Positions 1 through 64,000 of a DNA stretch of 64,000 nucleotides are shown piece by piece. Below the pieces are notes generated by a model that saw only the letters and a program-made list of their open reading frames with translations, made no database searches and was not told where the DNA came from. This DNA is from an uncultured virus (IMG/VR IMGVR_UViG_3300032019_000120). Taxonomy: Duplodnaviria > Heunggongvirae > Uroviricota > Caudoviricetes. The position numbers were made by a program, and so were the translations under genes. Positions within the stretch are counted from its first letter, which is position 1; each line of letters starts with the position of its first letter. The stretch lies in IMG/VR virus record IMGVR_UViG_3300032019_000120; one strand, 5' to 3'.

Positions 1-2543
1 CTAAATTAGATGGTATAGAAACTGGAGCAACAGCAGATCAAACTAAGGCTGATATAGAAGGTCTTGGTATTGATTTACCAGCGGCTAACCTTACTGGAAC
101 AATTGCAGCGGCTAGACTATCGACTGCAACTACTCAGCTTGAGAGTGATGATAGTACTAAAATAGCTACGACTGCATACGTTGTTGATAAGATTACCACT
201 CTTATTGGTGGTGCACCAAGTACACTAAACGATTTGAATGAATTGGCAGCAGCTATTAATGATGACGCTGCTTACAACACTACATTAACTACAGCGTTAG
301 CTACTAAGCTTCCTAAAGCTGGCGGTGCCATGACTGGTGCCATTACAACCAACTCCACATTTGATGGACGAGATGTAGCTACTGATGGTACTAAGTTAGA
401 TACAGTAGAAACTAATGCTGATGTAACGGATACCACAAACGTAACCGATGCTGGCGCATTAATGGATTCTGAAGTAACCAATCTATCCCAAGTTAAAGCA
501 TTTGATAGCAGTGATTATGCTACCGCTGCTCAAGGAACTACTGCTGATGATGCATTACCCCTAGCTGGTGGTACACTCACTGGTGCATTGACAGGAACTT
601 CAGGAACCTTTAGTGGCGATATGGATGTTAATAAGCTCGTGATGCGTGATATGGGTGACTATATAACATTCTATGGCACTAATACCGCAAACCACTCCAT
701 TTCCTCACGAAACAATGTGGGTGATGCGGCCGACGATTTGAGAATTAACAGTTATGGCGCTCTATATGTAAATCTCGATTCAAATGATAACAACACTTCT
801 GGCGCTGATTTCGTAATTGGTAATCACGGTTCATCCAATAGTACACTCTCTGAATTGTTTAGGGTGTCAGGTGAAACTGGAAACCTAACTTTATCAGGCA
901 CAGTAGACGGACGTGATGTTGCTACTGATGGTTCTAAGTTAGATGGTATTGAATCAGGTGCAGATGTAACGGATACAACAAACGTAACCGATGCTGGTGC
1001 TTTGATGGATAGTGAAGTTACTAATCTAGCCCAAGTTAAAGCATTTGATAGCAGTGATTATGCTACCGCTACTCAAGGAACTACTGCAGATGATGCATTG
1101 CCTAAAGCTGGTGGAGCAATGACTGGTAATTTAGATCTTGGCGATTGGGACTATTTACGGTTGGGTGATGGTAATGATTTAAAGATTGTTCATGATGGTA
1201 GTGACTCTCTTATACAAAATACAGGCACAGGCTCATTAGTATTATCCACTACAATACTTAATGTACTGAACGGTAGTGTTACTGAGTATATGTTGAAAGC
1301 TACAGAGAATAGTTCAGTTGACATATATTATGACGGTGTAAAAAAACTAGCCACAACCTCAACAGGTATTGATGTTACTGGTAACATTACTGTATCAGGA
1401 ACAGTAGACGGCCGAGATGTTGCTACTGATGGTTCTAAGTTAGATGGTATTGAATCAGGTGCAGATGTAACTGATGCTACTAATGTAGCTTCAGCTGGTG
1501 CTGTTATGGAAGGCGATACAACAACTGCTTCGATGAGTTTTGTTATTGATGAAGACAACATGGTTTCTGACTTAGCGACTAAGATACCTACACAACAATC
1601 AGTTAAAGCATATGTTGATTCACAAGTAGCATCAAAAGATAATACTGATGAGATTACAGAAGGTTCAACTAACTTATACTTTACAGATACTAGAGCAAGA
1701 GGTGCTGTTTCAGTTACTGATTCGGGTGGTGATGGTTCACTAGCATATAACTCAGGTACTGGTGTAGTAACATATACTGGTCCAAGTGCTTCAGATGTAA
1801 GAGCTCATTTCTCAGGTGGTACTGGTGTAAGTATTTCATCAGGAACAGTTGCTATTGGTCAAGCGGTAGGAACAAGTGATGATGTGACATTTGGTACAGT
1901 TGATACTGGTATTCTTGAAGTTGATTCTAAGAAGATATTAGATATGCCTTCAAACTCTAATGATAGAGGTCCGTGGAATCCTATAGTAACAGCCATGAGA
2001 AATTCAGGTACTAAAATACACAGAGATGAAGACTTTGATAATGGATTAAATGGTGTTGTTCTATACAACAATTCAGGTGGTGGTACGGTGGCAGTATCTC
2101 GTGTTACAGATGCCTCTGAATCACTAATAGCACCAAACCATTCGGGTTATGTTGTGAAGATTGTTAGTAATGGTGGTACTACATCACCTGGTCTTGGTGG
2201 ATTTCAACAACCAATTGCCGCTGAAGAGAATCACACATTTGTACAAATATTCCAAGCGAAAATCCCTACAGGATACTCTTTATCTATTAATGAAAACTCT
2301 CAAGGTACTAACAATACGTCTTATTGGATGACTAATTCTGTAGGAACTGGAAAATGGGAATGGTATGCTAGAGTATCACATTGTGGTGATTCAGGAACAT
2401 TCTCTAGTGGTGGCCACGTATCTCTAAGTGGATCCGCCGGAGCCGTTACATGGCATCTTGCATCTTGTACTGTCGTTGATATTTCAGAAAGTCAAGACTT
2501 GAGAATTGATGTATACGACTCCACCGGAACTTTATTGAACTAA
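1..2543 (+). CDS. Tail fibre / long-fibre structural protein, 5'-truncated by window edge
   Basis: Frame is open from nt 3 (KLDGIETGATADQT...), upstream of the listed 234 start. Fibre-type motifs GAPSTLNDLNELAAAINDD, LPKAGGAMTG and repeated DGRDVATDGSKLDGIE; Gly/Thr/Asp-rich; globular C-terminal domain. Confidence 0.8.
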   Translation, partial: KLDGIETGATADQTKADIEGLGIDLPAANLTGTIAAARLSTATTQLESDDSTKIATTAYVVDKITTLIGGAPSTLNDLNELAAAINDDAAYNTTLTTALATKLPKAGGAMTGAITTNSTFDGRDVATDGTKLDTVETNADVTDTTNVTDAGALMDSEVTNLSQVKAFDSSDYATAAQGTTADDALPLAGGTLTGALTGTSGTFSGDMDVNKLVMRDMGDYITFYGTNTANHSISSRNNVGDAADDLRINSYGALYVNLDSNDNNTSGADFVIGNHGSSNSTLSELFRVSGETGNLTLSGTVDGRDVATDGSKLDGIESGADVTDTTNVTDAGALMDSEVTNLAQVKAFDSSDYATATQGTTADDALPKAGGAMTGNLDLGDWDYLRLGDGNDLKIVHDGSDSLIQNTGTGSLVLSTTILNVLNGSVTEYMLKATENSSVDIYYDGVKKLATTSTGIDVTGNITVSGTVDGRDVATDGSKLDGIESGADVTDATNVASAGAVMEGDTTTASMSFVIDEDNMVSDLATKIPTQQSVKAYVDSQVASKDNTDEITEGSTNLYFTDTRARGAVSVTDSGGDGSLAYNSGTGVVTYTGPSASDVRAHFSGGTGVSISSGTVAIGQAVGTSDDVTFGTVDTGILEVDSKKILDMPSNSNDRGPWNPIVTAMRNSGTKIHRDEDFDNGLNGVVLYNNSGGGTVAVSRVTDASESLIAPNHSGYVVKIVSNGGTTSPGLGGFQQPIAAEENHTFVQIFQAKIPTGYSLSINENSQGTNNTSYWMTNSVGTGKWEWYARVSHCGDSGTFSSGGHVSLSGSAGAVTWHLASCTVVDISESQDLRIDVYDSTGTLLN
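363..1500 (+). repeat. Intragenic direct repeats: ~197-bp units at 363-559 and 906-1102, partial copy at 1407-~1500
   Basis: Near-identical DNA and peptide (DGRDVATDG.KLD..E..ADVTDTTNVTDAGALMDSEVTNL.QVKAFDSSDYATA.QGTTADDALP); copies 2 and 3 share a ~55-nt perfect match. Confidence 0.9.
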
Positions 2544-3694
2544 ATCTGTTCTTGATTTTCGATCAGATTATCTAATACTAAATCAGGCTTGAATACACTT
2601 GTTAAACCTAACACATAGTTGTTAAAGAATACAAGTGTATTTAAAGTCGAATTACCAATCAACCTGAACAATGCGTCTCTTTGTTGATTACCAGCTTCTC
2701 CAATTACCCACTCATACTTTCCAACTTTAGCTTCAATAGCTGCCATTGCTTCAGGGTCATTAGCCATATTCTGTAATGCTGTTCTTAACAATTCAAGATT
2801 AGGATTACCTTTATTCACCCATAATGCTTTCTGAACACCATCTCTCCATGACTTAACCAACTTATAAGCTGCATAAAACTCTTTAGCTTCAGGCTTCATC
2901 ATAGGGTCATCAGGATACATACCCCATCTCTGAAAGTATAATTCTTCCAATTGGAATCCAGGGTAGTTCGGATCATCTAAGTGCTTACCTGATACCCAAT
3001 CAAGAATACCATGATGGAACCAAAGCTCTGCTTCCTCATTAGACTCTACGTGCTTCTTATATGCTGCAGGATTCTCTCTAGTAGCATTTAACTCTCCCCT
3101 CTTAAAGGCAAGACGTCTTTCTGAACCAGACATTCCATTAACCCAAGTAACATGGTCTACAAAGCATTGACCATATTCTTCTAAAGTCATATTTGGTCCA
3201 CATAGTAATAATGTAATAGCATATGCTTCTGGAACCATACCTGAACCAGCAGCAAATGATGGATTATTGCCATCTGTACCTTTTAGCTTTCCTACAATAA
3301 TATTAAGATTCATTAAGCCTACGCTTTCATAGTCTCTATAATCATAATCAACATTCTCTTGTAAGAACGATACTCCATTACCACCATGACTTACCATTAC
3401 GTGATTATCATCATATCTAAGAGTATTATGGAACTCATTAAATCCCGGAATGTCTCTAGCACCAGGAATATGCTTAATAATTATATCTCGCCCTTCAAGA
3501 TATGGCCCTAATTGTTCTGCGACAATCTGTGCCCACACACTGGTACCACTACCAGGTTTTTGAGGGACAACTAGAACAATGGGTTCATTCTCCTTAAAAT
3601 GCTTTTCAAATAAATCCACACTATAGATGCCAATGACACCTAATAGTGGAATAATAATCATCAGTTTAAGAACAGTTCTTAAAATGTTTTTCAT
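2540..3694 (-). CDS. TctC/Bug-like tripartite tricarboxylate transporter substrate-binding protein
   Basis: N-terminal hydrophobic anchor, then IVLVVPQKPGSGTSVWAQ (Bug-type VP..PGG.TD..AR) and IIIKHIPGA; adjacent to a TctA-like gene. Confidence 0.7.
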   Translation of the reverse strand: MKNILRTVLKLMIIIPLLGVIGIYSVDLFEKHFKENEPIVLVVPQKPGSGTSVWAQIVAEQLGPYLEGRDIIIKHIPGARDIPGFNEFHNTLRYDDNHVMVSHGGNGVSFLQENVDYDYRDYESVGLMNLNIIVGKLKGTDGNNPSFAAGSGMVPEAYAITLLLCGPNMTLEEYGQCFVDHVTWVNGMSGSERRLAFKRGELNATRENPAAYKKHVESNEEAELWFHHGILDWVSGKHLDDPNYPGFQLEELYFQRWGMYPDDPMMKPEAKEFYAAYKLVKSWRDGVQKALWVNKGNPNLELLRTALQNMANDPEAMAAIEAKVGKYEWVIGEAGNQQRDALFRLIGNSTLNTLVFFNNYVLGLTSVFKPDLVLDNLIENQEQI

Positions 3695-5118
3695 GTATAC
3701 TCCAATTTGTTTCTATTAAAAACTCCAAAATAACTAGTAGCCAAAATCAATATCACTAATATAATGAATAATGGTCTTGTTACTAATTGCTCTATTGTAT
3801 ATAACGTATTTAGTTGGATACTTAAAGCATCAATTCTATCAGCTAGAATGAATCCAATTACTAACGCCGGACGAGAAAATTTAAATTTTGCCATTGATAT
3901 TCCTAATAAAGAACATATCCCTAACATAACATAATCTTCCCATCCACCAGTATATTGTACACACGCCCATACAATGAACATAAACAATACTGGTATATAC
4001 ACTATCTTAGGAGCATTTACCAGCTTAGCTATATGTTGCGTACTAAACATACATACCATATATACTAGTATAGTTGCTCCCATAAACCCTATGGTGAGAG
4101 AGTTAAAGAACTTCATATCTTCAACTAAATCTGGTGTTCCTAACTCAAACCCCAAGTACATAAATAGTGCTAATAATATAGCTGCAAATGGAGCTCCTGG
4201 TATTCCAAACAATACGGTTGGAATCATAGAAGTAGCCTTTTGAGCGTTGTTAGCACCTTCAGGTCCTATCACTCCTTTAATGTTGCCATTACCAAAACTT
4301 TCTTTTGGGTGAGAAGCTACAGTGGATCCATATGCTAACCAATCAGCCATCGCTCCACCAAGACCAGGAAGTAATCCTATGATTGCTCCTATTAACCCTC
4401 CCCTGAGGGCATCCCACCGGTGCTTGAACACAACCAGTACACCTTCTTTTACCTGATCCCTATAGTCTATTATACACTTTTCTTGCTTGGAAGTCAACAG
4501 TTTTATCATCTCAGGAACAGCAAAAAGTCCAGCTATTAAGGGCATTAATTGAATTCCATCTCCTAGATAATTCCAACCCATGGTATAACGATCCGTAGCT
4601 GTAATTGGGTCTTGTCCAATTAAACCTAATGTTATGCCTATGATGATTGCAATTAAAGAACGAACCCAATACTTAGAAGATACGAATCCAACTGTGGCCA
4701 TAGCAAGTACGGTAAATGCCCATAACTCAGGTATTCCTAAAATCATAATTAATTGGGCATACCAAGGGAGAAGAGCGAAGGTTAATGTTCCCCATATTAA
4801 TCCATTTACAGTTGATGTAGTTATTGCAGCTGTAATAGCGTATGTTGCTTTTCCTTGTTGAGCTAAAGGGAAACCATCAACCATTGTTGCAGCACTTGAA
4901 TTAGCTCCTGGAATACCAAGAAGAATACCAGCGTAGGTATCTCCTGTTGTACTAGCAGCGACAGTAGCCATACAGAATACTACGGCAAGGTAAGGATCCG
5001 AAAAGAAAGTTATAAAAGAGAATAGGACAACTAAGCCAGTAGTGGCTCCAACAGCTGGAATTATACCGATTAATAATCCGTATAAGGTTCCCATAATTAA
5101 AGTAATCACTAAGGACAT
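3691..5118 (-). CDS. tctA: TctA-like tripartite tricarboxylate transporter permease
   Basis: Polytopic; GIIPAVG, ILLGIPG..SSAATMVDG.P, GLLPGLG, GPEGANNA and FGIPG motifs typical of TctA. Confidence 0.85.
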   Translation of the reverse strand: MSLVITLIMGTLYGLLIGIIPAVGATTGLVVLFSFITFFSDPYLAVVFCMATVAASTTGDTYAGILLGIPGANSSAATMVDGFPLAQQGKATYAITAAITTSTVNGLIWGTLTFALLPWYAQLIMILGIPELWAFTVLAMATVGFVSSKYWVRSLIAIIIGITLGLIGQDPITATDRYTMGWNYLGDGIQLMPLIAGLFAVPEMIKLLTSKQEKCIIDYRDQVKEGVLVVFKHRWDALRGGLIGAIIGLLPGLGGAMADWLAYGSTVASHPKESFGNGNIKGVIGPEGANNAQKATSMIPTVLFGIPGAPFAAILLALFMYLGFELGTPDLVEDMKFFNSLTIGFMGATILVYMVCMFSTQHIAKLVNAPKIVYIPVLFMFIVWACVQYTGGWEDYVMLGICSLLGISMAKFKFSRPALVIGFILADRIDALSIQLNTLYTIEQLVTRPLFIILVILILATSYFGVFNRNKLEYT

Positions 5119-5122
5119 ATTA

Positions 5123-5710
5123 TTAAGGACTATACAAGTATACGTTTATATCATGTTTTCCATACGCTTGGAATCCAAATTTAGTAGCACTAAGTGCTAA
5201 TGTCTCAGCCAGCTCCAAATTACTGTTTACTCTCGTAACATTTTCATTGTTTCTGTATATAAATTCATGTATATCTGAATTTTGTTTCTTGATATGTTTC
5301 CACATTCTCTTTTCATTTTTGTAATAGGGTTTATAATTGGGATAGGTTATATCAAATCCACCAGCTGACTTCCACCAATAAAAGCATTCAATGTCTGGAC
5401 GAATCACTAGGATGATAGGATGCCCTAATGTCTTTAAATAGTCTAGGTTATGAGCGAATGTGTGACTCTTAATAATTTTAGTGAGGGGAGCTTTCTTCTT
5501 AGTGAATGGAGCGTCCCAATATTCTTCATCATTTTCAAACTCCATACCTGGATCCCAATAAGCACCAGCATGCATCTTATTGTATGTTCTTTCTTTAGAA
5601 GAGTCAGAGTCATTTACTTCAGGGGAAGAGTATATTCCTAAAGCAACAGAGCTCCACTTAGAGCCTGGAGCTCCAGTTATAAGTAAATACTTTGGTTTCC
5701 TACGTCTCAT
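5123..5710 (-). CDS. P-loop/sulfotransferase-like protein
   Basis: YLLITGAPGSKWSS N-terminal loop, IIKSH and LVIRP motifs; ATG at 5710 overlaps the upstream stop. Confidence 0.45.
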   Translation of the reverse strand: MRRRKPKYLLITGAPGSKWSSVALGIYSSPEVNDSDSSKERTYNKMHAGAYWDPGMEFENDEEYWDAPFTKKKAPLTKIIKSHTFAHNLDYLKTLGHPIILVIRPDIECFYWWKSAGGFDITYPNYKPYYKNEKRMWKHIKKQNSDIHEFIYRNNENVTRVNSNLELAETLALSATKFGFQAYGKHDINVYLYSP

Positions 5711-6221
5711 CTTTTTTCCAAACCGCATATATTCTATTAGAGCTATCCCACTCAAGCTCTAGTACTTCACATCCATGACGATGTGCAATAATCTGATTAC
5801 GATCAAAACTCCAAGGGAAGAAGTCAATCTCTGAAGCACCTTTCCAAGGATGGTCCCCTATTCCAGGATTTTGTCTCCAGTATATACGACCACCAGCTTT
5901 TAATGATTGAAGCATCTTCCGTATTTGATTATTTATATTAGCCTCATCACCAAAGTTAATAGACCCTAAAGCAAAGATAACATCCCATTGTTCTCCGGCC
6001 GGATCAAAATCTTCAATTGATACAACTTCATCTGCCCTATCATTAGCTGGGTCAATTCCCCAAAGTCTCTTTTGAAAGATTGGTTTGAACAAGTTGTATC
6101 CACATCCAACATCTAGTATAGTTTCATCATCTCTAATTAAGTCTACTAAGGCATATCCCGACAACTCAAAATGTGAGTAGTTAGGTTTCCACTCTTCTTT
6201 AAAATATTTAATTAAGTCCAT
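5700..6221 (-). CDS. Class I SAM-dependent methyltransferase
   Basis: ILDVGCG motif I, GIDP motif II, WDVIFALGSINF, LKAGGRI. Confidence 0.85.
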   Translation of the reverse strand: MDLIKYFKEEWKPNYSHFELSGYALVDLIRDDETILDVGCGYNLFKPIFQKRLWGIDPANDRADEVVSIEDFDPAGEQWDVIFALGSINFGDEANINNQIRKMLQSLKAGGRIYWRQNPGIGDHPWKGASEIDFFPWSFDRNQIIAHRHGCEVLELEWDSSNRIYAVWKKDET

Positions 6222-7242
6222 AGTTCAGTTGTGCAGCGATTTTTATATTTTGTTTATGCCAGCTATTCATTTGCTTAATAAACTTCTTCTTGTCTATATT
6301 ATCTATATGAAAAGCATCTAACATTTTTCCAGACATAGCATCATCCATATCATATATAGTAAAGCCATTACTGAATTGGGTTACATCTTCATTATACTCC
6401 ACTTCTGGATCAACGTCAAGGTAATCTGTTTGAAATTCTGTAGTATTCATTATAGCAGTATCTACTGGTTCATCCCGACTCATGTTATAATTTTCAGGCA
6501 TTATTAATTGTCTGATTACTACCTCAAATACAGGAATGCCATTTTCCATAAGGGGACCTAATGCGGCTACCACTTGTTTGATGTCTATAGGAGAATACTG
6601 GCTATCCTTAAAGTACACTCCCTTAGTTTCTGGCCAGGAGTCTACCCTATCAAGGTCTTCATTGGATCGTTGATAATGTTCTTTGTCTATAAAGTCCAGC
6701 TTTTCTTTTCGAACTAATAGTGGACGGAGTTGTATTTTCATAACAGTCATCTTTCTACAGTATGTTTGCCATGACTCTTTCTTTCCAGGAATTAAAGATA
6801 TCTTTTTAGAGTTTGTAAATAATTCCAATACTTTAGGAGGTTGATGAGTTCGTACTAAGATATCTCTATCTGTATCTAATGCAGCCCTCATAGAATTAAA
6901 GTCTATGTAATTCTTATGACTATATTCCACTAATTGCTTAGCGAGGTCTTTAAAGTTGTTGATAGGTATTACTGAGTTATTGGTATCATATTCCAACATT
7001 GAACGATATATAAAAAAGTTACCGAATATATGACAAGGGGCCATAGACCTATTAGTTCGAGCGTCGAACTCAGCATCCTCTCTATTTGGAGCAAAGTAAT
7101 ATCTCTGTAAATTGTTCATAATAAACTCTCCACCACATCCTCCTTTATAAGCAAGGAATGTTATACGAGAGTTCATTTTTTTCAACCATGATTCTACCCA
7201 TTGAACTGAGGGTATATCGTCCGGATCTGTTTGTGAAAACAT
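6208..7242 (-). CDS. Hypothetical protein, possibly sulfotransferase-fold
   Basis: 344-aa ORF; FLAYKGGCGGEFI loop and LVRTH resemble 5'-PSB-type features; first gene after a minus-strand late promoter. Confidence 0.4.
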   Translation of the reverse strand: MFSQTDPDDIPSVQWVESWLKKMNSRITFLAYKGGCGGEFIMNNLQRYYFAPNREDAEFDARTNRSMAPCHIFGNFFIYRSMLEYDTNNSVIPINNFKDLAKQLVEYSHKNYIDFNSMRAALDTDRDILVRTHQPPKVLELFTNSKKISLIPGKKESWQTYCRKMTVMKIQLRPLLVRKEKLDFIDKEHYQRSNEDLDRVDSWPETKGVYFKDSQYSPIDIKQVVAALGPLMENGIPVFEVVIRQLIMPENYNMSRDEPVDTAIMNTTEFQTDYLDVDPEVEYNEDVTQFSNGFTIYDMDDAMSGKMLDAFHIDNIDKKKFIKQMNSWHKQNIKIAAQLNYGLN

Positions 7243-7243
7243 A

Positions 7244-7282
7244 TATAAATAATTATATCATACTATTATTACATTATTTATA
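7244..7282. promoter_or_regulatory. Crossed pair of T4-type late promoters (+ 7244-7251; - 7275-7282)
   Basis: Exact TATAAATA on each strand in the 40-nt gap between divergent genes. Confidence 0.8.
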
Positions 7283-8707
7283 ATGACTGATTTTCCATCA
7301 AATACTTTTTGTGCCCTCCCGTGGGTACACTTATCAACAAGACCTAATGGTCACATGCGAGTATGCTGTACAGCAAATGCTAGTGGTGTACAAAATCCCA
7401 ACTCTAATGATAAGATTGCTAGTGATATAGGAATATTAAAAACTGACGATGGTAAGCCTGCTAATCTTGCAAACACTACATTAGCAGAAGCATGGAATAA
7501 TGAATACATGAGGGAAACTAGAAAGACTATGATGAGGGGAGAACAACCCCAATCGTGTATTAAATGTTTTAAAGAAGAGGCTGCGGGACATCAATCCAAA
7601 AGACAATGGGAAACTAGAAAGTGGATTAATAAACTTGGATTAGATTCTGTATTAGAAGGTTATGATGAAGAAACTGGAGAGGTTCCTCCTCAAATAAGAT
7701 ATGTAGATTTAAGACTCGGATCTAAGTGTCAGTTAGCATGTGTTATGTGTTCTCCTAATGACTCGTCTGGGTGGATCGTTGAACACAAGAAGATACACCC
7801 TAAGCTAAAGAACCGCAATCTTGAAAAGACTATGCGGTGGGAAAAGGAAACTGGTAAATTAGCTTGGACTGGTGGATCGTATGCTTGGCATAAAAAGAAC
7901 CCTATGTTCTTTGATGAGTTATATGAACAAATTCCAACATTAAAACAATTGTATTGGGCGGGTGGTGAACCTCTTGTAATGAAAGAGCACTATGAACTAT
8001 TACAACAAATTATCGATGATGGATATGCTTCTGGTATTGAAGTAAGATATAACTCTAACGGATTAGAATGGGACGATAACCTATTTGAGTTGTGGAGTCA
8101 TTTTAAAGAAGTTATATTTCATTTCTCTATTGATGATACAGGGGATAGATTGCATTATATTAGATACCCCGCTACATTCGATCACCTTACGAGTCAGATG
8201 AAAAAGCTAGATGAATACCCCCACGGCAATCTTAGATTAACAACAGCATATACTGTACAACTATTAAATATATGGAGTGTACCTGATTTCGTTAAATGGA
8301 AAATGTCTAATGAATGGAAGCTATTAAATAAATGGCCGCAAGGTGGAGGAGTATTTGATTGTCATTTAGCTTATTGGCCCCCTCAGTTAAATTGTAAAGC
8401 ACTTCCTAAAGACTTTAAGTTAAAAGTGAAAGAAAAGTTTGAAGAATTCTATCCGTGGATGGAAGATAATTGGAAACTATCAGGTGCCCCCACAAAAGAA
8501 GAGTTTGTTAATGATGAGTATTCTATTAAGAGACTACAAGGTTTAGTATCATTTATGATGGCTGAAGATTGGAGTGTAAGACTTCCTGAAACTGCTGAGT
8601 GGTGTTATAGAGTAGCTAATGAAAGGAACCTTCCATTCGAGAAGATATTTCCAGAATTAACTTGGTTGAAAACCTTTCTTCCAATAGATTTAATTAATGT
8701 TGATTAA
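7283..8707 (+). CDS. Radical SAM enzyme with N-terminal twitch/SPASM-like domain
   Basis: FCALPW..RVCC..CIKC N-domain; CQLACVMC; WAGGEP; YNSNG; FSID. Confidence 0.9.
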   Translation: MTDFPSNTFCALPWVHLSTRPNGHMRVCCTANASGVQNPNSNDKIASDIGILKTDDGKPANLANTTLAEAWNNEYMRETRKTMMRGEQPQSCIKCFKEEAAGHQSKRQWETRKWINKLGLDSVLEGYDEETGEVPPQIRYVDLRLGSKCQLACVMCSPNDSSGWIVEHKKIHPKLKNRNLEKTMRWEKETGKLAWTGGSYAWHKKNPMFFDELYEQIPTLKQLYWAGGEPLVMKEHYELLQQIIDDGYASGIEVRYNSNGLEWDDNLFELWSHFKEVIFHFSIDDTGDRLHYIRYPATFDHLTSQMKKLDEYPHGNLRLTTAYTVQLLNIWSVPDFVKWKMSNEWKLLNKWPQGGGVFDCHLAYWPPQLNCKALPKDFKLKVKEKFEEFYPWMEDNWKLSGAPTKEEFVNDEYSIKRLQGLVSFMMAEDWSVRLPETAEWCYRVANERNLPFEKIFPELTWLKTFLPIDLINVD

Positions 8708-9350
8708 AGGCCCAATGCTTTTCTTTGCACCACCAACACCATGAACAGGGAGTTGTATAGTTATTAGTATCTTCTGCATCACCTTCACATGACCTAGTCT
8801 CTGGGAATAGAGAATCCATGAGATCGTGCTGTATATAAATCCCTGCTACTTCTCGTTTATCTATGTTTCTAAACGGCTTATGCATAAGAGTAGCTTCATC
8901 AACAAGGTCGTCTCTTTCCTCTTCCCTAAACTCTGTAAAGTTATGCCCTTGCATTTCAGATAGCGGTGGATTAAGTGTTATAAAGTTAAATGATTGAGTG
9001 AGATTGTGTTCTGTTTGTAAGTCATGATATACATCATGCCAAGTTTCATCAGTAATCGGATTATCTGGACCCCCTGGAATAGGCTCATCTATTACTTCAT
9101 GAGAAATAATAATAGTATCATCCATTAATTCATTTACCTTAGCAATAACTCTTTCTGAATGAGTGATGTTCCATGTTCGTGGATTGTCTTCTGGCCAGGC
9201 ACGTCGCCATGTAACAGCTACAACTCTATTAGGAAGATTGTTATCTTTAATGGATTTACATAATAAGTATAGTCCGGCCGCTGAATCTAATCCGCCGGAT
9301 ACCCACACAAGTATGTTACCGCTTTCTGGAATTGTTATATTGATTGCCAT
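8694..9350 (-). CDS. QueC-like PP-loop ATP pyrophosphatase (1 of 3)
   Basis: VSGGLDS PP-loop; KPF..IDKREV; TRSCE and C-terminal CSWCWWC Zn site. Confidence 0.75.
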   Translation of the reverse strand: MAINITIPESGNILVWVSGGLDSAAGLYLLCKSIKDNNLPNRVVAVTWRRAWPEDNPRTWNITHSERVIAKVNELMDDTIIISHEVIDEPIPGGPDNPITDETWHDVYHDLQTEHNLTQSFNFITLNPPLSEMQGHNFTEFREEERDDLVDEATLMHKPFRNIDKREVAGIYIQHDLMDSLFPETRSCEGDAEDTNNYTTPCSWCWWCKEKHWAFNQH

Positions 9351-9389
9351 ATAAATAATAATAATGAATTGACTTTAACTTTATTTATA
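9350..9389. promoter_or_regulatory. Crossed pair of late promoters (+ 9350-9357; - 9382-9389)
   Basis: TATAAATA on both strands, each touching the start codon of the opposite gene. Confidence 0.8.
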
Positions 9390-10717
9390 TGAAAACATTC
9401 TGTCCTTTACCATGGAACTCAATAAATCTTCGTAATAATGGAGATTTACGCATTTGTTGCAACACTAATTCCTATTCCCCCCAACGCGGTATCATGAAAC
9501 ATGAAGATGGCACTCCGTATAATGCAGGGAAAGATGACTTTAACGAGGCGCGTAATGCAGAGATTTTAAAAGATGTTAGGTCTTCAATGCTTAAAGATGA
9601 ATGGCATCCTGAGTGTGAAAGATGTCGTCAAGAAGAGATTAATGGTATTACATCAAGGCGCCAATACGAATCAGAAGACTGGGATATCACAAAAGAAAGG
9701 GCTATAGAGATTACTATGGAAGATGGTACTCTTGATGTTGAAGAACAACCGATTGAATTCTTTGATATTAGGTACGGTAATTTCTGTAATTTAAAATGTA
9801 GAATGTGTGGACCTACGGATTCCCATATGTGGTATTCTGACTTTGTTAAGGTTCATAATACTACATCATATAAAGATACCCACGATAGAATCGAATTAAT
9901 TCAACTTCCTAACTCTACTAAATGGACCACAGATCAATATGACTGGTTTAAAAATGCTGACCATTATTGGGAACAGTTTGAAAAGTATTGCGTTAATGCT
10001 AAGAAGTTATACATTGTAGGGGGAGAGCCTCTTATTATACCTGAGCACCTTGAGAGTTTACAACGGTTAGTAGACTCTGGACGAGCACATGAAATAGAAA
10101 TAGAATATAATACTAACTTGACTAATGTTACCCAGAAGTATCTTGACTTGTGGGAAAACTTTAAACAGATCCGAATAGGAGCTTCTGTAGATGGATATGG
10201 AGATGTCTTTGACTATCAAAGAACTCCTGCTAACTGGAAGTCTGTATACGCTAATATGAAGAAGCTAAATGATAATAGAAACATTAATTTAAAATGTTGG
10301 TTTACCTTTACTATTACACCATATAATGTATATCATCTGCCAGAGTTTATGAAGTGGAAATTAACTGAATCTGAATTAGATAGATTTAATCCTATTACTG
10401 GCCCGAGACCTACCGTAACACAACATATGTGTCACTCTCCAAAGTACTTTAATATTAAAGTTCTTCCTCAATATTTTAAAGATGAGATAGAAGAACATTA
10501 TGACATTTATAAACAATGGGTAAAGTCTTCAGATTTTTCAGAAAAGGTTAAAAAGCATTTTATTTATGTTCTTGACTCTACTATTAAGTTTATGCAAAGT
10601 GAAGATTATTCAGAGGAATGGTTAGAGGAGTTTATATCAATGACTAATAAGTTAGATGAAGTAAGGGGACAGGATATTGTTGATATTGTACCGGAGTATG
10701 AGGAGTTATTTAGATAA
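9389..10717 (+). CDS. Radical SAM enzyme with N-terminal twitch/SPASM-like domain
   Basis: FCPLPW..RICC..CERC; CNLKCRMC; VGGEP; YNTN; ASVDG; clear paralogue of 7283-8707. Confidence 0.9.
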   Translation: MKTFCPLPWNSINLRNNGDLRICCNTNSYSPQRGIMKHEDGTPYNAGKDDFNEARNAEILKDVRSSMLKDEWHPECERCRQEEINGITSRRQYESEDWDITKERAIEITMEDGTLDVEEQPIEFFDIRYGNFCNLKCRMCGPTDSHMWYSDFVKVHNTTSYKDTHDRIELIQLPNSTKWTTDQYDWFKNADHYWEQFEKYCVNAKKLYIVGGEPLIIPEHLESLQRLVDSGRAHEIEIEYNTNLTNVTQKYLDLWENFKQIRIGASVDGYGDVFDYQRTPANWKSVYANMKKLNDNRNINLKCWFTFTITPYNVYHLPEFMKWKLTESELDRFNPITGPRPTVTQHMCHSPKYFNIKVLPQYFKDEIEEHYDIYKQWVKSSDFSEKVKKHFIYVLDSTIKFMQSEDYSEEWLEEFISMTNKLDEVRGQDIVDIVPEYEELFR

Positions 10718-11613
10718 TGCACATCACATCTGAGAACTTAGATTGTTGTATTGTTACGCTATTCATTCATAACGTATGTAACTATAACTGTTCATATTGT
10801 TCTGATTTTCATAGGGACGGATCTCATCGGTGGCCTACAGACTGGGCCCCGTACATTGAATTGATAGATGAATTACAAGAAAGAAATAAGTATCTGTATG
10901 TAGAAGTTCTTGGGGGAGAGCCTACAGTATGGCCACAGTTTCAAGAGTTCGTTGATACTATATCAAGTGAGACGTGTTTTGTTGAGTACTCAACTAATGC
11001 ATCTAGAACATTAAGATACTGGAAAAAGTTTAAAGCACAACGCGCCTTTGTATTCTTATCATGGCATTATGAAGAGGCTGATGATGACCACTTTTATGAA
11101 GTAGCAAAGATAATGCAGGATAAAGCGAGTGTGTCTATCCCCCTTATGATTGTCCCTGAGAACTTTGAAAGGGCAAAGGCAATGTATGAAAGATTACAAG
11201 GGTTGAGGGTTGAAGTTACCCCTAAGTTTACTAGATTAAATATACACGGTACAGAGTATCCTGACTACGGAATAGAACAAAGATGGTGGATCCAAAATAA
11301 TAGTTATCATAACATGAAAGACTTTGGTATAGATTGGACTATTCCAAGGAATCTTCACTTTGATGGAGAGCCTATGAAGTTCATGGAGGTGTTAGATAAA
11401 AAGAAACATTTCTTTGAGGGTTACACTTGTACGGCTGGTATAAAAAGATTAATGGTAGAACCAGACGGTAATATTATTAGATGTACTAAAAGGGTAGGTG
11501 GATCGTTAGGAAATATATTAACTGGTGATTACGTTCTCCCTGATAATCCAATAGTATGTGATTTTAAAGCATGCCCTTGTAAATTAGATGCGGTGGTAGA
11601 AAAGTGGACATAA
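10717..11613 (+). CDS. Radical SAM enzyme with C-terminal twitch/SPASM domain
   Basis: CNYNCSYC; LGGEPT; STN; CTAG..L.VEPDGNIIRC..GNI; CDFKACPC. Confidence 0.9.
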   Translation: MHITSENLDCCIVTLFIHNVCNYNCSYCSDFHRDGSHRWPTDWAPYIELIDELQERNKYLYVEVLGGEPTVWPQFQEFVDTISSETCFVEYSTNASRTLRYWKKFKAQRAFVFLSWHYEEADDDHFYEVAKIMQDKASVSIPLMIVPENFERAKAMYERLQGLRVEVTPKFTRLNIHGTEYPDYGIEQRWWIQNNSYHNMKDFGIDWTIPRNLHFDGEPMKFMEVLDKKKHFFEGYTCTAGIKRLMVEPDGNIIRCTKRVGGSLGNILTGDYVLPDNPIVCDFKACPCKLDAVVEKWT

Positions 11614-13235
11614 AATACGAAGATTTAACTATTAAAGATTTAGGTACTAGAAGGCAAAGACCTATGTATCAATCCGCCTTTCATCAATTTAGAAAGGATA
11701 TGGGTACAAGTGATTATCCAGTGGATCCACATGCATATACTCAAACATTCCTTACTAAGATTGACGAGTGGATCCGAGGGCATAAGAGGGTGAAGTATAT
11801 CGGATTAGATACATTCGATAGACGAGATGCTATATTAGGAACTACCCACCAATTAGATGAATTGCATCTTATTCATGGACAGCGTATATGTGTTTATAAG
11901 GGGGAATACAAATACCATAGACGTCTTACTAATTATAAAGTGAAAGAAATTAAATCATATAAAGAAATACAGCCAGGGAATGTATTTGTGGTATCTTATC
12001 CATCATGCATAACAACTGGATATCATGATGAAATGGATGAGCTATTAGACCACTGTGAACTTCATGGTGTTCCTGTTCATATAGATGGAGCATGGTTCGG
12101 ACAAGTGCGAAACTTTGAATTTGATATTACCCATAATGCTATTAAAAGTGTAAGTGTGTCATTATCAAAAGCATTGGGAATGGGAAGTCAGAGGATAGGG
12201 ATCCGTTATATGAAAACTGAAGACCTTCCAGATCCACCTGGACCAATTCAAATTATGAATGACTTTAATTATGCTAATGTATCTGATATGTGGATAGGTG
12301 TTAAGATGATGGAACACTTCGGCGTTGATATATGGTGGAGTAATTATGAAGAGTATTATACAAAGGTATGTAAAGACTTTGGCCTAACAGAAAGCAATTC
12401 ATTCCATGTAGCTTGGGATAAAGAAGGACATCAAGCGGGGATTAGAACGGCATTACGCATGCTAATTGACGGTATCTATGATGAAAGGGGTACTGATAAG
12501 GGTTTAAATAAAGTAGAAATAGCGGATGCTATGCGTTCTGACTTTTCTTTTTCAATGTTAGACTTTGGCAAGCATCTACTTAATTTTGATGTTAAATACT
12601 TTATTAATCAGTTGGAAGATTATAGGTCGAATCCTAATAGAAAGGTTTCAGGATTAAAAGATAATAATTACTTTGTTAATATTGACCCCCATGATAATAA
12701 AAAATTAGAAAACTTTTTAAATAAGAGATTAGATTTAGAATTTAATTGGAATTTTGAATTTTTTCATTCAGGGGAACCTGTTGGTCTTCATACAGACTAT
12801 ACAATAGAACCTTGGGATAAAGAAACTTCTTGTGAAGTATTAGTAGGAGTTATTATACCGTTAGATTGGAATACTATGAAGACTCCGTATACAGTTAATT
12901 ATAACAGAACAGTTGACATTCCAAGAAAGATGATGTATAAGGGAGGGGAGATGAGATACCTCGACAATAATGAGGTGTTCTCTTATAGGACATTGGGAGA
13001 CTTTGATGATGAAGTTCTTCAATTTCAACCGAGAGATTGTGAGTATATAAACGAATACGCCGACTTAAAAATACACTCTGTATGTTCTTGGGAAATAGGC
13101 GCTATGATATTATTCGATACTAAGAGATGGCATTCCTCTTCTTGGTTTACGGAAAGTAAAACTATAGTAGAAAATTCTAGGGAGTATAAAGAAGCATTAG
13201 TTGGGTTTGGGAGTAGAGATGTTCCGCGCAATTAA
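11604..13235 (+). CDS. Fusion of a PLP-dependent fold-type I enzyme and a Fe(II)/2OG dioxygenase-like domain
   Basis: PVHIDGAW and SLSKALG (cf. threonine-aldolase-type HLDGAR/CLSKGLG), RIGIR; C-terminal half has LHTD...FDTKRWHSS (HxD...H). GTG start. Confidence 0.6.
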   Translation: MDIKYEDLTIKDLGTRRQRPMYQSAFHQFRKDMGTSDYPVDPHAYTQTFLTKIDEWIRGHKRVKYIGLDTFDRRDAILGTTHQLDELHLIHGQRICVYKGEYKYHRRLTNYKVKEIKSYKEIQPGNVFVVSYPSCITTGYHDEMDELLDHCELHGVPVHIDGAWFGQVRNFEFDITHNAIKSVSVSLSKALGMGSQRIGIRYMKTEDLPDPPGPIQIMNDFNYANVSDMWIGVKMMEHFGVDIWWSNYEEYYTKVCKDFGLTESNSFHVAWDKEGHQAGIRTALRMLIDGIYDERGTDKGLNKVEIADAMRSDFSFSMLDFGKHLLNFDVKYFINQLEDYRSNPNRKVSGLKDNNYFVNIDPHDNKKLENFLNKRLDLEFNWNFEFFHSGEPVGLHTDYTIEPWDKETSCEVLVGVIIPLDWNTMKTPYTVNYNRTVDIPRKMMYKGGEMRYLDNNEVFSYRTLGDFDDEVLQFQPRDCEYINEYADLKIHSVCSWEIGAMILFDTKRWHSSSWFTESKTIVENSREYKEALVGFGSRDVPRN

Positions 13236-14367
13236 TCCAAGTACAAATGATTCATTCGATGTAGTATGGGACCTTGGGCGCCGATGTACTTACGCATGTA
13301 CATATTGTGGACCACATCACTCCAATAAAACAAGCCCCCACACAAGTCTTGAGACTCTGATTAACACTATTGATGGAGTAGTTGAATATACTAATAAACT
13401 TAACGGTTATAGGAAAGAAGAGAAGGTAACATCACTAGCTTTTACGGGGGGAGAACCTACAGCTAATCCTGACTTTTTTAAATTTATAAAATATGTTAAG
13501 GAAAACTATAAACATCTTCATATTAATGTTACTACTAATGGGTGTTATTCTAAAAGAAAGAATCAAATGGTTATGGATAACTGTGATAATTGTACATTAA
13601 GTTATCATGCGGAAGCCACTGGAAGAGAAAAGGCTTTGGTATTAGATAATATTAAGGCAATGAGTGCTGCTAATTATAACTTTAAAGTTAATTTGATGTT
13701 CCATAAAGATTACTTTGATGAATGTATTCTTATAGCTGAATTACTAGATGAGCTCGAAGTTAATTATGTTCCTAGGGTTATTGGAGACTCTAATAATAAG
13801 TCAGACATTGAAGATGGAACGGCTCATGTATATGATGAAGAACAAATGCAATGGTTTAAAGACTATTGGAATAAGGATAATGAAACTACTTCCGAGGGTA
13901 CTTGTGGTGATGGGGTATCAATAGGCAGACCATGTTGTAATAGAAAACCTATGGATCTGTTAATAGATGATGAATGGAAATCAGGAACATTTGTACCATC
14001 AACTAACTTTAAGGGGTGGAGTTGTATGGTTAATTGGGACTTCCTTTTTATTCATTCAGAGTTAGATGAGGTATGGCATCATCAAACGTGTCAGATTAAC
14101 ATGGATTCAGAGATAGGACCTATAGGGAAAGCCTCAGACTTCAAAAGTATTAATAAGGTTTTAACTAATAATCTTTCTTCCGGAACTATGCCAGTTATTA
14201 GATGTCCTAAAACATGGTGTGGTTGTGGATTATGTTCACCTAAGGCTTTAGATGATGATGTATTTACTAATATATTTACGGATAGGATAAAAGACTTAAC
14301 ACCATCATTACAAAAGTCTAAAGAGTTAAAAGGTATTAAGATAATGACGAGGCTTAGTTATGAATAA
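13219..14367 (+). CDS. Radical SAM enzyme with Cys-rich C-terminus
   Basis: CTYACTYC; FTGGEPT; TTNG; LSYH; GRPCC; CPKTWCGCGLC. Confidence 0.9.
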   Translation: MFRAINPSTNDSFDVVWDLGRRCTYACTYCGPHHSNKTSPHTSLETLINTIDGVVEYTNKLNGYRKEEKVTSLAFTGGEPTANPDFFKFIKYVKENYKHLHINVTTNGCYSKRKNQMVMDNCDNCTLSYHAEATGREKALVLDNIKAMSAANYNFKVNLMFHKDYFDECILIAELLDELEVNYVPRVIGDSNNKSDIEDGTAHVYDEEQMQWFKDYWNKDNETTSEGTCGDGVSIGRPCCNRKPMDLLIDDEWKSGTFVPSTNFKGWSCMVNWDFLFIHSELDEVWHHQTCQINMDSEIGPIGKASDFKSINKVLTNNLSSGTMPVIRCPKTWCGCGLCSPKALDDDVFTNIFTDRIKDLTPSLQKSKELKGIKIMTRLSYE

Positions 14368-15094
14368 TATTAACCCCAAGTTAATAACAGAAGCGTATGG
14401 ATCCGCAGAAGTATTCCGAGTAGATGGGCTTGATATTCATTTAGACTCTCGCTATACTAATATCAGTGTTGATTTATCTGGGGGAGCAGATAGTGCTATA
14501 CTGACATATCTTTTATTGGAAGAATTAAAAAGACGTAATCAAGAATGTATGGTGCATATCATTACTCATAGGCGGTGTTCTAAATCTAAACCTTGGCAAG
14601 GAATAATAGCAAAATCTGTTGCCTTTTGGTTCAAAGTAAGGTATAATAACATTAAGAGACATGTGAATTTTATTCCAGAGTCATTAGAAAGTGTTTCTAT
14701 TGAAGGTGATAATAGAACGGTTGAAAATATAATCGTAGATGAATTTAGAGAACATATAATTGATGACTTTGATATTGATATGGGGTATAATGCTACTAGT
14801 CTAAACCCTCCTTTTCCAACAGAATTTGGAATGGATAATAGAGATAGAGATGATGTAGATGCTGGTGACTTATTAGATGAACATGATAAGATGTGTAATC
14901 CCCTTATGTTTACTAATAAGGCTTGGATTATTAAGCAGTATATTAATCATGATATACTAGACTTGTTACATCGTACTAGGTCATGTGAAGGCAGAATGAA
15001 AGAAGAGGAGTGGGATGGTATTATCCCTCCTGATTGTAATTATTGTTTTTGGTGTCAAGAAAGACATTGGGCAATGAAGGTGAATGGATTATGA
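14360..15094 (+). CDS. QueC-like PP-loop ATP pyrophosphatase (2 of 3)
   Basis: LSGGADSA; NPP; TRSCE; CNYCFWC.ER. Confidence 0.75.
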   Translation: MNNINPKLITEAYGSAEVFRVDGLDIHLDSRYTNISVDLSGGADSAILTYLLLEELKRRNQECMVHIITHRRCSKSKPWQGIIAKSVAFWFKVRYNNIKRHVNFIPESLESVSIEGDNRTVENIIVDEFREHIIDDFDIDMGYNATSLNPPFPTEFGMDNRDRDDVDAGDLLDEHDKMCNPLMFTNKAWIIKQYINHDILDLLHRTRSCEGRMKEEEWDGIIPPDCNYCFWCQERHWAMKVNGL

Positions 15095-15723
15095 AGAAAC
15101 TGGGAATGAAGTTATCTGGTGGAGCTGACTCTGCCATTGTATATTATAATTTATGTAAAGATAATCCGGATGCAGAAATATACTGCCTTACTTTAGCCAC
15201 GTCTGAAAAGCCTTATTATATTAAGTTAGCGAAGAGGGTAATCGAGCTAGTATATGATATGACGGGGGTAAGACCAGTCAAACATCTCACAATGTTTATT
15301 GAACATGATGCAGAAGAATATGTGAAGGGCCAAGAAGAAATGGCTGAAACTCTATTTAAAACATATCATTGTGAAGAGGTGTATTCAGGGATAACTTCCA
15401 ATCCACCTATAGAGGAAATGAAAAACTATTTTTATCATAACCATCCTCAACTTGACTTGAGGGAAGTTCTCTTCCATATTGATAAGAGGGATAAAGACCG
15501 TGATATGATTTCAGGTCCTGAAATACCTCATGCTCCATTCGCTTTAAAACATAAACGTGATGTTGCTAAGGCATACGAAGAAGCGGGAGTTTTAGATTCA
15601 CTATATCCTATAACAAATTCATGTGAAGATGTAGAAGAGGTTGATGAACATGGGTATCCTATTCATTGTGAACATTGTTTCTTCTGTGCAGAACGATGGT
15701 ATGGGTTTGGACGAATAGTATGA
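15091..15723 (+). CDS. QueC-like PP-loop ATP pyrophosphatase (3 of 3)
   Basis: LSGGADSA; NPP; PF..KHKRDV; TNSCE; HCEHCFFCAER. Confidence 0.75.
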   Translation: MKKLGMKLSGGADSAIVYYNLCKDNPDAEIYCLTLATSEKPYYIKLAKRVIELVYDMTGVRPVKHLTMFIEHDAEEYVKGQEEMAETLFKTYHCEEVYSGITSNPPIEEMKNYFYHNHPQLDLREVLFHIDKRDKDRDMISGPEIPHAPFALKHKRDVAKAYEEAGVLDSLYPITNSCEDVEEVDEHGYPIHCEHCFFCAERWYGFGRIV

Positions 15724-16421
15724 TATGGCCAAGCACTAATCAAATAGGCCGCCTACAATTAGAAGTAACTAATTATTGTAACGCTAAATGCCCCCAGTGT
15801 GAAAGAGCACATCTAGTCGACTTAAAAAAGATAGAAAACCCTTGGCCAGAAATAGCAGATTTTGATTTAGATTTAAATACTACATATATTCCTTTAGAGT
15901 TGTTTGAGAAAAGATTTAAAAAGGGGGAATGGGACCACCTTGAATATGTACACTTTTGTGGGAACGTAGATGAACCAGTAATTCATCCAGATATTATTCC
16001 TATAATAAAACACTTTCAAAAGGTTGTTCCAACAAGGAATCAATTAGTAGACGTATCTGTTAATGGAGGAGTTAGAGATGAAGCGTTTTGGACTGAATTG
16101 GGGCAGTTATCTGCGCGCTCTAATCAATTAAGAGTCATATGGGGTATTGACGGACTAGAGGATACTAATCATATGTATCGTGTTGGGGTAAGATGGGCCG
16201 TTCTTGAAAGAAACTTTAGGGCGTATATTAAAGCGGGCGGGCATGCTATATGGCAATTCATTGTATTCGATTGGAATAAACATCAAATCAAGCTTGCTAA
16301 GAAGCTGTGTGAAAAGGAAGGATTTAGTAAATTTGTAATTATGCAATCGGTGAGGGGAGATGACCCCGAAGAAATTACTGATGACATTATACCGGATGAT
16401 TATGATCGTGCAAGAAATTAA
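15720..16421 (+). CDS. Radical SAM core domain (no attached SPASM)
   Basis: CNAKCPQC; FCGNVDEP; GIDGLEDTNHMYR; paralogue of the N-terminal part of 16709-17767. Confidence 0.85.
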   Translation: MIWPSTNQIGRLQLEVTNYCNAKCPQCERAHLVDLKKIENPWPEIADFDLDLNTTYIPLELFEKRFKKGEWDHLEYVHFCGNVDEPVIHPDIIPIIKHFQKVVPTRNQLVDVSVNGGVRDEAFWTELGQLSARSNQLRVIWGIDGLEDTNHMYRVGVRWAVLERNFRAYIKAGGHAIWQFIVFDWNKHQIKLAKKLCEKEGFSKFVIMQSVRGDDPEEITDDIIPDDYDRARN

Positions 16422-16722
16422 TTTAATACCAATGTGTAAAGCACTACCTGGTAACGGGGGAGATACTTTCCATCCTATATGGGGCAATCTATATGTTACC
16501 TCAAAAGGATATGTTACCCCTTGTTGTTGGTTTGGTACGCAGCAACATCTTACTGCATTATGGAAAAGGAGTGGCGTGGATCCAAAGACACATAATATAT
16601 ACCATTATAGTATGAAAGAAATAATTAATGGCCCTATGTTCGCGTACATTGAAAAGAATATGAATACATTAAAAGTATGTCAAGAAAAATGCGTGGAGGA
16701 AAACTTCGATGTTATTGTATGA
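16396..16722 (+). CDS. Stand-alone SPASM/twitch domain
   Basis: CKA..LYVTSKGYVTPCCW..NI...CQEKC matches the C-terminal domain of 16709-17767; start uncertain (16396 or 16402). Confidence 0.7.
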   Translation: MIMIVQEINLIPMCKALPGNGGDTFHPIWGNLYVTSKGYVTPCCWFGTQQHLTALWKRSGVDPKTHNIYHYSMKEIINGPMFAYIEKNMNTLKVCQEKCVEENFDVIV

Positions 16723-17767
16723 AGAAATAAAACAAGTACATGTAGAACCCTCCCAGAAGTGTCAGGCGTCTTGCCCTATGTGTGATAGAAATAAAAACGG
16801 GGGAGAAGTTAATCAATATTTAACTAACGCTGATTTATCATTAGAAGATGTAAAGAAGATTTTCCCTAAACCTTTCGTGAAGCAATTACATAATATGTAC
16901 TTTTGTGGTAATCATGGGGATCCAATATTCTGTCCAGAACTTTATGAAATATGTAAATGGTTAAAGGAAGTCAATCCTTCTATAAGTCTTTCTATTACTA
17001 CTAATGGAGGGGCAAGGGGTGTTGCTTGGTGGACTAAAATAGCGAAAGTAGTTAATCAAGTTATATTCTCCGTCGATGGTTTAGAAGATACTAATCATTT
17101 GTATAGGCAGGGAGTAGCTTGGAAGAATGTAGAAGCTAATATGGAAGCCTTTTGTGATGCGGGAGGAAAGGCTATATGGACATTTCTTGTGTTCAGACAT
17201 AATGAACATCAAGTAGAAGAGGCTAGGGGTTGGGCTAAAATGATTGGGGTGCAAGAGTTTATCGTTAAAAAGAGTGGTCGATATATATCAACGGCTACCC
17301 TTGAAAAGAAGAAAACTCATCAAGCAATTGACAGATGGGGAGTAGATACTAAGTTATTAGAGCAACCTATTTCTATAGGATATCAAAACAAAGCATCTTC
17401 TCAATATGATAATGTAGTTGCTAAGTTCGGATCAATGGATAATTATCTTGATGTAGCAAACATTAACTGTAAAGCTGTCCCTAAGAAAGAGATATATGTA
17501 AGCGCGGAAGGTTATGTTTTCCCTTGCTGTTGGACGGCAGGACAAATGTATAAGTGGTGGCACAAGCCTAAGGAGGCACAGATATGGGAACATATCGATA
17601 AATATAACATAAGTGCGAAGGAAGTACCTTTGCGTGAAATAATAAATAACTTTTTTAAATCAATAGAGGACACTTGGGAAATTGAAGGTTGCGCTAACGG
17701 ACGGCTTAAAGTGTGTGCGTTAAAGTGTAATGAACAGTTCGACCCATTTTCAGCACAATGGACATAA
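16709..17767 (+). CDS. Radical SAM/SPASM enzyme
   Basis: CQASCPMC; FCGNHGDP; TTNGG; SVDGLEDTNHLYR; CKA..IYVSAEGYVFPCCW; CALKC. Confidence 0.9.
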   Translation: MLLYEEIKQVHVEPSQKCQASCPMCDRNKNGGEVNQYLTNADLSLEDVKKIFPKPFVKQLHNMYFCGNHGDPIFCPELYEICKWLKEVNPSISLSITTNGGARGVAWWTKIAKVVNQVIFSVDGLEDTNHLYRQGVAWKNVEANMEAFCDAGGKAIWTFLVFRHNEHQVEEARGWAKMIGVQEFIVKKSGRYISTATLEKKKTHQAIDRWGVDTKLLEQPISIGYQNKASSQYDNVVAKFGSMDNYLDVANINCKAVPKKEIYVSAEGYVFPCCWTAGQMYKWWHKPKEAQIWEHIDKYNISAKEVPLREIINNFFKSIEDTWEIEGCANGRLKVCALKCNEQFDPFSAQWT

Positions 17768-17982
17768 ACAGAATAAAATGGATGGCGACCGCAATGTTTG
17801 TTTGTGCGGGTATTTTAATATCATTAAACCTTCCCGAATCTAAATACGCATTCCCAATGTTTGCTATTGGACACGTGGTTATTCTTTATGCTTTTATTAA
17901 AGAAAAGGATACCCCTATGATAACACAAAATGCATTCTTTTTATGTATTGATTTCCTAGGCATATACAAATGGCTGATTTAA
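17758..17982 (+). CDS. Small three-helix membrane protein
   Basis: 74 aa, three hydrophobic segments, overlaps both neighbours in operon fashion. Confidence 0.6.
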   Translation: MDINRIKWMATAMFVCAGILISLNLPESKYAFPMFAIGHVVILYAFIKEKDTPMITQNAFFLCIDFLGIYKWLI

Positions 17983-19094
17983 AATGGAGCAAATATGACT
18001 TTTCGAAAATACCATTTGATGATATCAAACATTTTGGAACGCGTTCGATGTTACACAGAGATACATTTACAGTATCTTGGTTACTCGGCCGCTATTGTAA
18101 CTACAGATGTTCTTACTGTTGGCCGTATGCTCGGTCCGATAGGAAGGACCACAGACCACTTGAAGTGGTTAAGGGGACTATAGATGAAATCAAAAGACAG
18201 GCAAGAGATAGAGGATTTAAAAGCTTCCATTTCTCGCTCTCGGGCGGCGAACCAACCTTCCATCCTCAGTACCTTGATATTGTTCGGTATCTTAACAGTG
18301 ATGTACGGAATTGCAATTTTCATTCACTCCACATGACCTCTAATTGCTCCCGGCCTATTAAATGGTTCGAGGAGTATTATGAAGCATCCAAGGATATGCA
18401 CCGTGTATCTATTACAGCAAGCTATCACAGAGAACATGTTGATACCCCAAAGAAGGTAGAGGAGTTTGCTGATAAGTTAGAATTTTGTCAAGAACACGGA
18501 ATACAAGTAACAGTTAATATGGTTATGGTTCCAGAATTCTTTGATAAGTTTTACGAAGAAGCATTATACTTTCATGAAAGAGGTATTAACGTAACCCTTA
18601 AACCACAATCGGATCCTACAGCATCTTTTATTGTATCTGGATATACAGATGATATGCTTAATAAACTTCATAATGGCATGCCCCAACGGGGATACGCATC
18701 TCTAAAAAGTAAAGTAACAAGACCAAAATATGATTGGGGAAAAGGTATCCACCAAAGTAATGAAAAGGTTCCTGCAAATTATGAGATAGAGCTTACAGAC
18801 TCTAAAGGAAAGAAGTGGTATATAGACCAAGCAGAAAGATTCAATGCGTTTAACTTTAATGATTTTAAGGGGTGGGAATGTTCGTCTGGTTACAGATCTA
18901 TCATTATACGCGAACCTGATGGGTCTATCAAGCGTTCATATTCATGTCACGACGAGCCATTAGGTACTATAGAAACCGGCTTTCAGTTGTTCGATGGCCC
19001 TAAAGTATGTATTACTGACGCTTGTGTATCTAGTGCTGACTCTAAAATACCAAAAAGGAAGATAGGAAACTCTATACCCCTATGGATGGTTTAA
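17970..19094 (+). CDS. Radical SAM enzyme
   Basis: CNYRCSYC; LSGGEPT; MTSN; ASYH; CSSG..I..PDGSIKR..C; related to 10717 and 13219. Confidence 0.9.
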   Translation: MADLKWSKYDFSKIPFDDIKHFGTRSMLHRDTFTVSWLLGRYCNYRCSYCWPYARSDRKDHRPLEVVKGTIDEIKRQARDRGFKSFHFSLSGGEPTFHPQYLDIVRYLNSDVRNCNFHSLHMTSNCSRPIKWFEEYYEASKDMHRVSITASYHREHVDTPKKVEEFADKLEFCQEHGIQVTVNMVMVPEFFDKFYEEALYFHERGINVTLKPQSDPTASFIVSGYTDDMLNKLHNGMPQRGYASLKSKVTRPKYDWGKGIHQSNEKVPANYEIELTDSKGKKWYIDQAERFNAFNFNDFKGWECSSGYRSIIIREPDGSIKRSYSCHDEPLGTIETGFQLFDGPKVCITDACVSSADSKIPKRKIGNSIPLWMV

Positions 19095-19312
19095 CTGAAC
19101 TTATAAATACGTTTGATAGACGTGAACTTCAACTTGAGGCTGCTAGGGTGGTTGCCTCTCATAAAGCGACAAACGGCTGGATTAAGAAATTTAAAGCCGA
19201 TCATGACTCTGAGGAATTTTATAGAAATGCAATACGATGGTACGTTAATGAGTACGGAGGACTTCCTAGCGAAGTCGGACCCGGAACAGGAGTTACACTT
19301 CTTTACGTTTAA
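19082..19312 (+). CDS. Small hypothetical protein (76 aa)
   Basis: ATG overlaps the upstream stop; protein-like composition; overlaps the 5' end of the next frame. Confidence 0.55.
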   Translation: MDGLTELINTFDRRELQLEAARVVASHKATNGWIKKFKADHDSEEFYRNAIRWYVNEYGGLPSEVGPGTGVTLLYV

Positions 19313-20021
19313 GTGGGGAGATAAATATGGATCCGAATATGTCAATAGACTCTATGGTAGTCTTCTTAGGCATTGTACTGTTCCTTTTTCTTTTAGTTGC
19401 ATTACTGACGATAATAGAGGGATTAAAAAGGAAATACAGACCATAGATTATAATACGTTCGGCCCTGAGGGTTGGCGTAATTATCCCCAAGACAAGATAT
19501 TCACACGAGAGAAACTCTGTGTAATGGCATTAGACCTTCCTGGCGTTAAGGCTTGGATTGATTTAGATGTTCTCATACATAATGATATAACAGAACTTGT
19601 TTCTCGTCCCCTCGAAAAGCCCACCTTTATTTTCAATCATTGGAACTCCCAAAAAGAACAAGCATACCGTTGGTTCGGAAAGGGATCCGATTGTCATATA
19701 AACTCATCTTTTGTTGCTTGGAGAGATGCTAAGTGGTTATATGATTATACAGATAAGAATAAAACAAAACTATTTTGGACTTATAAAAGTTTAGACAAAT
19801 ATCTATATTATCAACATTGGAGAACTGGTCGCCTTGACTATTGGGAAGAGGGTTTAGTAGATAATTACAACTTCTCGGATCCACCTTTCTTAGAGAGGGA
19901 TACTAAAATAACTTTATTTAATACTTCTCACATTAAAGCTAATAATCTTGATATTCAGGCTTATGAATTACATGAGACAGAAGGTCAATGGCCTATGGAC
20001 TATTGGAGAGATTATGACTGA
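19248..20021 (+). CDS. Glycosyltransferase (GT-A fold, KWG-type)
   Basis: FKWGDKYGSEYVNRLY, FSCITDD, WIDLDVLI (DxD), INSSF; start codon uncertain. Confidence 0.75.
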   Translation: MSTEDFLAKSDPEQELHFFTFKWGDKYGSEYVNRLYGSLLRHCTVPFSFSCITDDNRGIKKEIQTIDYNTFGPEGWRNYPQDKIFTREKLCVMALDLPGVKAWIDLDVLIHNDITELVSRPLEKPTFIFNHWNSQKEQAYRWFGKGSDCHINSSFVAWRDAKWLYDYTDKNKTKLFWTYKSLDKYLYYQHWRTGRLDYWEEGLVDNYNFSDPPFLERDTKITLFNTSHIKANNLDIQAYELHETEGQWPMDYWRDYD

Positions 20022-20445
20022 TGTAGATAATTGGATTATACAAGAGTTATTCGGATCCGATGCATCTGAACTCACTATAGTAGGCCCTGGTAAAAAACGT
20101 AATTTATTTTATCAGATGGATGGAATGTTCGATATCGAAATGGTAGATTATGATACGAAATGGAAGGATGATAATGACATTATAAATAAAGATATAGTGT
20201 TTGATGAGCACGAGCCGAGGGAGTTAATTGTTAACTACGCGGCAGAAAAGATGTGGCCCCTTGGAAGAATGTTTAAGGGAAGAGAGTTTATTCTCGTTGG
20301 AGACTCGGAACATCATAATGGTGATTGTAATCCAATAACATCATGTGCGCAACTTATCAAACAAAATGAATTGATTGAAGTATATGCGGAAGCTGTACTT
20401 CCCCGTTGGAAGGGAGAATACTTTATGGTACACGGATGCACTTAA
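20014..20445 (+). CDS. Hypothetical protein, degenerate methyltransferase-like
   Basis: VNYAAEKM and DCNPITSCAQL parallel INTSCEHM and HINCVSSCDEL of the next gene. Confidence 0.45.
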   Translation: MTDVDNWIIQELFGSDASELTIVGPGKKRNLFYQMDGMFDIEMVDYDTKWKDDNDIINKDIVFDEHEPRELIVNYAAEKMWPLGRMFKGREFILVGDSEHHNGDCNPITSCAQLIKQNELIEVYAEAVLPRWKGEYFMVHGCT

Positions 20446-21104
20446 AAACATACTCACAAATGCTTAAATGGTTTTATCATAATAATCCTGATAAAATAGA
20501 CCGTTTTATAGAAAGCATATCCCCCAATCAAATAGACTGTAAACAATGGTTAGTCGATTCATTCGATAACGTTATTGTACCGTGCCAAGACTTTGAAGAT
20601 AAACAGGAAATAAAGGTAGAGATTATTGGGGGATGGTTTGGCTTTCCTTTAATAGAAATGCTCGTCCAACGTTTTGGAGATAAGTTAGGGCGCATAAGTT
20701 TTTTTGAAATGGATCCGTTTGCTTGTAGAGTATTAGGCAGATATATTCAAATTATAGGGAGAGATAATCTTCCTCCTATTAATATACATAAGCAAGATTA
20801 CTTTGAATATAAGAATGAACGAAGAGCTCATCTTGTAATTAATACATCTTGTGAACATATGCAAGATATGAAAATAATGAAAGAATATTATATTAAACCA
20901 GAGAGGACGTTAGTGGTAATGCAATCTAATGATAAAGACGATGAACCAGACCATATAAACTGTGTATCGTCTTGTGATGAATTAGCAGAACAAGGAGGGT
21001 TTGGAATATTATGGGGCGGATCAAAGACGTTGACCTCAGGAGCGAAATCAGATAATAATATGATGTGGTGGAACAGATTTATGGTAATGGGCAAATGGAA
21101 ATAG
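20436..21104 (+). CDS. Methyltransferase-like protein (Rossmann fold)
   Basis: IIGGWFG motif-I-like, FEMDP, VINTSCEHM, QSN, RFMVMG. Confidence 0.6.
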   Translation: MHLKTYSQMLKWFYHNNPDKIDRFIESISPNQIDCKQWLVDSFDNVIVPCQDFEDKQEIKVEIIGGWFGFPLIEMLVQRFGDKLGRISFFEMDPFACRVLGRYIQIIGRDNLPPINIHKQDYFEYKNERRAHLVINTSCEHMQDMKIMKEYYIKPERTLVVMQSNDKDDEPDHINCVSSCDELAEQGGFGILWGGSKTLTSGAKSDNNMMWWNRFMVMGKWK

Positions 21105-21856
21105 TTAATGAGTTATTAGAGAATGGTTATTCTATTCGTCACAACCAAGAGTTAAATATGTCAGAGCTTGTTGACTTTTGTCAGCAAATAGGGAATACTG
21201 ATGATGATGTGTTAGGACATATGCATTTTAATCCTAAAGATAATCCTGATATATCTAGAGTACGTGATAATGGGTTATTTGGTGTATCAGAATTAGAATG
21301 GCATTCTAATGGTACGTGTTGTCACTTAGATGAGTTCAAAGAAATTGTTGTATGTTTGTATTGTGTAGAAGAGTGTGTAGATACAACGTTAAGTGTTTTA
21401 AATCAAAGGGATGTGTTTAATAGCTTAACTACAAATGACAAAAATTATTGGCGTTCTATCGAGGTACAATTAAATCATAGTGGTAAACCTATGTTAGTGC
21501 CTGAAGAAGATAGAGAATATCATTATAGTGAAGAGTACGCAAACTTTGAACACACACATACTAATGAACGAATGTCTATAGTGGGAATCCACCCTATTAC
21601 TAAAGAAGAGTTTTTATATTGGCAACCGCCGTTTATTACTAAAGCATGGAGAAATGGATTCAGATTAAATGTTGATGATATTAAAAAACAATTAAGAGAG
21701 TTAATGGAAAGCTCCATTCATAAAAAGGAATTCGTATTTAAAAAAGGAGACCTATTCTTTATGGATCAGCTATTAACACTACATAAAAGAAGTAAGGTAG
21801 TTAATCATAATAGAGAGTTATGGAGACTTGCTTTAGATTATGAGAATATAAAATGA
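21095..21856 (+). CDS. TauD/TfdA-family Fe(II)/2OG dioxygenase-like protein
   Basis: LEWHSNG, VCLYCV, HPITKEEFLY, FKKGDLFFMDQLLTLHKR, RELWR. Confidence 0.75.
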   Translation: MEIVNELLENGYSIRHNQELNMSELVDFCQQIGNTDDDVLGHMHFNPKDNPDISRVRDNGLFGVSELEWHSNGTCCHLDEFKEIVVCLYCVEECVDTTLSVLNQRDVFNSLTTNDKNYWRSIEVQLNHSGKPMLVPEEDREYHYSEEYANFEHTHTNERMSIVGIHPITKEEFLYWQPPFITKAWRNGFRLNVDDIKKQLRELMESSIHKKEFVFKKGDLFFMDQLLTLHKRSKVVNHNRELWRLALDYENIK

Positions 21857-23181
21857 AAATAGGATTAGAGTACACAGATAAAATCGCATTGACGGATGGC
21901 ATAAGGTCTTTAACATATAAAGAGTTACACCATGAAATGAGATTGAATGCTGTTCGTATGGTTCAGGCTGGAATAGAACCTACACAACGGGTGTTGTATA
22001 TCTGTGAAGATAGTGCTACCCTAAATGATGTTATATGGTTTTTATCTATTTGTGATTATGCTTCTGTTATAGCTCTCCACCGAGGATTATCAGAAGGAGA
22101 GGTATCATCTAGGATAAGACAAAGTCCCGTATCTGCTATTATCGATAAAAATGAAATAATACTAACGGGAGATGATGCTCCATTAGCACAACCAGGAGAG
22201 GTTTCTATTGTTTATTCTTCTGGTACTGTTCAACAGGATCCGAAAGCTATTCCTGTTTCTATGATGAATGATAAAGATAATCCAGGTTGGTGTTTTCATA
22301 ATGCAGTATTCTTTAGAAAATTAACTATCAATGAACCAAGAATGATTAACTACGGATCGTTGTCTGTATCATATATTCAATCTACTATATTCGAGACATT
22401 ATTAAATCATGGTACGCTATATGTATTAACAGATATGAAGAAGTGGACAGAAGTTGCGAATGAATTTAAACCTAATATTACCGCAACCTTTCCTATGCAA
22501 TATGAAGATATAATGATTAATAACGAACCGCCAAATTATTCATTGGATGTTGTAGAGTGGTGTGGAGGAGCAGTTAATAAAGCAACGTTTAGAAAACTTA
22601 GAAAATTCTTTAACTTTAAAAACTTTGTAAACGCTTATGGTACGGCAGAGACTGGTTATATGACAATAAACATTACCGATGACGTTAATGAAGCAGAGTC
22701 ATTAGGAACGCCAATTGAGTTTGATAATTTTGATGTTCGCCTTGCATTAGATAATGAGATTATAATTAAATCTAATAGTAGTGGAAATGAGTGGTATCAT
22801 ACTGGTGATGTTGCAAAGGTTGTTGATGGCAAGTGGTATTATGCTGGAAGAAAAGATGATAGGTTAATAACATATAAAGGAGCTAAAATATATCCAGGAG
22901 AAGTAGATACAATTGCTTCAGAGATTCCAGGGGTAGACCTTGCTTTTTGTTATAACATTCCAATCTCTAAGGTAGAGGGACAACCAGGATTAGTATACAG
23001 AGGAACCATTGAACCCCATGAACTAAATAAAGCGTTAAGAGAACAACTATCAAATTATAAACGACCAGTTAGAATATGTAAATTAAATGATGAGTTTTTT
23101 GATAGAAAGCTGAAGTTGTCTAGGTCAAAGCTTCATAAAATTTTAACGAGGGGAGACATTATTAATGAATATAGTTTTTAA
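21853..23181 (+). CDS. ANL-superfamily adenylation enzyme (acyl-CoA synthetase-like)
   Basis: YSSGT..PKA, NAYGTAE, WYHTGD, GRKDD..KGAKIYPGEVD. Confidence 0.85.
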   Translation: MKIGLEYTDKIALTDGIRSLTYKELHHEMRLNAVRMVQAGIEPTQRVLYICEDSATLNDVIWFLSICDYASVIALHRGLSEGEVSSRIRQSPVSAIIDKNEIILTGDDAPLAQPGEVSIVYSSGTVQQDPKAIPVSMMNDKDNPGWCFHNAVFFRKLTINEPRMINYGSLSVSYIQSTIFETLLNHGTLYVLTDMKKWTEVANEFKPNITATFPMQYEDIMINNEPPNYSLDVVEWCGGAVNKATFRKLRKFFNFKNFVNAYGTAETGYMTINITDDVNEAESLGTPIEFDNFDVRLALDNEIIIKSNSSGNEWYHTGDVAKVVDGKWYYAGRKDDRLITYKGAKIYPGEVDTIASEIPGVDLAFCYNIPISKVEGQPGLVYRGTIEPHELNKALREQLSNYKRPVRICKLNDEFFDRKLKLSRSKLHKILTRGDIINEYSF

Positions 23182-23902
23182 AACTTCTGGGACCACCGGA
23201 TCCCAGAGAGCAATTGAACAACCACAGAAGAAATTAAACGCCGCGGCAGAGGTTGCTTTAGATGTCCAGGGTATTAACGAACGATCCAGAATACTCACAG
23301 TGTGTAGAATGAGTCATGTAGGAGGAGCTTTAGCTCAAACACACCCTGGGCAATATGTGGGAGCAACTATCGATACTATACGATTTAATCCCTATACATT
23401 TCTCGATGATATTAAAGGATATACTCACACCCACCTTGTTCCCCAGCATATCAATATGTTATTGAAGATACATGGAAATGATTTAGGAAAGGTAGATTTA
23501 GAAGGAGTGTTTATTACTTGTGGATCTGATAGAGTATATAAAAGACATATTATGCCTTTCGTTAAAAGGGGAGCTACTTTTATGACTAATTGGGGTATGA
23601 CTGAGGTTGGACCTATCGCTATTAATCACACATTCAGAAATATAGAAGAAGTTAATGATATTATTAATTGGGACGATAGTAATGGCGATACTCTATTAGG
23701 AACGAACATACATTGCGATATAGATATAGTGGATGGTGAGTTGTTAGTTAGGGGCGACATTTGTGTATATCCATTATGGATTAAGACTGGTGATTTGGTA
23801 GAAATGAGAGAAGGTAGGCTGATATATAAAGGTAGAAAATGGAGCAAATGCTCCGCGCTGTGGTTGAACCCGTATGAATTTTCGAAAATACCGGATGTAT
23901 AA
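23165..23902 (+). CDS. Minimal ANL adenylation-domain protein
   Basis: KTSGTTG, NWGMTE, KTGD, YKGRK; lacks the usual N- and C-terminal subdomains. Confidence 0.75.
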   Translation: MNIVFKTSGTTGSQRAIEQPQKKLNAAAEVALDVQGINERSRILTVCRMSHVGGALAQTHPGQYVGATIDTIRFNPYTFLDDIKGYTHTHLVPQHINMLLKIHGNDLGKVDLEGVFITCGSDRVYKRHIMPFVKRGATFMTNWGMTEVGPIAINHTFRNIEEVNDIINWDDSNGDTLLGTNIHCDIDIVDGELLVRGDICVYPLWIKTGDLVEMREGRLIYKGRKWSKCSALWLNPYEFSKIPDV

Positions 23903-24317
23903 GCTAATACAACTTCCTGGTATACCTGAAGAATTATATTCTACTGATATTAATGTAATCAAAAAGAATGGTTCTTTGTGGGAAGGAACTGACCCAAGTT
24001 ACAGTACATATAAATGTTCTAAGGAATTAGAAAAGTGGATTCAATCTCATTTCGATTGGCCAGTTAAAACAAGCTATCAACATATACATGGACAAATACC
24101 AACCCATGTCGACTTTGGTCGGAATGTATGCTATAATTATATTATCAATACTGGATCCAATGAAAGGGTTTATACTAGATGGTATAATGATGATGGGGTA
24201 TGTATATCATGTTGCTGTCTCCCTAAATTGACATGGCACGAATTAGATGTTTCTATTCCACATAATGTAAGTTATGTAGATGGAAATAGATTAGCAATAA
24301 CAGTACAGGACAAATAA
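23895..24317 (+). CDS. Small cupin/2OG-Fe(II) oxygenase-like protein
   Basis: PTHVD...WHELDVSIPHNV..R.AITV (HxD...H...R). Confidence 0.55.
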   Translation: MYKLIQLPGIPEELYSTDINVIKKNGSLWEGTDPSYSTYKCSKELEKWIQSHFDWPVKTSYQHIHGQIPTHVDFGRNVCYNYIINTGSNERVYTRWYNDDGVCISCCCLPKLTWHELDVSIPHNVSYVDGNRLAITVQDK

Positions 24318-24871
24318 TGAATACTCAAATAATCACTCAACCTAAGTACATGTACACCTTTATTAATAGGTGTGGACAATTAGGATGGAGTAATAATAAT
24401 ACACTAAGGGCTATGAAATGGAAAGACCATACATTTTGGGGTACTTGGATTGATTATGACCTCGCCGCTCTTTCTGGAGTACAACACCTTCCTGAAATAG
24501 GAGACTATACTTACAGATTATTATTCAGGGGAGCTCAGCTTCCAGAATACAATAAGTATTTTAGTACTCCCTCACGATATCATTTTAACTCAATACCATT
24601 CTATGATCACATCATACCCCAGATGGCCCACTGTCCATCTCAAAGCGATTTTGTTATTACAACTAACATGATTAATGATTCATCTGGTCACATGCACCGT
24701 ACCCACAGAGTAATGCAACTGTTGGCTAAGCAGGGGCTGGTTACTTTATTAAGAAATGAAATTTTATATAATACTATACAATCTGTGTGGACGTTAAACG
24801 TAGATTGTTATTTGGAGAAACGATATTATGCAAACATGGAACGAAGCCCGTTATTTGTTCATAACAGCTAA
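24317..24871 (+). CDS. Hypothetical protein, possibly GNAT-fold
   Basis: LAALSGVQH..YRLLFRGAQLPEY pattern is GNAT-like; weak. Confidence 0.35.
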   Translation: MNTQIITQPKYMYTFINRCGQLGWSNNNTLRAMKWKDHTFWGTWIDYDLAALSGVQHLPEIGDYTYRLLFRGAQLPEYNKYFSTPSRYHFNSIPFYDHIIPQMAHCPSQSDFVITTNMINDSSGHMHRTHRVMQLLAKQGLVTLLRNEILYNTIQSVWTLNVDCYLEKRYYANMERSPLFVHNS

Positions 24872-25553
24872 TCCTGGTTCAGGGGGTCATAGACTAGGAA
24901 GATGGGTATCATCTCTCCCTAACGTCTATTGGTATAATACAAGGGCGAACTTATTAGAGGCTCCTATAGACGACCTCCCCGATTTCATTAAGGGACCACG
25001 AACAATATCAGACTTTCACTTTCAAAGAGAGATGGAAGATGGTAGATATGTTCCTGGTATAAGTGATAGAATATTTAATCATTGGCGCTCTTTTGGCGAG
25101 TGGAAAGAGATGTTTGATAATAGAATGCTAATGATTCATGATGTTGATGAAGAGTATCTACCTTGGGTTGTTCATCTGGATCCAGCTGTATTACATCATC
25201 TATTTCCAAGGTCTAAAATTATTAATATACAGAATATGAATGTTCAGCGGTATATGGAAACAACAGCGAAGTTCCCATACTATTATAAATTTAATGGACA
25301 AAAGCCTACGACATATGTTAAGAGATATACTGAAAAGCTAGAACAATTACATAAGACATTTCCAGACATGACGTTTGAGGACTATTGGCTGTATAGTAAT
25401 GGGTACAGTGAGTGGACATTTAATATTAGAAAAGAATATGTTTCTAGTGTATACCAACAGTTAAGATGTAGAAGTATAATGCAACATGATAATGTATTGG
25501 ACGTAACATTAGGTAATTATAAGGAACCAATTAAAGAGTTTTTAAATGTATGA
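24828..25553 (+). CDS. Sulfotransferase-like/P-loop protein
   Basis: LFITANPGSGGHRLGR loop; LFPRSKIINI resembles FP.AK.I of sulfotransferases. Confidence 0.45.
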   Translation: MQTWNEARYLFITANPGSGGHRLGRWVSSLPNVYWYNTRANLLEAPIDDLPDFIKGPRTISDFHFQREMEDGRYVPGISDRIFNHWRSFGEWKEMFDNRMLMIHDVDEEYLPWVVHLDPAVLHHLFPRSKIINIQNMNVQRYMETTAKFPYYYKFNGQKPTTYVKRYTEKLEQLHKTFPDMTFEDYWLYSNGYSEWTFNIRKEYVSSVYQQLRCRSIMQHDNVLDVTLGNYKEPIKEFLNV

Positions 25554-26160
25554 TTTATATTCAAAATTACTAGCTTATGGCAATAGGTTTCCGTTAAATG
25601 TATATACGGATCCAAGTAAAACATTACGCTCATTAAAAGAGTATGATGATTGTTGGCATCAGTATAATCCAAATAAAGATATTAAACGATATGGATTATC
25701 ATTAATAAATCAAACAGGAACATTTGATAGCTCGGAGGATTTAGACTCTCTTAAAGGAGAGCATGAAATTGGTGAACTTCAAGAGCAATCATTTGATATT
25801 AAAACACCAGCTTATGGTATAGTGAAGGATACATTAGATGTATTCGATGGATGTCTTGTTCGTACCCACTTCTTAAAGCTCCCTCCATCTGGATACTTCC
25901 CCGACCACATTGATAATCAAAAGGATGTTATAGACTCTTTTAGATTATTAGTCCCTATACAAAACTGTAATCCACCTCATGGGTGGTTTATGTTAGAAGA
26001 CAAACCCTTATATTGGGAACATGGACAAATGTACTTTCTTAATACATGTATGAGGCACACATTGTTTAATGCGTCTACTAATAAAGATATGATTATGTTA
26101 GTTCTTAATGTAAAACTAAACGAAGATAGTATTAATCGGGTTTTTTGGAATATGATGTAA
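25546..26160 (+). CDS. Aspartyl/asparaginyl beta-hydroxylase-like Fe(II)/2OG dioxygenase
   Basis: RTHFLKLPPSGYFPDHID, RLLVP, G.MYFLNT..RHTLFN. Confidence 0.75.
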   Translation: MYDLYSKLLAYGNRFPLNVYTDPSKTLRSLKEYDDCWHQYNPNKDIKRYGLSLINQTGTFDSSEDLDSLKGEHEIGELQEQSFDIKTPAYGIVKDTLDVFDGCLVRTHFLKLPPSGYFPDHIDNQKDVIDSFRLLVPIQNCNPPHGWFMLEDKPLYWEHGQMYFLNTCMRHTLFNASTNKDMIMLVLNVKLNEDSINRVFWNMM

Positions 26161-26344
26161 AGTGTTTCTCTGTTTCATCCACTATCTTTTTTGCTAATTT
26201 ATATGGCGTAAACACAAACCAAAAAGGAAATATACTATGAATAATCCCCGTGATGACTATCAACACAGCTAAAAAGTTGTAATATGAGGCGTATACTAGG
26301 TGTTTAAAGTACCCTGACTGTATATCCTTTAAATGATTTATCAT
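26132..26344 (-). CDS. Small membrane protein (DUF6356-like)
   Basis: HL....GYFKHL..A, IIHSIFPFWF; has its own minus-strand late promoter. Confidence 0.6.
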   Translation of the reverse strand: MINHLKDIQSGYFKHLVYASYYNFLAVLIVITGIIHSIFPFWFVFTPYKLAKKIVDETEKHFTSYSKKPD

Positions 26345-26349
26345 ACAGA

Positions 26350-26367
26350 TATTTATAAGTATAAATA
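26350..26367. promoter_or_regulatory. Back-to-back late promoters (- 26350-26357; + 26360-26367)
   Basis: TATTTATA-AG-TATAAATA, each 5-6 nt from an ATG. Confidence 0.8.
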
Positions 26368-26373
26368 ATATAT

Positions 26374-26817
26374 ATGAAAACAGAACTTATGGTAGGTCTA
26401 TTAGCGACAAGTATGACACTTTCTGGGTGTTCTATGTTGGGAATGGAGTCTCTGACAACTAAAAATTTGACAAAGACTGGAGTGATGACTGTCGCAGCAT
26501 ATGCTACTGGCGGTGCAATACCAGCATTAGTAGTAGCTGGTTCAGGTATTGCGGTGGATGAAATAATGCCCGCTGATGATTCGGTTACTCAAATTGAAGA
26601 GGGGAATCAAGAACAAATGATAGCTTATATTGCAAATGCAGGTTTAGAGACAATCCTATATGGTGTTATAGGATTTTTATTATTCACAAGTGTTATAGGT
26701 CCTTGGGCAGCTCAGCGAAGGGGCAAGCGCAAGATGAAAGACGAATATCATAGAAAGAAATATGATGAAATGAAAGCAGAATTAAAAATAAGGAGACCCT
26801 CTGATGGAGATAATTAG
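26374..26817 (+). CDS. Lipoprotein with C-terminal transmembrane segment
   Basis: Signal peptide ending in lipobox LSGC; TM ILYGVIGFLLFTSVIGPW followed by a basic tail. Confidence 0.6.
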   Translation: MKTELMVGLLATSMTLSGCSMLGMESLTTKNLTKTGVMTVAAYATGGAIPALVVAGSGIAVDEIMPADDSVTQIEEGNQEQMIAYIANAGLETILYGVIGFLLFTSVIGPWAAQRRGKRKMKDEYHRKKYDEMKAELKIRRPSDGDN

Positions 26818-27379
26818 TTATTTAATCTATGGTGTGGTAATCGGATCAGTTCTATTAGGATTCATTATACATCTATTTGATAAAAAGGTCAAGGTAACGT
26901 ATAACTTTAAATATAAAGTAATGCCAACTGTACAACCGGTTCCTATTCCTACAAAGGGAAAGGGATTTTGGGGAGCACTTATGTTGTGGTTACTTGGTTC
27001 ACGCCAGTGGCAATTAACTAAAGATTGGAAGTATGATATTAATGGTATTATGTATGTTATTCCAAAAGGATTTGTATTTGATGGAGCATCTATTCCTAAG
27101 TTTTTTAGAACATGGTTAAGTCCAGTTGGAGTATTGATGATGGGTGGATTAGTACACGATTACGCTTACAAGTATAAAACAATATTGAAGGCTAATAAGA
27201 AAGACACTATTGGTCCTATTACCCAAAAACATTCTGATCAGTTATTTAAAGACATTAACATTTCAGTAAACGGATTTAGGATTCTCAACTATATTGGCTA
27301 TGCCGCGTTGAGACTTGGTGGATACTTTGCTTGGAGTGGCCACAGAAAACGTAATCTCCGATGGGAAGACTCGGTATAG
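26804..27379 (+). CDS. DUF1353-family protein
   Basis: IPKGFVFDGASIP, LVHDYAY, SDQLF motifs. Confidence 0.8.
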   Translation: MEIISYLIYGVVIGSVLLGFIIHLFDKKVKVTYNFKYKVMPTVQPVPIPTKGKGFWGALMLWLLGSRQWQLTKDWKYDINGIMYVIPKGFVFDGASIPKFFRTWLSPVGVLMMGGLVHDYAYKYKTILKANKKDTIGPITQKHSDQLFKDINISVNGFRILNYIGYAALRLGGYFAWSGHRKRNLRWEDSV

Positions 27380-27382
27380 ATT

Positions 27383-27814
27383 ATGGCTCTCTCAATAGAT
27401 AAACTAGGTGTGTTAGTGGGAGTTGGAGCGGCGTTAGCAGCTTCTATCGGTAACTACTATGTTATGGGAGAAAAGATAAGTGTATTGTCTCAGGAAGTTG
27501 AAATCCTTCGATTTAAAGAGGGATATAATGATAATCATATAAAGAATGAGACCAGTGATAATAAAGCTGATATTGCCGCATTAACAACTGAATTAAGTAA
27601 TCTTAAAATGGCAGCAATGGTGGCGTATGAAAATATGCCTGATAGTTCTGATTTAGAAGATCGAATAACATCATTAACCATTAGGGTAGAAACTTCTGGT
27701 ATAGACAGAATAAGAGAAGAAGTAGAAGAGTTGACACAACAATTTGAAGAAAGAGTTGTGTTGGTGGACGAAATACTAGAATCAATAGAAGATCATATAG
27801 ATGAGTCCAACTGA
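27383..27814 (+). CDS. Membrane-anchored coiled-coil protein
   Basis: N-terminal hydrophobic helix, heptad-rich remainder. Confidence 0.55.
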   Translation: MALSIDKLGVLVGVGAALAASIGNYYVMGEKISVLSQEVEILRFKEGYNDNHIKNETSDNKADIAALTTELSNLKMAAMVAYENMPDSSDLEDRITSLTIRVETSGIDRIREEVEELTQQFEERVVLVDEILESIEDHIDESN

Positions 27815-28124
27815 TTTTAGCATGGATATAGCTGATTTGGTTACGCCATTCATTACTATGATGGTGGGTATCATTATAGCGATGTGGGTGAAAGACCTAG
27901 CTACTAAGATTGCAAAGGGATTAGCATTTAAAGCATTCGGGCCCTTTAAGGAGGGCGATAAGGCTATTATAGATGGCCATCATTGCGTTATAGTTAAAAT
28001 AGGAATGACTATGACAGTGTTAGGGATACAAGCTGAAGATGATTATATGTGGAGATATGTTCCAAATGAGAAAATTGCTGGATTAAAATTAAGTAAGGTT
28101 ATTATCAACGATAGTAAACTTTAA
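27801..28124 (+). CDS. Minimal MscS-like mechanosensitive channel protein
   Basis: TM helix, KDLATKIAKGL, PFKEGDKAIIDG..IVKIG..T and VPNEKI match MscS TM3/beta domain. Confidence 0.65.
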   Translation: MSPTDFSMDIADLVTPFITMMVGIIIAMWVKDLATKIAKGLAFKAFGPFKEGDKAIIDGHHCVIVKIGMTMTVLGIQAEDDYMWRYVPNEKIAGLKLSKVIINDSKL

Positions 28125-28125
28125 T

Positions 28126-28133
28126 TATAAATA
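28126..28133 (+). promoter_or_regulatory. T4-type late promoter
   Basis: Intergenic TATAAATA. Confidence 0.75.
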
Positions 28134-28163
28134 CTACTGATAATAAACTTTTTTAGGATTTCC

Positions 28164-28550
28164 ATGGAAAATCGAATAATTACAATAGAGAAACAACTGT
28201 CATCACTCGAGGCTTCTGTAAAGGGAATTCATTATGATATGCAAAGGGTGAGGAACACTAAGTCGGAATTACCTAGTTGGTTGAGAAATTCAGCCATCGC
28301 TATTCTGATGGCTATTTTTATGAATGTTATAGCTTCTGTGTGGTGGGCTTCTGGTATTACTAATACACAGGAAACACTTATACAAGCAGTAGCAGTTAAC
28401 ACAGAAGAGAGATATGAAGCCGCTGATAAATACCAAGCAATTATGATAGAACTAAATAAATTAACAGTATCATTAAGTCATATGACGGATCAGAATCAAG
28501 CGTTATTAGATGTGATACACAGATCAAATGGAGTAACCTTAGAACAATGA
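28164..28550 (+). CDS. Coiled-coil membrane protein
   Basis: Central TM AIAILMAIFMNVIASVWWAS flanked by heptads. Confidence 0.55.
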   Translation: MENRIITIEKQLSSLEASVKGIHYDMQRVRNTKSELPSWLRNSAIAILMAIFMNVIASVWWASGITNTQETLIQAVAVNTEERYEAADKYQAIMIELNKLTVSLSHMTDQNQALLDVIHRSNGVTLEQ

Positions 28551-28726
28551 AATCACTAAAACAAATCCGCGAAGCTACCGGAGATAAAGAAGCTTACCAA
28601 GCGTTTTTTAAAAAGATGCTAAAGAAATTTAACGTAACAGAGCCAGACCAGTTGGATCCAAAGGACCGCAAAAAGTTTTATGATATGGTAGACGCTGGTT
28701 GGGAAGGAGATAACGAAAATGATTAG
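28547..28726 (+). CDS. 59-aa putative internal head protein (not in ORF track)
   Basis: Hand-translated MKSLKQIREATGDKEAYQAFFKKMLKKF...GWEGDNEND; ATGA overlap with the upstream stop. Confidence 0.65.
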   Translation: MKSLKQIREATGDKEAYQAFFKKMLKKFNVTEPDQLDPKDRKKFYDMVDAGWEGDNEND

Positions 28727-28979
28727 TTTTAAAGAAGCTATTGAGCTCGACGAGAACCTCCAGGGTATTTCGAAAGCCTTATCTAAATTAGCAACCAAGC
28801 CAGAGTATAAGAAGATTAGCAAGAACCTACTATCTTTATCTAAGAGGGCTGCTGAAGGAGGTAAGAAATCTGCAGTACAATTAAGTACTCAACTTCCTAA
28901 ATTAGCACCTAAGGTTGATAAGAAGGCTGGTGCATCATTAGTTAAGATGGGTAAATTAGCTGCAACATACACACGATGA
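28719..28979 (+). CDS. Small basic putative internal head protein
   Basis: MISFKEAIELDE N-terminus; Lys-rich. Confidence 0.55.
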   Translation: MISFKEAIELDENLQGISKALSKLATKPEYKKISKNLLSLSKRAAEGGKKSAVQLSTQLPKLAPKVDKKAGASLVKMGKLAATYTR

Positions 28980-29224
28980 AAACTCTAAAACAACTTAGAG
29001 AACGTGTTGATTGCAGAACGAAAGAGTTCAAGAGTGCAATGAAACGTACTGAAGCTAGGAAATCAAAGAGAGAAACTTCTGAGATGGATGAGATTATGGC
29101 TCGAACAAACAGAGCTATTTTCGGTGAAGACTCAACAATGTCTGCATCAGGTTCTGATTCGACTGGGCCTATTGACATGCCTGATGTTAAGTTAGGAAAG
29201 GTTAAGAAACGGAAGAAGTACTAA
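28976..29224 (+). CDS. Small basic putative internal head protein
   Basis: MKTLKQLRE N-terminus. Confidence 0.55.
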   Translation: MKTLKQLRERVDCRTKEFKSAMKRTEARKSKRETSEMDEIMARTNRAIFGEDSTMSASGSDSTGPIDMPDVKLGKVKKRKKY

Positions 29225-29481
29225 TGCAAACATTTAAAGAAAGAGTTAAAGCTTCACCTGCTACAAAAGCTAAATTAGGCAAGCCTTTAGGAAGAACCGA
29301 TGCTGCAGACATGAAACGTGTAGTGAGAAACATTGTAAGTTCACTAGACCAACTCGCCTGGAAAATGGAAAATCAAATTATATTTGATAAGCCTATTGAC
29401 TCTACAATCAAGAAAATTGACTCTTTAATTAAAGAAGCTAAACTACTAGAAAAAGAACTAAAGCAAACGCTGAAAGTTTAA
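29224..29481 (+). CDS. Small basic putative internal head protein
   Basis: MQTFKE N-terminus; Lys-rich. Confidence 0.5.
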   Translation: MQTFKERVKASPATKAKLGKPLGRTDAADMKRVVRNIVSSLDQLAWKMENQIIFDKPIDSTIKKIDSLIKEAKLLEKELKQTLKV

Positions 29482-29492
29482 TGGAGTAGGCC

Positions 29493-31157
29493 ATGAATAT
29501 TGGTACTGCTGCTAAGAGTTACACATATCTAATACATGACGACCATGTAATATGTAATCCTCAAGATACTGATGTTCGATACGAAACAATTGATGCTGAT
29601 ACTGGTTCCAGTAATGTATTGGTTGGTGGCAATCGAACTCTTAGGGTTACAGATCCATCCGACTCCCATATCTATCAACTAAGTCCTGGTTCAGGATTAG
29701 ACCCAGACTATTGTCCGGTATCTAACACAGCATCTGATGCTATCACACACGTAACATATATCAATGAAGGCTCCCCTAATGTCTATATCAATAATCTCAG
29801 CGTAGCTAGGGAATATGATCAGTATACATGCAGCTCTTATGTTTGGAATGCTGATGAAGACAATAAGGTACACATTAATGATATTGTTCTTGAACCAACC
29901 CTATTAAGGCTAAATTCTGCTGGGTCCATAATACAACCTCAAGTACCTGCAAGACCCCCGACTCCTGTTCCGTCTTTGCCAGAGTACGACAATGCTAAAA
30001 CTCTTCAAACTCAACTTCTGGGCCAGATTATAAGTAATTCTACTGCAAGAGGCATGTTGTATAGAAAAGCAAAGTATGATGCTACAGGTGCCCCAATTGA
30101 TTCGCCATATGTAAGAAACGTTATATACAATACTGCGCGTTCATATTGGTGGTATGAACAAACACAAAATGAACTAATACATGAAATAGATTCTGGTATT
30201 AGATGGGCCAAGGCTAATAGAAACGCTATTATGGCGGATCCGACTTTAATGTTAGGTCGCCTTCCTGATTATAATCATGATGCATGGGATGTTACTGGCT
30301 TTGATACAACCGTTTCTCCTCCAGCATTAACTCTGACATCCGTTCTAACCGGTAACAACGTCGAATTGGAATATGATCCGAATATAGTTGATGAACCTAA
30401 TTGGAATTCATTAAATGATGCAGAGAAGTACTTTCAACTATACATTGATGGCGGCATTATAAACTCTGATACTGGTGGTAGGATTCATAATATAATACAT
30501 GATGTAACAGGAATAAATGTTATAGAATGGAATAATTATGTAAGTAATGTTCTTGGTGTTATTCGAGCAGACTTAAATCACCAAGAAAACAAATGGGGGG
30601 ATTTTGAACCAACAAAAGTGTATGTTAATGTTGTTAAACATATTAATAATGACACAACAGGTGCTGTATTCATAGCTAGTAGTGGTAATAATACAATGGA
30701 CTTAGCTCGGGGTAATCCGCATCCTGGTGATGAACCTTATATGAGAAATGCATTTTTCCATGAAATGGGACACATGCTTAACCCTAATAACTGGAATCTG
30801 TTGGATGCCGCGGAACTAACTTCAGATAACAACTCTTTGGTACAAGTGTGTGGACAATTACACAATAAAGGATATCATACATTAGATGTTTATTATGGAG
30901 GCATGGCTGGATCGTATAGCACAGCACACTTGCAAGGTGAGTTTGCTTGTAGAACATTATCTCTAATGCTGAGCGTTCCTGGATTAACTTTTGAAAATGA
31001 TATCTATCCTCAATTCAATGCAGCAGGATTAAAATTACGAGAATCCACGGTAAAGGATATTGACAAACAGATGTTCAATGCTGGCTTAACCCAACGAGAC
31101 TATTCATCTAGACCTACTACATCAGGCCTATTATCTCCTGTAACATACAGAACTTAA
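29493..31157 (+). CDS. PAAR-like (gp5.4-like) domain fused to a zincin metallopeptidase domain
   Basis: GSSNVLVGG..LRVTD..H and H...INEGSPNVYINNLSVAR..D..C repeats; Pro-rich linker; FFHEMGH...GEFACR. Confidence 0.65.
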   Translation: MNIGTAAKSYTYLIHDDHVICNPQDTDVRYETIDADTGSSNVLVGGNRTLRVTDPSDSHIYQLSPGSGLDPDYCPVSNTASDAITHVTYINEGSPNVYINNLSVAREYDQYTCSSYVWNADEDNKVHINDIVLEPTLLRLNSAGSIIQPQVPARPPTPVPSLPEYDNAKTLQTQLLGQIISNSTARGMLYRKAKYDATGAPIDSPYVRNVIYNTARSYWWYEQTQNELIHEIDSGIRWAKANRNAIMADPTLMLGRLPDYNHDAWDVTGFDTTVSPPALTLTSVLTGNNVELEYDPNIVDEPNWNSLNDAEKYFQLYIDGGIINSDTGGRIHNIIHDVTGINVIEWNNYVSNVLGVIRADLNHQENKWGDFEPTKVYVNVVKHINNDTTGAVFIASSGNNTMDLARGNPHPGDEPYMRNAFFHEMGHMLNPNNWNLLDAAELTSDNNSLVQVCGQLHNKGYHTLDVYYGGMAGSYSTAHLQGEFACRTLSLMLSVPGLTFENDIYPQFNAAGLKLRESTVKDIDKQMFNAGLTQRDYSSRPTTSGLLSPVTYRT

Positions 31158-31167
31158 CGCTAACCTC

Positions 31168-31175
31168 TATAAATA
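31168..31175 (+). promoter_or_regulatory. T4-type late promoter
   Basis: Intergenic TATAAATA followed by a GGAGA ribosome-binding site. Confidence 0.8.
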
Positions 31176-31194
31176 GTTATATTATGGAGAGATT

Positions 31195-32172
31195 ATGTCA
31201 TTAGCTGATATCCAAGTTAAAAAATTCAAAGAAAAGATAAGACACATTGCGGAACGGTTTATAATCGATCCGGAAGTTATCTCTAGTGATATAAAAAAGA
31301 TTGATGATAATATCAAAGATACGGTGAGCTCATTATTTTTTGTTACTACTGATAGTAATCAGGAAAATATGGATATGTTAGATTATCTTCCTGATAGTAT
31401 TGTCTCCTTGGTTGATAAAGCGTTGGAGATTCTTCCTCATGATTGTTTACTAATACAGAATCCAGACTTCTATCTTCCTGTAGATACTGATTTAAAGTTA
31501 ATTATGTCTACTAATGCTATAATGGGAAAATCCACTGCAGGTGATTATGATGAGAGCACTAAAACTCTAAGATTAAACTGGGACAGGGTAACTGACCATA
31601 AGAAGTATGTAACATCATTAATTGAGTCACCAACTGCCCACCCTACTATTGATAGTGGTGGAGGCATACAACTGTTGTCTACTTTGGTACATGAGTATGG
31701 ACATCATATGTGGCATGAGATGGTCCGAATGGCAGATTATAAACAATATAGGTATAAGTATTCAGGCCTCCTTTTGATTGTTCCAAAGGTTGAAGAGGCA
31801 TTCAAACTGTCAGGAGTGGCAGCACCACCGGTCGATCCACTCGCTCCACCAGTACTCACTGAGATACAAGAAAAAATGGATGCGGACCTCTACCACAATC
31901 TTTGGAAAGCTTTTCATGATGATATTCAAATAGAGTTCTCAGTAGTCGGTGCGAAGGACGGAGAGGACAATGATTTATATGATGATGATCAGAAAGTGTC
32001 TGAGGTAATGGCAAGAATGAGATCTGCTGCCTCCCTACGAAACTATTACAAAGACCTTGATGATATGTTCGATAGAGATTTTAATGTTCATGATATTATG
32101 TATCAAGAGTCTATAAATTTCTTTGATGCATTTATTTGGGGTTATGCTGCTGACGTACGGAGGTACAAATAA
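31195..32172 (+). CDS. Zincin-like metallopeptidase protein
   Basis: AGDYD..TLRLN, TLVHEYGHH, downstream SEVMAR. Confidence 0.65.
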   Translation: MSLADIQVKKFKEKIRHIAERFIIDPEVISSDIKKIDDNIKDTVSSLFFVTTDSNQENMDMLDYLPDSIVSLVDKALEILPHDCLLIQNPDFYLPVDTDLKLIMSTNAIMGKSTAGDYDESTKTLRLNWDRVTDHKKYVTSLIESPTAHPTIDSGGGIQLLSTLVHEYGHHMWHEMVRMADYKQYRYKYSGLLLIVPKVEEAFKLSGVAAPPVDPLAPPVLTEIQEKMDADLYHNLWKAFHDDIQIEFSVVGAKDGEDNDLYDDDQKVSEVMARMRSAASLRNYYKDLDDMFDRDFNVHDIMYQESINFFDAFIWGYAADVRRYK

Positions 32173-33833
32173 TGGCTTATCAATCTGCAAACAATCCTCA
32201 ATTTAAACCTCCTATATTAGATAATTTACTTCCTCGCGGACGGCATCATACACATGCGCATCTTAGAAATGACGTTATCAATGAACTGCAGTCACTTAAT
32301 TGGAGTGCTACTAACGATGGTAAATTAACTCCTACTCAATTCTTCGATGATTTTTGGCAGCCTGTGAGGCTCCAAGAGATTGATGAGGGCTTAGCTAATC
32401 ACAGGGGGTTCATGCCCCAAGTTAGGAATACAATATTAACGGATACACACATAAATCCTTTTCAAAATGGCCATTCTAATCAAACCACATTTGAACAAAT
32501 GGCCCAGGATAATTTGGGGTTGGCATCGCATGCTGTTGAAACTGCACGATTACAGGACGAGGAGATCACTCGTCTTGAAAACTCATTTAGCGCTACTGTC
32601 GATCAATTTCATCCAATAGTCAATGGTGTTAGAACTACATGTGGTTCTGGACAAGACTTGATAAATATTTTGCAGGCGCGAGGTTCTAGCACACAACATA
32701 TTAACCCAACAAATTACTATAGTTGGAGTATTAATTTTAACGGTAGGGCAAATTCAAATGATGGGATATGCAGACAGATTAAAGTAATGCCATCAGGCAA
32801 TTCGTTTACTATTTTTACTATAGCATTTGAGTACTCGTATCGATACGCTGAAATGATTGTAGATCCCCTGTTATTAACATCATCTCAAGTTATCGATTTG
32901 ATACTAGATGATATTGACAACATAGGGGGTAGTGTAGACTGGGGTGAAATCCTGCAGACTTTTCAAAGATGCAATGCCAACATGAGGGACCTTCCTATTC
33001 TAGCTGTTGATCAATATCAAGAAAGTGCAGGTATGTATGCAGCTGATCAAGGGCGGGCATCTGTCTTTGGTGTCGTAAGCCAACCCGCCTATTCTATTTC
33101 AGCTATTGTACATAATCTGACCCCAGGAGCACATCGGCCTAAATTATTCCCCTTTTCCCGTCATACGCATGGTTTTTTTAATTTTCATACATTTGTGCAT
33201 GAGGTGATTGGTCATGCTGGTAGTGGAACTATTGAATCTACCGGACAAGAGCAAATATGGTCGAAGACGTCGATAGCAAATAATAACCATTGGATAACAG
33301 TAGCAGAGACCTTTTTTGGTAAAACATATATTATGGGAACGTGGATGAATACACCAACACAGAACATACTATACCCGAATGGAACGTCCCAGTCACTAGA
33401 TAAATGGTATTTTCATTTAGCGAGCTTACGTATGGGCATGGTGGCAGGCGTCTATACAGTGGATAACATGTTGGAAGAGTTTTTATGTAGAGTATTGGGT
33501 ATGCTTATAATCAATAGAGGTGCAACATTTGCTGATAATATACTTCCAGAAATAAATAGGAAATTAAGTGCTAATCGTCCTAACAAAATTATCGATAGAG
33601 GATTTGGCCACTTAGTTGATGCTCAGCTGAAAAAATCTGGATTGAAAAATCGAGGTGCATACTATGCAACCAATCAGCATGGTGCTCTATTAGATATGCC
33701 TAACTCAGAAGATGTTGAACTATTAATGGCAAGGGCTGCATTAGGAACAACGAGCTCCACTAAAAGTGAAGTGGCATGGGCCATACAAATAAAACAAGAA
33801 CAAGATGCTGGTGGGGATAACTATAATGTCTAA
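32172..33833 (+). CDS. Zincin-like metallopeptidase protein
   Basis: AGMY, TFVHEVIGH, EEFLCRVLGMLIINRG. Confidence 0.6.
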   Translation: MAYQSANNPQFKPPILDNLLPRGRHHTHAHLRNDVINELQSLNWSATNDGKLTPTQFFDDFWQPVRLQEIDEGLANHRGFMPQVRNTILTDTHINPFQNGHSNQTTFEQMAQDNLGLASHAVETARLQDEEITRLENSFSATVDQFHPIVNGVRTTCGSGQDLINILQARGSSTQHINPTNYYSWSINFNGRANSNDGICRQIKVMPSGNSFTIFTIAFEYSYRYAEMIVDPLLLTSSQVIDLILDDIDNIGGSVDWGEILQTFQRCNANMRDLPILAVDQYQESAGMYAADQGRASVFGVVSQPAYSISAIVHNLTPGAHRPKLFPFSRHTHGFFNFHTFVHEVIGHAGSGTIESTGQEQIWSKTSIANNNHWITVAETFFGKTYIMGTWMNTPTQNILYPNGTSQSLDKWYFHLASLRMGMVAGVYTVDNMLEEFLCRVLGMLIINRGATFADNILPEINRKLSANRPNKIIDRGFGHLVDAQLKKSGLKNRGAYYATNQHGALLDMPNSEDVELLMARAALGTTSSTKSEVAWAIQIKQEQDAGGDNYNV

Positions 33834-36800
33834 TCCAGTTAATCCAAGTACAAATGTAAACCAAGCATTAATTGCTTATGGCACCCAACAAAGATTAGAA
33901 GACTTAAATGATACTCAAAGAGCAATCGTTCACTCTGTAATCCGCGAAGTACATGGTCCTCAGAATGAATATGTAATTGCTATTGAGGAGCCAACGTTAA
34001 AGGACTATATTGAAAAGCGTATAGACCTATACAATGAAGGGGGTTATGGCTCAGAAAATAAACTAGTTGAATTACAACCAGCAAATAGATGGTCAGAAGC
34101 CTCTGTTAAGGATACTCCAAATTTCAACAACGTGATAGCATTTGATGCTGCTATCTTAGGTACAGATTCTAAAATAGATGGGTTACCTATACTCCATATT
34201 GATACACAAGAAGCCTTAAACTCATTCTTGGGTGGTGATTATATGGAGACCGTTGAGGGCGAACTAAAAGTAAGATGGTCAGATTTGGATAGGGTTTTCT
34301 GTGGCATTTCAATACATGTTGAAATGAGTGATATCCCTTATCTAGCTAATGTGGGTATTAAGCAAGGAAACATATACATCTTCCACCCCCACGTAAATAA
34401 ACTTTGGGACATACTAGCTTCGTCTGAACCAGCAATCTATAGATTTACAAAAACAGCTGAGTTCCAAACTAAACCTTTATCAGAAATTGAGTATGATAAT
34501 ATATTAACTAATGGCAATTCTAATCGCAAACTAATCGCTGATATAACCGCTCAAACTTTAAGAAACAAATTAGTAAATGTTAACAATCTTGAGTCGCTGA
34601 CAAACCCTCAACAACCAAGCCAGGTTGCTAAAGAGATATTAACTAAGAACCTTGAAATGATTGATATTACATCCGCCGCCGACAAGTTCTCTCAGGGAGT
34701 TGATCATAAGTTATGGCGTGTTATGGATCCACGTTACCTTGATTGGGCTGAAGATACTAAAATGGGAACGGTTGATGTTGAAGAGTACTCTAGGTTCGAT
34801 ACCATACACAAGTTGTTTCTTCAATCTGACTATGACATGGCTGTTGAGATGAGAGAGCTGTTTTTAAAACCCGGTGTTGTTGAAAATTCAATTCTAGCTG
34901 GGCCCATTGATAATACTCCTGACGCGATTCGTGATTATTTATCAGATGGTAATTTAGCTGAGTTTATGAGGAATTTAGACAGTTTGGCAAGTCCAATGGA
35001 GGTTATGGACACCATCAAAGATAATGCATCTCAATTTGCTCTTGGCTCGTCAGTAGGTGATGACCATCTATACGAGAAATTGGTGAATCGATTAGGGAAT
35101 ACTTCTATAGAAGATACAGAATATATAATCTTTGGTGATAAAGATAAAATATTGTGGAAAAAATATGCCAACCAAAAAATCTACGTACCATCAAACATCG
35201 CAAACTTTTCGCGAATCGAATTTACAGCACACTATGATCCGGATCTCGGAAGAATGTTTGATTTCGGCTTTATTAAGAAACGATCACTAGAGTTTCACTG
35301 GGAATCTGATATTACCAGGGAACAGATGGTGGCTAGAGAAAGGCATGCTGTCATGCAGCTGGAATACCATCTATATACTAGAGTGCTTAAAGATTATAGT
35401 GGATTACTGTCATCTCAATTATATTCAGATGGTGTATTTGCACGTCAAAGATTCTTCGATTACATGTGGGCGTCCGGAAAGTTTGATGAAATGGATGCTA
35501 CTGTATTTCGATCAGACTTCATTCATGATAACCACGAGATTACTACTATTAATCAACTAGTGGATGATGCTTATACTGCAGGTGCTATAGCTAGCTCATT
35601 TTCATCATATCGCGATGGTGTTGGTGATATTGAATTAACTAATGGATTGATAGGGAAAGTAGTTGAAGGTGCAAGCATTGTAGAGGACGCTGCTGGGAAT
35701 CCCACTAGAATTAATGGCGCCGAACTGAAAAAGAGATATCTCACAACAGGAAGCATATTTGCAAATGGTAAACGACTAGCTTATGTGAATGCTAGTATGG
35801 CTAAGCGTGGTAAAGATGATCCCGCGTTTCTTTCTAGTTTTGACTACGCCGACGCTGATGGAGAACCACATGTCTTCGTACTACAAGACTCTATTAGGCC
35901 TCATGTAAAATTATCTCCACGAGAATATGTCCATAGAAGATTTAATGATGACCTCATGATTATTACCGCGGCACAAAAAGCTGAGGATTTTCTTGATACT
36001 CTTTCTGACGAAGAAAAAAACAAAGCTTCATTTTTTGACAAAATAAACGAGGAGTTGCTTCTACTAACTGTGGAAGAATTAAAGGAGCATCCACACTGGA
36101 GCTACTACTACAACCAGACGATTGCAGATATTAACTTAGGAGTAACAGAAAGAACATCTAAAACCCAACTAGAGCAAATGGGAATTCGTGTGATGGAGAA
36201 AGTAACCGAACTTGATTCAGATCGAGTAATTTACTTTGATGTTGATCATTGGATATACGCTCAAGATGATTACGAGCAAAGAATGAGTGATAGGAAAAAA
36301 GGGGCTGGTGCATCAATAACATATGAGATTATGGATAGGGGTACATCTCATGAGAAGCTTGTTATTTCTAGTATTATGGTGGGAAATTCACCTGACAAGA
36401 GGTTGCAAGGTAAGGGTATATTCCTTTTAGAAATGCTAGCTAAGGTAGAAGGCCATATCATGAAGATTGATACAGGCTCCTTAACTCCTGATGGAGCAGC
36501 ACTTTTTGCTGGCTGGATTAGTCATATCAAGAAACATAATAGATGGCATGAGTTTCCTTGGTTTAGTAGTGGAGCTCAAATAAGACAATTAGGAATTGCG
36601 ATTGACGGGACAGGCAGTAACGTGCCGCGAGGTGCAATTTATAATAATGTTAATATGGCTACACTTGATTTTCAAATTCACCCGTTGGCCACATATATCC
36701 CGATGTCTGAATGGAGAAAACAAATCATGACATATGACACTCCATATTATGGAGTAAGAGCCCTTCCGATGGATGATTGGCAACTAAATCCTGACACCAA

Positions 36801-39771
36801 CAACACTTATGCCTTGCCTGGTGATTACCAACCTCGGCGATATGGTATGCCTCTTAATCCTGTAAAAATGGAACAAAAAAACGCGTTAAGATTACTTGAC
36901 TCTATACCGCTTACAGTATGGAAGACGTCTGATTATGTGGGATTAGATGAAATATCTTGGGAGTCTGATGATGGGATAGAGTCACATAGACCTTATCATC
37001 AAAAAGCTGCAATCATTCATATGGTTATGGACGTTTATCGTTTCTCTGTTGACCAGGATGCTTTCGGGAAAATTGAAGTCGACCTTGCAGAGTGGCAAGG
37101 TAATAATAGACTACAGTGGATCCATGTAACAGGAGGTAGTTTCCAAGATAATGCTAGTATTAATAAAGCCACTGAGTTGCCGATCCCCGAAACTGTTAGA
37201 GCATTTCTGAAAAATAAACGTATAATTGTTAATCCTATTCCACTCAAGACTAGAGCATTAATTCCAATTACAGAGAAAGTAGTCAATCAAAGATCCGGGT
37301 TAGTAGTAGGAAAAGACAAAGTTTATCTTCCCCTTGGCATGACAAGTATGGGAAGAAACTGGGTATATTTAAACGAGTGTGGAATCACAGCTTGGCATCT
37401 TCAAAATGTGGAATTCACGTTAACAGCAAATCAATCAGCCCTAGCAGAAATAAGAGAACATCTTCTAGTACAAAAGGAAACAAAACATCAAGGAAATTTT
37501 GCTCTAAACGAGTTAATATCCTATATTGACTATAATCAAGATGTTGTTATACAAGAACGAAACACTCCATTGCCAGATGTAACAAGACAGCTGATATCGG
37601 ATAGAATTAGAGTGCCTGAAACGCGAATAGACTTTACTAATAAGAATGTAATTGGATTCGCTGACTTGATGACATTAGGTAATAGAAACATTTGGCTTGG
37701 AGACAACTCCGACATCCACACAAAATTTCCTAATGATAACCGTCCAAAATATACACCAGAAGAAATACTAGCTGCTTGGATACTTAGGGCGGGTGCAATT
37801 GAGATGCCAAATATTAAAGCGTATCAACAACCTGCATGGGGTAGGTCAGTAAAAACTACTGCAACCCATGAAGAGCTTATTGAACTTTCTAAAAAATTAG
37901 TGGAAGTAAGACAGCTAGGACAGCCCCAGCTTAATCCAGATTCAGGAGATGTGTTTGAGGCTAGAAGTGAGTTGGATTTAATTGTTAACAGAGACTATGA
38001 ACAAAGAAAAGCGTATGATGATTTATTCAGTGTAATAAGTGATGCTGATATCATGGCTAGAATTGACAATTCACTATACATTACTCAACATCCAATGTAT
38101 ATTATGAAAGTCAATGATGCTCCATTCGGAATAAACCCTAAATTGGATCCTGGTAATCATGTATCAGTAGCTGTTATTCATCCAAATGATGATTTCGAAG
38201 CTAAACGAATGAAACATTGGATTACCCACTTCGGTCAAGCAATAACGGTATACCAGCTTCCCGCAGGAACAGCAATCTTTAACCCTGGTTGGGCTTCATA
38301 TACATTCGAGCTGGAAATTATAGTGTCATCTGATACTCTATCAAGGGCGCATGCTATCCCGATGGCACATTTCGCTGATATAAATGGGTGGAGAAGTTCA
38401 AGACTGCATGAACAAGGATGGTACTTATCACAAGATACTAATAGAACGATAGCAAATAATGATCAAATAGGCCTAATACATTCGCAAGCAGCAGCATTGA
38501 TATTATTCTATAAAACTCAGCAAACCCTAGATAATCTCTTAATAGTAATGGGTGGTGATGATTTCTACCGAGTAGACTTAGTAAAAGAATTAGAAGCTCC
38601 AGACAGTTCACGTTTTAACATTGTTGAACTAACCAATGCGAAGAAAATATTGGATGCGCGTAACGTTGCATGGGATGGAATACTCGAGGGTGAATATTGG
38701 GTTCATCAACCGAAATCATTTAGAAATTCAGTTGGCGAATTCTCTAACTGGATAAGTGGTAAAGCCTGGTTAGCAAGTAATTGGGTACAACATAGTATAC
38801 CTGGAATGAGAGCTACCGCCCATAATGTAATTAATAAATCTGCACGGGGGCTAGCTAAAGGTGGTATAGCAATTGAAGCGTTAGCAGCTGTTTGGTTTAT
38901 GGAGGACTACTACCTTGAACATGGAGGTGGTGAGGTATCACCTGGTAATCAACCTAAGGCTGTGCGAACTTTACCCGGTGGTGAAGTTTGGTCTAATGTA
39001 GTACAAGCAACTGCTGATGAGCTTACTACAACACCTGATAGAGCAAGTGAATTCCGCAGATATGCAAGGAAAAGAATATACGAATCATCTATGTCAGATC
39101 CAGAGAAGGAATCCACGTGGGAATATATTATTAATCATTGGTGGTGGGATAAGTATGAGTGGATTATGTTAGAAGATTTAGGTACTGATGAATGGGAAGA
39201 TGCTTATCTTGCAAATGAAAAGTTCGGCGTAACTCCAATTGAAAGGGAGTGGTGGGGTGATCAAACAGACGCAACTGAGAACCCTAGGAAACCAGGTGCG
39301 AGGGCTGGTTATGGGGCTGATTACTCATACACACAAGATTACACTGAGTCAGGTATGGATTTCCCAGAGAGATTATGGACATTAGGACACAACTCTATTA
39401 GTATTGTATCGACAACATTTCAAGGAATTATAGAATCTATAGCTATTTCTGGTGGTGGAATTGACCATGAATTTGAATTGGGGATATCTGATTGGCTTCA
39501 AGGATGGCATGTATCAGATATCTTTATAAACGCTATTAACTGGATTGGAAATTCAGGTGAAGGAGGTGTAGAGGTTAGACCTACATTCGGTGCTGCCCTT
39601 TCATCAATATTTAATAGTCTTACTGCTGAAGAACAAGCTGAAGCGATGGCTCAATGGACTGCACGAGTGGAAAATTATGAACCAATGCAGATTGGATATA
39701 CGTTTGAGTTAGATAACCCAGTGGGCCCCGTGCAACCCGTAACAGTACTTATTGTTCCAACATACGACTAA
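33826..39771 (+). CDS. Very large (~1980 aa) multidomain polyvalent-type protein with GNAT-like and ADP-ribosyltransferase-like motifs
   Basis: RLQGKGI...LTPDGAALF (~36360-36520); VYQLPAGT.IF....SYTFELEIIV (~38240-38330). ORF certain, domain calls tentative. Confidence 0.55.
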   Translation: MSNPVNPSTNVNQALIAYGTQQRLEDLNDTQRAIVHSVIREVHGPQNEYVIAIEEPTLKDYIEKRIDLYNEGGYGSENKLVELQPANRWSEASVKDTPNFNNVIAFDAAILGTDSKIDGLPILHIDTQEALNSFLGGDYMETVEGELKVRWSDLDRVFCGISIHVEMSDIPYLANVGIKQGNIYIFHPHVNKLWDILASSEPAIYRFTKTAEFQTKPLSEIEYDNILTNGNSNRKLIADITAQTLRNKLVNVNNLESLTNPQQPSQVAKEILTKNLEMIDITSAADKFSQGVDHKLWRVMDPRYLDWAEDTKMGTVDVEEYSRFDTIHKLFLQSDYDMAVEMRELFLKPGVVENSILAGPIDNTPDAIRDYLSDGNLAEFMRNLDSLASPMEVMDTIKDNASQFALGSSVGDDHLYEKLVNRLGNTSIEDTEYIIFGDKDKILWKKYANQKIYVPSNIANFSRIEFTAHYDPDLGRMFDFGFIKKRSLEFHWESDITREQMVARERHAVMQLEYHLYTRVLKDYSGLLSSQLYSDGVFARQRFFDYMWASGKFDEMDATVFRSDFIHDNHEITTINQLVDDAYTAGAIASSFSSYRDGVGDIELTNGLIGKVVEGASIVEDAAGNPTRINGAELKKRYLTTGSIFANGKRLAYVNASMAKRGKDDPAFLSSFDYADADGEPHVFVLQDSIRPHVKLSPREYVHRRFNDDLMIITAAQKAEDFLDTLSDEEKNKASFFDKINEELLLLTVEELKEHPHWSYYYNQTIADINLGVTERTSKTQLEQMGIRVMEKVTELDSDRVIYFDVDHWIYAQDDYEQRMSDRKKGAGASITYEIMDRGTSHEKLVISSIMVGNSPDKRLQGKGIFLLEMLAKVEGHIMKIDTGSLTPDGAALFAGWISHIKKHNRWHEFPWFSSGAQIRQLGIAIDGTGSNVPRGAIYNNVNMATLDFQIHPLATYIPMSEWRKQIMTYDTPYYGVRALPMDDWQLNPDTNNTYALPGDYQPRRYGMPLNPVKMEQKNALRLLDSIPLTVWKTSDYVGLDEISWESDDGIESHRPYHQKAAIIHMVMDVYRFSVDQDAFGKIEVDLAEWQGNNRLQWIHVTGGSFQDNASINKATELPIPETVRAFLKNKRIIVNPIPLKTRALIPITEKVVNQRSGLVVGKDKVYLPLGMTSMGRNWVYLNECGITAWHLQNVEFTLTANQSALAEIREHLLVQKETKHQGNFALNELISYIDYNQDVVIQERNTPLPDVTRQLISDRIRVPETRIDFTNKNVIGFADLMTLGNRNIWLGDNSDIHTKFPNDNRPKYTPEEILAAWILRAGAIEMPNIKAYQQPAWGRSVKTTATHEELIELSKKLVEVRQLGQPQLNPDSGDVFEARSELDLIVNRDYEQRKAYDDLFSVISDADIMARIDNSLYITQHPMYIMKVNDAPFGINPKLDPGNHVSVAVIHPNDDFEAKRMKHWITHFGQAITVYQLPAGTAIFNPGWASYTFELEIIVSSDTLSRAHAIPMAHFADINGWRSSRLHEQGWYLSQDTNRTIANNDQIGLIHSQAAALILFYKTQQTLDNLLIVMGGDDFYRVDLVKELEAPDSSRFNIVELTNAKKILDARNVAWDGILEGEYWVHQPKSFRNSVGEFSNWISGKAWLASNWVQHSIPGMRATAHNVINKSARGLAKGGIAIEALAAVWFMEDYYLEHGGGEVSPGNQPKAVRTLPGGEVWSNVVQATADELTTTPDRASEFRRYARKRIYESSMSDPEKESTWEYIINHWWWDKYEWIMLEDLGTDEWEDAYLANEKFGVTPIEREWWGDQTDATENPRKPGARAGYGADYSYTQDYTESGMDFPERLWTLGHNSISIVSTTFQGIIESIAISGGGIDHEFELGISDWLQGWHVSDIFINAINWIGNSGEGGVEVRPTFGAALSSIFNSLTAEEQAEAMAQWTARVENYEPMQIGYTFELDNPVGPVQPVTVLIVPTYD

Positions 39772-39781
39772 GGATGCTAAT

Positions 39782-41428
39782 ATGATTATCGAAATCCCTG
39801 AAAAAATTACTTTTTGTGAGTTCGCTGGACACAAGCATACTATCAAGGATGATAGTTTCTTAATAGTAGATATGTTAGCAAACTACATAGTGGAACATCA
39901 ACGTCTGTGGTATGGTGCATTGCAAGATCAAGGGACAACCAACTTAACCATGAGAATGAATTGTAGATGGATGGCTCTATCAATCTATCAGTATACATCT
40001 CATTATGACTTTTCTGATTCAAAACATGAAGGGAGAGTTAAAAAAATTCTCGATTGGCACCAGATGGATAAGACCTCTACTTATTACAATCAATGTGTAG
40101 ACGTATCCAGCGTGTCTGAAGTAGGAGTAAAGCTAGCTGCTATACTGGTATCATTATACTTTGATGATCCAAAATCGACAGGGTGGAATGATTTATCAGA
40201 TTATGGTATTGGTGGATATATGTATGAACGAGCAGCCGCTGTAATAACAAAGGGCACTTGGTATGAAATGACCTTTACATGTAATCCAGCATCTGTTCTA
40301 ACTGATTATAATGATTATAGTATATATGACGCCCCAAGGTTCCCATATCAACACTCATTGTATGAAGTATATCTTCATCAGGCAGTAGACTTATTAGTTG
40401 ATAATATTAATTGGAAAGTGTTAACACCTGATGATATGAGAACGTATTATAAATTCGGATACACTGACGTAACTGATTTATTTATTCCTGTAATTGAAAA
40501 TACTTTACAATTTAAGATGGGTGACAAGTATGGCATTATGGAACATATGTTTAACAGATTACCAGCTGATGGCTCTTTAACTCCGACCTCTGTTTTTAGA
40601 AGCATGCAGGGAGATTATGTAATGTTGATGGACTCTGATACAATAACAATACCAGACCATATCCATTCTCATGTCATGATGCACATGAAGGCTTCCCTGA
40701 AGATAAGCATAAGGAAATCAGAGGCTGATCCAAAAGAATTATTGGATGTAGTGTTTCCTTATATGTTAGAAAATTTAGGAAATAAGGAGGTTGGATTATA
40801 TTTTTATGCAATCGCTAGCCAAGATAGAGGAGAACAACTACAACTGCAGATTACTCCCGCGGGAGGCCAGATACGTCAACATAATATTCCGATGAACTGG
40901 GATAATGCATCTTGGCACTTGATAGGAGTAGATGATAAACTGATTGTACTGGATCCAAATACATTTCGTTTATCTATGAGGGGAGCAACACACAACTTGA
41001 TTACCTTAGGATATTTCGGACCAAATAGTCAGGATATCATAGACAAAATAGATTCTGATAATAAACTTGACTTGATTGTTACAGAAGCTGGAAAAGACCC
41101 ATTAACAGAATATCATACTAAGTATGAAGTTGATCACACAGAAGCGTTTTTATATGATAGAGTTAAGCGCAATATCGATCCAATAAATAGAACAGGAAAG
41201 TATTGGTATGAGATGATGAATGTTCCTGCAATCAATCCAACCGGATTTGCCTTACTTGGTGGTGTGGCACAGGACGCAGAACGATCTATAAATATTGCTG
41301 TTGGAGGATTCTATACTTATGAAGGAGAAAAATTCCTTGAAGCACTTGTCCATGAAATTGGTGGTCATTTTATTAACGACCCTGATGATGCCACAAGCAT
41401 TTGGGGCACCCACAATATCGAAATATAA
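39782..41428 (+). CDS. Hypothetical protein ending in a zincin motif
   Basis: ALVHEIGGH lies ~20 aa before the stop; AAGGA RBS before ATG 39782. Confidence 0.6.
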   Translation: MIIEIPEKITFCEFAGHKHTIKDDSFLIVDMLANYIVEHQRLWYGALQDQGTTNLTMRMNCRWMALSIYQYTSHYDFSDSKHEGRVKKILDWHQMDKTSTYYNQCVDVSSVSEVGVKLAAILVSLYFDDPKSTGWNDLSDYGIGGYMYERAAAVITKGTWYEMTFTCNPASVLTDYNDYSIYDAPRFPYQHSLYEVYLHQAVDLLVDNINWKVLTPDDMRTYYKFGYTDVTDLFIPVIENTLQFKMGDKYGIMEHMFNRLPADGSLTPTSVFRSMQGDYVMLMDSDTITIPDHIHSHVMMHMKASLKISIRKSEADPKELLDVVFPYMLENLGNKEVGLYFYAIASQDRGEQLQLQITPAGGQIRQHNIPMNWDNASWHLIGVDDKLIVLDPNTFRLSMRGATHNLITLGYFGPNSQDIIDKIDSDNKLDLIVTEAGKDPLTEYHTKYEVDHTEAFLYDRVKRNIDPINRTGKYWYEMMNVPAINPTGFALLGGVAQDAERSINIAVGGFYTYEGEKFLEALVHEIGGHFINDPDDATSIWGTHNIEI

Positions 41429-41429
41429 T

Positions 41430-43190
41430 ATGGCACATTCTACAAACATTAATTATTTAGAGCAACAAGCATTAGGAGAAAAGTATAATCCTGTATCTAT
41501 GCATAATGCTATCACACAGTTTTGGAAGAACTCGCGAAATCATTTAAATGATAAGATTACAGTAAGGGTGGATCTCCCTTGGTGGCAAGATTTAGAAATG
41601 AAAGAGAGGGAATGGCAAGACATTAAAAAGCAGATACAAACCTACAATCCGGAAGGTATTGGTTATATTATGTTAGCTTCTCAACGGTTTGAATTTATTG
41701 TACCAATGACTGATTTAATCGAAGAACATCTGAACAAATGGTATCCAGGACACAACGCCTCAAATGATGGTTTGCGTCACTTTGCTATGGCAATATATTT
41801 AGAAGAACGGTTTGGTGTTGCTGTAACTGAAGGCACTGGTATTCTTGTAGAGGTAGCTGGTTTATTGCATCACGGGATGGTGTCAGCTATGGGTTTTACA
41901 GGAACGACTGGATTCTCAGCTGATGACCTAGCAGCAAACTTTGCTGGATATATGGGATATTCTGCTTCTGAAGCATATGAACATGGAATATTTTTACACA
42001 CTGAAGAAGAGAACTTTGGTATTGGTCAGGGTAAATGGAAGGCTGTTGGAGATAAGATAAAGAAGCTAAAATCGAGTAATAACCAATATAAGATGAAACT
42101 TACTGGGGAAGCTATCGATGTTATATTAGCCGCATTCAAACTTCCTAAAAGCGACCAGCTGACTGGAGATACAGATACATCAGTAGTTACATATGGTCCA
42201 ACATATGAGACTCATGAAATCACAATTGGAGAATTTACAAGAGAAGTGGCTGGACTCGATGATTTGGATAGTTACAACCAATCATACTTTAAAAATGAAT
42301 TCATGTCCAGATGCTTTGCCATACTTGTATTGAATAGAGGAATGTCTTTCCTTGATATCTATGCAAAAATGAAAGCAAGGTATCCAGGATTTTTACTATC
42401 AGATAATGTTGTTAATAAGTTCGAAGCTGAATTTTGTCGTATTCTTAAAAGAACACCTAAGGTTATTGACACTCATCCACAATCTACATCCGTATACAAT
42501 GCTGGATTAACCAGTGGGCAAGCTGAGTATATAGCTAGACTTGAAGGAACGTCAAAAGGCCTTATAGTACAGGATGATGTAAGATATATACTCGACCTTA
42601 CTTACTCCAGGTTAGTTATAAAGGTCCCTCACTTTGGTACTTTAGGAGCGCAGGCAGGATATACTAAATACTTAACATGGTGGATCGATCGTGTCATTGA
42701 TTGTGAAAGCACATTCACTAAAGCTACTAATAGTGAGTCGAGCGCGTATAGTTATAATCAGTTTACTGTACCGGCTGTTCCAACAGCATTTAATAGATAT
42801 AAAAATGCGCATAATGATGTTAAGGGATCATACAACTTACCTGCATGGGTTAATATACCTTATCCAAAGTCAGAAGATATTACAAAAGCAGAACAGAGAG
42901 CTATCCTTGATAATTTAACATATGACCAAGAAGCAGCATTATCTTTAGCTAATACTATAGCAGGACTAGGACGCAATGATGATATAATGACAATAGCTCA
43001 AGCTGATTCAATAGATGCGCTTAGGGTTATTGCAGCAGCAAAACGTTTGTATATTGTGGGTCATATGCAAGGTACGTGGGATGCTCAAGGCAAAATTACA
43101 TTACCAGGGCATACAGCAGAAGACGTGCGAAATGTAATTAAGAATATGGCTGCAAAGATGACAGTGCAGAGTTTAAATTCATATAAATAA
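41430..43190 (+). CDS. Multidomain protein: toxin-like RH..DL module, zincin C-terminal half, lytic-transglycosylase-like domain
   Basis: DGLRHFAMA..DDLAAN..G; NEFMSRCFAILVLNRG; CES....ATNSESSAYSYNQF. Start could be upstream (41319 or 41352). Confidence 0.5.
   Translation: MAHSTNINYLEQQALGEKYNPVSMHNAITQFWKNSRNHLNDKITVRVDLPWWQDLEMKEREWQDIKKQIQTYNPEGIGYIMLASQRFEFIVPMTDLIEEHLNKWYPGHNASNDGLRHFAMAIYLEERFGVAVTEGTGILVEVAGLLHHGMVSAMGFTGTTGFSADDLAANFAGYMGYSASEAYEHGIFLHTEEENFGIGQGKWKAVGDKIKKLKSSNNQYKMKLTGEAIDVILAAFKLPKSDQLTGDTDTSVVTYGPTYETHEITIGEFTREVAGLDDLDSYNQSYFKNEFMSRCFAILVLNRGMSFLDIYAKMKARYPGFLLSDNVVNKFEAEFCRILKRTPKVIDTHPQSTSVYNAGLTSGQAEYIARLEGTSKGLIVQDDVRYILDLTYSRLVIKVPHFGTLGAQAGYTKYLTWWIDRVIDCESTFTKATNSESSAYSYNQFTVPAVPTAFNRYKNAHNDVKGSYNLPAWVNIPYPKSEDITKAEQRAILDNLTYDQEAALSLANTIAGLGRNDDIMTIAQADSIDALRVIAAAKRLYIVGHMQGTWDAQGKITLPGHTAEDVRNVIKNMAAKMTVQSLNSYK
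43182..43189 (+). promoter_or_regulatory. T4-type late promoter for neck genes
   Basis: TATAAATA 24 nt before the gp13 ATG. Confidence 0.8.
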
Positions 43191-43213
43191 CACTATAGAA
43201 ATAGGAATAACAT

Positions 43214-43957
43214 ATGGCAACTATAACAAATAGGGTGGGACTCGCAGAACATGCATTAAGAGAGCTCGGTGCGCCCGTAATCGAAATCAATGTAGATGAG
43301 GACCAAGTCGAGGATAGAATCGATGATGCTTTACAATATTATCAAGAATATCATGCAGATGCTGTATTTAGAGTATACCTTAAACACCAACTAGTAGCAG
43401 ATGATATAGCTAATTCATACATCACTATTCCAGATGGTGTAACTTCTGTCGTACGTTTATTAGACTTGAAGTCGGGTTCTTCTGAAGCACTATTTAACGT
43501 TGAGTATCAAATGAGACTCTCTGATATGATGAGTTTTTCAACATCATCTAAGAACCTACAGGTGTATGACCAAAGAATGTCTCATCTAGCTTTAATGGAC
43601 AACAGATTAAACTCAACCGAATTATTAAGATTTAATCGTCATATGAATAGACTTCATGTTGATGAGGGATTTAAATCACTTGCTGTTGGTGATTGGATAT
43701 GTATAGAGGCTTATCAGATAGTAGACCCAAGTACATATACTGATGTATATAATGACATGTTCTTGAAGAGGTATGTTACAGCTCTAATCAAAAAACAATG
43801 GGGACAAAACCTAATTAAATTTGAAGGTGTTCAACTTCCTGGTGGTGTTACAATCAACGGCCGTCAAATTTATGAAGATGCAGTAGAAGAAATTAGGTTA
43901 ATTGAAGAAAACATGCAATTAGCTTGGCAGCTACCTGATGATTTCTTAATGGGATAA
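43214..43957 (+). CDS. gp13: Neck protein gp13
   Basis: LRELGAPVIEINV..DQ..D.IDDAL; K.QWGQNLIKF.GVQLPGGVT.NG. Confidence 0.95.
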   Translation: MATITNRVGLAEHALRELGAPVIEINVDEDQVEDRIDDALQYYQEYHADAVFRVYLKHQLVADDIANSYITIPDGVTSVVRLLDLKSGSSEALFNVEYQMRLSDMMSFSTSSKNLQVYDQRMSHLALMDNRLNSTELLRFNRHMNRLHVDEGFKSLAVGDWICIEAYQIVDPSTYTDVYNDMFLKRYVTALIKKQWGQNLIKFEGVQLPGGVTINGRQIYEDAVEEIRLIEENMQLAWQLPDDFLMG

Positions 43958-43961
43958 ATTA

Positions 43962-44873
43962 ATGGCAACAAATGTCTACTTTAACGGTGCGGTAAAATCA
44001 GAACAAAATATGTATGAGGATTTAATCATAGAGTCTATCTCTATGTACGGTCAAGACGTGTTTTACATTCCTAGGGTTAGTATATCAGATGACCAAATAC
44101 TAAATGAAGAGTATTCTAAGTTTGAAGATGCTTGGCAGGTGGAGATGTACATTGAAAATGTTGATAGCTTCGAGGGTGATGGAGATTTACTTTCAAAGTT
44201 TGGTTTAGAGATAAGAGACCAAGCAACGTTTATTGTAGCTAAATCTCGTTGGGAACGTCAGATTGGTACTAACCTAACAACACAAAGGCCAATGGAAGGA
44301 GATCTAATTTATCTTCCTATGTCTAAGTCATTATTTGAAATTAAATTTGTTGAACACGAACAACCGTTCTATCAACTACAAAACCTTCCAGTTTACAAGC
44401 TACAAGCAGAACTATTTGAATATAGTGATGAAGCACTTGATACTGGAATTGACGAAATAGATTCAATCGAACGTCGCTTTGCTACAATTTACACATACAC
44501 ATTAGGTAGTGGTTCAGGAGACTTCATAATTGGTGAAACAGTTACACAGTGGACTGGCTCGAATGATGGGTCTTCAGACCCAATCAATATTGAAGGAGAG
44601 GTAGCGAACTGGGAATCGTCTGGAACGACCACGGGCCAAATTGCCATGGTAGCTCATGTGACATCAGATGATAAGTTTAGACAGTTTTACGTCAGCTCAG
44701 ATAGCAATAAACGTGTTGTAGGAACAGAATCCGGAGCAGTATACGACGTTGTAACAGTTGTAACAGTAGCTACTGACGGATTGAACGAGAACGATGCAGA
44801 CAACGCTATATTTGAAACAGAAGCTGATTCAATAATAGACTTTACAGAAGATAATCCATTCGGAATGCCATAA
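43962..44873 (+). CDS. gp14: Neck protein gp14
   Basis: ESI.MYG.DV.YIPR, LSKFGLEIRD, RP.EGDLIY.P, FEI.FVE.E.PFYQ, DF.E.NPFG. Confidence 0.95.
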   Translation: MATNVYFNGAVKSEQNMYEDLIIESISMYGQDVFYIPRVSISDDQILNEEYSKFEDAWQVEMYIENVDSFEGDGDLLSKFGLEIRDQATFIVAKSRWERQIGTNLTTQRPMEGDLIYLPMSKSLFEIKFVEHEQPFYQLQNLPVYKLQAELFEYSDEALDTGIDEIDSIERRFATIYTYTLGSGSGDFIIGETVTQWTGSNDGSSDPINIEGEVANWESSGTTTGQIAMVAHVTSDDKFRQFYVSSDSNKRVVGTESGAVYDVVTVVTVATDGLNENDADNAIFETEADSIIDFTEDNPFGMP

Positions 44874-45604
44874 TGTTTACTACACACTACTACAATTCAA
44901 GCGTGAGACGAATGGTCTCAGTATTCGGATCCTTGTTTAATGATATTCAAGTCGTAAAGACTGATTCATCAGGAAAGGTTCTACAAAGTATTAAAGTACC
45001 ATTGGCATATGGTCCAAGACAAAAGTTCATAGCTAGGACTCGTAAACTAAATGATCCGAAGATGGCTATAAAGTTGCCTCGTCTATCATTTGAAATAACT
45101 GACATGACATATGATGGTGCTGCTCGTTTAAATAAGAATAAGAAACTAAGTGCTGTAGTAACCGGAGATAACACGGTAAGACAAACATTAACAAGCCCTT
45201 CTGTTTATAAAGTTGGGTTTGAGTTAAACATACTTGCTAAGTCGCAAGATGATGCGCTACAAATACTAGAACAAATTTTACCTATATTCCAACCAGATTA
45301 TACAGTTACTATTACAGACATCCCTGACATGGGAATTAAATCTGATGTTCCTATTGTACTAACTGGTGTTAGCTTGAATGATGACTATGAAGGTGACTTC
45401 TTATCGAGAAGAACTGTCATATACACTCTCGCATTTGAAACGAGAATTAAATTCTATAGGGGTATTGCTAATGCTGAAATCATTCGTGATACAGAAGTAT
45501 ATTATAAGAATATGAATACTTCACAAGATATTGAAGTTCAGAAAGTTGATGGTGATACTACACCATACACTGAAACAATTGACTTCTTTAATGAACCAGA
45601 ATAA
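44873..45604 (+). CDS. gp15: Tail terminator / sheath stabiliser gp15
   Basis: FGSLFNDI, KVPLAYGP.QKF, LPRLSFE, QILEQILP.FQP. Confidence 0.95.
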   Translation: MFTTHYYNSSVRRMVSVFGSLFNDIQVVKTDSSGKVLQSIKVPLAYGPRQKFIARTRKLNDPKMAIKLPRLSFEITDMTYDGAARLNKNKKLSAVVTGDNTVRQTLTSPSVYKVGFELNILAKSQDDALQILEQILPIFQPDYTVTITDIPDMGIKSDVPIVLTGVSLNDDYEGDFLSRRTVIYTLAFETRIKFYRGIANAEIIRDTEVYYKNMNTSQDIEVQKVDGDTTPYTETIDFFNEPE

Positions 45605-45613
45605 GGAGATATT

Positions 45614-45724
45614 ATGTTTTTAACAATTGCGTTTATATTAGGATTCGTCATCGGATGGTGGGTCAATGAAAAGGTAGAAGATGCCGCAGAAAAAGTTAAT
45701 CCATTGAATTGGTTTAAAAAATAA
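45614..45724 (+). CDS. 36-aa membrane peptide (not in ORF track)
   Basis: TAAGGAG RBS then MFLTIAFILGFVIGWWVNEKVEDAAEKVNPLNWFKK. Confidence 0.65.
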   Translation: MFLTIAFILGFVIGWWVNEKVEDAAEKVNPLNWFKK

Positions 45725-45737
45725 ACAATAAAATATT

Positions 45738-46079
45738 ATGAGTGATCATTTAGATAAAGACTACGAGCACATTCGTAGACAACTGTATGATTTGAGCAAT
45801 CAAGGTGATGAGGCAATTGAACTCATGCTTGAACTTGCTCGTGAATCAGAACATCCAAGAGCCTTTGAGGTACTAGGACAACTCATTAAACAGAATGCAG
45901 AGATTGCAGAGAAGTTAATGAAGCTCCAAAAATCTAAAAAAGAAGTAAACAACCTAGACGGAGTCGCTGCGTTAGCAGACCAAGGAACAGTAAATAATAA
46001 TGTGTTTATAGGTAGTACTGCAGAGCTACAAAAGATGTTACGTGATGAGATTGTGATCGATGTCGAAGAAGGACAATAA
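45738..46079 (+). CDS. gp16: Terminase small subunit gp16
   Basis: DYE..R, A.ESEHPRAFEV, NNNVFIGSTAELQKML. Confidence 0.92.
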   Translation: MSDHLDKDYEHIRRQLYDLSNQGDEAIELMLELARESEHPRAFEVLGQLIKQNAEIAEKLMKLQKSKKEVNNLDGVAALADQGTVNNNVFIGSTAELQKMLRDEIVIDVEEGQ

Positions 46080-47625
46080 GTATCTAGGCAATCCTAATGT
46101 TCGTGGTGCTGATGTAGAACACGCTTGGACTAAGGATGAATTGATAGAGTATAAGAAATGCTTAGACTCTCCAGTATACTTTGCTGAAAACTACTGTAAG
46201 GTAATCCACCTTGATAGAGGCCTCGTTCCTTTTGAATTGTATCCATACCAACAAGAAATGTTTAATCATTTTGAAGAGAATAGATTCTCCATTGTGTTAG
46301 CATGTCGTCAGTCTGGTAAATCAATTTCCACTGTTGCTTATTTACTATGGTACGTACTATTCAAGGGGGAGCAAGTTGTTGGCATTCTAGCTAATAAGGG
46401 TGCAACATCAAGAGAGATGTTAGGACGTATTACTCTTATGTTAGAGAATGTTCCTTTCTTTCTTCAGCCAGGTTGTAAAGCATTGAATAAGGGTTCTATT
46501 GAATTCTCTAACAACTCGAGGATAATTGCAGCATCCACAAGTGCATCATCTGTACGTGGTATGTCAATGAACTTAGTTTACCTAGATGAGTTTGCGTTCG
46601 TAGAAAGAGACGTTGAATTTTACACATCAACCTATCCAGTAATTTCATCAGGTAAATCCACAAAGGTTATCATTACTTCAACGAGAAATGGTATCAATAA
46701 TATGTTTAATAAGATATATGAGGGTGCTGTTCAAGGAACTAATGAGTTTAAATCGTTTAGAGTAGATTGGTATGATGTTCCAGGACGAGATGATGAATGG
46801 AAAAGACAAACAATTGCTAATACATCAGAGTTACAATTCAGACAAGAGTTTGGTAATGAATTAATAGGTACAGGTAATACTCTTATTAATGCAGAAACGT
46901 TAATGGGGTTACAATCTATTAATCCTATAGCAGAGTCTAATAATGTTAAGATATATTTTAATCCTGAACCGAGTCACAACTATCTAATGTTTGTTGATGT
47001 GTCTAAAGGTAGAGGAATGGATTATTCTACGTTTACTATTATAGACGTATCAAGTGTACCATTCAGACAAGTGGCAGTGTTTAGAGATAATATGACATCT
47101 CCTTTACTATTTCCTGATGTTATATATAAGTATGCTAACCATTACAATCAATGTTACGTTATGATAGAAAGTAATGACCAAGGTGCGGTAGTGTGTAATG
47201 GATTACATTATGATTTAGAATACGAGAACGTATTCGTAGAATCTATGGTTAAAGCTAACTCGATTGGCGTTACTATGACAAGAAAGACAAAAAGAATTGG
47301 TTGTTCTAATATTAAAGATATTATAGAACGAGGTAAGTTAATAATATACGATAATGAAACAATCATTGAGTTATCGTCGTTTGTAGCGAAAGGTAACTCG
47401 TATCAAGCTGATCATGATGGTCATGATGACTTAATGATGAACTTAGTACTGTTTGGATGGTTCACATCGACTCCATTCTTCGAAGACGCTACAGACGTCA
47501 ACATGAAAAGCTTACTATATAAAGAGAAAATACGGCAGATTGAAGATGATTTAATTCCAATTGGCTATATTGGGGAGCCAGATACACATCCGGAAGGTGA
47601 TGGATGGGTAGTCTGGAAAGGTTAA
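46060..47625 (+). CDS. gp17: Terminase large subunit gp17
   Basis: CRQSGKS Walker A, YLDEFAF Walker B, VDVS.GRG.DYS nuclease, HDDL.M. Confidence 0.97.
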   Translation: MSKKDNKYLGNPNVRGADVEHAWTKDELIEYKKCLDSPVYFAENYCKVIHLDRGLVPFELYPYQQEMFNHFEENRFSIVLACRQSGKSISTVAYLLWYVLFKGEQVVGILANKGATSREMLGRITLMLENVPFFLQPGCKALNKGSIEFSNNSRIIAASTSASSVRGMSMNLVYLDEFAFVERDVEFYTSTYPVISSGKSTKVIITSTRNGINNMFNKIYEGAVQGTNEFKSFRVDWYDVPGRDDEWKRQTIANTSELQFRQEFGNELIGTGNTLINAETLMGLQSINPIAESNNVKIYFNPEPSHNYLMFVDVSKGRGMDYSTFTIIDVSSVPFRQVAVFRDNMTSPLLFPDVIYKYANHYNQCYVMIESNDQGAVVCNGLHYDLEYENVFVESMVKANSIGVTMTRKTKRIGCSNIKDIIERGKLIIYDNETIIELSSFVAKGNSYQADHDGHDDLMMNLVLFGWFTSTPFFEDATDVNMKSLLYKEKIRQIEDDLIPIGYIGEPDTHPEGDGWVVWKG

Positions 47626-47637
47626 TATTTATAAATA
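47626..47637. promoter_or_regulatory. Late promoter for gp18 (47630-47637) within palindrome TATTTATAAATA
   Basis: Exact sequence immediately after the gp17 stop. Confidence 0.75.
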
Positions 47638-47694
47638 AGAGTATTGAATAATTCGTATTATGATCTTTTCTTATAATTAATAGAGGTAAAAACA

Positions 47695-49401
47695 ATGGCA
47701 TTTCTAGTCTCGCCTGGTGTACAGGTAAAAGAAATCGACTTGACTAATGTGATTCCAGCGACATCAGCATCAATTGGTGCAATCGCTATGCCGGCCGTGT
47801 GGGGACCAATCAATGAGATTGTTACCGTCGGGTCGGAAAAATCATTAGTGGAGACGTTTGGGCAGCCGAATGATGCGACCTACAAAGGTTTCATGCAAGC
47901 AGCTCAATTCCTTAGTTATGGTAACAACTTAAAGGTGGTAAGGGTAGTCGGCGACAACTGCTATAATGCCGCTATGAACACAACAACACTCGTTCGAAAC
48001 GAAGCTCACTTTCAACAGCAGTTTTCATCACTTACATCAGGTACATGGGTCATGGCCCGTAATGCTGGTGTATTAGGTAATTCACTTGGTATTTCCGTGT
48101 GGCCTGCTGATTCAACCAAAGCATTTACTACTTGGTCTGTTACTCCTTCTGGTGGTGATACCATTTCATTAGACACTCTTTTCAATGGCGCCCCTGGTGT
48201 TTCAGATTATGTATCTGACTTAGGCGGATCCACTGACGAAGTTCATGTTGTAGTATATGACGAAACTGGTGGAATCACTGGTAAGAAAGGTACTATTCTT
48301 GAAACGTATGCTAATGTATCACAAGCTAGTGATGCAAAAGCCGCTGATGGAGCTACTAACTATTGGGTAAATGTTATTAACAACGAATCTGATTGGATTT
48401 ATGTTGGTAATGATCACCCTCAACTAACACAATCAAATGATGCGGCCGCAGGCACAACATTTACTACATCACAAACGTCTTCTGTAACAGACGACATTAA
48501 TCAACTACTTTCAGGTGGTGCTGATGGTGATGCTGTAACAACAGGACAAGTTAATTTAGCTTACGATTACTTTGCTGATGCAGAGACTGTTGAGGTATCG
48601 TTAATCATGCAAGGTCATGATAATGTAGCTGTAGCGAATCACATTGCTAGTATGGCAGCTTCAAGAAAAGACTGTGTAGCATTTATTTCACCACCTACAA
48701 GTACTGACACTTTAGCAGAGCTTGTATCTTGGGCAGGAACAGATGTCACAGCACAATCATCATATGTATTTGCAGACTCAGGTCCGCTTTATGTGTATGA
48801 CAAATATAACGACAAATATAGATGGATCCAAGCTTCTGGTTCATGTGCGGGCTTAGCTGCTCATGCTGACTTAGTTGCTGATGCATGGTTTAGCCCAGCA
48901 GGTTTCACTCGTGGTGGTCTTAGAAACGTAACTAAACTTGCGTGGAACCCAACACAAGCTGAAAGAGATGCAATCTATAAACTTGGTGTAAACCCAGTTG
49001 TAGCTTTCCCAGGACAAGGTACAATTCTATTTGGTGATAAGACTATGCAAACAAAGGCTTCTGCATTTGACAGAATCGGTGTTCGCAGATTGTTTATTAC
49101 TTTAGAGAAAGCAATTTCTCAAGCATCAAGAGCTCAATTATTTGAATTTAATGACGAATTCACAAGAGCACAATTCCGTAATATGGTAGAACCATTCTTA
49201 CGTGATGTTAAAGGTAGGCGTGGTGTTACAGACTTTAAAGTAGTTTGTGATACGACTAATAATACCGGCAATGTAATTGATACTAATCGATTTGTTGCAG
49301 ATATCTTTATTAAGCCAGCCCGCTCAATTAACTTTATAACACTTAACTTTATTGCTACTAGAACTGGTGTAGAGTTTAGCGAAATTTCTGGAGGTAATTA
49401 A
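47695..49401 (+). CDS. gp18: Tail sheath protein gp18
   Basis: SPGVQVKEIDLT, WFSPAG..RG, RIGVRRLF, FEFNDEFTR, IKPARSINFI.LNF.ATRTGV.F.E. Confidence 0.97.
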   Translation: MAFLVSPGVQVKEIDLTNVIPATSASIGAIAMPAVWGPINEIVTVGSEKSLVETFGQPNDATYKGFMQAAQFLSYGNNLKVVRVVGDNCYNAAMNTTTLVRNEAHFQQQFSSLTSGTWVMARNAGVLGNSLGISVWPADSTKAFTTWSVTPSGGDTISLDTLFNGAPGVSDYVSDLGGSTDEVHVVVYDETGGITGKKGTILETYANVSQASDAKAADGATNYWVNVINNESDWIYVGNDHPQLTQSNDAAAGTTFTTSQTSSVTDDINQLLSGGADGDAVTTGQVNLAYDYFADAETVEVSLIMQGHDNVAVANHIASMAASRKDCVAFISPPTSTDTLAELVSWAGTDVTAQSSYVFADSGPLYVYDKYNDKYRWIQASGSCAGLAAHADLVADAWFSPAGFTRGGLRNVTKLAWNPTQAERDAIYKLGVNPVVAFPGQGTILFGDKTMQTKASAFDRIGVRRLFITLEKAISQASRAQLFEFNDEFTRAQFRNMVEPFLRDVKGRRGVTDFKVVCDTTNNTGNVIDTNRFVADIFIKPARSINFITLNFIATRTGVEFSEISGGN

Positions 49402-49403
49402 TC

Positions 49404-49931
49404 ATGGCTATCTTAGGAGTAGATGATTTTAAAGCAAAACTAACTGGTGGTGGTGCCAGAAATAACTTATTCAAGGCAATTTTAGGATTCCCTTCATATG
49501 TTACTTCTGATGTAGAACTTGCATCATTCATGGTTAAGTCTGCTCAGTTACCAGGTTCAACAATTAGTCCTATCATGGTTCCTTTCCGCGGTAGACAATT
49601 GCAGATTGCTGGTGATAGAACATTTGAACCATGGACAATTATGGTTATGAACGATACAAACTTTTCAGTAAGAGATTCTTTTGAAGAGTGGATGAACGGG
49701 ATTAACCAACACAACGAAAACACTGGTATTATCAACCCAGCTGATTATATGGCTGATATGGAAGTACACCAACTTGATAAAGATGGAACTACCGTTAAGA
49801 CATATCACATCAGAGGTTGTTGGCCTACTAACCTAGGTCCAATCGAGGTTTCTTATGACCAAGAAAACCAGATTGAAGAGTTTTCTGTTGAATTGCAAGT
49901 TCAATATTGGGAATCTAACACTACAACATAA
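49404..49931 (+). CDS. gp19: Tail tube protein gp19
   Basis: GGARNNLF, LPGS, FRGR...IAGDRTFE.W, IEEF.V. Confidence 0.96.
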   Translation: MAILGVDDFKAKLTGGGARNNLFKAILGFPSYVTSDVELASFMVKSAQLPGSTISPIMVPFRGRQLQIAGDRTFEPWTIMVMNDTNFSVRDSFEEWMNGINQHNENTGIINPADYMADMEVHQLDKDGTTVKTYHIRGCWPTNLGPIEVSYDQENQIEEFSVELQVQYWESNTTT

Positions 49932-49966
49932 AAATAATAGGGTGCTTGAAAGAGCATCCTTATTTT
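49931..49966 (+). terminator. Probable intrinsic terminator after gp19
   Basis: AGGGTGCTT-GAAA-GAGCATCCT stem-loop followed by TATTTT. Confidence 0.6.
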
Positions 49967-50001
49967 AGCGTATAAATATATTTGTATACTAAAATAAGGA
50001 T
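49956..50001. promoter_or_regulatory. 46-bp imperfect palindrome containing late promoter (49971-49978) and the candidate gp20 RBS
   Basis: ATCCTTATTTTAGCGTATAAATA / TATTTGTATACTAAAATAAGGAT; 20 of 23 positions Watson-Crick complementary. Confidence 0.75.
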
Positions 50002-50013
50002 ACATTAAAGACT

Positions 50014-51510
50014 ATGGCAGAAGAACAAAACAAACTATTCGGATTCTTGTTTAAAAGGAAGAAGTCTGAAGAAAAAACTCAAGCGAGATCGTTTGCTGAT
50101 ACGAACGAGGATGGTGCGTACACTATATCCCCCACTGGTGGTTATTTTGGACAATATCTTGACATTAATGGCGATCAGTTTAAGAATGATTCAGATTTAA
50201 TTCTCAAGTATAGAGGAATTTCAACATACCCTGAAATTGACGCAGCTATTGAGGATATCACTAACGAATCTATAACAGCTGATGAACATGGTGAGGTATT
50301 AAACCTTAACCTTGATAATTTAGAACAACCTGATAATGTTAAGGACTTGATTAGAGATGAGTTTGAGAAAATATTAGCTATCTTAGACTTTAATAATAGA
50401 GGATACGACTTATTCAGACGTTGGTACACTGATGGTAGACTATTCTTCCATGTAGTAATCAATCCTAAGAATACTGAAGGTGGAATCGTTGAACTAAAAC
50501 AAATTGACCCTATGAAGATTCGTAAGGTTAAAGAAATTGATAAAGTTAAAGATCCGGCTACTGGTGCTGAACTTGTTAGAGAGGTAGGAGAATACTATCT
50601 TTATCAAGATGATGCAATGAATAATGTAGGTGAGGGCCTTAAAATTGCAACAGACTCTATCATCCAAGTAAACTCAGGTTTGCTTAATGAGAGTAGAGAT
50701 AAAGTAATCGGTTATCTCCATAAAGCATTAAAGCCTATGAATCAACTATCAATGATGGAAGATTCAATGGTTATCTACAGAATTTCAAGAGCACCTGAAC
50801 GTAGAATTTTCTATATTGATGTTGGTAACCTTCCTAAGGGAAAGGCAGAAGAATACTTAAACAATACGATGAATAAGTATCGTAATAAAATTGTTTATGA
50901 CCCAGCAACAGGTGATATTAAAGACCAGAGAGAACACAAATCTATTATGGAAGATTTCTGGTTACCGAGGAGAGAGGGTGGTAGAGGTACGGAGATTACT
51001 ACACTACCAGGTGGACAAAACCTAGGTGAAACAGAAGACGTAGAGTATTTCCAGAAGAAACTATACCGTTCTTTGAATGTTCCTTTATCAAGGTTAGAGC
51101 AAGACTCCACATTCAATGTTGGTAGGTCTTCTGAGATTACTAGAGACGAGCTGAAATTTCAGAAGTTTGTTAATAGAGTTAGGAACAAATTTGCTGGAAT
51201 ATTTTACCAAGCATTAGAGAGACAATTGATTCTTACGAAAGTGATTGTTCCTTCTGATTGGAAAACTATAAAGTCAGAGATTAAGGTTGAATTTGCAAAA
51301 GACAATCACTATTCTGAACTTAAAGATGCTGAAGTTCTTAAAGAAAGAATTGAAACATTACAACTAATCGATGAGTATGTAGGTACATATTACTCGAGAG
51401 CATGGGTTCGTAAGAACATTTTACGTCAAGACGAGGACCAAATCAAAGAGATGGATAAGGAAATCGCGGCCGAGCCGAAAGACGAAGATGAAGACGATGA
51501 AGACGTGTAA
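50014..51510 (+). CDS. gp20: Portal protein gp20
   Basis: YLHKA.KP.NQL.M.ED..VIYRISRAPERRIFYIDVGNLPK.KAE, EDFWLPRREGGRGTEITTLPGG. Confidence 0.98.
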   Translation: MAEEQNKLFGFLFKRKKSEEKTQARSFADTNEDGAYTISPTGGYFGQYLDINGDQFKNDSDLILKYRGISTYPEIDAAIEDITNESITADEHGEVLNLNLDNLEQPDNVKDLIRDEFEKILAILDFNNRGYDLFRRWYTDGRLFFHVVINPKNTEGGIVELKQIDPMKIRKVKEIDKVKDPATGAELVREVGEYYLYQDDAMNNVGEGLKIATDSIIQVNSGLLNESRDKVIGYLHKALKPMNQLSMMEDSMVIYRISRAPERRIFYIDVGNLPKGKAEEYLNNTMNKYRNKIVYDPATGDIKDQREHKSIMEDFWLPRREGGRGTEITTLPGGQNLGETEDVEYFQKKLYRSLNVPLSRLEQDSTFNVGRSSEITRDELKFQKFVNRVRNKFAGIFYQALERQLILTKVIVPSDWKTIKSEIKVEFAKDNHYSELKDAEVLKERIETLQLIDEYVGTYYSRAWVRKNILRQDEDQIKEMDKEIAAEPKDEDEDDEDV

Positions 51511-51521
51511 ATTTTAAATCT

Positions 51522-51529
51522 TATAAATA
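51522..51529 (+). promoter_or_regulatory. T4-type late promoter
   Basis: Intergenic TATAAATA. Confidence 0.8.
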
Positions 51530-51551
51530 TAATACACAGTGAGGAATTGCT

Positions 51552-51758
51552 ATGAGCATTAAAGACTTGATTAATGCTGTTAAAACAGGAGATGTTGCTG
51601 CCAGCAACAATGTTTTCAACAGTGTTATGTCGGATAAAATGAACGCTGCTCTCGACTTAGAGAAGCAAAGTGTGGCTAGTACTATGATTAAAGATGCTGA
51701 TGAAGTATCAGACGAGCCAGTTGTCGAAGTTGAAGCGGAAATTGAAGGAGAGTCATAA
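51552..51758 (+). CDS. Prohead core protein, gp67-like
   Basis: Small acidic protein directly after portal; LINAV..GD...A...F...M pattern. Confidence 0.65.
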   Translation: MSIKDLINAVKTGDVAASNNVFNSVMSDKMNAALDLEKQSVASTMIKDADEVSDEPVVEVEAEIEGES

Positions 51759-51895
51759 TGAAGAAAGTTATGATTTTGTTAGTAGGACTAGCATTTTTAA
51801 CAGGGTGTACTTCGGTACAACACGTGTGGGATAAGGCAGTAGAGATTGTCAATCCGACGGAAACAACGGAAACAGTAACGGATGAAAACCTTTAA
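51758..51895 (+). CDS. 45-aa lipoprotein (not in ORF track)
   Basis: MKKVMILLVGLAFLTGC lipobox; TAATG coupling; GGAG RBS. Confidence 0.65.
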   Translation: MKKVMILLVGLAFLTGCTSVQHVWDKAVEIVNPTETTETVTDENL

Positions 51896-52121
51896 AGACT
51901 CATTTAACATCTTAGTCGAAAAGCAATTAAAGCTACCTAAGGGTGAAGAGGTTGTAAAGGAGTTCACACGTTTAGGTAAAAAACGAGATGTTACTGCCGT
52001 TATCACAAAAGCTAGGAATGTTTTCTGGCTTTATGTAGACGGCGAAAAACTGGATCAATTCAGATCCGACAAATTGGCTGAGAAAGGTCTTAAAGACTTT
52101 TTAAAGGTAATGGGTGTATAA
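51882..52121 (+). CDS. Small head-associated protein (gp68 position)
   Basis: MKTFKD..I..E N-terminus; lies just before gp21. Confidence 0.5.
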   Translation: MKTFKDSFNILVEKQLKLPKGEEVVKEFTRLGKKRDVTAVITKARNVFWLYVDGEKLDQFRSDKLAEKGLKDFLKVMGV

Positions 52122-52133
52122 AAAGGAAAGAGC

Positions 52134-52811
52134 ATGAAATTAATCGCAGAATATACAAACGCAAATCTAGGCTATTCAATCACGGAAGGGAAGAATGGTA
52201 AGAAGAACGTCTTTATAGAAGGCGTCTTTATGACTGCAAATGCAAAGAACAGAAATGGTAGAATTTATACCAAGGACATCTTAGAAAAAGCGGTTAATAA
52301 GTACAATGAAGACCAAGTAATCACAGGGAGAGCTGTTGGTGAGTTAAATCACCCAGAAGGCCCATCTATTAACTTGGACAAAGTTTCTCACAGAATCACT
52401 GAGCTCTCTTGGGACGGTGATAATGTGATGGGAAAGGCACTGGTGTTAGACACTCCTATGGGTCAGATCGTAAAAGGTTTGGTTGAAGGTGGCGTACAAC
52501 TTGGTGTCTCTAGTCGTGGTATGGGAAGCCTCGAATTTAAAAATGGTGTCAATTATGTGAAAGACGACTTTAGTCTTGCAACTGTTGACATTGTGCAGGA
52601 TCCGTCTGCTCATAATGCTTTTGTAAATGGCATTATGGAAGGCGTTGAATGGACAACCGATAATACGGGACATTTTATCGAGGTAATTGAGAAAGGTGAG
52701 ACAGAAATGATGCACGCTATTGTCGAGGAAGAGGTTGTTGTACAAGAGGAAACTCTTGACGTAACCCCTGAGCAGGTAGTAGGGTTTGAACATTTCCTCT
52801 CTAAACTATAA
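52134..52811 (+). CDS. gp21: Prohead protease gp21
   Basis: IEGVFM...KNRNGRIY, GELNHP, GVSSRGMGSL, DIV.DPSA..A.V. Confidence 0.97.
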   Translation: MKLIAEYTNANLGYSITEGKNGKKNVFIEGVFMTANAKNRNGRIYTKDILEKAVNKYNEDQVITGRAVGELNHPEGPSINLDKVSHRITELSWDGDNVMGKALVLDTPMGQIVKGLVEGGVQLGVSSRGMGSLEFKNGVNYVKDDFSLATVDIVQDPSAHNAFVNGIMEGVEWTTDNTGHFIEVIEKGETEMMHAIVEEEVVVQEETLDVTPEQVVGFEHFLSKL

Positions 52812-52830
52812 CTCTTTAAGGAGTAAAATT

Positions 52831-53913
52831 ATGTCTGAAGATATAAAACAAGACAAAATTGCTGAAGAGGTTATTGTTGAGGAAACTGTGGAAGAAGTAA
52901 CAACTGAGGAAGTGACGGAAGAAACTAAATCAGAAGCTACTGTTGAAGCACCTTTAACAAAGGCTCGCACGTTGTCAGCAATTAATGCATCTTTATCAGA
53001 AATGACTAAAGATGAGCTTGATTCTATCTTTGAAGCGGCGGAAAAAGCTAAAGCGAAAGCTAAAGTGGAAGACGACCATGAAGAAGATGAAGATGAAGAT
53101 GACGACGAAGAGGGTGAAGTAGAATCGAAAAAAGAAGCTAAAGTTAAAAAAGAAGCTAAGAAAGAGACTAAAGAAGAGGACTTCAAAGAAGACCTTGATG
53201 CATTAGTTAAGGGTGAAGACTCTTTATCTGAAGGTTTCAAAGCTAAAGCTGCTACTATTTTCGAAGCTGCATTACTTTCAAAAACAACAGCTAGGACAGC
53301 TGAGTTAGAAGCACAATACGCTTCTGATTTAACTGAAGAAGTTGATGCAATCAAAGAAGATTTGGTTGACAAGGTAGATGGATATCTTAACTATGTAGTT
53401 GAGAACTGGATGAAAGACAACGAAGTTGCTGTAGAGCACGGTCTTAAATCTGAAATCACTGAGTCATTCATTGACGCTATGCACGGTGTGTTCACTGAAC
53501 ATTACATTGATATCCCTGAAGATAAGGTCGACATTGTCGATGCCTTAACTGAAGAGGTTACTGATGCTAAAGAACAGTTAAACACAGCAACTGCTAATGC
53601 ACAAGAACTTGCTGAGAAAGTGAAAGCTTTCGAAAGAAAGGATATTGTTGCTGAGGCATGCAAGGGATTGGCTGCAACAGAAGCAGAAAAACTAAAGAAA
53701 TTGTGTGAGGGCATTGATGCCGTCGACACTTCTGAGTTCGAAGCTAAAATTGCTACAATCAAAGAGTCTTACCTTAATAAAGATGAAGCGGAAGCTACAG
53801 CAGAAACGCAAGTTGATGCAATTGTAGAAGAAGATAAGTCTAGCGACAAACAAGAGGCACATGGCGACATGGCTAAATACCTTGACGCTATTAAACGTAC
53901 GAAACAAGTATAA
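52831..53913 (+). CDS. gp22: Prohead scaffolding protein gp22
   Basis: Acidic coiled coil; LSEGFKAKAATIFEAA, VDGYLNYVVENWM..N. Confidence 0.93.
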   Translation: MSEDIKQDKIAEEVIVEETVEEVTTEEVTEETKSEATVEAPLTKARTLSAINASLSEMTKDELDSIFEAAEKAKAKAKVEDDHEEDEDEDDDEEGEVESKKEAKVKKEAKKETKEEDFKEDLDALVKGEDSLSEGFKAKAATIFEAALLSKTTARTAELEAQYASDLTEEVDAIKEDLVDKVDGYLNYVVENWMKDNEVAVEHGLKSEITESFIDAMHGVFTEHYIDIPEDKVDIVDALTEEVTDAKEQLNTATANAQELAEKVKAFERKDIVAEACKGLAATEAEKLKKLCEGIDAVDTSEFEAKIATIKESYLNKDEAEATAETQVDAIVEEDKSSDKQEAHGDMAKYLDAIKRTKQV

Positions 53914-53934
53914 TTCTATTACAGGAGAAATAAC

Positions 53935-55137
53935 ATGGAATTACAAACACAAACACTACAGGAAAAATGGGCACCTGTATTAGAGGCTGAGGACGCTGGA
54001 ATTATCCAGGATGCTCACCGTAAAGCCGTAACAGCGGTTGTTCTTGAGAACCAAGAAGTCGCACTTAAAGAAGCATCACTAGCTGGTGGCGGTAACGCAA
54101 CTGGTCCAATTGATAACTTCGATCCAGTACTAATCTCTTTGGTTAGACGTTCAACTCCAAATCTTTTGGCGTTCGACATTGCTGGTGTACAACCTATGAA
54201 AGGTCCTACTGGTCTGATCTTCGCTATGAAGTCAAACTACGCAGACGGTACTGACGGTACAGACCAAACAGAAGCTCTATTCGGTGCTCCTGACACATCA
54301 TTCTCGGGTGATGGCGCAGGCTCATTGAGTGGCACAGCTGGTGTTGGTATGACTACATTACAAGGTGAAGGCGACAACTTCGGTCAAATGGGTTTCTCAA
54401 TCGACAAGACTACTGTTACAGCTAAGTCACGTCAATTGAAAGCACATTACACAATGGAATTGGCACAGGACCTTAAAGCGGTTCATGGCCTTTCTGCTGA
54501 GACTGAGCTTGCTAACATCCTTTCAACTGAAATCCTTTCAGAAATTAACCGTGAGTTGATTACAACAATTAACACTAACGCTAAGCGTGGTCATTCATTT
54601 GACACTGCTGTTGGTGCATCTGCTGTTACAACTTCTGGTTCTGAAGTGGCTGTTTCTGATGGTCGTTGGGAAGTTGAAGTATTTAAAGCGCTAATCACTC
54701 ATATTGAGAAGCAAGCAAACCTAATCGCTACTGACACTCGTCGTGGTAAAGGTAACTTTGCAATCGTTTCTCCAAATGTTGCAGCTGCATTAAATGCTAC
54801 TGGTTCTGTTGCTTATGGCAACGTTGCTGGTACTGGTCTTTCAGACGTAACTGGTAACCTATTTGTAGGTACTCTAAACGGTGGAATGAAACTTTATGTT
54901 GATCCATTCGCTTCTAGTGACTACATCACTGTAGGTTATAAAGGTGCTAACGCTTATGACGCAGGTATGTTCTACTGCCCATACGTTCCATTAAGTATGC
55001 ACAAAACTGTTGGTGAAGATGACTTCCAGCCACGTATCGGGTTCAAGACTCGCTATGGCATGCAAGTGAATCCTTTCACTTCTGCAGCAGCTGATTCAAA
55101 CGCTTACTACCGTAACTTGGTGGTATCAAACCTATAA
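53935..55137 (+). CDS. gp23: Major capsid protein gp23
   Basis: KWAPVL, LVRR..PNL.A.DI.GVQPM.GPTGLIFAM, ELAQDLKAVHGL.AE.EL, YCPYVPL, FQP.IGFKTRYG. Confidence 0.98.
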   Translation: MELQTQTLQEKWAPVLEAEDAGIIQDAHRKAVTAVVLENQEVALKEASLAGGGNATGPIDNFDPVLISLVRRSTPNLLAFDIAGVQPMKGPTGLIFAMKSNYADGTDGTDQTEALFGAPDTSFSGDGAGSLSGTAGVGMTTLQGEGDNFGQMGFSIDKTTVTAKSRQLKAHYTMELAQDLKAVHGLSAETELANILSTEILSEINRELITTINTNAKRGHSFDTAVGASAVTTSGSEVAVSDGRWEVEVFKALITHIEKQANLIATDTRRGKGNFAIVSPNVAAALNATGSVAYGNVAGTGLSDVTGNLFVGTLNGGMKLYVDPFASSDYITVGYKGANAYDAGMFYCPYVPLSMHKTVGEDDFQPRIGFKTRYGMQVNPFTSAAADSNAYYRNLVVSNL

Positions 55138-55155
55138 TATAGGATTGAATCGACT

Positions 55156-55181
55156 AAAGCCACCTTCGGGTGGCTTTTTTT
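55156..55181 (+). terminator. Intrinsic terminator after gp23
   Basis: AAAGCCACC-TTCG-GGTGGCTTT with U-tract; C(UUCG)G tetraloop. Confidence 0.92.
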
Positions 55182-55182
55182 A

Positions 55183-55190
55183 TATAAATA
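55183..55190 (+). promoter_or_regulatory. T4-type late promoter
   Basis: TATAAATA right after the terminator, 5 nt before ATG 55196. Confidence 0.8.
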
Positions 55191-55195
55191 AAAGC

Positions 55196-55483
55196 ATGAT
55201 AGTAGAATTAATAGCAATGTTTGGTGCTAAAGCTTGTTGTATTGGCGCTTCAGGTATTGGTGGCGTTTGCAATGCTGCAGTTAATAGCAAAACTCCAGTA
55301 AGGGATTTAGTGACTTCAGTCATCATTGGTTGGGTTGCAGCTGAATTCTTTATTCCAGCACTTATGTCTCATTTTGAGTTTGGTCCTGAAATAGCACTAA
55401 CAATAGCCTTTATGTTTGGTTATAGTGGTGTTAGAATACTATCTAAGATTGAAGGAAACATATTAAATAAGATTAAACTATGA
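55196..55483 (+). CDS. Small multi-TM protein, holin-like
   Basis: Three hydrophobic helices, AF.FGYSG, basic C-terminus. Confidence 0.45.
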   Translation: MIVELIAMFGAKACCIGASGIGGVCNAAVNSKTPVRDLVTSVIIGWVAAEFFIPALMSHFEFGPEIALTIAFMFGYSGVRILSKIEGNILNKIKL

Positions 55484-55938
55484 GTACAAACTTTTTAAAT
55501 CCAACTTCATTCGTATTATCGTTAGATATTACGACATACCCTAACGCAGAATTCACAGTCCAAACAATGGTACTGCCTGATGTGACTACTGACGGAGCTA
55601 GATTAGCTACCCCGTCAAGAGACATATCACTCGGAGCAGATAAGATTGTTTACGGACCTTTCGAGTGCTCGTTTCTTGTAGATGAAACTTTAACAAACTA
55701 TAAGGAGATTTACGATTGGCTATATTCGCAAGTCGATACTCCTACCTCGACTCTTTCTAATGTTCGAGACATTACGTTAAGTATATTATCTTCTGCAAAC
55801 AACGTAAATAAACAGATCCGGTTTATTGATGCATATCCAACCAACCTATCATCTTTACCATTCGACATCACAACTTTAGATGTTGAATACTTAACCGCTG
55901 TTGTGACGTTTAATTATTCGTATTTCGAAATAGTTTAA
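55480..55938 (+). CDS. gp3: Tail tube terminator gp3-like
   Basis: NFLNPTSF, F.VDE.L.NY.EIYDW, F.DAYPT.LS.L.F. Confidence 0.85.
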   Translation: MSTNFLNPTSFVLSLDITTYPNAEFTVQTMVLPDVTTDGARLATPSRDISLGADKIVYGPFECSFLVDETLTNYKEIYDWLYSQVDTPTSTLSNVRDITLSILSSANNVNKQIRFIDAYPTNLSSLPFDITTLDVEYLTAVVTFNYSYFEIV

Positions 55939-55941
55939 CTG

Positions 55942-55970
55942 TTGTATTTTGACCCGAAATAGGGTATAAT
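55942..55970 (+). promoter_or_regulatory. Sigma70-type early/middle promoter for uvsY
   Basis: ACTG-TTGTAT-N17-TATAAT. Confidence 0.7.
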
Positions 55971-55995
55971 ATAATATACAACCCAGGAATTGATT

Positions 55996-56445
55996 ATGTT
56001 AAATATTGAAGAAATACTGAAGATGTGGAAAGAAGACTCGACTATCGATGAGTTCCAACTAGACCAAGCTACTATAAAGATAGCTAAACTTCATTCCAAA
56101 TACCTTGAGCTTATTACATATACTAAGATCCGTAGAAAGAAAAAGGACTTGGATTTTAAAAAGTTATTAAAGGATAAGTGGCTATATTATAATGGCAAGT
56201 TATCACGGGAAGAGATAGATTTAAAAGAGTGGCAATATGATCCATTCGGTGGATTAAACAAACCACTGAAAGGTGACATGAATTACTACTATGATGCTGA
56301 TGATGATATACAAAAAGCGCAGGCAGAGCTTGAATACTTCAAAGTCTTAGAAGAGACATTAAAAGAGATTATAGATACTATAAGGTGGAGACACCAATCA
56401 ATTGGTAATATAATTAAATGGAGGAGTTTTGAAGCAGGCGTGTGA
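55996..56445 (+). CDS. uvsY: Recombination mediator UvsY
   Basis: W..DS.ID, LHSKYL, KWLYY.GK, Y.DAD.DI, I.N.I.WR.F.AG. Confidence 0.9.
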   Translation: MLNIEEILKMWKEDSTIDEFQLDQATIKIAKLHSKYLELITYTKIRRKKKDLDFKKLLKDKWLYYNGKLSREEIDLKEWQYDPFGGLNKPLKGDMNYYYDADDDIQKAQAELEYFKVLEETLKEIIDTIRWRHQSIGNIIKWRSFEAGV

Positions 56446-57943
56446 ATTAAAGATTGGTGTAAAAAATAATACATACCTTACAGTTGATTCAAATGACAAG
56501 GGAGTATTACACGAGCTGTCTGAGTTTTTTACTTTCTTAGTGCCAGGGTATAAGTATATGCCTGCATTTAAGAACAAGTTGTGGGATGGTAAGGTTCGAC
56601 TTTTGGATATGAGGTCCCAGCAAATATACTCTGGGTTATATGGATACATAAAGGAATTTTGTGAAGAAAGAAGTATATCGATCATACTTGACGATGGTAA
56701 TAGCAGTTACTACAGCCTACCTAACACTGTCTTCGATTCTACTGTGGATTTCGCAACTACTTATTGCCTTACATCTAAAGGTAAAGAAATATCAATACGT
56801 GACTATCAGGCGCAGGCACTCGATTACGCGCTCAGAGAGAGAAGAGGCCTCTTAATTAGTCCTACCGCTTCTGGTAAATCATTAATCATATATCTGCTAA
56901 TTAGATACTTCTTAGAACATGAGAATGATAAAGTTCTTCTAATTGTCCCTACTACATCCCTAGTAAAACAAATGACTGGTGACTTTGCTGACTACTCTGA
57001 GTTTGATGATACCTTCGATGCTGATGAGATGTGTCATGAAATTATGGCTGGAAAGGATAAAGGACATAAGACAAAGAAGATATACGTATCCACTTGGCAA
57101 TCTATCTATAAAATGTCATCTCAATACTTCCAGCAATTTGGAATGGTGATTGGTGATGAAGCTCATAACTTTAAAGCTAAATCATTGACATCCATTCTAA
57201 CAAAGTGTACAGAAGCAAGATATCGATTCGGATTAACTGGAACATTAGACGGAACACAAACACACAAGTTAGTGCTTGAAGGTTTATTCGGGCCAGTAAA
57301 GAATATTGTCAATACCGCTACCTTAATGGAACAAGGCAATCTAGCTGCGATGGACATCGACATTGTATTACTAAAGCATCCTACAGAAATGTGTAAATTA
57401 GTTAATAAGATGAAGTATCATGATGAGATAGATCACATTGTATCATATGTTCCAAGGAACACATTCATTAAAAATCTTGCTTTAGACCAAGATGGAAACA
57501 CATTAATACTATTCCAATTTGTAGAGAAGCATGGTGTACCTTTGTTTAGAATGATACAAGAAGCAGCTCATAAAAATCGAAAAGTTTTCTTTGTGTCTGG
57601 TAATACAGATGCTGAGACTAGAGAGAATATTAGAGCTATAACTGAGACTCAAAACAATGCTATATTAGTATGTTCGTTTGGTACATTCTCTACTGGTATC
57701 AATATTAGAAATCTTCATAATATTATCTTTGCTAGCCCATCGAAAAGTCAGATTAGAATCTTACAATCAATAGGAAGAGGATTAAGGGTATCTGAAGATG
57801 GAAGACAAACTAAAATATATGACATAGCTGACGACTTGCATTGGAGACGAAGAAAGAACTATACTCTAAAGCATGCTGGTGAACGCATAAGAATATATGC
57901 TAAGGAAAAGTTTGAGTTCCGTATCCACGAAGTTGATATTTGA
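56429..57943 (+). CDS. uvsW: DNA helicase UvsW
   Basis: WDGK.RL, SPTASGKS, STWQS, GDEAH, GLTGT, QSIGRGLR. Confidence 0.96.
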   Translation: MKQACELKIGVKNNTYLTVDSNDKGVLHELSEFFTFLVPGYKYMPAFKNKLWDGKVRLLDMRSQQIYSGLYGYIKEFCEERSISIILDDGNSSYYSLPNTVFDSTVDFATTYCLTSKGKEISIRDYQAQALDYALRERRGLLISPTASGKSLIIYLLIRYFLEHENDKVLLIVPTTSLVKQMTGDFADYSEFDDTFDADEMCHEIMAGKDKGHKTKKIYVSTWQSIYKMSSQYFQQFGMVIGDEAHNFKAKSLTSILTKCTEARYRFGLTGTLDGTQTHKLVLEGLFGPVKNIVNTATLMEQGNLAAMDIDIVLLKHPTEMCKLVNKMKYHDEIDHIVSYVPRNTFIKNLALDQDGNTLILFQFVEKHGVPLFRMIQEAAHKNRKVFFVSGNTDAETRENIRAITETQNNAILVCSFGTFSTGINIRNLHNIIFASPSKSQIRILQSIGRGLRVSEDGRQTKIYDIADDLHWRRRKNYTLKHAGERIRIYAKEKFEFRIHEVDI

Positions 57944-58041
57944 TAAATAACTATAAGAGGCTTGCCTCTAGGGCCTTCAATTTCGCGTTATTTACGTTGG
58001 CCCGACTACAGATTCCCACAACATGAGAAGACGATAAAATT

Positions 58042-58377
58042 ATGATGGATGCAACAGTGAAAGACAAGTTAGATGCTATTCCAGTCAAGTACTTTAAATT
58101 GATGAATGGAGATTCGATAATTTCTTTTTGTCATGAGGACCTTGATAGAGATATGATTGGGTTAGAGATTCCAATGAAGGTAACTACAGATGAAGATCAA
58201 CAGTTTCTTCTAAGTCCATATATGCCTTTTGCTCAAGATAACTTACATCTTATAGATAGATATAATGTATTGATTGAATCTAATGTTGATGCAGAGGTAA
58301 AAGCTCATTACATTAAACTAGCAATAGATGATGGTGTATATGGATATGATGAATCTGATAGTAAGTTATTCCATTAA
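58042..58377 (+). CDS. Hypothetical protein between uvsW and gp55 (Sm-like fold candidate)
   Basis: KYFKLMNGDSII, L.PYMPF; position typical of marine T4-like genomes. Confidence 0.6.
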   Translation: MMDATVKDKLDAIPVKYFKLMNGDSIISFCHEDLDRDMIGLEIPMKVTTDEDQQFLLSPYMPFAQDNLHLIDRYNVLIESNVDAEVKAHYIKLAIDDGVYGYDESDSKLFH

Positions 58378-58410
58378 CCCCCCTTATCCAGCCTTCCCGG
58401 CCACATTATT

Positions 58411-58443
58411 ATTATACACTATAAATACTTAAAAGTCAACAGT
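58411..58443 (-). promoter_or_regulatory. Sigma70-type promoter pointing leftward (antisense)
   Basis: Minus strand reads ACTG-TTGACT-N17-TATAAT; its spacer overlaps a + strand TATAAATA at 58420-58427. Confidence 0.7.
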
Positions 58444-58477
58444 TTTAAGTAAATAATAATAAAATAATCAAATACTG

Positions 58478-58506
58478 TTGTCTTATGCGCCCAAATGGTG
58501 TATAAT
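58478..58506 (+). promoter_or_regulatory. Sigma70-type promoter for gp55
   Basis: ACTG-TTGTCT-N17-TATAAT with AT-rich upstream element. Confidence 0.7.
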
Positions 58507-58536
58507 AAGTATAATTAAACAATAAAGTGACATATT

Positions 58537-59109
58537 ATGACTGAGAAAATTAAACCTAGAGATAAGCCCCACTATGTTAATAACAGAGATTTCTCTTATG
58601 CTGTAGTGGATTATGTAAAGGCATGTGAAGTTGCAGGTGAGGAAGGCCGAAAGTCTCCAGTAGTTACAGACTACATTGCTACATGCTTCATGAAGATTTG
58701 TGAAGGATTATCACATAAACCTAACTTTGTACGATACACATACAGAGATGAAATGGTTATGGATGGTGTAGAGAATTGTCTTAAAGCTATTCACAATTAC
58801 AATATTGATGCAGCTACCAGAACAGGTAAACCTAACGCATTCTCATACTTCACCCAAATAGCTTACTTCGCTTTTATTAGACGAATTACTAAAGAGAAGA
58901 AACAAGCAGATATCAAATATAAGTTTATGGAGCAGGCTGATATCGAAAGCCTAATAGCTGGTACGGACAGTTACAGTCAAATTGACCAAAGCTTTGTGGA
59001 TGTTCTTAGAAATAAGATTTTGCAAATCAAGGTGAGTGATGATGCTGTTAAGAAGTTTGCTCAAGATGAGAAGTCTAAGAAGAAAAAAGGATTGGAATTA
59101 TTCTTATGA
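58537..59109 (+). CDS. gp55: Late-transcription sigma factor gp55
   Basis: HYVNN..F, YIA.CF.KI.EGLS.KPNF..YTYR.EM..DG.ENC, NAFSYFTQI.Y.AF.RRI.KEKKQ. Confidence 0.97.
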   Translation: MTEKIKPRDKPHYVNNRDFSYAVVDYVKACEVAGEEGRKSPVVTDYIATCFMKICEGLSHKPNFVRYTYRDEMVMDGVENCLKAIHNYNIDAATRTGKPNAFSYFTQIAYFAFIRRITKEKKQADIKYKFMEQADIESLIAGTDSYSQIDQSFVDVLRNKILQIKVSDDAVKKFAQDEKSKKKKGLELFL

Positions 59110-59891
59110 GGAACGTGTACGGAATGATGTGGAAGGAAATACTCATTGTAGGATTTGGTGTTGTAGGAAAGGCAGTGCACGATGGCATCAAGGGTTCTCA
59201 TTTATGTGATATAATGGATCCCCCCTTAGGCTGGTATAATGATGACTATACTAAATACGATGGCATTATATTATGTGTCCCAACTCCTGAGACTGATGAT
59301 GGACAATGTGATGTGTCATTGGTAAAAAAGTACTTAGGTGACATAAGAAGGGTATCTAAGACGGTTCCCATTTTACTAAAAAGTACTACTACAATCGATG
59401 CTATTCCTGATGATGATTATCTAACAGTCAATCCTGAATTCTTAACCGAAGCTAACTCATCTAAAGATTTTAAAAATCAGAAGTTTGCCTTCTTTGGAGG
59501 TGACCCCGAACTTTCTGATATGTGGTATAATGTAATAACTAAGGGTGATGTAACTATTGATAAGGTTATGTTTACAACGAGAAAAAATGCTATGCTTGCT
59601 AAGTATGTCATCAACACATTTCTTGCAACCAAGATTTCCTATTTCAACGACTTGTATAATATGATAGGTTCAGACTTTGATGAAGTAGTACGATTAGCAT
59701 CACAAGATGAACGCTTAGGTAATTCTCATATGCAAGTTCCGGGACCTGATGGTAAGTTAGGATTTGGTGGTATGTGTTTCCCTAAGGACACAAAAGCGTT
59801 TATAGCTTACGCTAACGATAATGGAAAATCTCTTCCTGTTTTAGAAGCTGCAGTAGAATGCAATAAAAACCAAAGAATGAAAAAGTTATAA
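59106..59891 (+). CDS. UDP-glucose/GDP-mannose dehydrogenase-family protein (short form)
   Basis: IVGFGVVG, CVPTP, KST, NPEFL, KY..N.FLA.KISYFN, GFGGMCFPKD. Confidence 0.9.
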   Translation: MRNVYGMMWKEILIVGFGVVGKAVHDGIKGSHLCDIMDPPLGWYNDDYTKYDGIILCVPTPETDDGQCDVSLVKKYLGDIRRVSKTVPILLKSTTTIDAIPDDDYLTVNPEFLTEANSSKDFKNQKFAFFGGDPELSDMWYNVITKGDVTIDKVMFTTRKNAMLAKYVINTFLATKISYFNDLYNMIGSDFDEVVRLASQDERLGNSHMQVPGPDGKLGFGGMCFPKDTKAFIAYANDNGKSLPVLEAAVECNKNQRMKKL

Positions 59892-59894
59892 ATA
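59887..59894 (+). promoter_or_regulatory. T4-type late promoter
   Basis: TATAAATA overlapping the stop codon, upstream of the envelope gene run. Confidence 0.65.
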
Positions 59895-59960
59895 ATAACA
59901 CGAGTGAGTGTTTTTAGATATTTTATGTTATGATAGATTAAATTAATATAGGATATGTAA

Positions 59961-60788
59961 ATGTTTAGATCATTTTTAAGTGAGACGAAGTGGCTTTTAA
60001 TAACTATTTTGACCATCACAGCTGTGTTGCTCGGCAACATTTTTTACTTTACGTGGCAACAGAATAAACTAGAAGCGGATACAGCTGGTATTCCAGACCA
60101 GGTTTGGAACCCAGAACTAAACGTTGCATCAGTCGACCCACCAGGGTTAGAATTCAAACAAGTAGCCCCTAAACTATACACATTAACCGGCACAGTCCGG
60201 GTAGGCGATTGTGAAAAGATTGTCCCATTAATGCCCACAACAGAACCCTTTGCAGTCATATTAGAATCACCAGGAGGCTCTCTCTTCGATGGTGGTTGTA
60301 TCGCATCTCATTTTAAAGCACGAAATGTCGTTACGGTTGTAAGAGATACTCCAGTTATAGATGAAGAGGGAAATGTTATATATGAGCCAGGATTGATAGA
60401 CGAGGATGATGTGAATAACGGTAAAGTTGTTTGTGCTTCTTCATGTTCATTAATGTTCCTTGGCGGAGATAGACGGTACTTGATAGGAGATGTCTACTTC
60501 GGTATTCATGCACCGAGAACACCGAGTGAAGCGTTAGGAGGAATAACGAAAAATGCTTTAGAAGCAGATGCGTATAGAACTTCAGCAGCATTAATAAACT
60601 TGTTAGCGCATTTAGGTATGACAAATGAGAAGTTAAGACTGTTGTTTATCCAAGTTCCTTCAGCTTCCATGTATTGGTTAAATCCAGCTGATTGGGAGGA
60701 TTTTCCAGAATTACAACTACTAGCAACACATTACTTAAACTTCCATGGTTACTCGGGTGTTAATGTAATTGCTGTTGGCACAGAATAA
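59961..60788 (+). CDS. Membrane-anchored ClpP/crotonase-fold protein
   Basis: N-terminal TM; LESPGGSL..G, CASSCSLMFLGG.RR, GIHAP. Confidence 0.7.
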   Translation: MFRSFLSETKWLLITILTITAVLLGNIFYFTWQQNKLEADTAGIPDQVWNPELNVASVDPPGLEFKQVAPKLYTLTGTVRVGDCEKIVPLMPTTEPFAVILESPGGSLFDGGCIASHFKARNVVTVVRDTPVIDEEGNVIYEPGLIDEDDVNNGKVVCASSCSLMFLGGDRRYLIGDVYFGIHAPRTPSEALGGITKNALEADAYRTSAALINLLAHLGMTNEKLRLLFIQVPSASMYWLNPADWEDFPELQLLATHYLNFHGYSGVNVIAVGTE

Positions 60789-60797
60789 GGAAATATT

Positions 60798-61823
60798 ATG
60801 TTAAAATCATTTTTTTGGAGCAGCGACAGAGCCTTTTATGCTTGGGCAATGTTATCACTACTTTTGATAATGTCTTGGTACACAGTAGAGATATTAGTTT
60901 TTTATAACGCATGGAATAAAGAGATATACGATGCAATTCAATCGTTGCAAGAGGATAGATTCTGGACGTTATTCTTAGGATTCGATCTAACTCGATTTAC
61001 AGACTTTGTTCTTCTTAAAGAAGACACCTTGCCCTCATTTGTTGAGATTATTACCCTCTATACTCCAATAGCAGTATACGGTTCTTGGCAGACAGCAAGG
61101 TATTGTTTCAATTGGAGAGAGTCTAATACGTACCACTACTTAAAGAGGTGGGAGGTTTCGCCTGCTAAGATTGAGGGTGGAAGTCAGCGTATTCAAGAAG
61201 ACTTAATGATATTCGGTAGAACACTTCAAGGATTATTTACTGGATTCTTCTCTGCTATTTTAGTTTTATTTGCTTTCCTTCCTATTCTATGGGATTTATC
61301 TGAGGGACTTCCAATTTGGAATGGAGAAATTGTTCCAGGATTCTTAGTATGGGTAGCACTTGGTGTATCAATAGGTGGTACATTAATATCATTAATTCTA
61401 GGTTGGAAACTACCTAAACTTGAATACAATAATCAAGTGGTGGAAGCTAAGTTTAGAAAGCAATTAGTATATTCAGAAGACGACTTCTCTATGAGGGCAA
61501 CAGATGTACTATTCCCTATGTTCTCAAATGTTAAGAAGAATTATTACCGATTGTTTAATTGGTACATGGGTTTTGGTGTTTGGCAAACAGCATTTAGTTT
61601 ATGTGTTGGTAATGTGGCGCTAATCGTATTAGCGCCAGCTTACTTTGACCAACTGATTACACTTGGAGTTCTATTCCAAGTACTAAACGCTTTCGGACGC
61701 GTAGAAAGTTCGATGGGTTACTTTATCGACCGATGGACCACAATTGTGGACTTCTTATCAGTCATCCGTCGTATCCGTGAATTTAACATAGCTTTGGACG
61801 AAGCAGAACGTAAGAAGAGTTAA
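60798..61823 (+). CDS. sbmA: SbmA/BacA-family peptide transporter
   Basis: N.WN...YD.IQ, F.WR.....Y, IEGGSQRIQED, F.PILW.LS, LEYNNQVVEA.FRK.LV..ED, Q..NAFGRV. Confidence 0.88.
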   Translation: MLKSFFWSSDRAFYAWAMLSLLLIMSWYTVEILVFYNAWNKEIYDAIQSLQEDRFWTLFLGFDLTRFTDFVLLKEDTLPSFVEIITLYTPIAVYGSWQTARYCFNWRESNTYHYLKRWEVSPAKIEGGSQRIQEDLMIFGRTLQGLFTGFFSAILVLFAFLPILWDLSEGLPIWNGEIVPGFLVWVALGVSIGGTLISLILGWKLPKLEYNNQVVEAKFRKQLVYSEDDFSMRATDVLFPMFSNVKKNYYRLFNWYMGFGVWQTAFSLCVGNVALIVLAPAYFDQLITLGVLFQVLNAFGRVESSMGYFIDRWTTIVDFLSVIRRIREFNIALDEAERKKS

Positions 61824-61824
61824 C

Positions 61825-62325
61825 ATGAAAAATAAAACGTTACTCAGGTGGTGGTTGTTCACTACAATCACCACCATAGGGGTATGGCCACTATGGCATT
61901 ATGGAGTATTCCAAGATATATATCATGCTGATGTAACACAAATCAGTATGGCGATTTATGGTGTATTTTTATTAGGTATGGGTATAACAGGGGTAGCAGC
62001 ATACCGAACAGCCGTATCCATTGATAGGGGGTATAATAGGCTTACTAGAAACATTATAGACTTGGGATGGTTCCTATCTGAAACTATGATGGTGTTAGGA
62101 CTCATTGGTACTGTAGCAGGTATGATTTACCTGTTTGGTCAAATCTTTGTGAATATAGACCCCAACGATCCGAACGACTTGAAGGAGGCTTTAAGTCATA
62201 TGGCGTCTGGATTATCAACAGCAATGTATACTACAATTGTTGGTATGGTAGGTGCTTTAATTACGAAATGTCAGTTAATGAACATCGACTTTGACCAACC
62301 TCGGAGTAGTAGTGGACAAGGCTAA
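61825..62325 (+). CDS. MotA/TolQ/ExbB proton-channel family protein
   Basis: LGLIGTVAGMI...GLSTAMYTTIVG. Confidence 0.8.
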   Translation: MKNKTLLRWWLFTTITTIGVWPLWHYGVFQDIYHADVTQISMAIYGVFLLGMGITGVAAYRTAVSIDRGYNRLTRNIIDLGWFLSETMMVLGLIGTVAGMIYLFGQIFVNIDPNDPNDLKEALSHMASGLSTAMYTTIVGMVGALITKCQLMNIDFDQPRSSSGQG

Positions 62326-62995
62326 GTTTAAAGGTATAACAGGATTTTTAGATATGCTCTGGATTCTCTTAGCAGGATTCGGAGCAATGTTTATTATTGC
62401 CTACTTACTTATTCAACCACCTGCAAAAACAGCAGATGTAATTAAACGAGCTGACTATATTATTGTATTAGAATGGGATCCAAATTCAACAGATGATATA
62501 GACTTGTGGGTTCAAGATCCAAATGGAGCTATAGTAAGTTTTAGAAATAAGAGCAACGGACTTATGCATTTAGAAAAGGATGATTTAGGAGCAACTAATG
62601 ATACCTTTGTTGATGAATATGGAAACAGAACTACTTTAAAAATTAACAGAGAGATAGTAACAATTCGTGGAGTAGTCCCTGGTGATTATCAAGTTATGAT
62701 TCACATATACTCTAGAACATATGAAGAAGGTGGGGTAAAATCCCATGAGAGTCCATTCTCAGTAGAGGTTATTAAAATCGACCCATATGATATAAAGGTG
62801 AGAGTGGAAGGGAAGTATACTCTGAAAGGCTCTGAGATTGGTATAGTTAGATTCACTGTGAATAGTGCCGCCGATTTTATTACTTATAATAATCATGTAA
62901 CTAGTTTTATAGGAGCAAATTTAATACGAACCACAACCCCTAATCCAAATCGCAATGTATCTTTATCATCGTATGAAGAAGGTATAACTAGATGA
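62291..62995 (+). CDS. ExbD/MotB-like single-TM partner with YfaP-like soluble domain
   Basis: GFLDMLWILL (Asp in TM); W...DIDLWVQDPNG, LEKDD.G, NRE; start uncertain. Confidence 0.55.
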   Translation: MTNLGVVVDKAKFKGITGFLDMLWILLAGFGAMFIIAYLLIQPPAKTADVIKRADYIIVLEWDPNSTDDIDLWVQDPNGAIVSFRNKSNGLMHLEKDDLGATNDTFVDEYGNRTTLKINREIVTIRGVVPGDYQVMIHIYSRTYEEGGVKSHESPFSVEVIKIDPYDIKVRVEGKYTLKGSEIGIVRFTVNSAADFITYNNHVTSFIGANLIRTTTPNPNRNVSLSSYEEGITR

Positions 62996-63474
62996 TGTTA
63001 GATGCTGACGCAATCAAATTAGTATTAGTAATATCATTATTCTTACTAATGGGGTTCTCTTTATTGGTTGCTATAAAATATAGTAGGTCGAATAATTGGC
63101 TATACTTTATGATTCCAATAATATTAATGTTGTCTATTAGCACTAAAACTGGAATGGATCGAATAATGGGATATCCATTAATAGCTAACACAACTGAACA
63201 CCACGTATATATACATCACATGGTAGGTATTAATAAGGAGTGGATTTACGTATGGGCCATTGAACATAAAATATCACCAGAACCGCGTTCATATAAGATT
63301 GAATACACGAAGAAAAGAGAAAAACAATTGGCAGAAGCTAAACAAGCCCAAAACCAAGGTATTCCACAAGGAATATTATTACCACCACAATTGGAAGGGC
63401 CTGAGTCATCAGAGTCCCAAGATGAGACTTTACAACTTTACAACTTTAATAGACTAGAAGGGTATGAAAAATAA
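62992..63474 (+). CDS. Two-TM hypothetical protein
   Basis: Two N-terminal helices, GYP, IYVW, EPRSY; coupled to the previous gene. Confidence 0.6.
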   Translation: MMLDADAIKLVLVISLFLLMGFSLLVAIKYSRSNNWLYFMIPIILMLSISTKTGMDRIMGYPLIANTTEHHVYIHHMVGINKEWIYVWAIEHKISPEPRSYKIEYTKKREKQLAEAKQAQNQGIPQGILLPPQLEGPESSESQDETLQLYNFNRLEGYEK

Positions 63475-63475
63475 A

Positions 63476-64000
63476 ATGAGTGACACAAAAGTAGAAAATG
63501 GGCCGATGAATCCGGCCGAAGCTATTCCACCAAAGATGGATTTACATCTAAACGGAATGATGGTGTTCATGGGTGACGTAACTATGGAAAGTATGGGTCC
63601 CGTAATCGAGTGGATCCTAGCAGCTAACATGAAGGTTAATAAGCCTAGTGAACTTACTTTAGGAGTATGTTCGAGGGGAGGCGATTTAAACGCCTGCTTT
63701 GCTTTGGTTGATGTTATGAGAGCATCCTCTATTCCTATTCGAACGATCGGATTGGGTATGATTGCTTCATGTGGTCTTCTAATCTTTATCTCAGGCGAGA
63801 AAGGTAGAAGGATTCTAACACCAAACACAGCAATCCTATCTCATCAATATTCTTGGGGTTCACAAGGAAAGGAACACGAGTTGTTCGCAAGAGTTAAAGA
63901 GATGGAACTTACAACTAAACGATTAATTGATCATTATAAAAAAGTGACTGGATTAACAGAGAAACAAATCAGACAACATTTATTACCACCACATGATGTG
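63476..64000 (+). CDS. clpP: ClpP-family protease subunit, 3'-truncated by window edge (not in ORF track)
   Basis: Hand-translated: CSRGGDL...FALVDVM, IRTIGLGMIASCGLLI..SGEKG.R..TPNT.ILSHQ; start may be 63464. Confidence 0.88.
   Translation, partial: MSDTKVENGPMNPAEAIPPKMDLHLNGMMVFMGDVTMESMGPVIEWILAANMKVNKPSELTLGVCSRGGDLNACFALVDVMRASSIPIRTIGLGMIASCGLLIFISGEKGRRILTPNTAILSHQYSWGSQGKEHELFARVKEMELTTKRLIDHYKKVTGLTEKQIRQHLLPPHDV

What the first reader, a model, noticed from the sequence alone, without database searches (positions are those of the whole stretch)
29493..31157. PAAR spike-tip domain fused to a metallopeptidase: a T6SS-style specialised PAAR effector in a phage
Seen: the first ~130 aa show PAAR-like repeats (GSSNVLVGG..LRVTD..H; H...I.EGSPNVYINNLSVAR..D..C) with His/Cys candidates for metal binding, then a Pro-rich linker and a C-terminal HEMGH...EFACR zincin. 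Known: T4 gp5.4 is a stand-alone PAAR capping the gp5 spike, whereas PAAR-toxin fusions are typical of type VI secretion. Inference: the tail spike may deliver a protease into the host envelope or cytoplasm at infection.
Basis: partly seen in the sequence, partly recalled or inferred. Interest (0 to 1): 0.85.

Follow-up and report, generated by a model that had tools for sequence, protein, structure and literature searches.

The report
Phage spike-tip protein carrying zincin-like domain
An uncultured marine T4-like phage encodes a tail spike-tip (PAAR) domain joined in one protein to a previously unclassified domain that looks like a zinc protease, so the phage may push an enzyme into its host's envelope when it infects, though neither the enzyme activity nor its place in the virus particle has been shown.

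Summary
ORF 29493-31157 (+, 554 aa) has an N-terminal PAAR domain (Pfam 31.6 bits, cut-off 27; three PAAR-like motifs), a Pro-rich linker, and a C-terminal region with HEMGH (423-427) and Y475/E483-F-A-C-R487.

The C-terminal region matches no Pfam, PHROG, NCBIfam or PDB sequence. Profile-profile comparison nevertheless puts it as close to gluzincins (MtfA/M90, YpfJ type) as those families are to each other. HExxH and the Glu helix co-align with MtfA's zinc ligands. Both AlphaFold runs failed (pLDDT 29 and 36), so the fold is unproven.

The family is very rare: three lineages among 1.84 billion representative proteins. The gene lies in a late-promoter-bearing cluster beside paralogous HExxH proteins and a 1988-aa protein, upstream of gp13-gp23. 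It is not beside gp5/gp25/gp6, which are outside the window.

The more distant homologue has no HExxH at the aligned site.

In 79 phage PAAR ORFs from IMG/VR, 3 carry large enzyme extensions (PAAR-M15 peptidase twice, PAAR-CHAP once), each next to a gp5 without lysozyme. Enzyme-armed phage tips therefore exist.

Verdict: a real PAAR fusion and a new variant of a known kind. Virion location, activity and target are untested.

The parts
29493..31157 (+). Whole gene, 554 aa: PAAR domain, Pro-rich linker, unknown middle region, zincin-like C-terminal module
   Evidence: ORF list; GGAG 8 nt upstream of the ATG; the same architecture in P0002 and P0004
29493..29888 (+). PAAR domain, residues 1-132. 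Three PAAR-like motifs: GTAAKSYTYLIH (4-15), NRTLRVTDPSDSH (47-59), NLSVAREYDQYTC (101-113). Three GSxxVxxN-type strands: 38-47, 92-101, 122-130. H59, H86 and H127 are invariant in the 3 known lineages.
   Evidence: Pfam PF05488 at 31.6 bits against a cut-off of 27; phrog_281; alignments A4 and with the HTVC008M stand-alone PAAR; PDB profile hits 4jiw_D and 6ox6_A; NCBIfam T6SS_PAAR_dom only 18.6 bits against a cut-off of 124
29937..29981 (+). Pro-rich linker PQVPARPPTPVPSLP (residues 149-163)
   Evidence: Sequence; poorly conserved in P0002
29988..30689 (+). Middle region, residues 166-399, no recognisable family. Conserved only in P0002.
   Evidence: No Pfam, PHROG or PDB hit; absent from the P0004 alignment
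30690..31154 (+). Zincin-like C-terminal module, residues 400-554. The last ~110 residues form the module shared with P0003, P0004 and the paralogues at 32172-33833 and 41295-43190.
   Evidence: phmmer hits; own HMM; hhalign against M90, YpfJ-type and DUF4157 families
30759..30773 (+). HEMGH (H423, E424, H427): predicted zinc ligands and catalytic base
   Evidence: aligned to the HExxH of the M90 family; HEMAH in P0002; not present at the aligned site of P0004
30915..30953 (+). Y475 ... E483-F-A-C-R487: predicted Glu helix (third zinc ligand). Y, E and R are invariant in 9 of 9 aligned segments.
   Evidence: Alignment A5; aligned to PAEFFAV of M90, whose Glu is the zinc ligand E211 of MtfA (PMC13482132)
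28126..28133 (+). TATAAATA, the nearest T4-type late-promoter-like site upstream. The PAAR gene is probably co-transcribed with the five small genes 28164-29481.
   Evidence: gene spacing; a gp55-like late sigma factor is encoded at 58537-59109
31168..31175 (+). TATAAATA between the PAAR gene's stop and the next gene (start 31195)
27383..29481 (+). Seven small genes conserved and syntenic with the P0004 locus (143, 107, 128, 59, 86, 82 and 85 aa)
   Evidence: BLASTP between the window and L002; synteny
31195..32172 (+). Paralogue, 325 aa: HEYGH (166) and EVMAR
   Evidence: ESM Atlas leads to zincin families
32172..33833 (+). Paralogue, 553 aa: HEVIGH (343; six-residue variant) and EEFLCR (436). 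Its residues 414-494 are homologous to residues 461-535 of the PAAR protein.
   Evidence: BLASTP E 2e-8
33805..39771 (+). Giant 1988-aa protein of unknown family. A 2248-aa protein occupies the same position in L002.
   Evidence: no detectable similarity between the two giants
39752..41428 (+). 558-aa protein ending with HEIGGH (534)
41295..43190 (+). 631-aa ORF (likely start ATG 41319, with TATAAATA at 41287) that carries the C-module with NEFMSR (335) but no HExxH at the aligned site
26804..27379 (+). DUF1353 / phrog_1158 ('tail assembly chaperone') gene, syntenic in L002

Best explanation
The gene encodes a late-expressed spike-tip protein of a marine T4-like myophage.

Proposed mechanism, each step marked shown or inferred:
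1. Residues 1-132 form a PAAR cone. The domain assignment is shown by sequence; the fold is inferred.
2. The cone caps the blunt end of the phage's trimeric gp5-type beta-helix. This is inferred from what PAAR domains do in T4 and in T6SS.
3. A Pro-rich tether links the cone to a ~390-residue cargo.
4. The last ~155 residues of the cargo are a gluzincin-like domain. The predicted zinc ligands are H423, H427 and E483, with E424 as catalytic base and Y475 and R487 as conserved helpers. The motifs and their co-alignment with MtfA/M90 are shown; fold, metal binding and activity are inferred.
5. On sheath contraction the tip with its cargo is driven through the outer membrane into the periplasm. 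There the domain cleaves an envelope or periplasmic substrate, most plausibly a cell-wall peptide or an envelope protein, to ease tube passage or condition the host. This step is inferred.

The gene belongs to a conserved but fast-evolving cluster of paralogous HExxH/E-x-x-x-R proteins and a giant protein. These may be further virion-borne or injected proteins.
For: PAAR domain:
- Pfam score above the curated cut-off and a PHROG match.
- Three motif repeats that align with the 99-aa stand-alone PAAR of Pelagibacter phage HTVC008M.
- The only two PDB hits of the N-domain profile are 4jiw_D and Tas1. That both are PAAR proteins is partly recalled; the literal PAAR motifs are visible in the printed alignment.

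Phage and late context:
- The window carries gp13, 14, 15, 16, 17, 18, 19, 20, 21, 22, 23, UvsY, UvsW and gp55 homologues. The major capsid protein is 54% identical to that of HTVC008M.
- TATAAATA occurs 20 times against 11.1 +/- 3.05 expected; 1 of 100 shuffles reaches 20.
- By my reading, 11 of the 15 + strand sites lie 11-74 nt upstream of an ORF start. These include gp13, gp18 and gp20, the operon that holds the PAAR gene (28126), and the next gene (31168).

Zincin-like cargo:
- H, E and H are invariant in 5 of 5 paralogue segments at 12-27% identity (A3).
- Y475, E483 and R487 are invariant in 9 of 9 segments (A5).
- hhalign P-values against known zincin families are 0.0023-0.0079 for M90, 2.1e-4 to 0.01 for the YpfJ-type Zn_peptidase and 0.008-0.11 for DUF4157.
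- Controls: the PAAR negative control gives 0.75-0.97. The bona fide zincin families score 0.005-0.12 among themselves. None of 30 column shuffles reaches the observed score.
- In the w554+P0002 against M90 alignment, HEMGH lies on HExxH and GEFACR on PAEFFAV. The Glu of that motif is MtfA's zinc ligand (H148, H152, E211: PMC13482132). The spacing is 60 residues here and 63 in MtfA.
- ESM Atlas nearest named clusters for two paralogues both include ATLF, M90 and Mx1. Scores are 0.87-0.92, so these are leads only.

Precedent in phages, found here:
- 3 of 79 measurable PAAR ORFs from IMG/VR have extensions of more than 200 aa.
- L043 and L045 are PAAR + Peptidase_M15_3 (E 1.7e-18). L056 is PAAR + CHAP (E 1.5e-4, under the cut-off).
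- Each lies between a 318-334-aa gp5 and gp25/gp6. That gp5 has the OB domain but no lysozyme family.

Precedent in T6SS: metallopeptidase domains grafted on VgrG or PAAR act in the periplasm (PMC6899460).

The fusion is real: independent homologues and bridging contigs.
Against: - No structure. AlphaFold2 gave pLDDT 29.1 (full length, 4 rows) and 36.0 (residues 165-554, 9 rows). Neither the PAAR nor the zincin fold is confirmed, and I ran no fold search.
- No Pfam, PHROG, NCBIfam or PDB-sequence hit for the C-region, even at E<=10. The hhalign probabilities are only 5-46%.
- The distant homologue P0004 has TGQDG where w554 has HEMGH, in the alignment EPYMRNAFFHEMGHMLNP / ELYMRWPFTGQDGSCMNP. 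The 631-aa paralogue has HTEEE there. Two of the five carriers of the well-conserved C-module thus lack a proximal HExxH, so the conserved role of the module may not be catalysis.
- Three paralogues have HExxxH instead of HExxH.
- The gene is not next to gp5, gp25 or gp6, unlike the stand-alone PAAR of HTVC008M and the PAAR-enzyme fusions of L043 and L056. Those baseplate genes lie outside the 64-kb window, and no whole genome is held. A second, canonical PAAR may therefore exist.
- No virion proteomics.
- Presence in an RNA-labelled run does not show transcription.
Confidence: 0.5

Rival explanations
1. It is an additional or alternative PAAR protein and its C-terminal module is not an enzyme. 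The phage has a canonical ~100-aa PAAR next to gp5 outside the window. This protein caps either a fraction of spikes or another trimeric fibre, for example one formed by the neighbouring giant protein. The shared C-terminal module is a degenerate zincin-derived domain used for assembly or docking among the cluster's proteins.
For: The C-module is shared by three proteins of the cluster and by P0004. HExxH is missing at the aligned site in P0004 and in the 631-aa paralogue. The order PAAR protein, two mid-size proteins, giant protein recurs in L002. In relatives the canonical PAAR sits between gp5 and gp25, a position not seen for this gene.
Against: In w554 and P0002 the full set H-E-x-x-H, Y and E-x-x-(A/C)-R is intact and spaced as in MtfA. 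H, E and H are invariant in 5 of 5 very divergent paralogue segments, which is hard to explain without a metal site. No second PAAR was found in the 64-kb window by my own HMM.
Confidence: 0.25
2. The zincin-like domain acts on the phage's own proteins. It would be an autoprocessing or 'releasing' peptidase that frees the cargo or matures tail or baseplate proteins, rather than attacking a host substrate.
For: In polymorphic toxins and PVC systems most metallopeptidase domains of one type are releasing peptidases (PMC3482391, passages). Uncharacterised zincin-like peptidases have been proposed for virion maturation in jumbo phages (PMC7824862, passages). Several paralogues sit side by side among probable structural genes.
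Against: No cleavage-site evidence. A PAAR anchor places the domain at the very tip, outside the baseplate, which is an odd place for a maturation enzyme. The phage PAAR fusions found here carry cell-wall hydrolase families, not maturation proteases.
Confidence: 0.1
3. The protein is not part of the virion. It would be a moron or host-takeover protein whose PAAR domain exploits a host contractile system or acts inside the infected cell.
For: PHROGs files phrog_281 under 'moron, auxiliary metabolic gene and host takeover'. The cluster lies next to a large island of metabolic-type genes at 2540-26160.
Against: The gene has the same strand and tight spacing as the structural genes, with T4-type late-promoter motifs around it. 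It directly precedes gp13-gp23. The only established role of PAAR domains is to cap a spike (PMC12407873, PMC8651086, passages).
Confidence: 0.07

Closest known systems
T4 gp5.4 and other stand-alone phage PAAR spike tips (e.g. the 99-aa ORF of Pelagibacter phage HTVC008M at 30815-31114)
   Same: A PAAR domain with three repeats and conserved His/Cys candidates for the apex metal site. It occurs in a T4-like phage and in a late-gene context (the gp5.4 metal site of 3 His + 1 Cys is from PMC12407873, passages).
   Different: It is 554 aa instead of ~100 aa and has a 420-residue C-terminal extension. It is not adjacent to gp5/gp25/gp6, is only 25% identical to the HTVC008M PAAR (A6), and has a 25-residue insertion (60-84) inside the domain.
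T6SS specialised effectors: a metallopeptidase (DUF4157 / Tpe1 / VgrG2b C-terminal type) grafted on VgrG or PAAR
   Same: N-terminal PAAR plus a C-terminal HExxH domain. The expected site of action is the periplasm. The toxic domain would be harmless in the producer's cytoplasm (PMC6899460, passages).
   Different: The context is a phage genome, not a T6SS locus. No Pfam PF13699 hit, and hhalign against a DUF4157 alignment is the weakest of the three zincin comparisons (P 0.008-0.11). No small immunity-like gene was recognised downstream.
MtfA / Peptidase M90 and the anthrax-lethal-factor-like (ATLF) gluzincins
   Same: HExxH, then a Tyr and a Glu-Phe-x-(Ala/Cys) helix 60 residues later, against 63 in MtfA. 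Both motifs co-align over 151 columns. MtfA's ligands H148, H152 and E211 are from PMC13482132. ESM Atlas leads to ATLF, M90 and Mx1 arose for two paralogues.
   Different: No significant HMM hit to PF06167 or PF07737. hhalign gives P of only 0.002-0.008 (probability 5-13%). A conserved Arg follows four residues after the Glu instead of M90's FAV..E.FF. The YpfJ-type Zn_peptidase scores slightly better around the HExxH helix, so the placement within the clan is open.
Phage PAAR-peptidoglycan-hydrolase fusions found here (L043/L045: PAAR + Peptidase_M15_3; L056: PAAR + CHAP-like)
   Same: Uncultured T4-like phages with a PAAR N-terminus and an enzyme-type C-terminal extension.
   Different: Those are 323-369 aa and carry well-known cell-wall hydrolase families. 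They sit in the canonical slot gp5 - PAAR - gp25 - gp6, next to a gp5 without lysozyme. The present protein is longer, carries an unclassified zincin-like module, and sits in a separate paralogue cluster.
MuF-type polymorphic toxins of temperate phages
   Same: A phage particle protein that carries a variable C-terminal toxin or enzyme domain.
   Different: That carrier is a head protein (MuF), not the spike tip. I saw only the search listing and the first lines of the abstract of PMC5576092. ESM Atlas structure rows for the 325-aa paralogue include MuF+M48 clusters, all below the naming bar.

Membership tests
PAAR domain (Pfam PF05488 / PAAR-like superfamily) | Significant match to the family model | tested here: met
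   31.6 bits against the curated cut-off of 27, E 2e-7. phrog_281 E 1.3e-6. P0004: phrog_281 E 1.6e-9 and PF05488 at 23.3 bits by hmmscan, or 27.9 bits in the genome search.
PAAR domain (Pfam PF05488 / PAAR-like superfamily) | Three PAAR-type motifs that give pseudo-threefold symmetry | tested here: met
   GTAAK (4-8), NRTLR (47-51) and LSVAR (102-106), each next to a GSxxVxxN strand. They align with the three repeats of the HTVC008M PAAR and with the two PAAR motifs of 4jiw_D.
PAAR domain (Pfam PF05488 / PAAR-like superfamily) | Apex metal site (3 His + 1 Cys in gp5.4) | tested here: inconclusive
   H59, H86 and H127 are invariant in the 3 lineages. The Cys candidates (C21, C74, C113) are not conserved in P0004. 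There is no model to check geometry.
PAAR domain (Pfam PF05488 / PAAR-like superfamily) | Cone of three beta-hairpins (fold) | tested here: inconclusive
   The AlphaFold2 model has pLDDT 22-27 over residues 1-140. No fold search was run on it.
PAAR domain (Pfam PF05488 / PAAR-like superfamily) | Binds the tip of a trimeric gp5/VgrG beta-helix | not testable with these tools
   No gp5/gp27 homologue in the window and no whole genome held.
T4 gp5.4-type stand-alone spike tip | About 100 aa with no further domain | tested here: not met
   554 aa. The median of 79 phage PAAR ORFs is 98 aa.
T4 gp5.4-type stand-alone spike tip | Encoded beside gp5 and the baseplate genes | tested here: not met
   The neighbours are small unknown genes and HExxH paralogues. 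In HTVC008M, L043 and L056 the PAAR gene abuts gp25/gp6, and in L043 and L056 also gp5.
T6SS specialised PAAR effector | N-terminal PAAR fused to a C-terminal effector-type domain | tested here: met
   Architecture.
T6SS specialised PAAR effector | T6SS gene context / T6SS-type PAAR equivalog | tested here: not met
   Phage structural context. NCBIfam T6SS_PAAR_dom scores 18.6 bits against a cut-off of 124.
T6SS specialised PAAR effector | Effector domain of a known toxin family (e.g. DUF4157) | tested here: not met
   No Pfam hit at E<=10. hhalign P 0.008-0.11.
Gluzincin metallopeptidase (clan MA; M90/ATLF-like or YpfJ-like) | HExxH on the active-site helix | tested here: met
   HEMGH 423-427, and HEMAH in P0002. 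Helix predicted there in both low-confidence models. Not met in P0004 at the aligned site.
Gluzincin metallopeptidase (clan MA; M90/ATLF-like or YpfJ-like) | Third ligand Glu in an E-x-x-A type helix downstream | tested here: met
   E483-F-A-C lies 60 residues after H423. E is invariant in 9 of 9 segments. It is aligned to the PAEFFAV Glu of M90, which is E211 of MtfA.
Gluzincin metallopeptidase (clan MA; M90/ATLF-like or YpfJ-like) | Significant sequence-model match to a curated family | tested here: not met
   No Pfam or NCBIfam hit. The PDB profile's best zincin hit is 2qr4 (M3B) at E 0.83.
Gluzincin metallopeptidase (clan MA; M90/ATLF-like or YpfJ-like) | Profile-profile similarity to zincin families above background | tested here: inconclusive
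   P 2.1e-4 to 0.01 (YpfJ type) and 0.0023-0.0079 (M90), against 0.75-0.97 for the negative control. None of 30 shuffles reaches the score. This is as good as zincin families score among themselves, but probabilities are only 5-46%.
Gluzincin metallopeptidase (clan MA; M90/ATLF-like or YpfJ-like) | Zincin fold; zinc binding; peptidase activity | not testable with these tools
   AlphaFold2 failed. Activity needs an experiment.

The most novel reading that the evidence does not exclude
The whole block 27383-43190 is a phage-borne 'effector arsenal' organised like a T6SS effector island. A PAAR-anchored zincin would ride on the spike tip. Three or four paralogous zincin-like proteins and a ~2000-aa protein would be loaded in or on the tail and injected with it. 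A lytic T4-like phage would then deliver a set of fast-evolving enzymes into its host at the moment of puncture. The downstream proteins of the two known loci share no detectable similarity.
Probability: 0.15. Interest if true: 0.85.

Novelty: new variant of a known kind. Interest (0 to 1): 0.62.

Why it matters
PAAR tips that carry effectors are a hallmark of bacterial type VI secretion. Phage PAARs have been described as stand-alone; Iyer et al. 2021 (PMC7824862, passages read) say so for jumbo myophages.

A phage tip with a covalently attached enzyme-like domain would show that phages also arm the very first part of the virion that enters the host. Together with the PAAR-M15 and PAAR-CHAP fusions found here beside gp5 genes that lack lysozyme, it points to a general rule: the wall-degrading or envelope-modifying activity of the T4 spike can move from gp5 to the tip protein and be exchanged.

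The C-terminal module is also a new, very rare zincin-like family with a paralogue expansion. That makes it a tractable model for how phages diversify envelope-attacking enzymes, and a possible source of new lytic enzymes.

The gene recurs almost unchanged in many seawater metagenomes, so the phage is not a one-off.

Tried and rejected
Structure:
- Both AlphaFold2 jobs gave unusable models: pLDDT 29.1 for the full length with 4 rows, and 36.0 for residues 165-554 with 9 paralogue rows.
- I therefore ran no fold search, which would have been meaningless, and no complex prediction, since no cognate gp5 is available.

Deeper alignments could not be had:
- The search for homologous proteins found 2 proteins among 8000 scored candidates, and the same 2 with profile A1.
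- For residues 1-140 among shorter proteins, 16 candidates were scored and none passed.
- Exhaustive phmmer found 3 of 1,835,955,588 representatives.
- IMG/VR scans with the protein found nothing. With A1, 55 pattern matches gave 1 relative. With A4, 228 matches gave 1 relative on the same contig.
- In the metagenome scan, 40 matches gave 1 relative, which is 98% identical to L002.

Sequence libraries:
- blastn and tblastn of the gene against 50,697 phage records gave no match. The 553-aa and 1988-aa neighbours likewise gave none.
- Pfam on nine C-domain segments at E<=10 found nothing relevant.
- The PDB profile of the paralogue alignment gave only non-significant hits: nitrile hydratase E 0.26 and M3B peptidase E 0.83.
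- hhalign with the trimmed A5 alignment and with the C-module alone against M90 gave no signal (P 0.37 and 0.54).
- An ATLF profile could not be built, because only 1 of 301 genomes had a match.

Other points:
- Idea rejected as unsupported: that the 558-aa and 631-aa ORFs are one gene split by a frameshift. A TATAAATA sits right before the second ORF. This remains open.
- Sigma-70-like promoters (65 against 71.9 expected) and terminators (9 against 8.6) in 26000-44000 are not above chance.
- The two giant proteins show no internal repeats and no mutual similarity.
- Expression: contigs of an RNA-labelled run cover most of the region. The tool warns that DNA can be present in such a run, so I draw no conclusion. 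Parts without contig cover in that call mean nothing.
- Literature searches (terms PAAR / bacteriophage / gp5.4 / metallopeptidase; PAAR / cyanophage; PAAR / phage / spike tip / C-terminal extension) listed no paper that describes a phage PAAR fused to an enzyme. I looked only at the listed titles and abstracts and at passages of the papers cited. Subscription journals and bioRxiv supplements are not covered.
Full report
**1. What is at the coordinates**

The ORF 29493..31157 (+) exists as described: ATG start, 554 aa. A GGAG lies 8 nt upstream of the ATG, and only 11 nt separate it from the preceding gene.
- GSSNVLVGG...LRVTD...H59
- EGSPNVYINNLSVAR...C113
- the Pro-rich stretch 149-163
- HEMGH at 423-427
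- EFACR at 483-487

**2. What genome this is**

PHROG scans of the window's larger ORFs found a T4-type late module downstream: gp13, gp14, gp15, gp16, gp17, gp18, gp19, gp20, gp21, gp22 and gp23, a second tube-like protein, UvsY, UvsW and a gp55-like late sigma factor. The first ORF of the window is a tail-fibre protein.

The major capsid protein is at most 54.5% identical to any of 2603 matching phage records. The best are Phage C48C1, Pelagibacter phage HTVC008M (Kyanoviridae) and the Melnitz phages. No whole genome is held for the window.

The 1665-bp gene is found nearly unchanged in public seawater and marine metagenome runs. Of the 24 runs listed, from 24 studies, 10 hold at least half of the sampled words.

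**3. The N-terminal domain is a PAAR domain**

- Pfam PAAR_motif scores 31.6 bits against a curated cut-off of 27.
- phrog_281 ('PAAR motif') matches residues 35-132.
- NCBIfam's T6SS PAAR equivalog matches only weakly, 18.6 bits against a cut-off of 124. This is therefore a PAAR domain but not the T6SS type.
- Read against the 99-aa stand-alone PAAR of HTVC008M, the domain has the canonical three repeats. The PAAR-like motifs are GTAAK (4-8), NRTLR (47-51) and LSVAR (102-106). Each lies beside a GSxxVxxN strand, and there is a 25-residue insertion at 60-84.
- A profile of the three known N-domains (A4) found exactly two PDB sequences at E<=10: 4jiw_D (E 0.008) and Tas1 6ox6_A (E 0.027). In the printed alignment the literal PAAR motifs of 4jiw_D lie under the two repeats of the query.
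- That 4jiw is the PAAR protein c1882 and that Tas1 has an N-terminal PAAR domain is my recollection. The T4 preprint PMC12407873 (passages read) names c1882 as a T6SS tip protein.
- H59, H86 and H127 are invariant among the three lineages. T4 gp5.4 binds its apex metal with three His and one Cys (PMC12407873). The Cys candidates here are not conserved in P0004.
- The fold itself could not be checked, because AlphaFold2 gave pLDDT 22-27 over this part.

**4. The fusion is real and rare**

| Search | Result |
|---|---|
| Word-indexed search, 5.8 billion clusters | Self plus one homologue: P0002, 556 aa, 79% identity, HEMAH and EFAAR |
| Exhaustive phmmer, 1,835,955,588 representatives | 3 hits at E<=0.001: self, a 100-aa fragment (P0003) and a 1119-aa protein (P0004) |

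- P0004 is encoded on a 29-kb IMG/VR contig (L002) and on a 98%-identical metagenome contig (L003).
- P0004 matches the query twice. The PAAR parts match at 30-129 against 106-192 (32% identity, E 1e-10). The C-terminal parts match at 414-552 against 947-1117 (29% identity, E 2e-12).
- The N-PAAR / C-module architecture is thus conserved across large divergence.
- Contigs of two further runs (X2 record 3, 29780-30899; X4 record 17, 29773-30270) bridge the PAAR/linker/C-region junction with 0-1 differences.

**5. Genomic context**

The locus is syntenic between the window and L002. The shared order is:
1. phrog_19883
2. a DUF1353 / phrog_1158 gene
3. a set of small genes: the 107-aa protein is 59% identical, the 128-aa protein 33%, and three small window genes are one 302-aa ORF in L002
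4. the PAAR protein
5. two mid-size proteins
6. a giant protein (1988 aa in the window, 2248 aa in L002)

The proteins downstream of the PAAR gene share no BLAST or phmmer similarity between the two loci. None matches Pfam, PHROGs or the phage collection.

The T4 late-promoter consensus TATAAATA (established knowledge for gp55-dependent promoters) occurs 20 times against 11.1 +/- 3.05 expected. By my reading, 11 of the 15 + strand sites lie 11-74 nt upstream of an ORF start. These include gp13, gp18 and gp20, the gene at 28164 that heads the run of genes ending with the PAAR gene, and the gene right after it (31168). Sigma-70-like promoters and terminators are not enriched.

I conclude that the gene is late-expressed together with structural genes. 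This is an inference from motifs and position, not from expression data.

The gene is not beside gp5, gp27, gp25 or gp6, and none of these is in the window. In HTVC008M the single PAAR match in the complete genome is a 99-aa ORF directly upstream of the gp25- and gp6-like genes. My own PAAR HMM found no second PAAR ORF in the 64-kb window, but more than half of the genome is unseen.

**6. The C-terminal region**

No library recognises it:
- Pfam (E<=1 for the whole protein, E<=10 for nine C-domain segments of the paralogues), PHROGs and NCBIfam gave nothing.
- PDB sequences gave nothing with the protein and only non-significant hits with a paralogue profile.

The sequences themselves are telling. 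Every mid-size protein of the two clusters has a hydrophobic-HExxH or HExxxH motif:

| Protein | Motif | Position |
|---|---|---|
| w554 (the PAAR protein) | HEMGH | 423 |
| 325-aa neighbour | HEYGH | 166 |
| 553-aa neighbour | HEVIGH | 343 |
| 558-aa protein | HEIGGH | 534 |
| P0004 | HEVGGH | 698 |
| L002 489-aa protein | HEWVH | 312 |
| L002 453-aa protein | HELLH | 272 |
| L002 240-aa protein | HELMH | 104 |

- In an alignment of five paralogue segments at 12-27% identity, H, E and H are the only invariant columns (A3).
- A second motif, Tyr then 7-17 residues then E-[FVI]-x-x-R, is invariant in 9 of 9 aligned segments (A5).
- An HMM of the last ~110 residues finds the PAAR protein, P0004, the 553-aa neighbour and the 631-aa ORF (E 6.5e-8 in that small database).
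- Five- and six-residue zinc motifs are known to coexist in one family, DPP III / M49. For this I saw only the search listing and the start of the abstract of PMC5805324.

**7. Is it a zincin?**

Both AlphaFold2 jobs failed (pLDDT 29.1 and 36.0). Both low-confidence models nevertheless place helices over HEMGH and over E483-R487.

I therefore compared profiles. I built family alignments from natural sequences:
- M90/MtfA: 30 loci from 59 of 301 genomes with a match, plus E. coli MtfA
- DUF4157/eCIS_core: 27 segments
- YpfJ-type Zn_peptidase: 30 segments

hhalign P-values:

| Query alignment | vs M90 | vs Zn_peptidase | vs DUF4157 | vs PAAR (negative control) |
|---|---|---|---|---|
| A3 (5 paralogues) | 0.0079 | 4.5e-4 | 0.11 | 0.97 |
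| 7-paralogue alignment | 0.0023 | 2.1e-4 | 0.008 | 0.86 |
| w554 + P0002 | 0.0023 | 0.01 | 0.044 | 0.75 |

- In the same test the true zincin families score 0.005-0.12 against each other.
- None of 30 column-shuffled versions of A3 reaches the observed score against M90 (maximum 15.6 against 25.5).
- Probabilities stay low (5-46%).
- Two other query versions, the trimmed A5 and the C-module alone, gave nothing.
- In the w554+P0002 against M90 alignment, HEMGH lies on the family's HExxH and GEFACR on its PAEFFAV. MtfA binds zinc through H148, H152 and E211 of HEXXH and EXXA and is classed as a gluzincin (PMC13482132, passages). The His-to-Glu spacing is 63 there and 60 here.
- The ESM Atlas gave, for residues 165-554 and independently for the 325-aa paralogue, nearest named clusters that include ATLF, Peptidase_M90 and Peptidase_Mx1. 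For the paralogue it also gave LPD1, YpfJ-type and MuF+M48 rows. Scores are only 0.87-0.92 and all rows are below the naming bar. These are leads, not tests.

Taken together, I rate 'zincin-like gluzincin domain of an unclassified family' as likely (about 0.65) and 'active peptidase' as open (about 0.45).

**8. Evidence against a catalytic reading**

In P0004 the segment that aligns with EPYMRNAFFHEMGHMLNP reads ELYMRWPFTGQDGSCMNP. Its only HExxxH lies 346 residues upstream of its E-F-M-A-R. The 631-aa ORF has HTEEE at the aligned site.

Two of the five carriers of the strongly conserved C-module (w554, P0002, the 553-aa paralogue, the 631-aa ORF and P0004) therefore lack a proximal HExxH. The module's conserved role may then be structural, with only some members remaining enzymes. 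HExxH conservation between w554 and P0002 says little at 79% identity.

**9. Are enzyme-carrying PAAR tips known in phages?**

- Iyer et al. (PMC7824862, passages) state that PAAR proteins of jumbo myophages are stand-alone, 'unfused to any effector domain'.
- A survey of 47,625 PAAR proteins found 0.36% viral (PMC8651086, passages).
- My three literature searches listed no phage PAAR-enzyme fusion. Their limits are given under Tried and rejected.

I then sampled IMG/VR with a PAAR alignment headed by the HTVC008M protein. There were 226 confirmed loci, of which the best 80 were kept. This sample is biased towards that lineage.

Of 79 measurable ORFs (one is cut by a contig end), the median length is 98 aa:
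- 4 are 131-141 aa.
- 8 are 154-156 aa.
- 3 have C-terminal extensions of more than 200 aa.

The three long ones are:
- L043 and L045 (323 aa, one lineage): PAAR + Peptidase_M15_3 (E 1.7e-18).
- L056 (369 aa): PAAR + CHAP (E 1.5e-4, 22.6 bits, under the cut-off of 26).

In L043 and L056 the gene order is gp5 - PAAR-enzyme - gp25 - gp6. That gp5 is only 318-334 aa, with a Gp5_OB domain (E 5e-31 and 2e-30), a weak C-terminal beta-helix match, and no lysozyme family at E<=0.1.

So in some uncultured T4-like phages the wall-degrading enzyme appears to sit on the tip protein instead of on gp5. This makes an enzyme-armed tip plausible for the present phage. It also lowers the claim of uniqueness.

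Two earlier notes of this scan describe related arrangements: a protease-bearing partner next to a PAAR gene, and a GH10 enzyme fused to a gp5.1-family protein. I did not test them.

**10. Mechanism and verdict**

Most likely (0.5): this is a late-made spike-tip protein. Its PAAR cone caps the gp5-type spike, and its tethered zincin-like cargo is carried through the outer membrane into the periplasm at sheath contraction. The periplasm is where the P2 spike ends up (PMC12407873) and where T6SS spike-borne metallopeptidases act (PMC6899460).

The main rival (0.25) is an additional PAAR protein with a non-catalytic, zincin-derived assembly module. It could cap another trimeric fibre of the cluster. 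Lesser rivals are a self-processing peptidase (0.1) and a non-virion protein (0.07).

The thing is a new variant of a known kind: PAAR-effector fusion is known from T6SS, and here it occurs in a T4-like phage with an unclassified zincin-like family and a paralogue cluster. The decisive data are the full genome, a real structure, virion proteomics and an E424-dependent activity.

Noticed in passing
window 7283-26160 (+ strand, with 8694-9350 on the - strand): A ~19-kb island with at least seven radical-SAM-like ORFs, four ORFs with a weak C-terminal match to a QueC-like PHROG family, two AMP-binding (adenylating) ORFs, a TauD-family dioxygenase and a weak Asp/Arg-hydroxylase-like ORF. It looks like a biosynthetic or modification gene cluster inside a T4-like phage, and several TATAAATA sites precede its genes.
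   Followed up: no
window 3691-5118 (-): A full-length TctA-family tripartite tricarboxylate transporter large subunit (PF01970, E 2.3e-91) encoded in the phage. It lies on the opposite strand, beside four ORFs (one with a weak tRNA-methyltransferase-like PHROG match, three with no family match).
   Followed up: no
window 39752-41428 and 41295-43190: The 558-aa ORF ends about 20 residues after an HEIGGH motif. The next ORF overlaps it by 134 nt in another frame and carries the E-F-x-x-R module but no HExxH. Together they resemble the P0004 layout, where HExxxH lies ~350 aa before E-F-x-x-R. A TATAAATA at 41287 suggests two separate genes, with ATG 41319 as the start of the second.
   Followed up: partly
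window 27383-29481; L002 4519-7157: Seven small genes conserved with the P0004 locus. By eye, three have a hydrophobic helix (143, 107 and 128 aa). The L002 counterpart of the 107-aa protein has a weak MscS beta-domain match. The 59-, 86- and 82-aa genes, with similar N-termini, form one 302-aa ORF in L002.
   Followed up: partly
L043 2026-3963, L045, L056 1819-4101: IMG/VR T4-like contigs in which a 318-334-aa gp5 (OB domain, no lysozyme family) is followed by PAAR + Peptidase_M15_3 or PAAR + CHAP-like, then gp25 and gp6. The wall hydrolase appears to have moved from gp5 to the tip protein.
   Followed up: yes
L002 7163-10519 (P0004): The 1119-aa PAAR protein starts with a literal PQAAR motif, followed by a ~100-residue Cys-rich insertion before the rest of the PAAR domain. 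Between residues ~770 and 1000 it has about four copies of a short Cys-containing repeat (T-K-x-x-C-E-x-x-G...W) (read by eye).
   Followed up: no
L057-L063, L070 (154-156 aa); L046, L047, L053, L065 (131-141 aa): Twelve of 79 phage PAAR ORFs have short C-terminal tails of 35-60 residues, Thr/Ser/Gly-rich or ending in Cys-containing motifs, with no family match.
   Followed up: partly
window 29493-31157 in public runs: The gene occurs nearly unchanged in seawater and marine metagenome runs of many studies: 10 of the 24 listed runs hold at least half of its sampled words. Contigs of one RNA-labelled run cover most of 28000-33900. The tool warns that this does not show transcription.
   Followed up: partly
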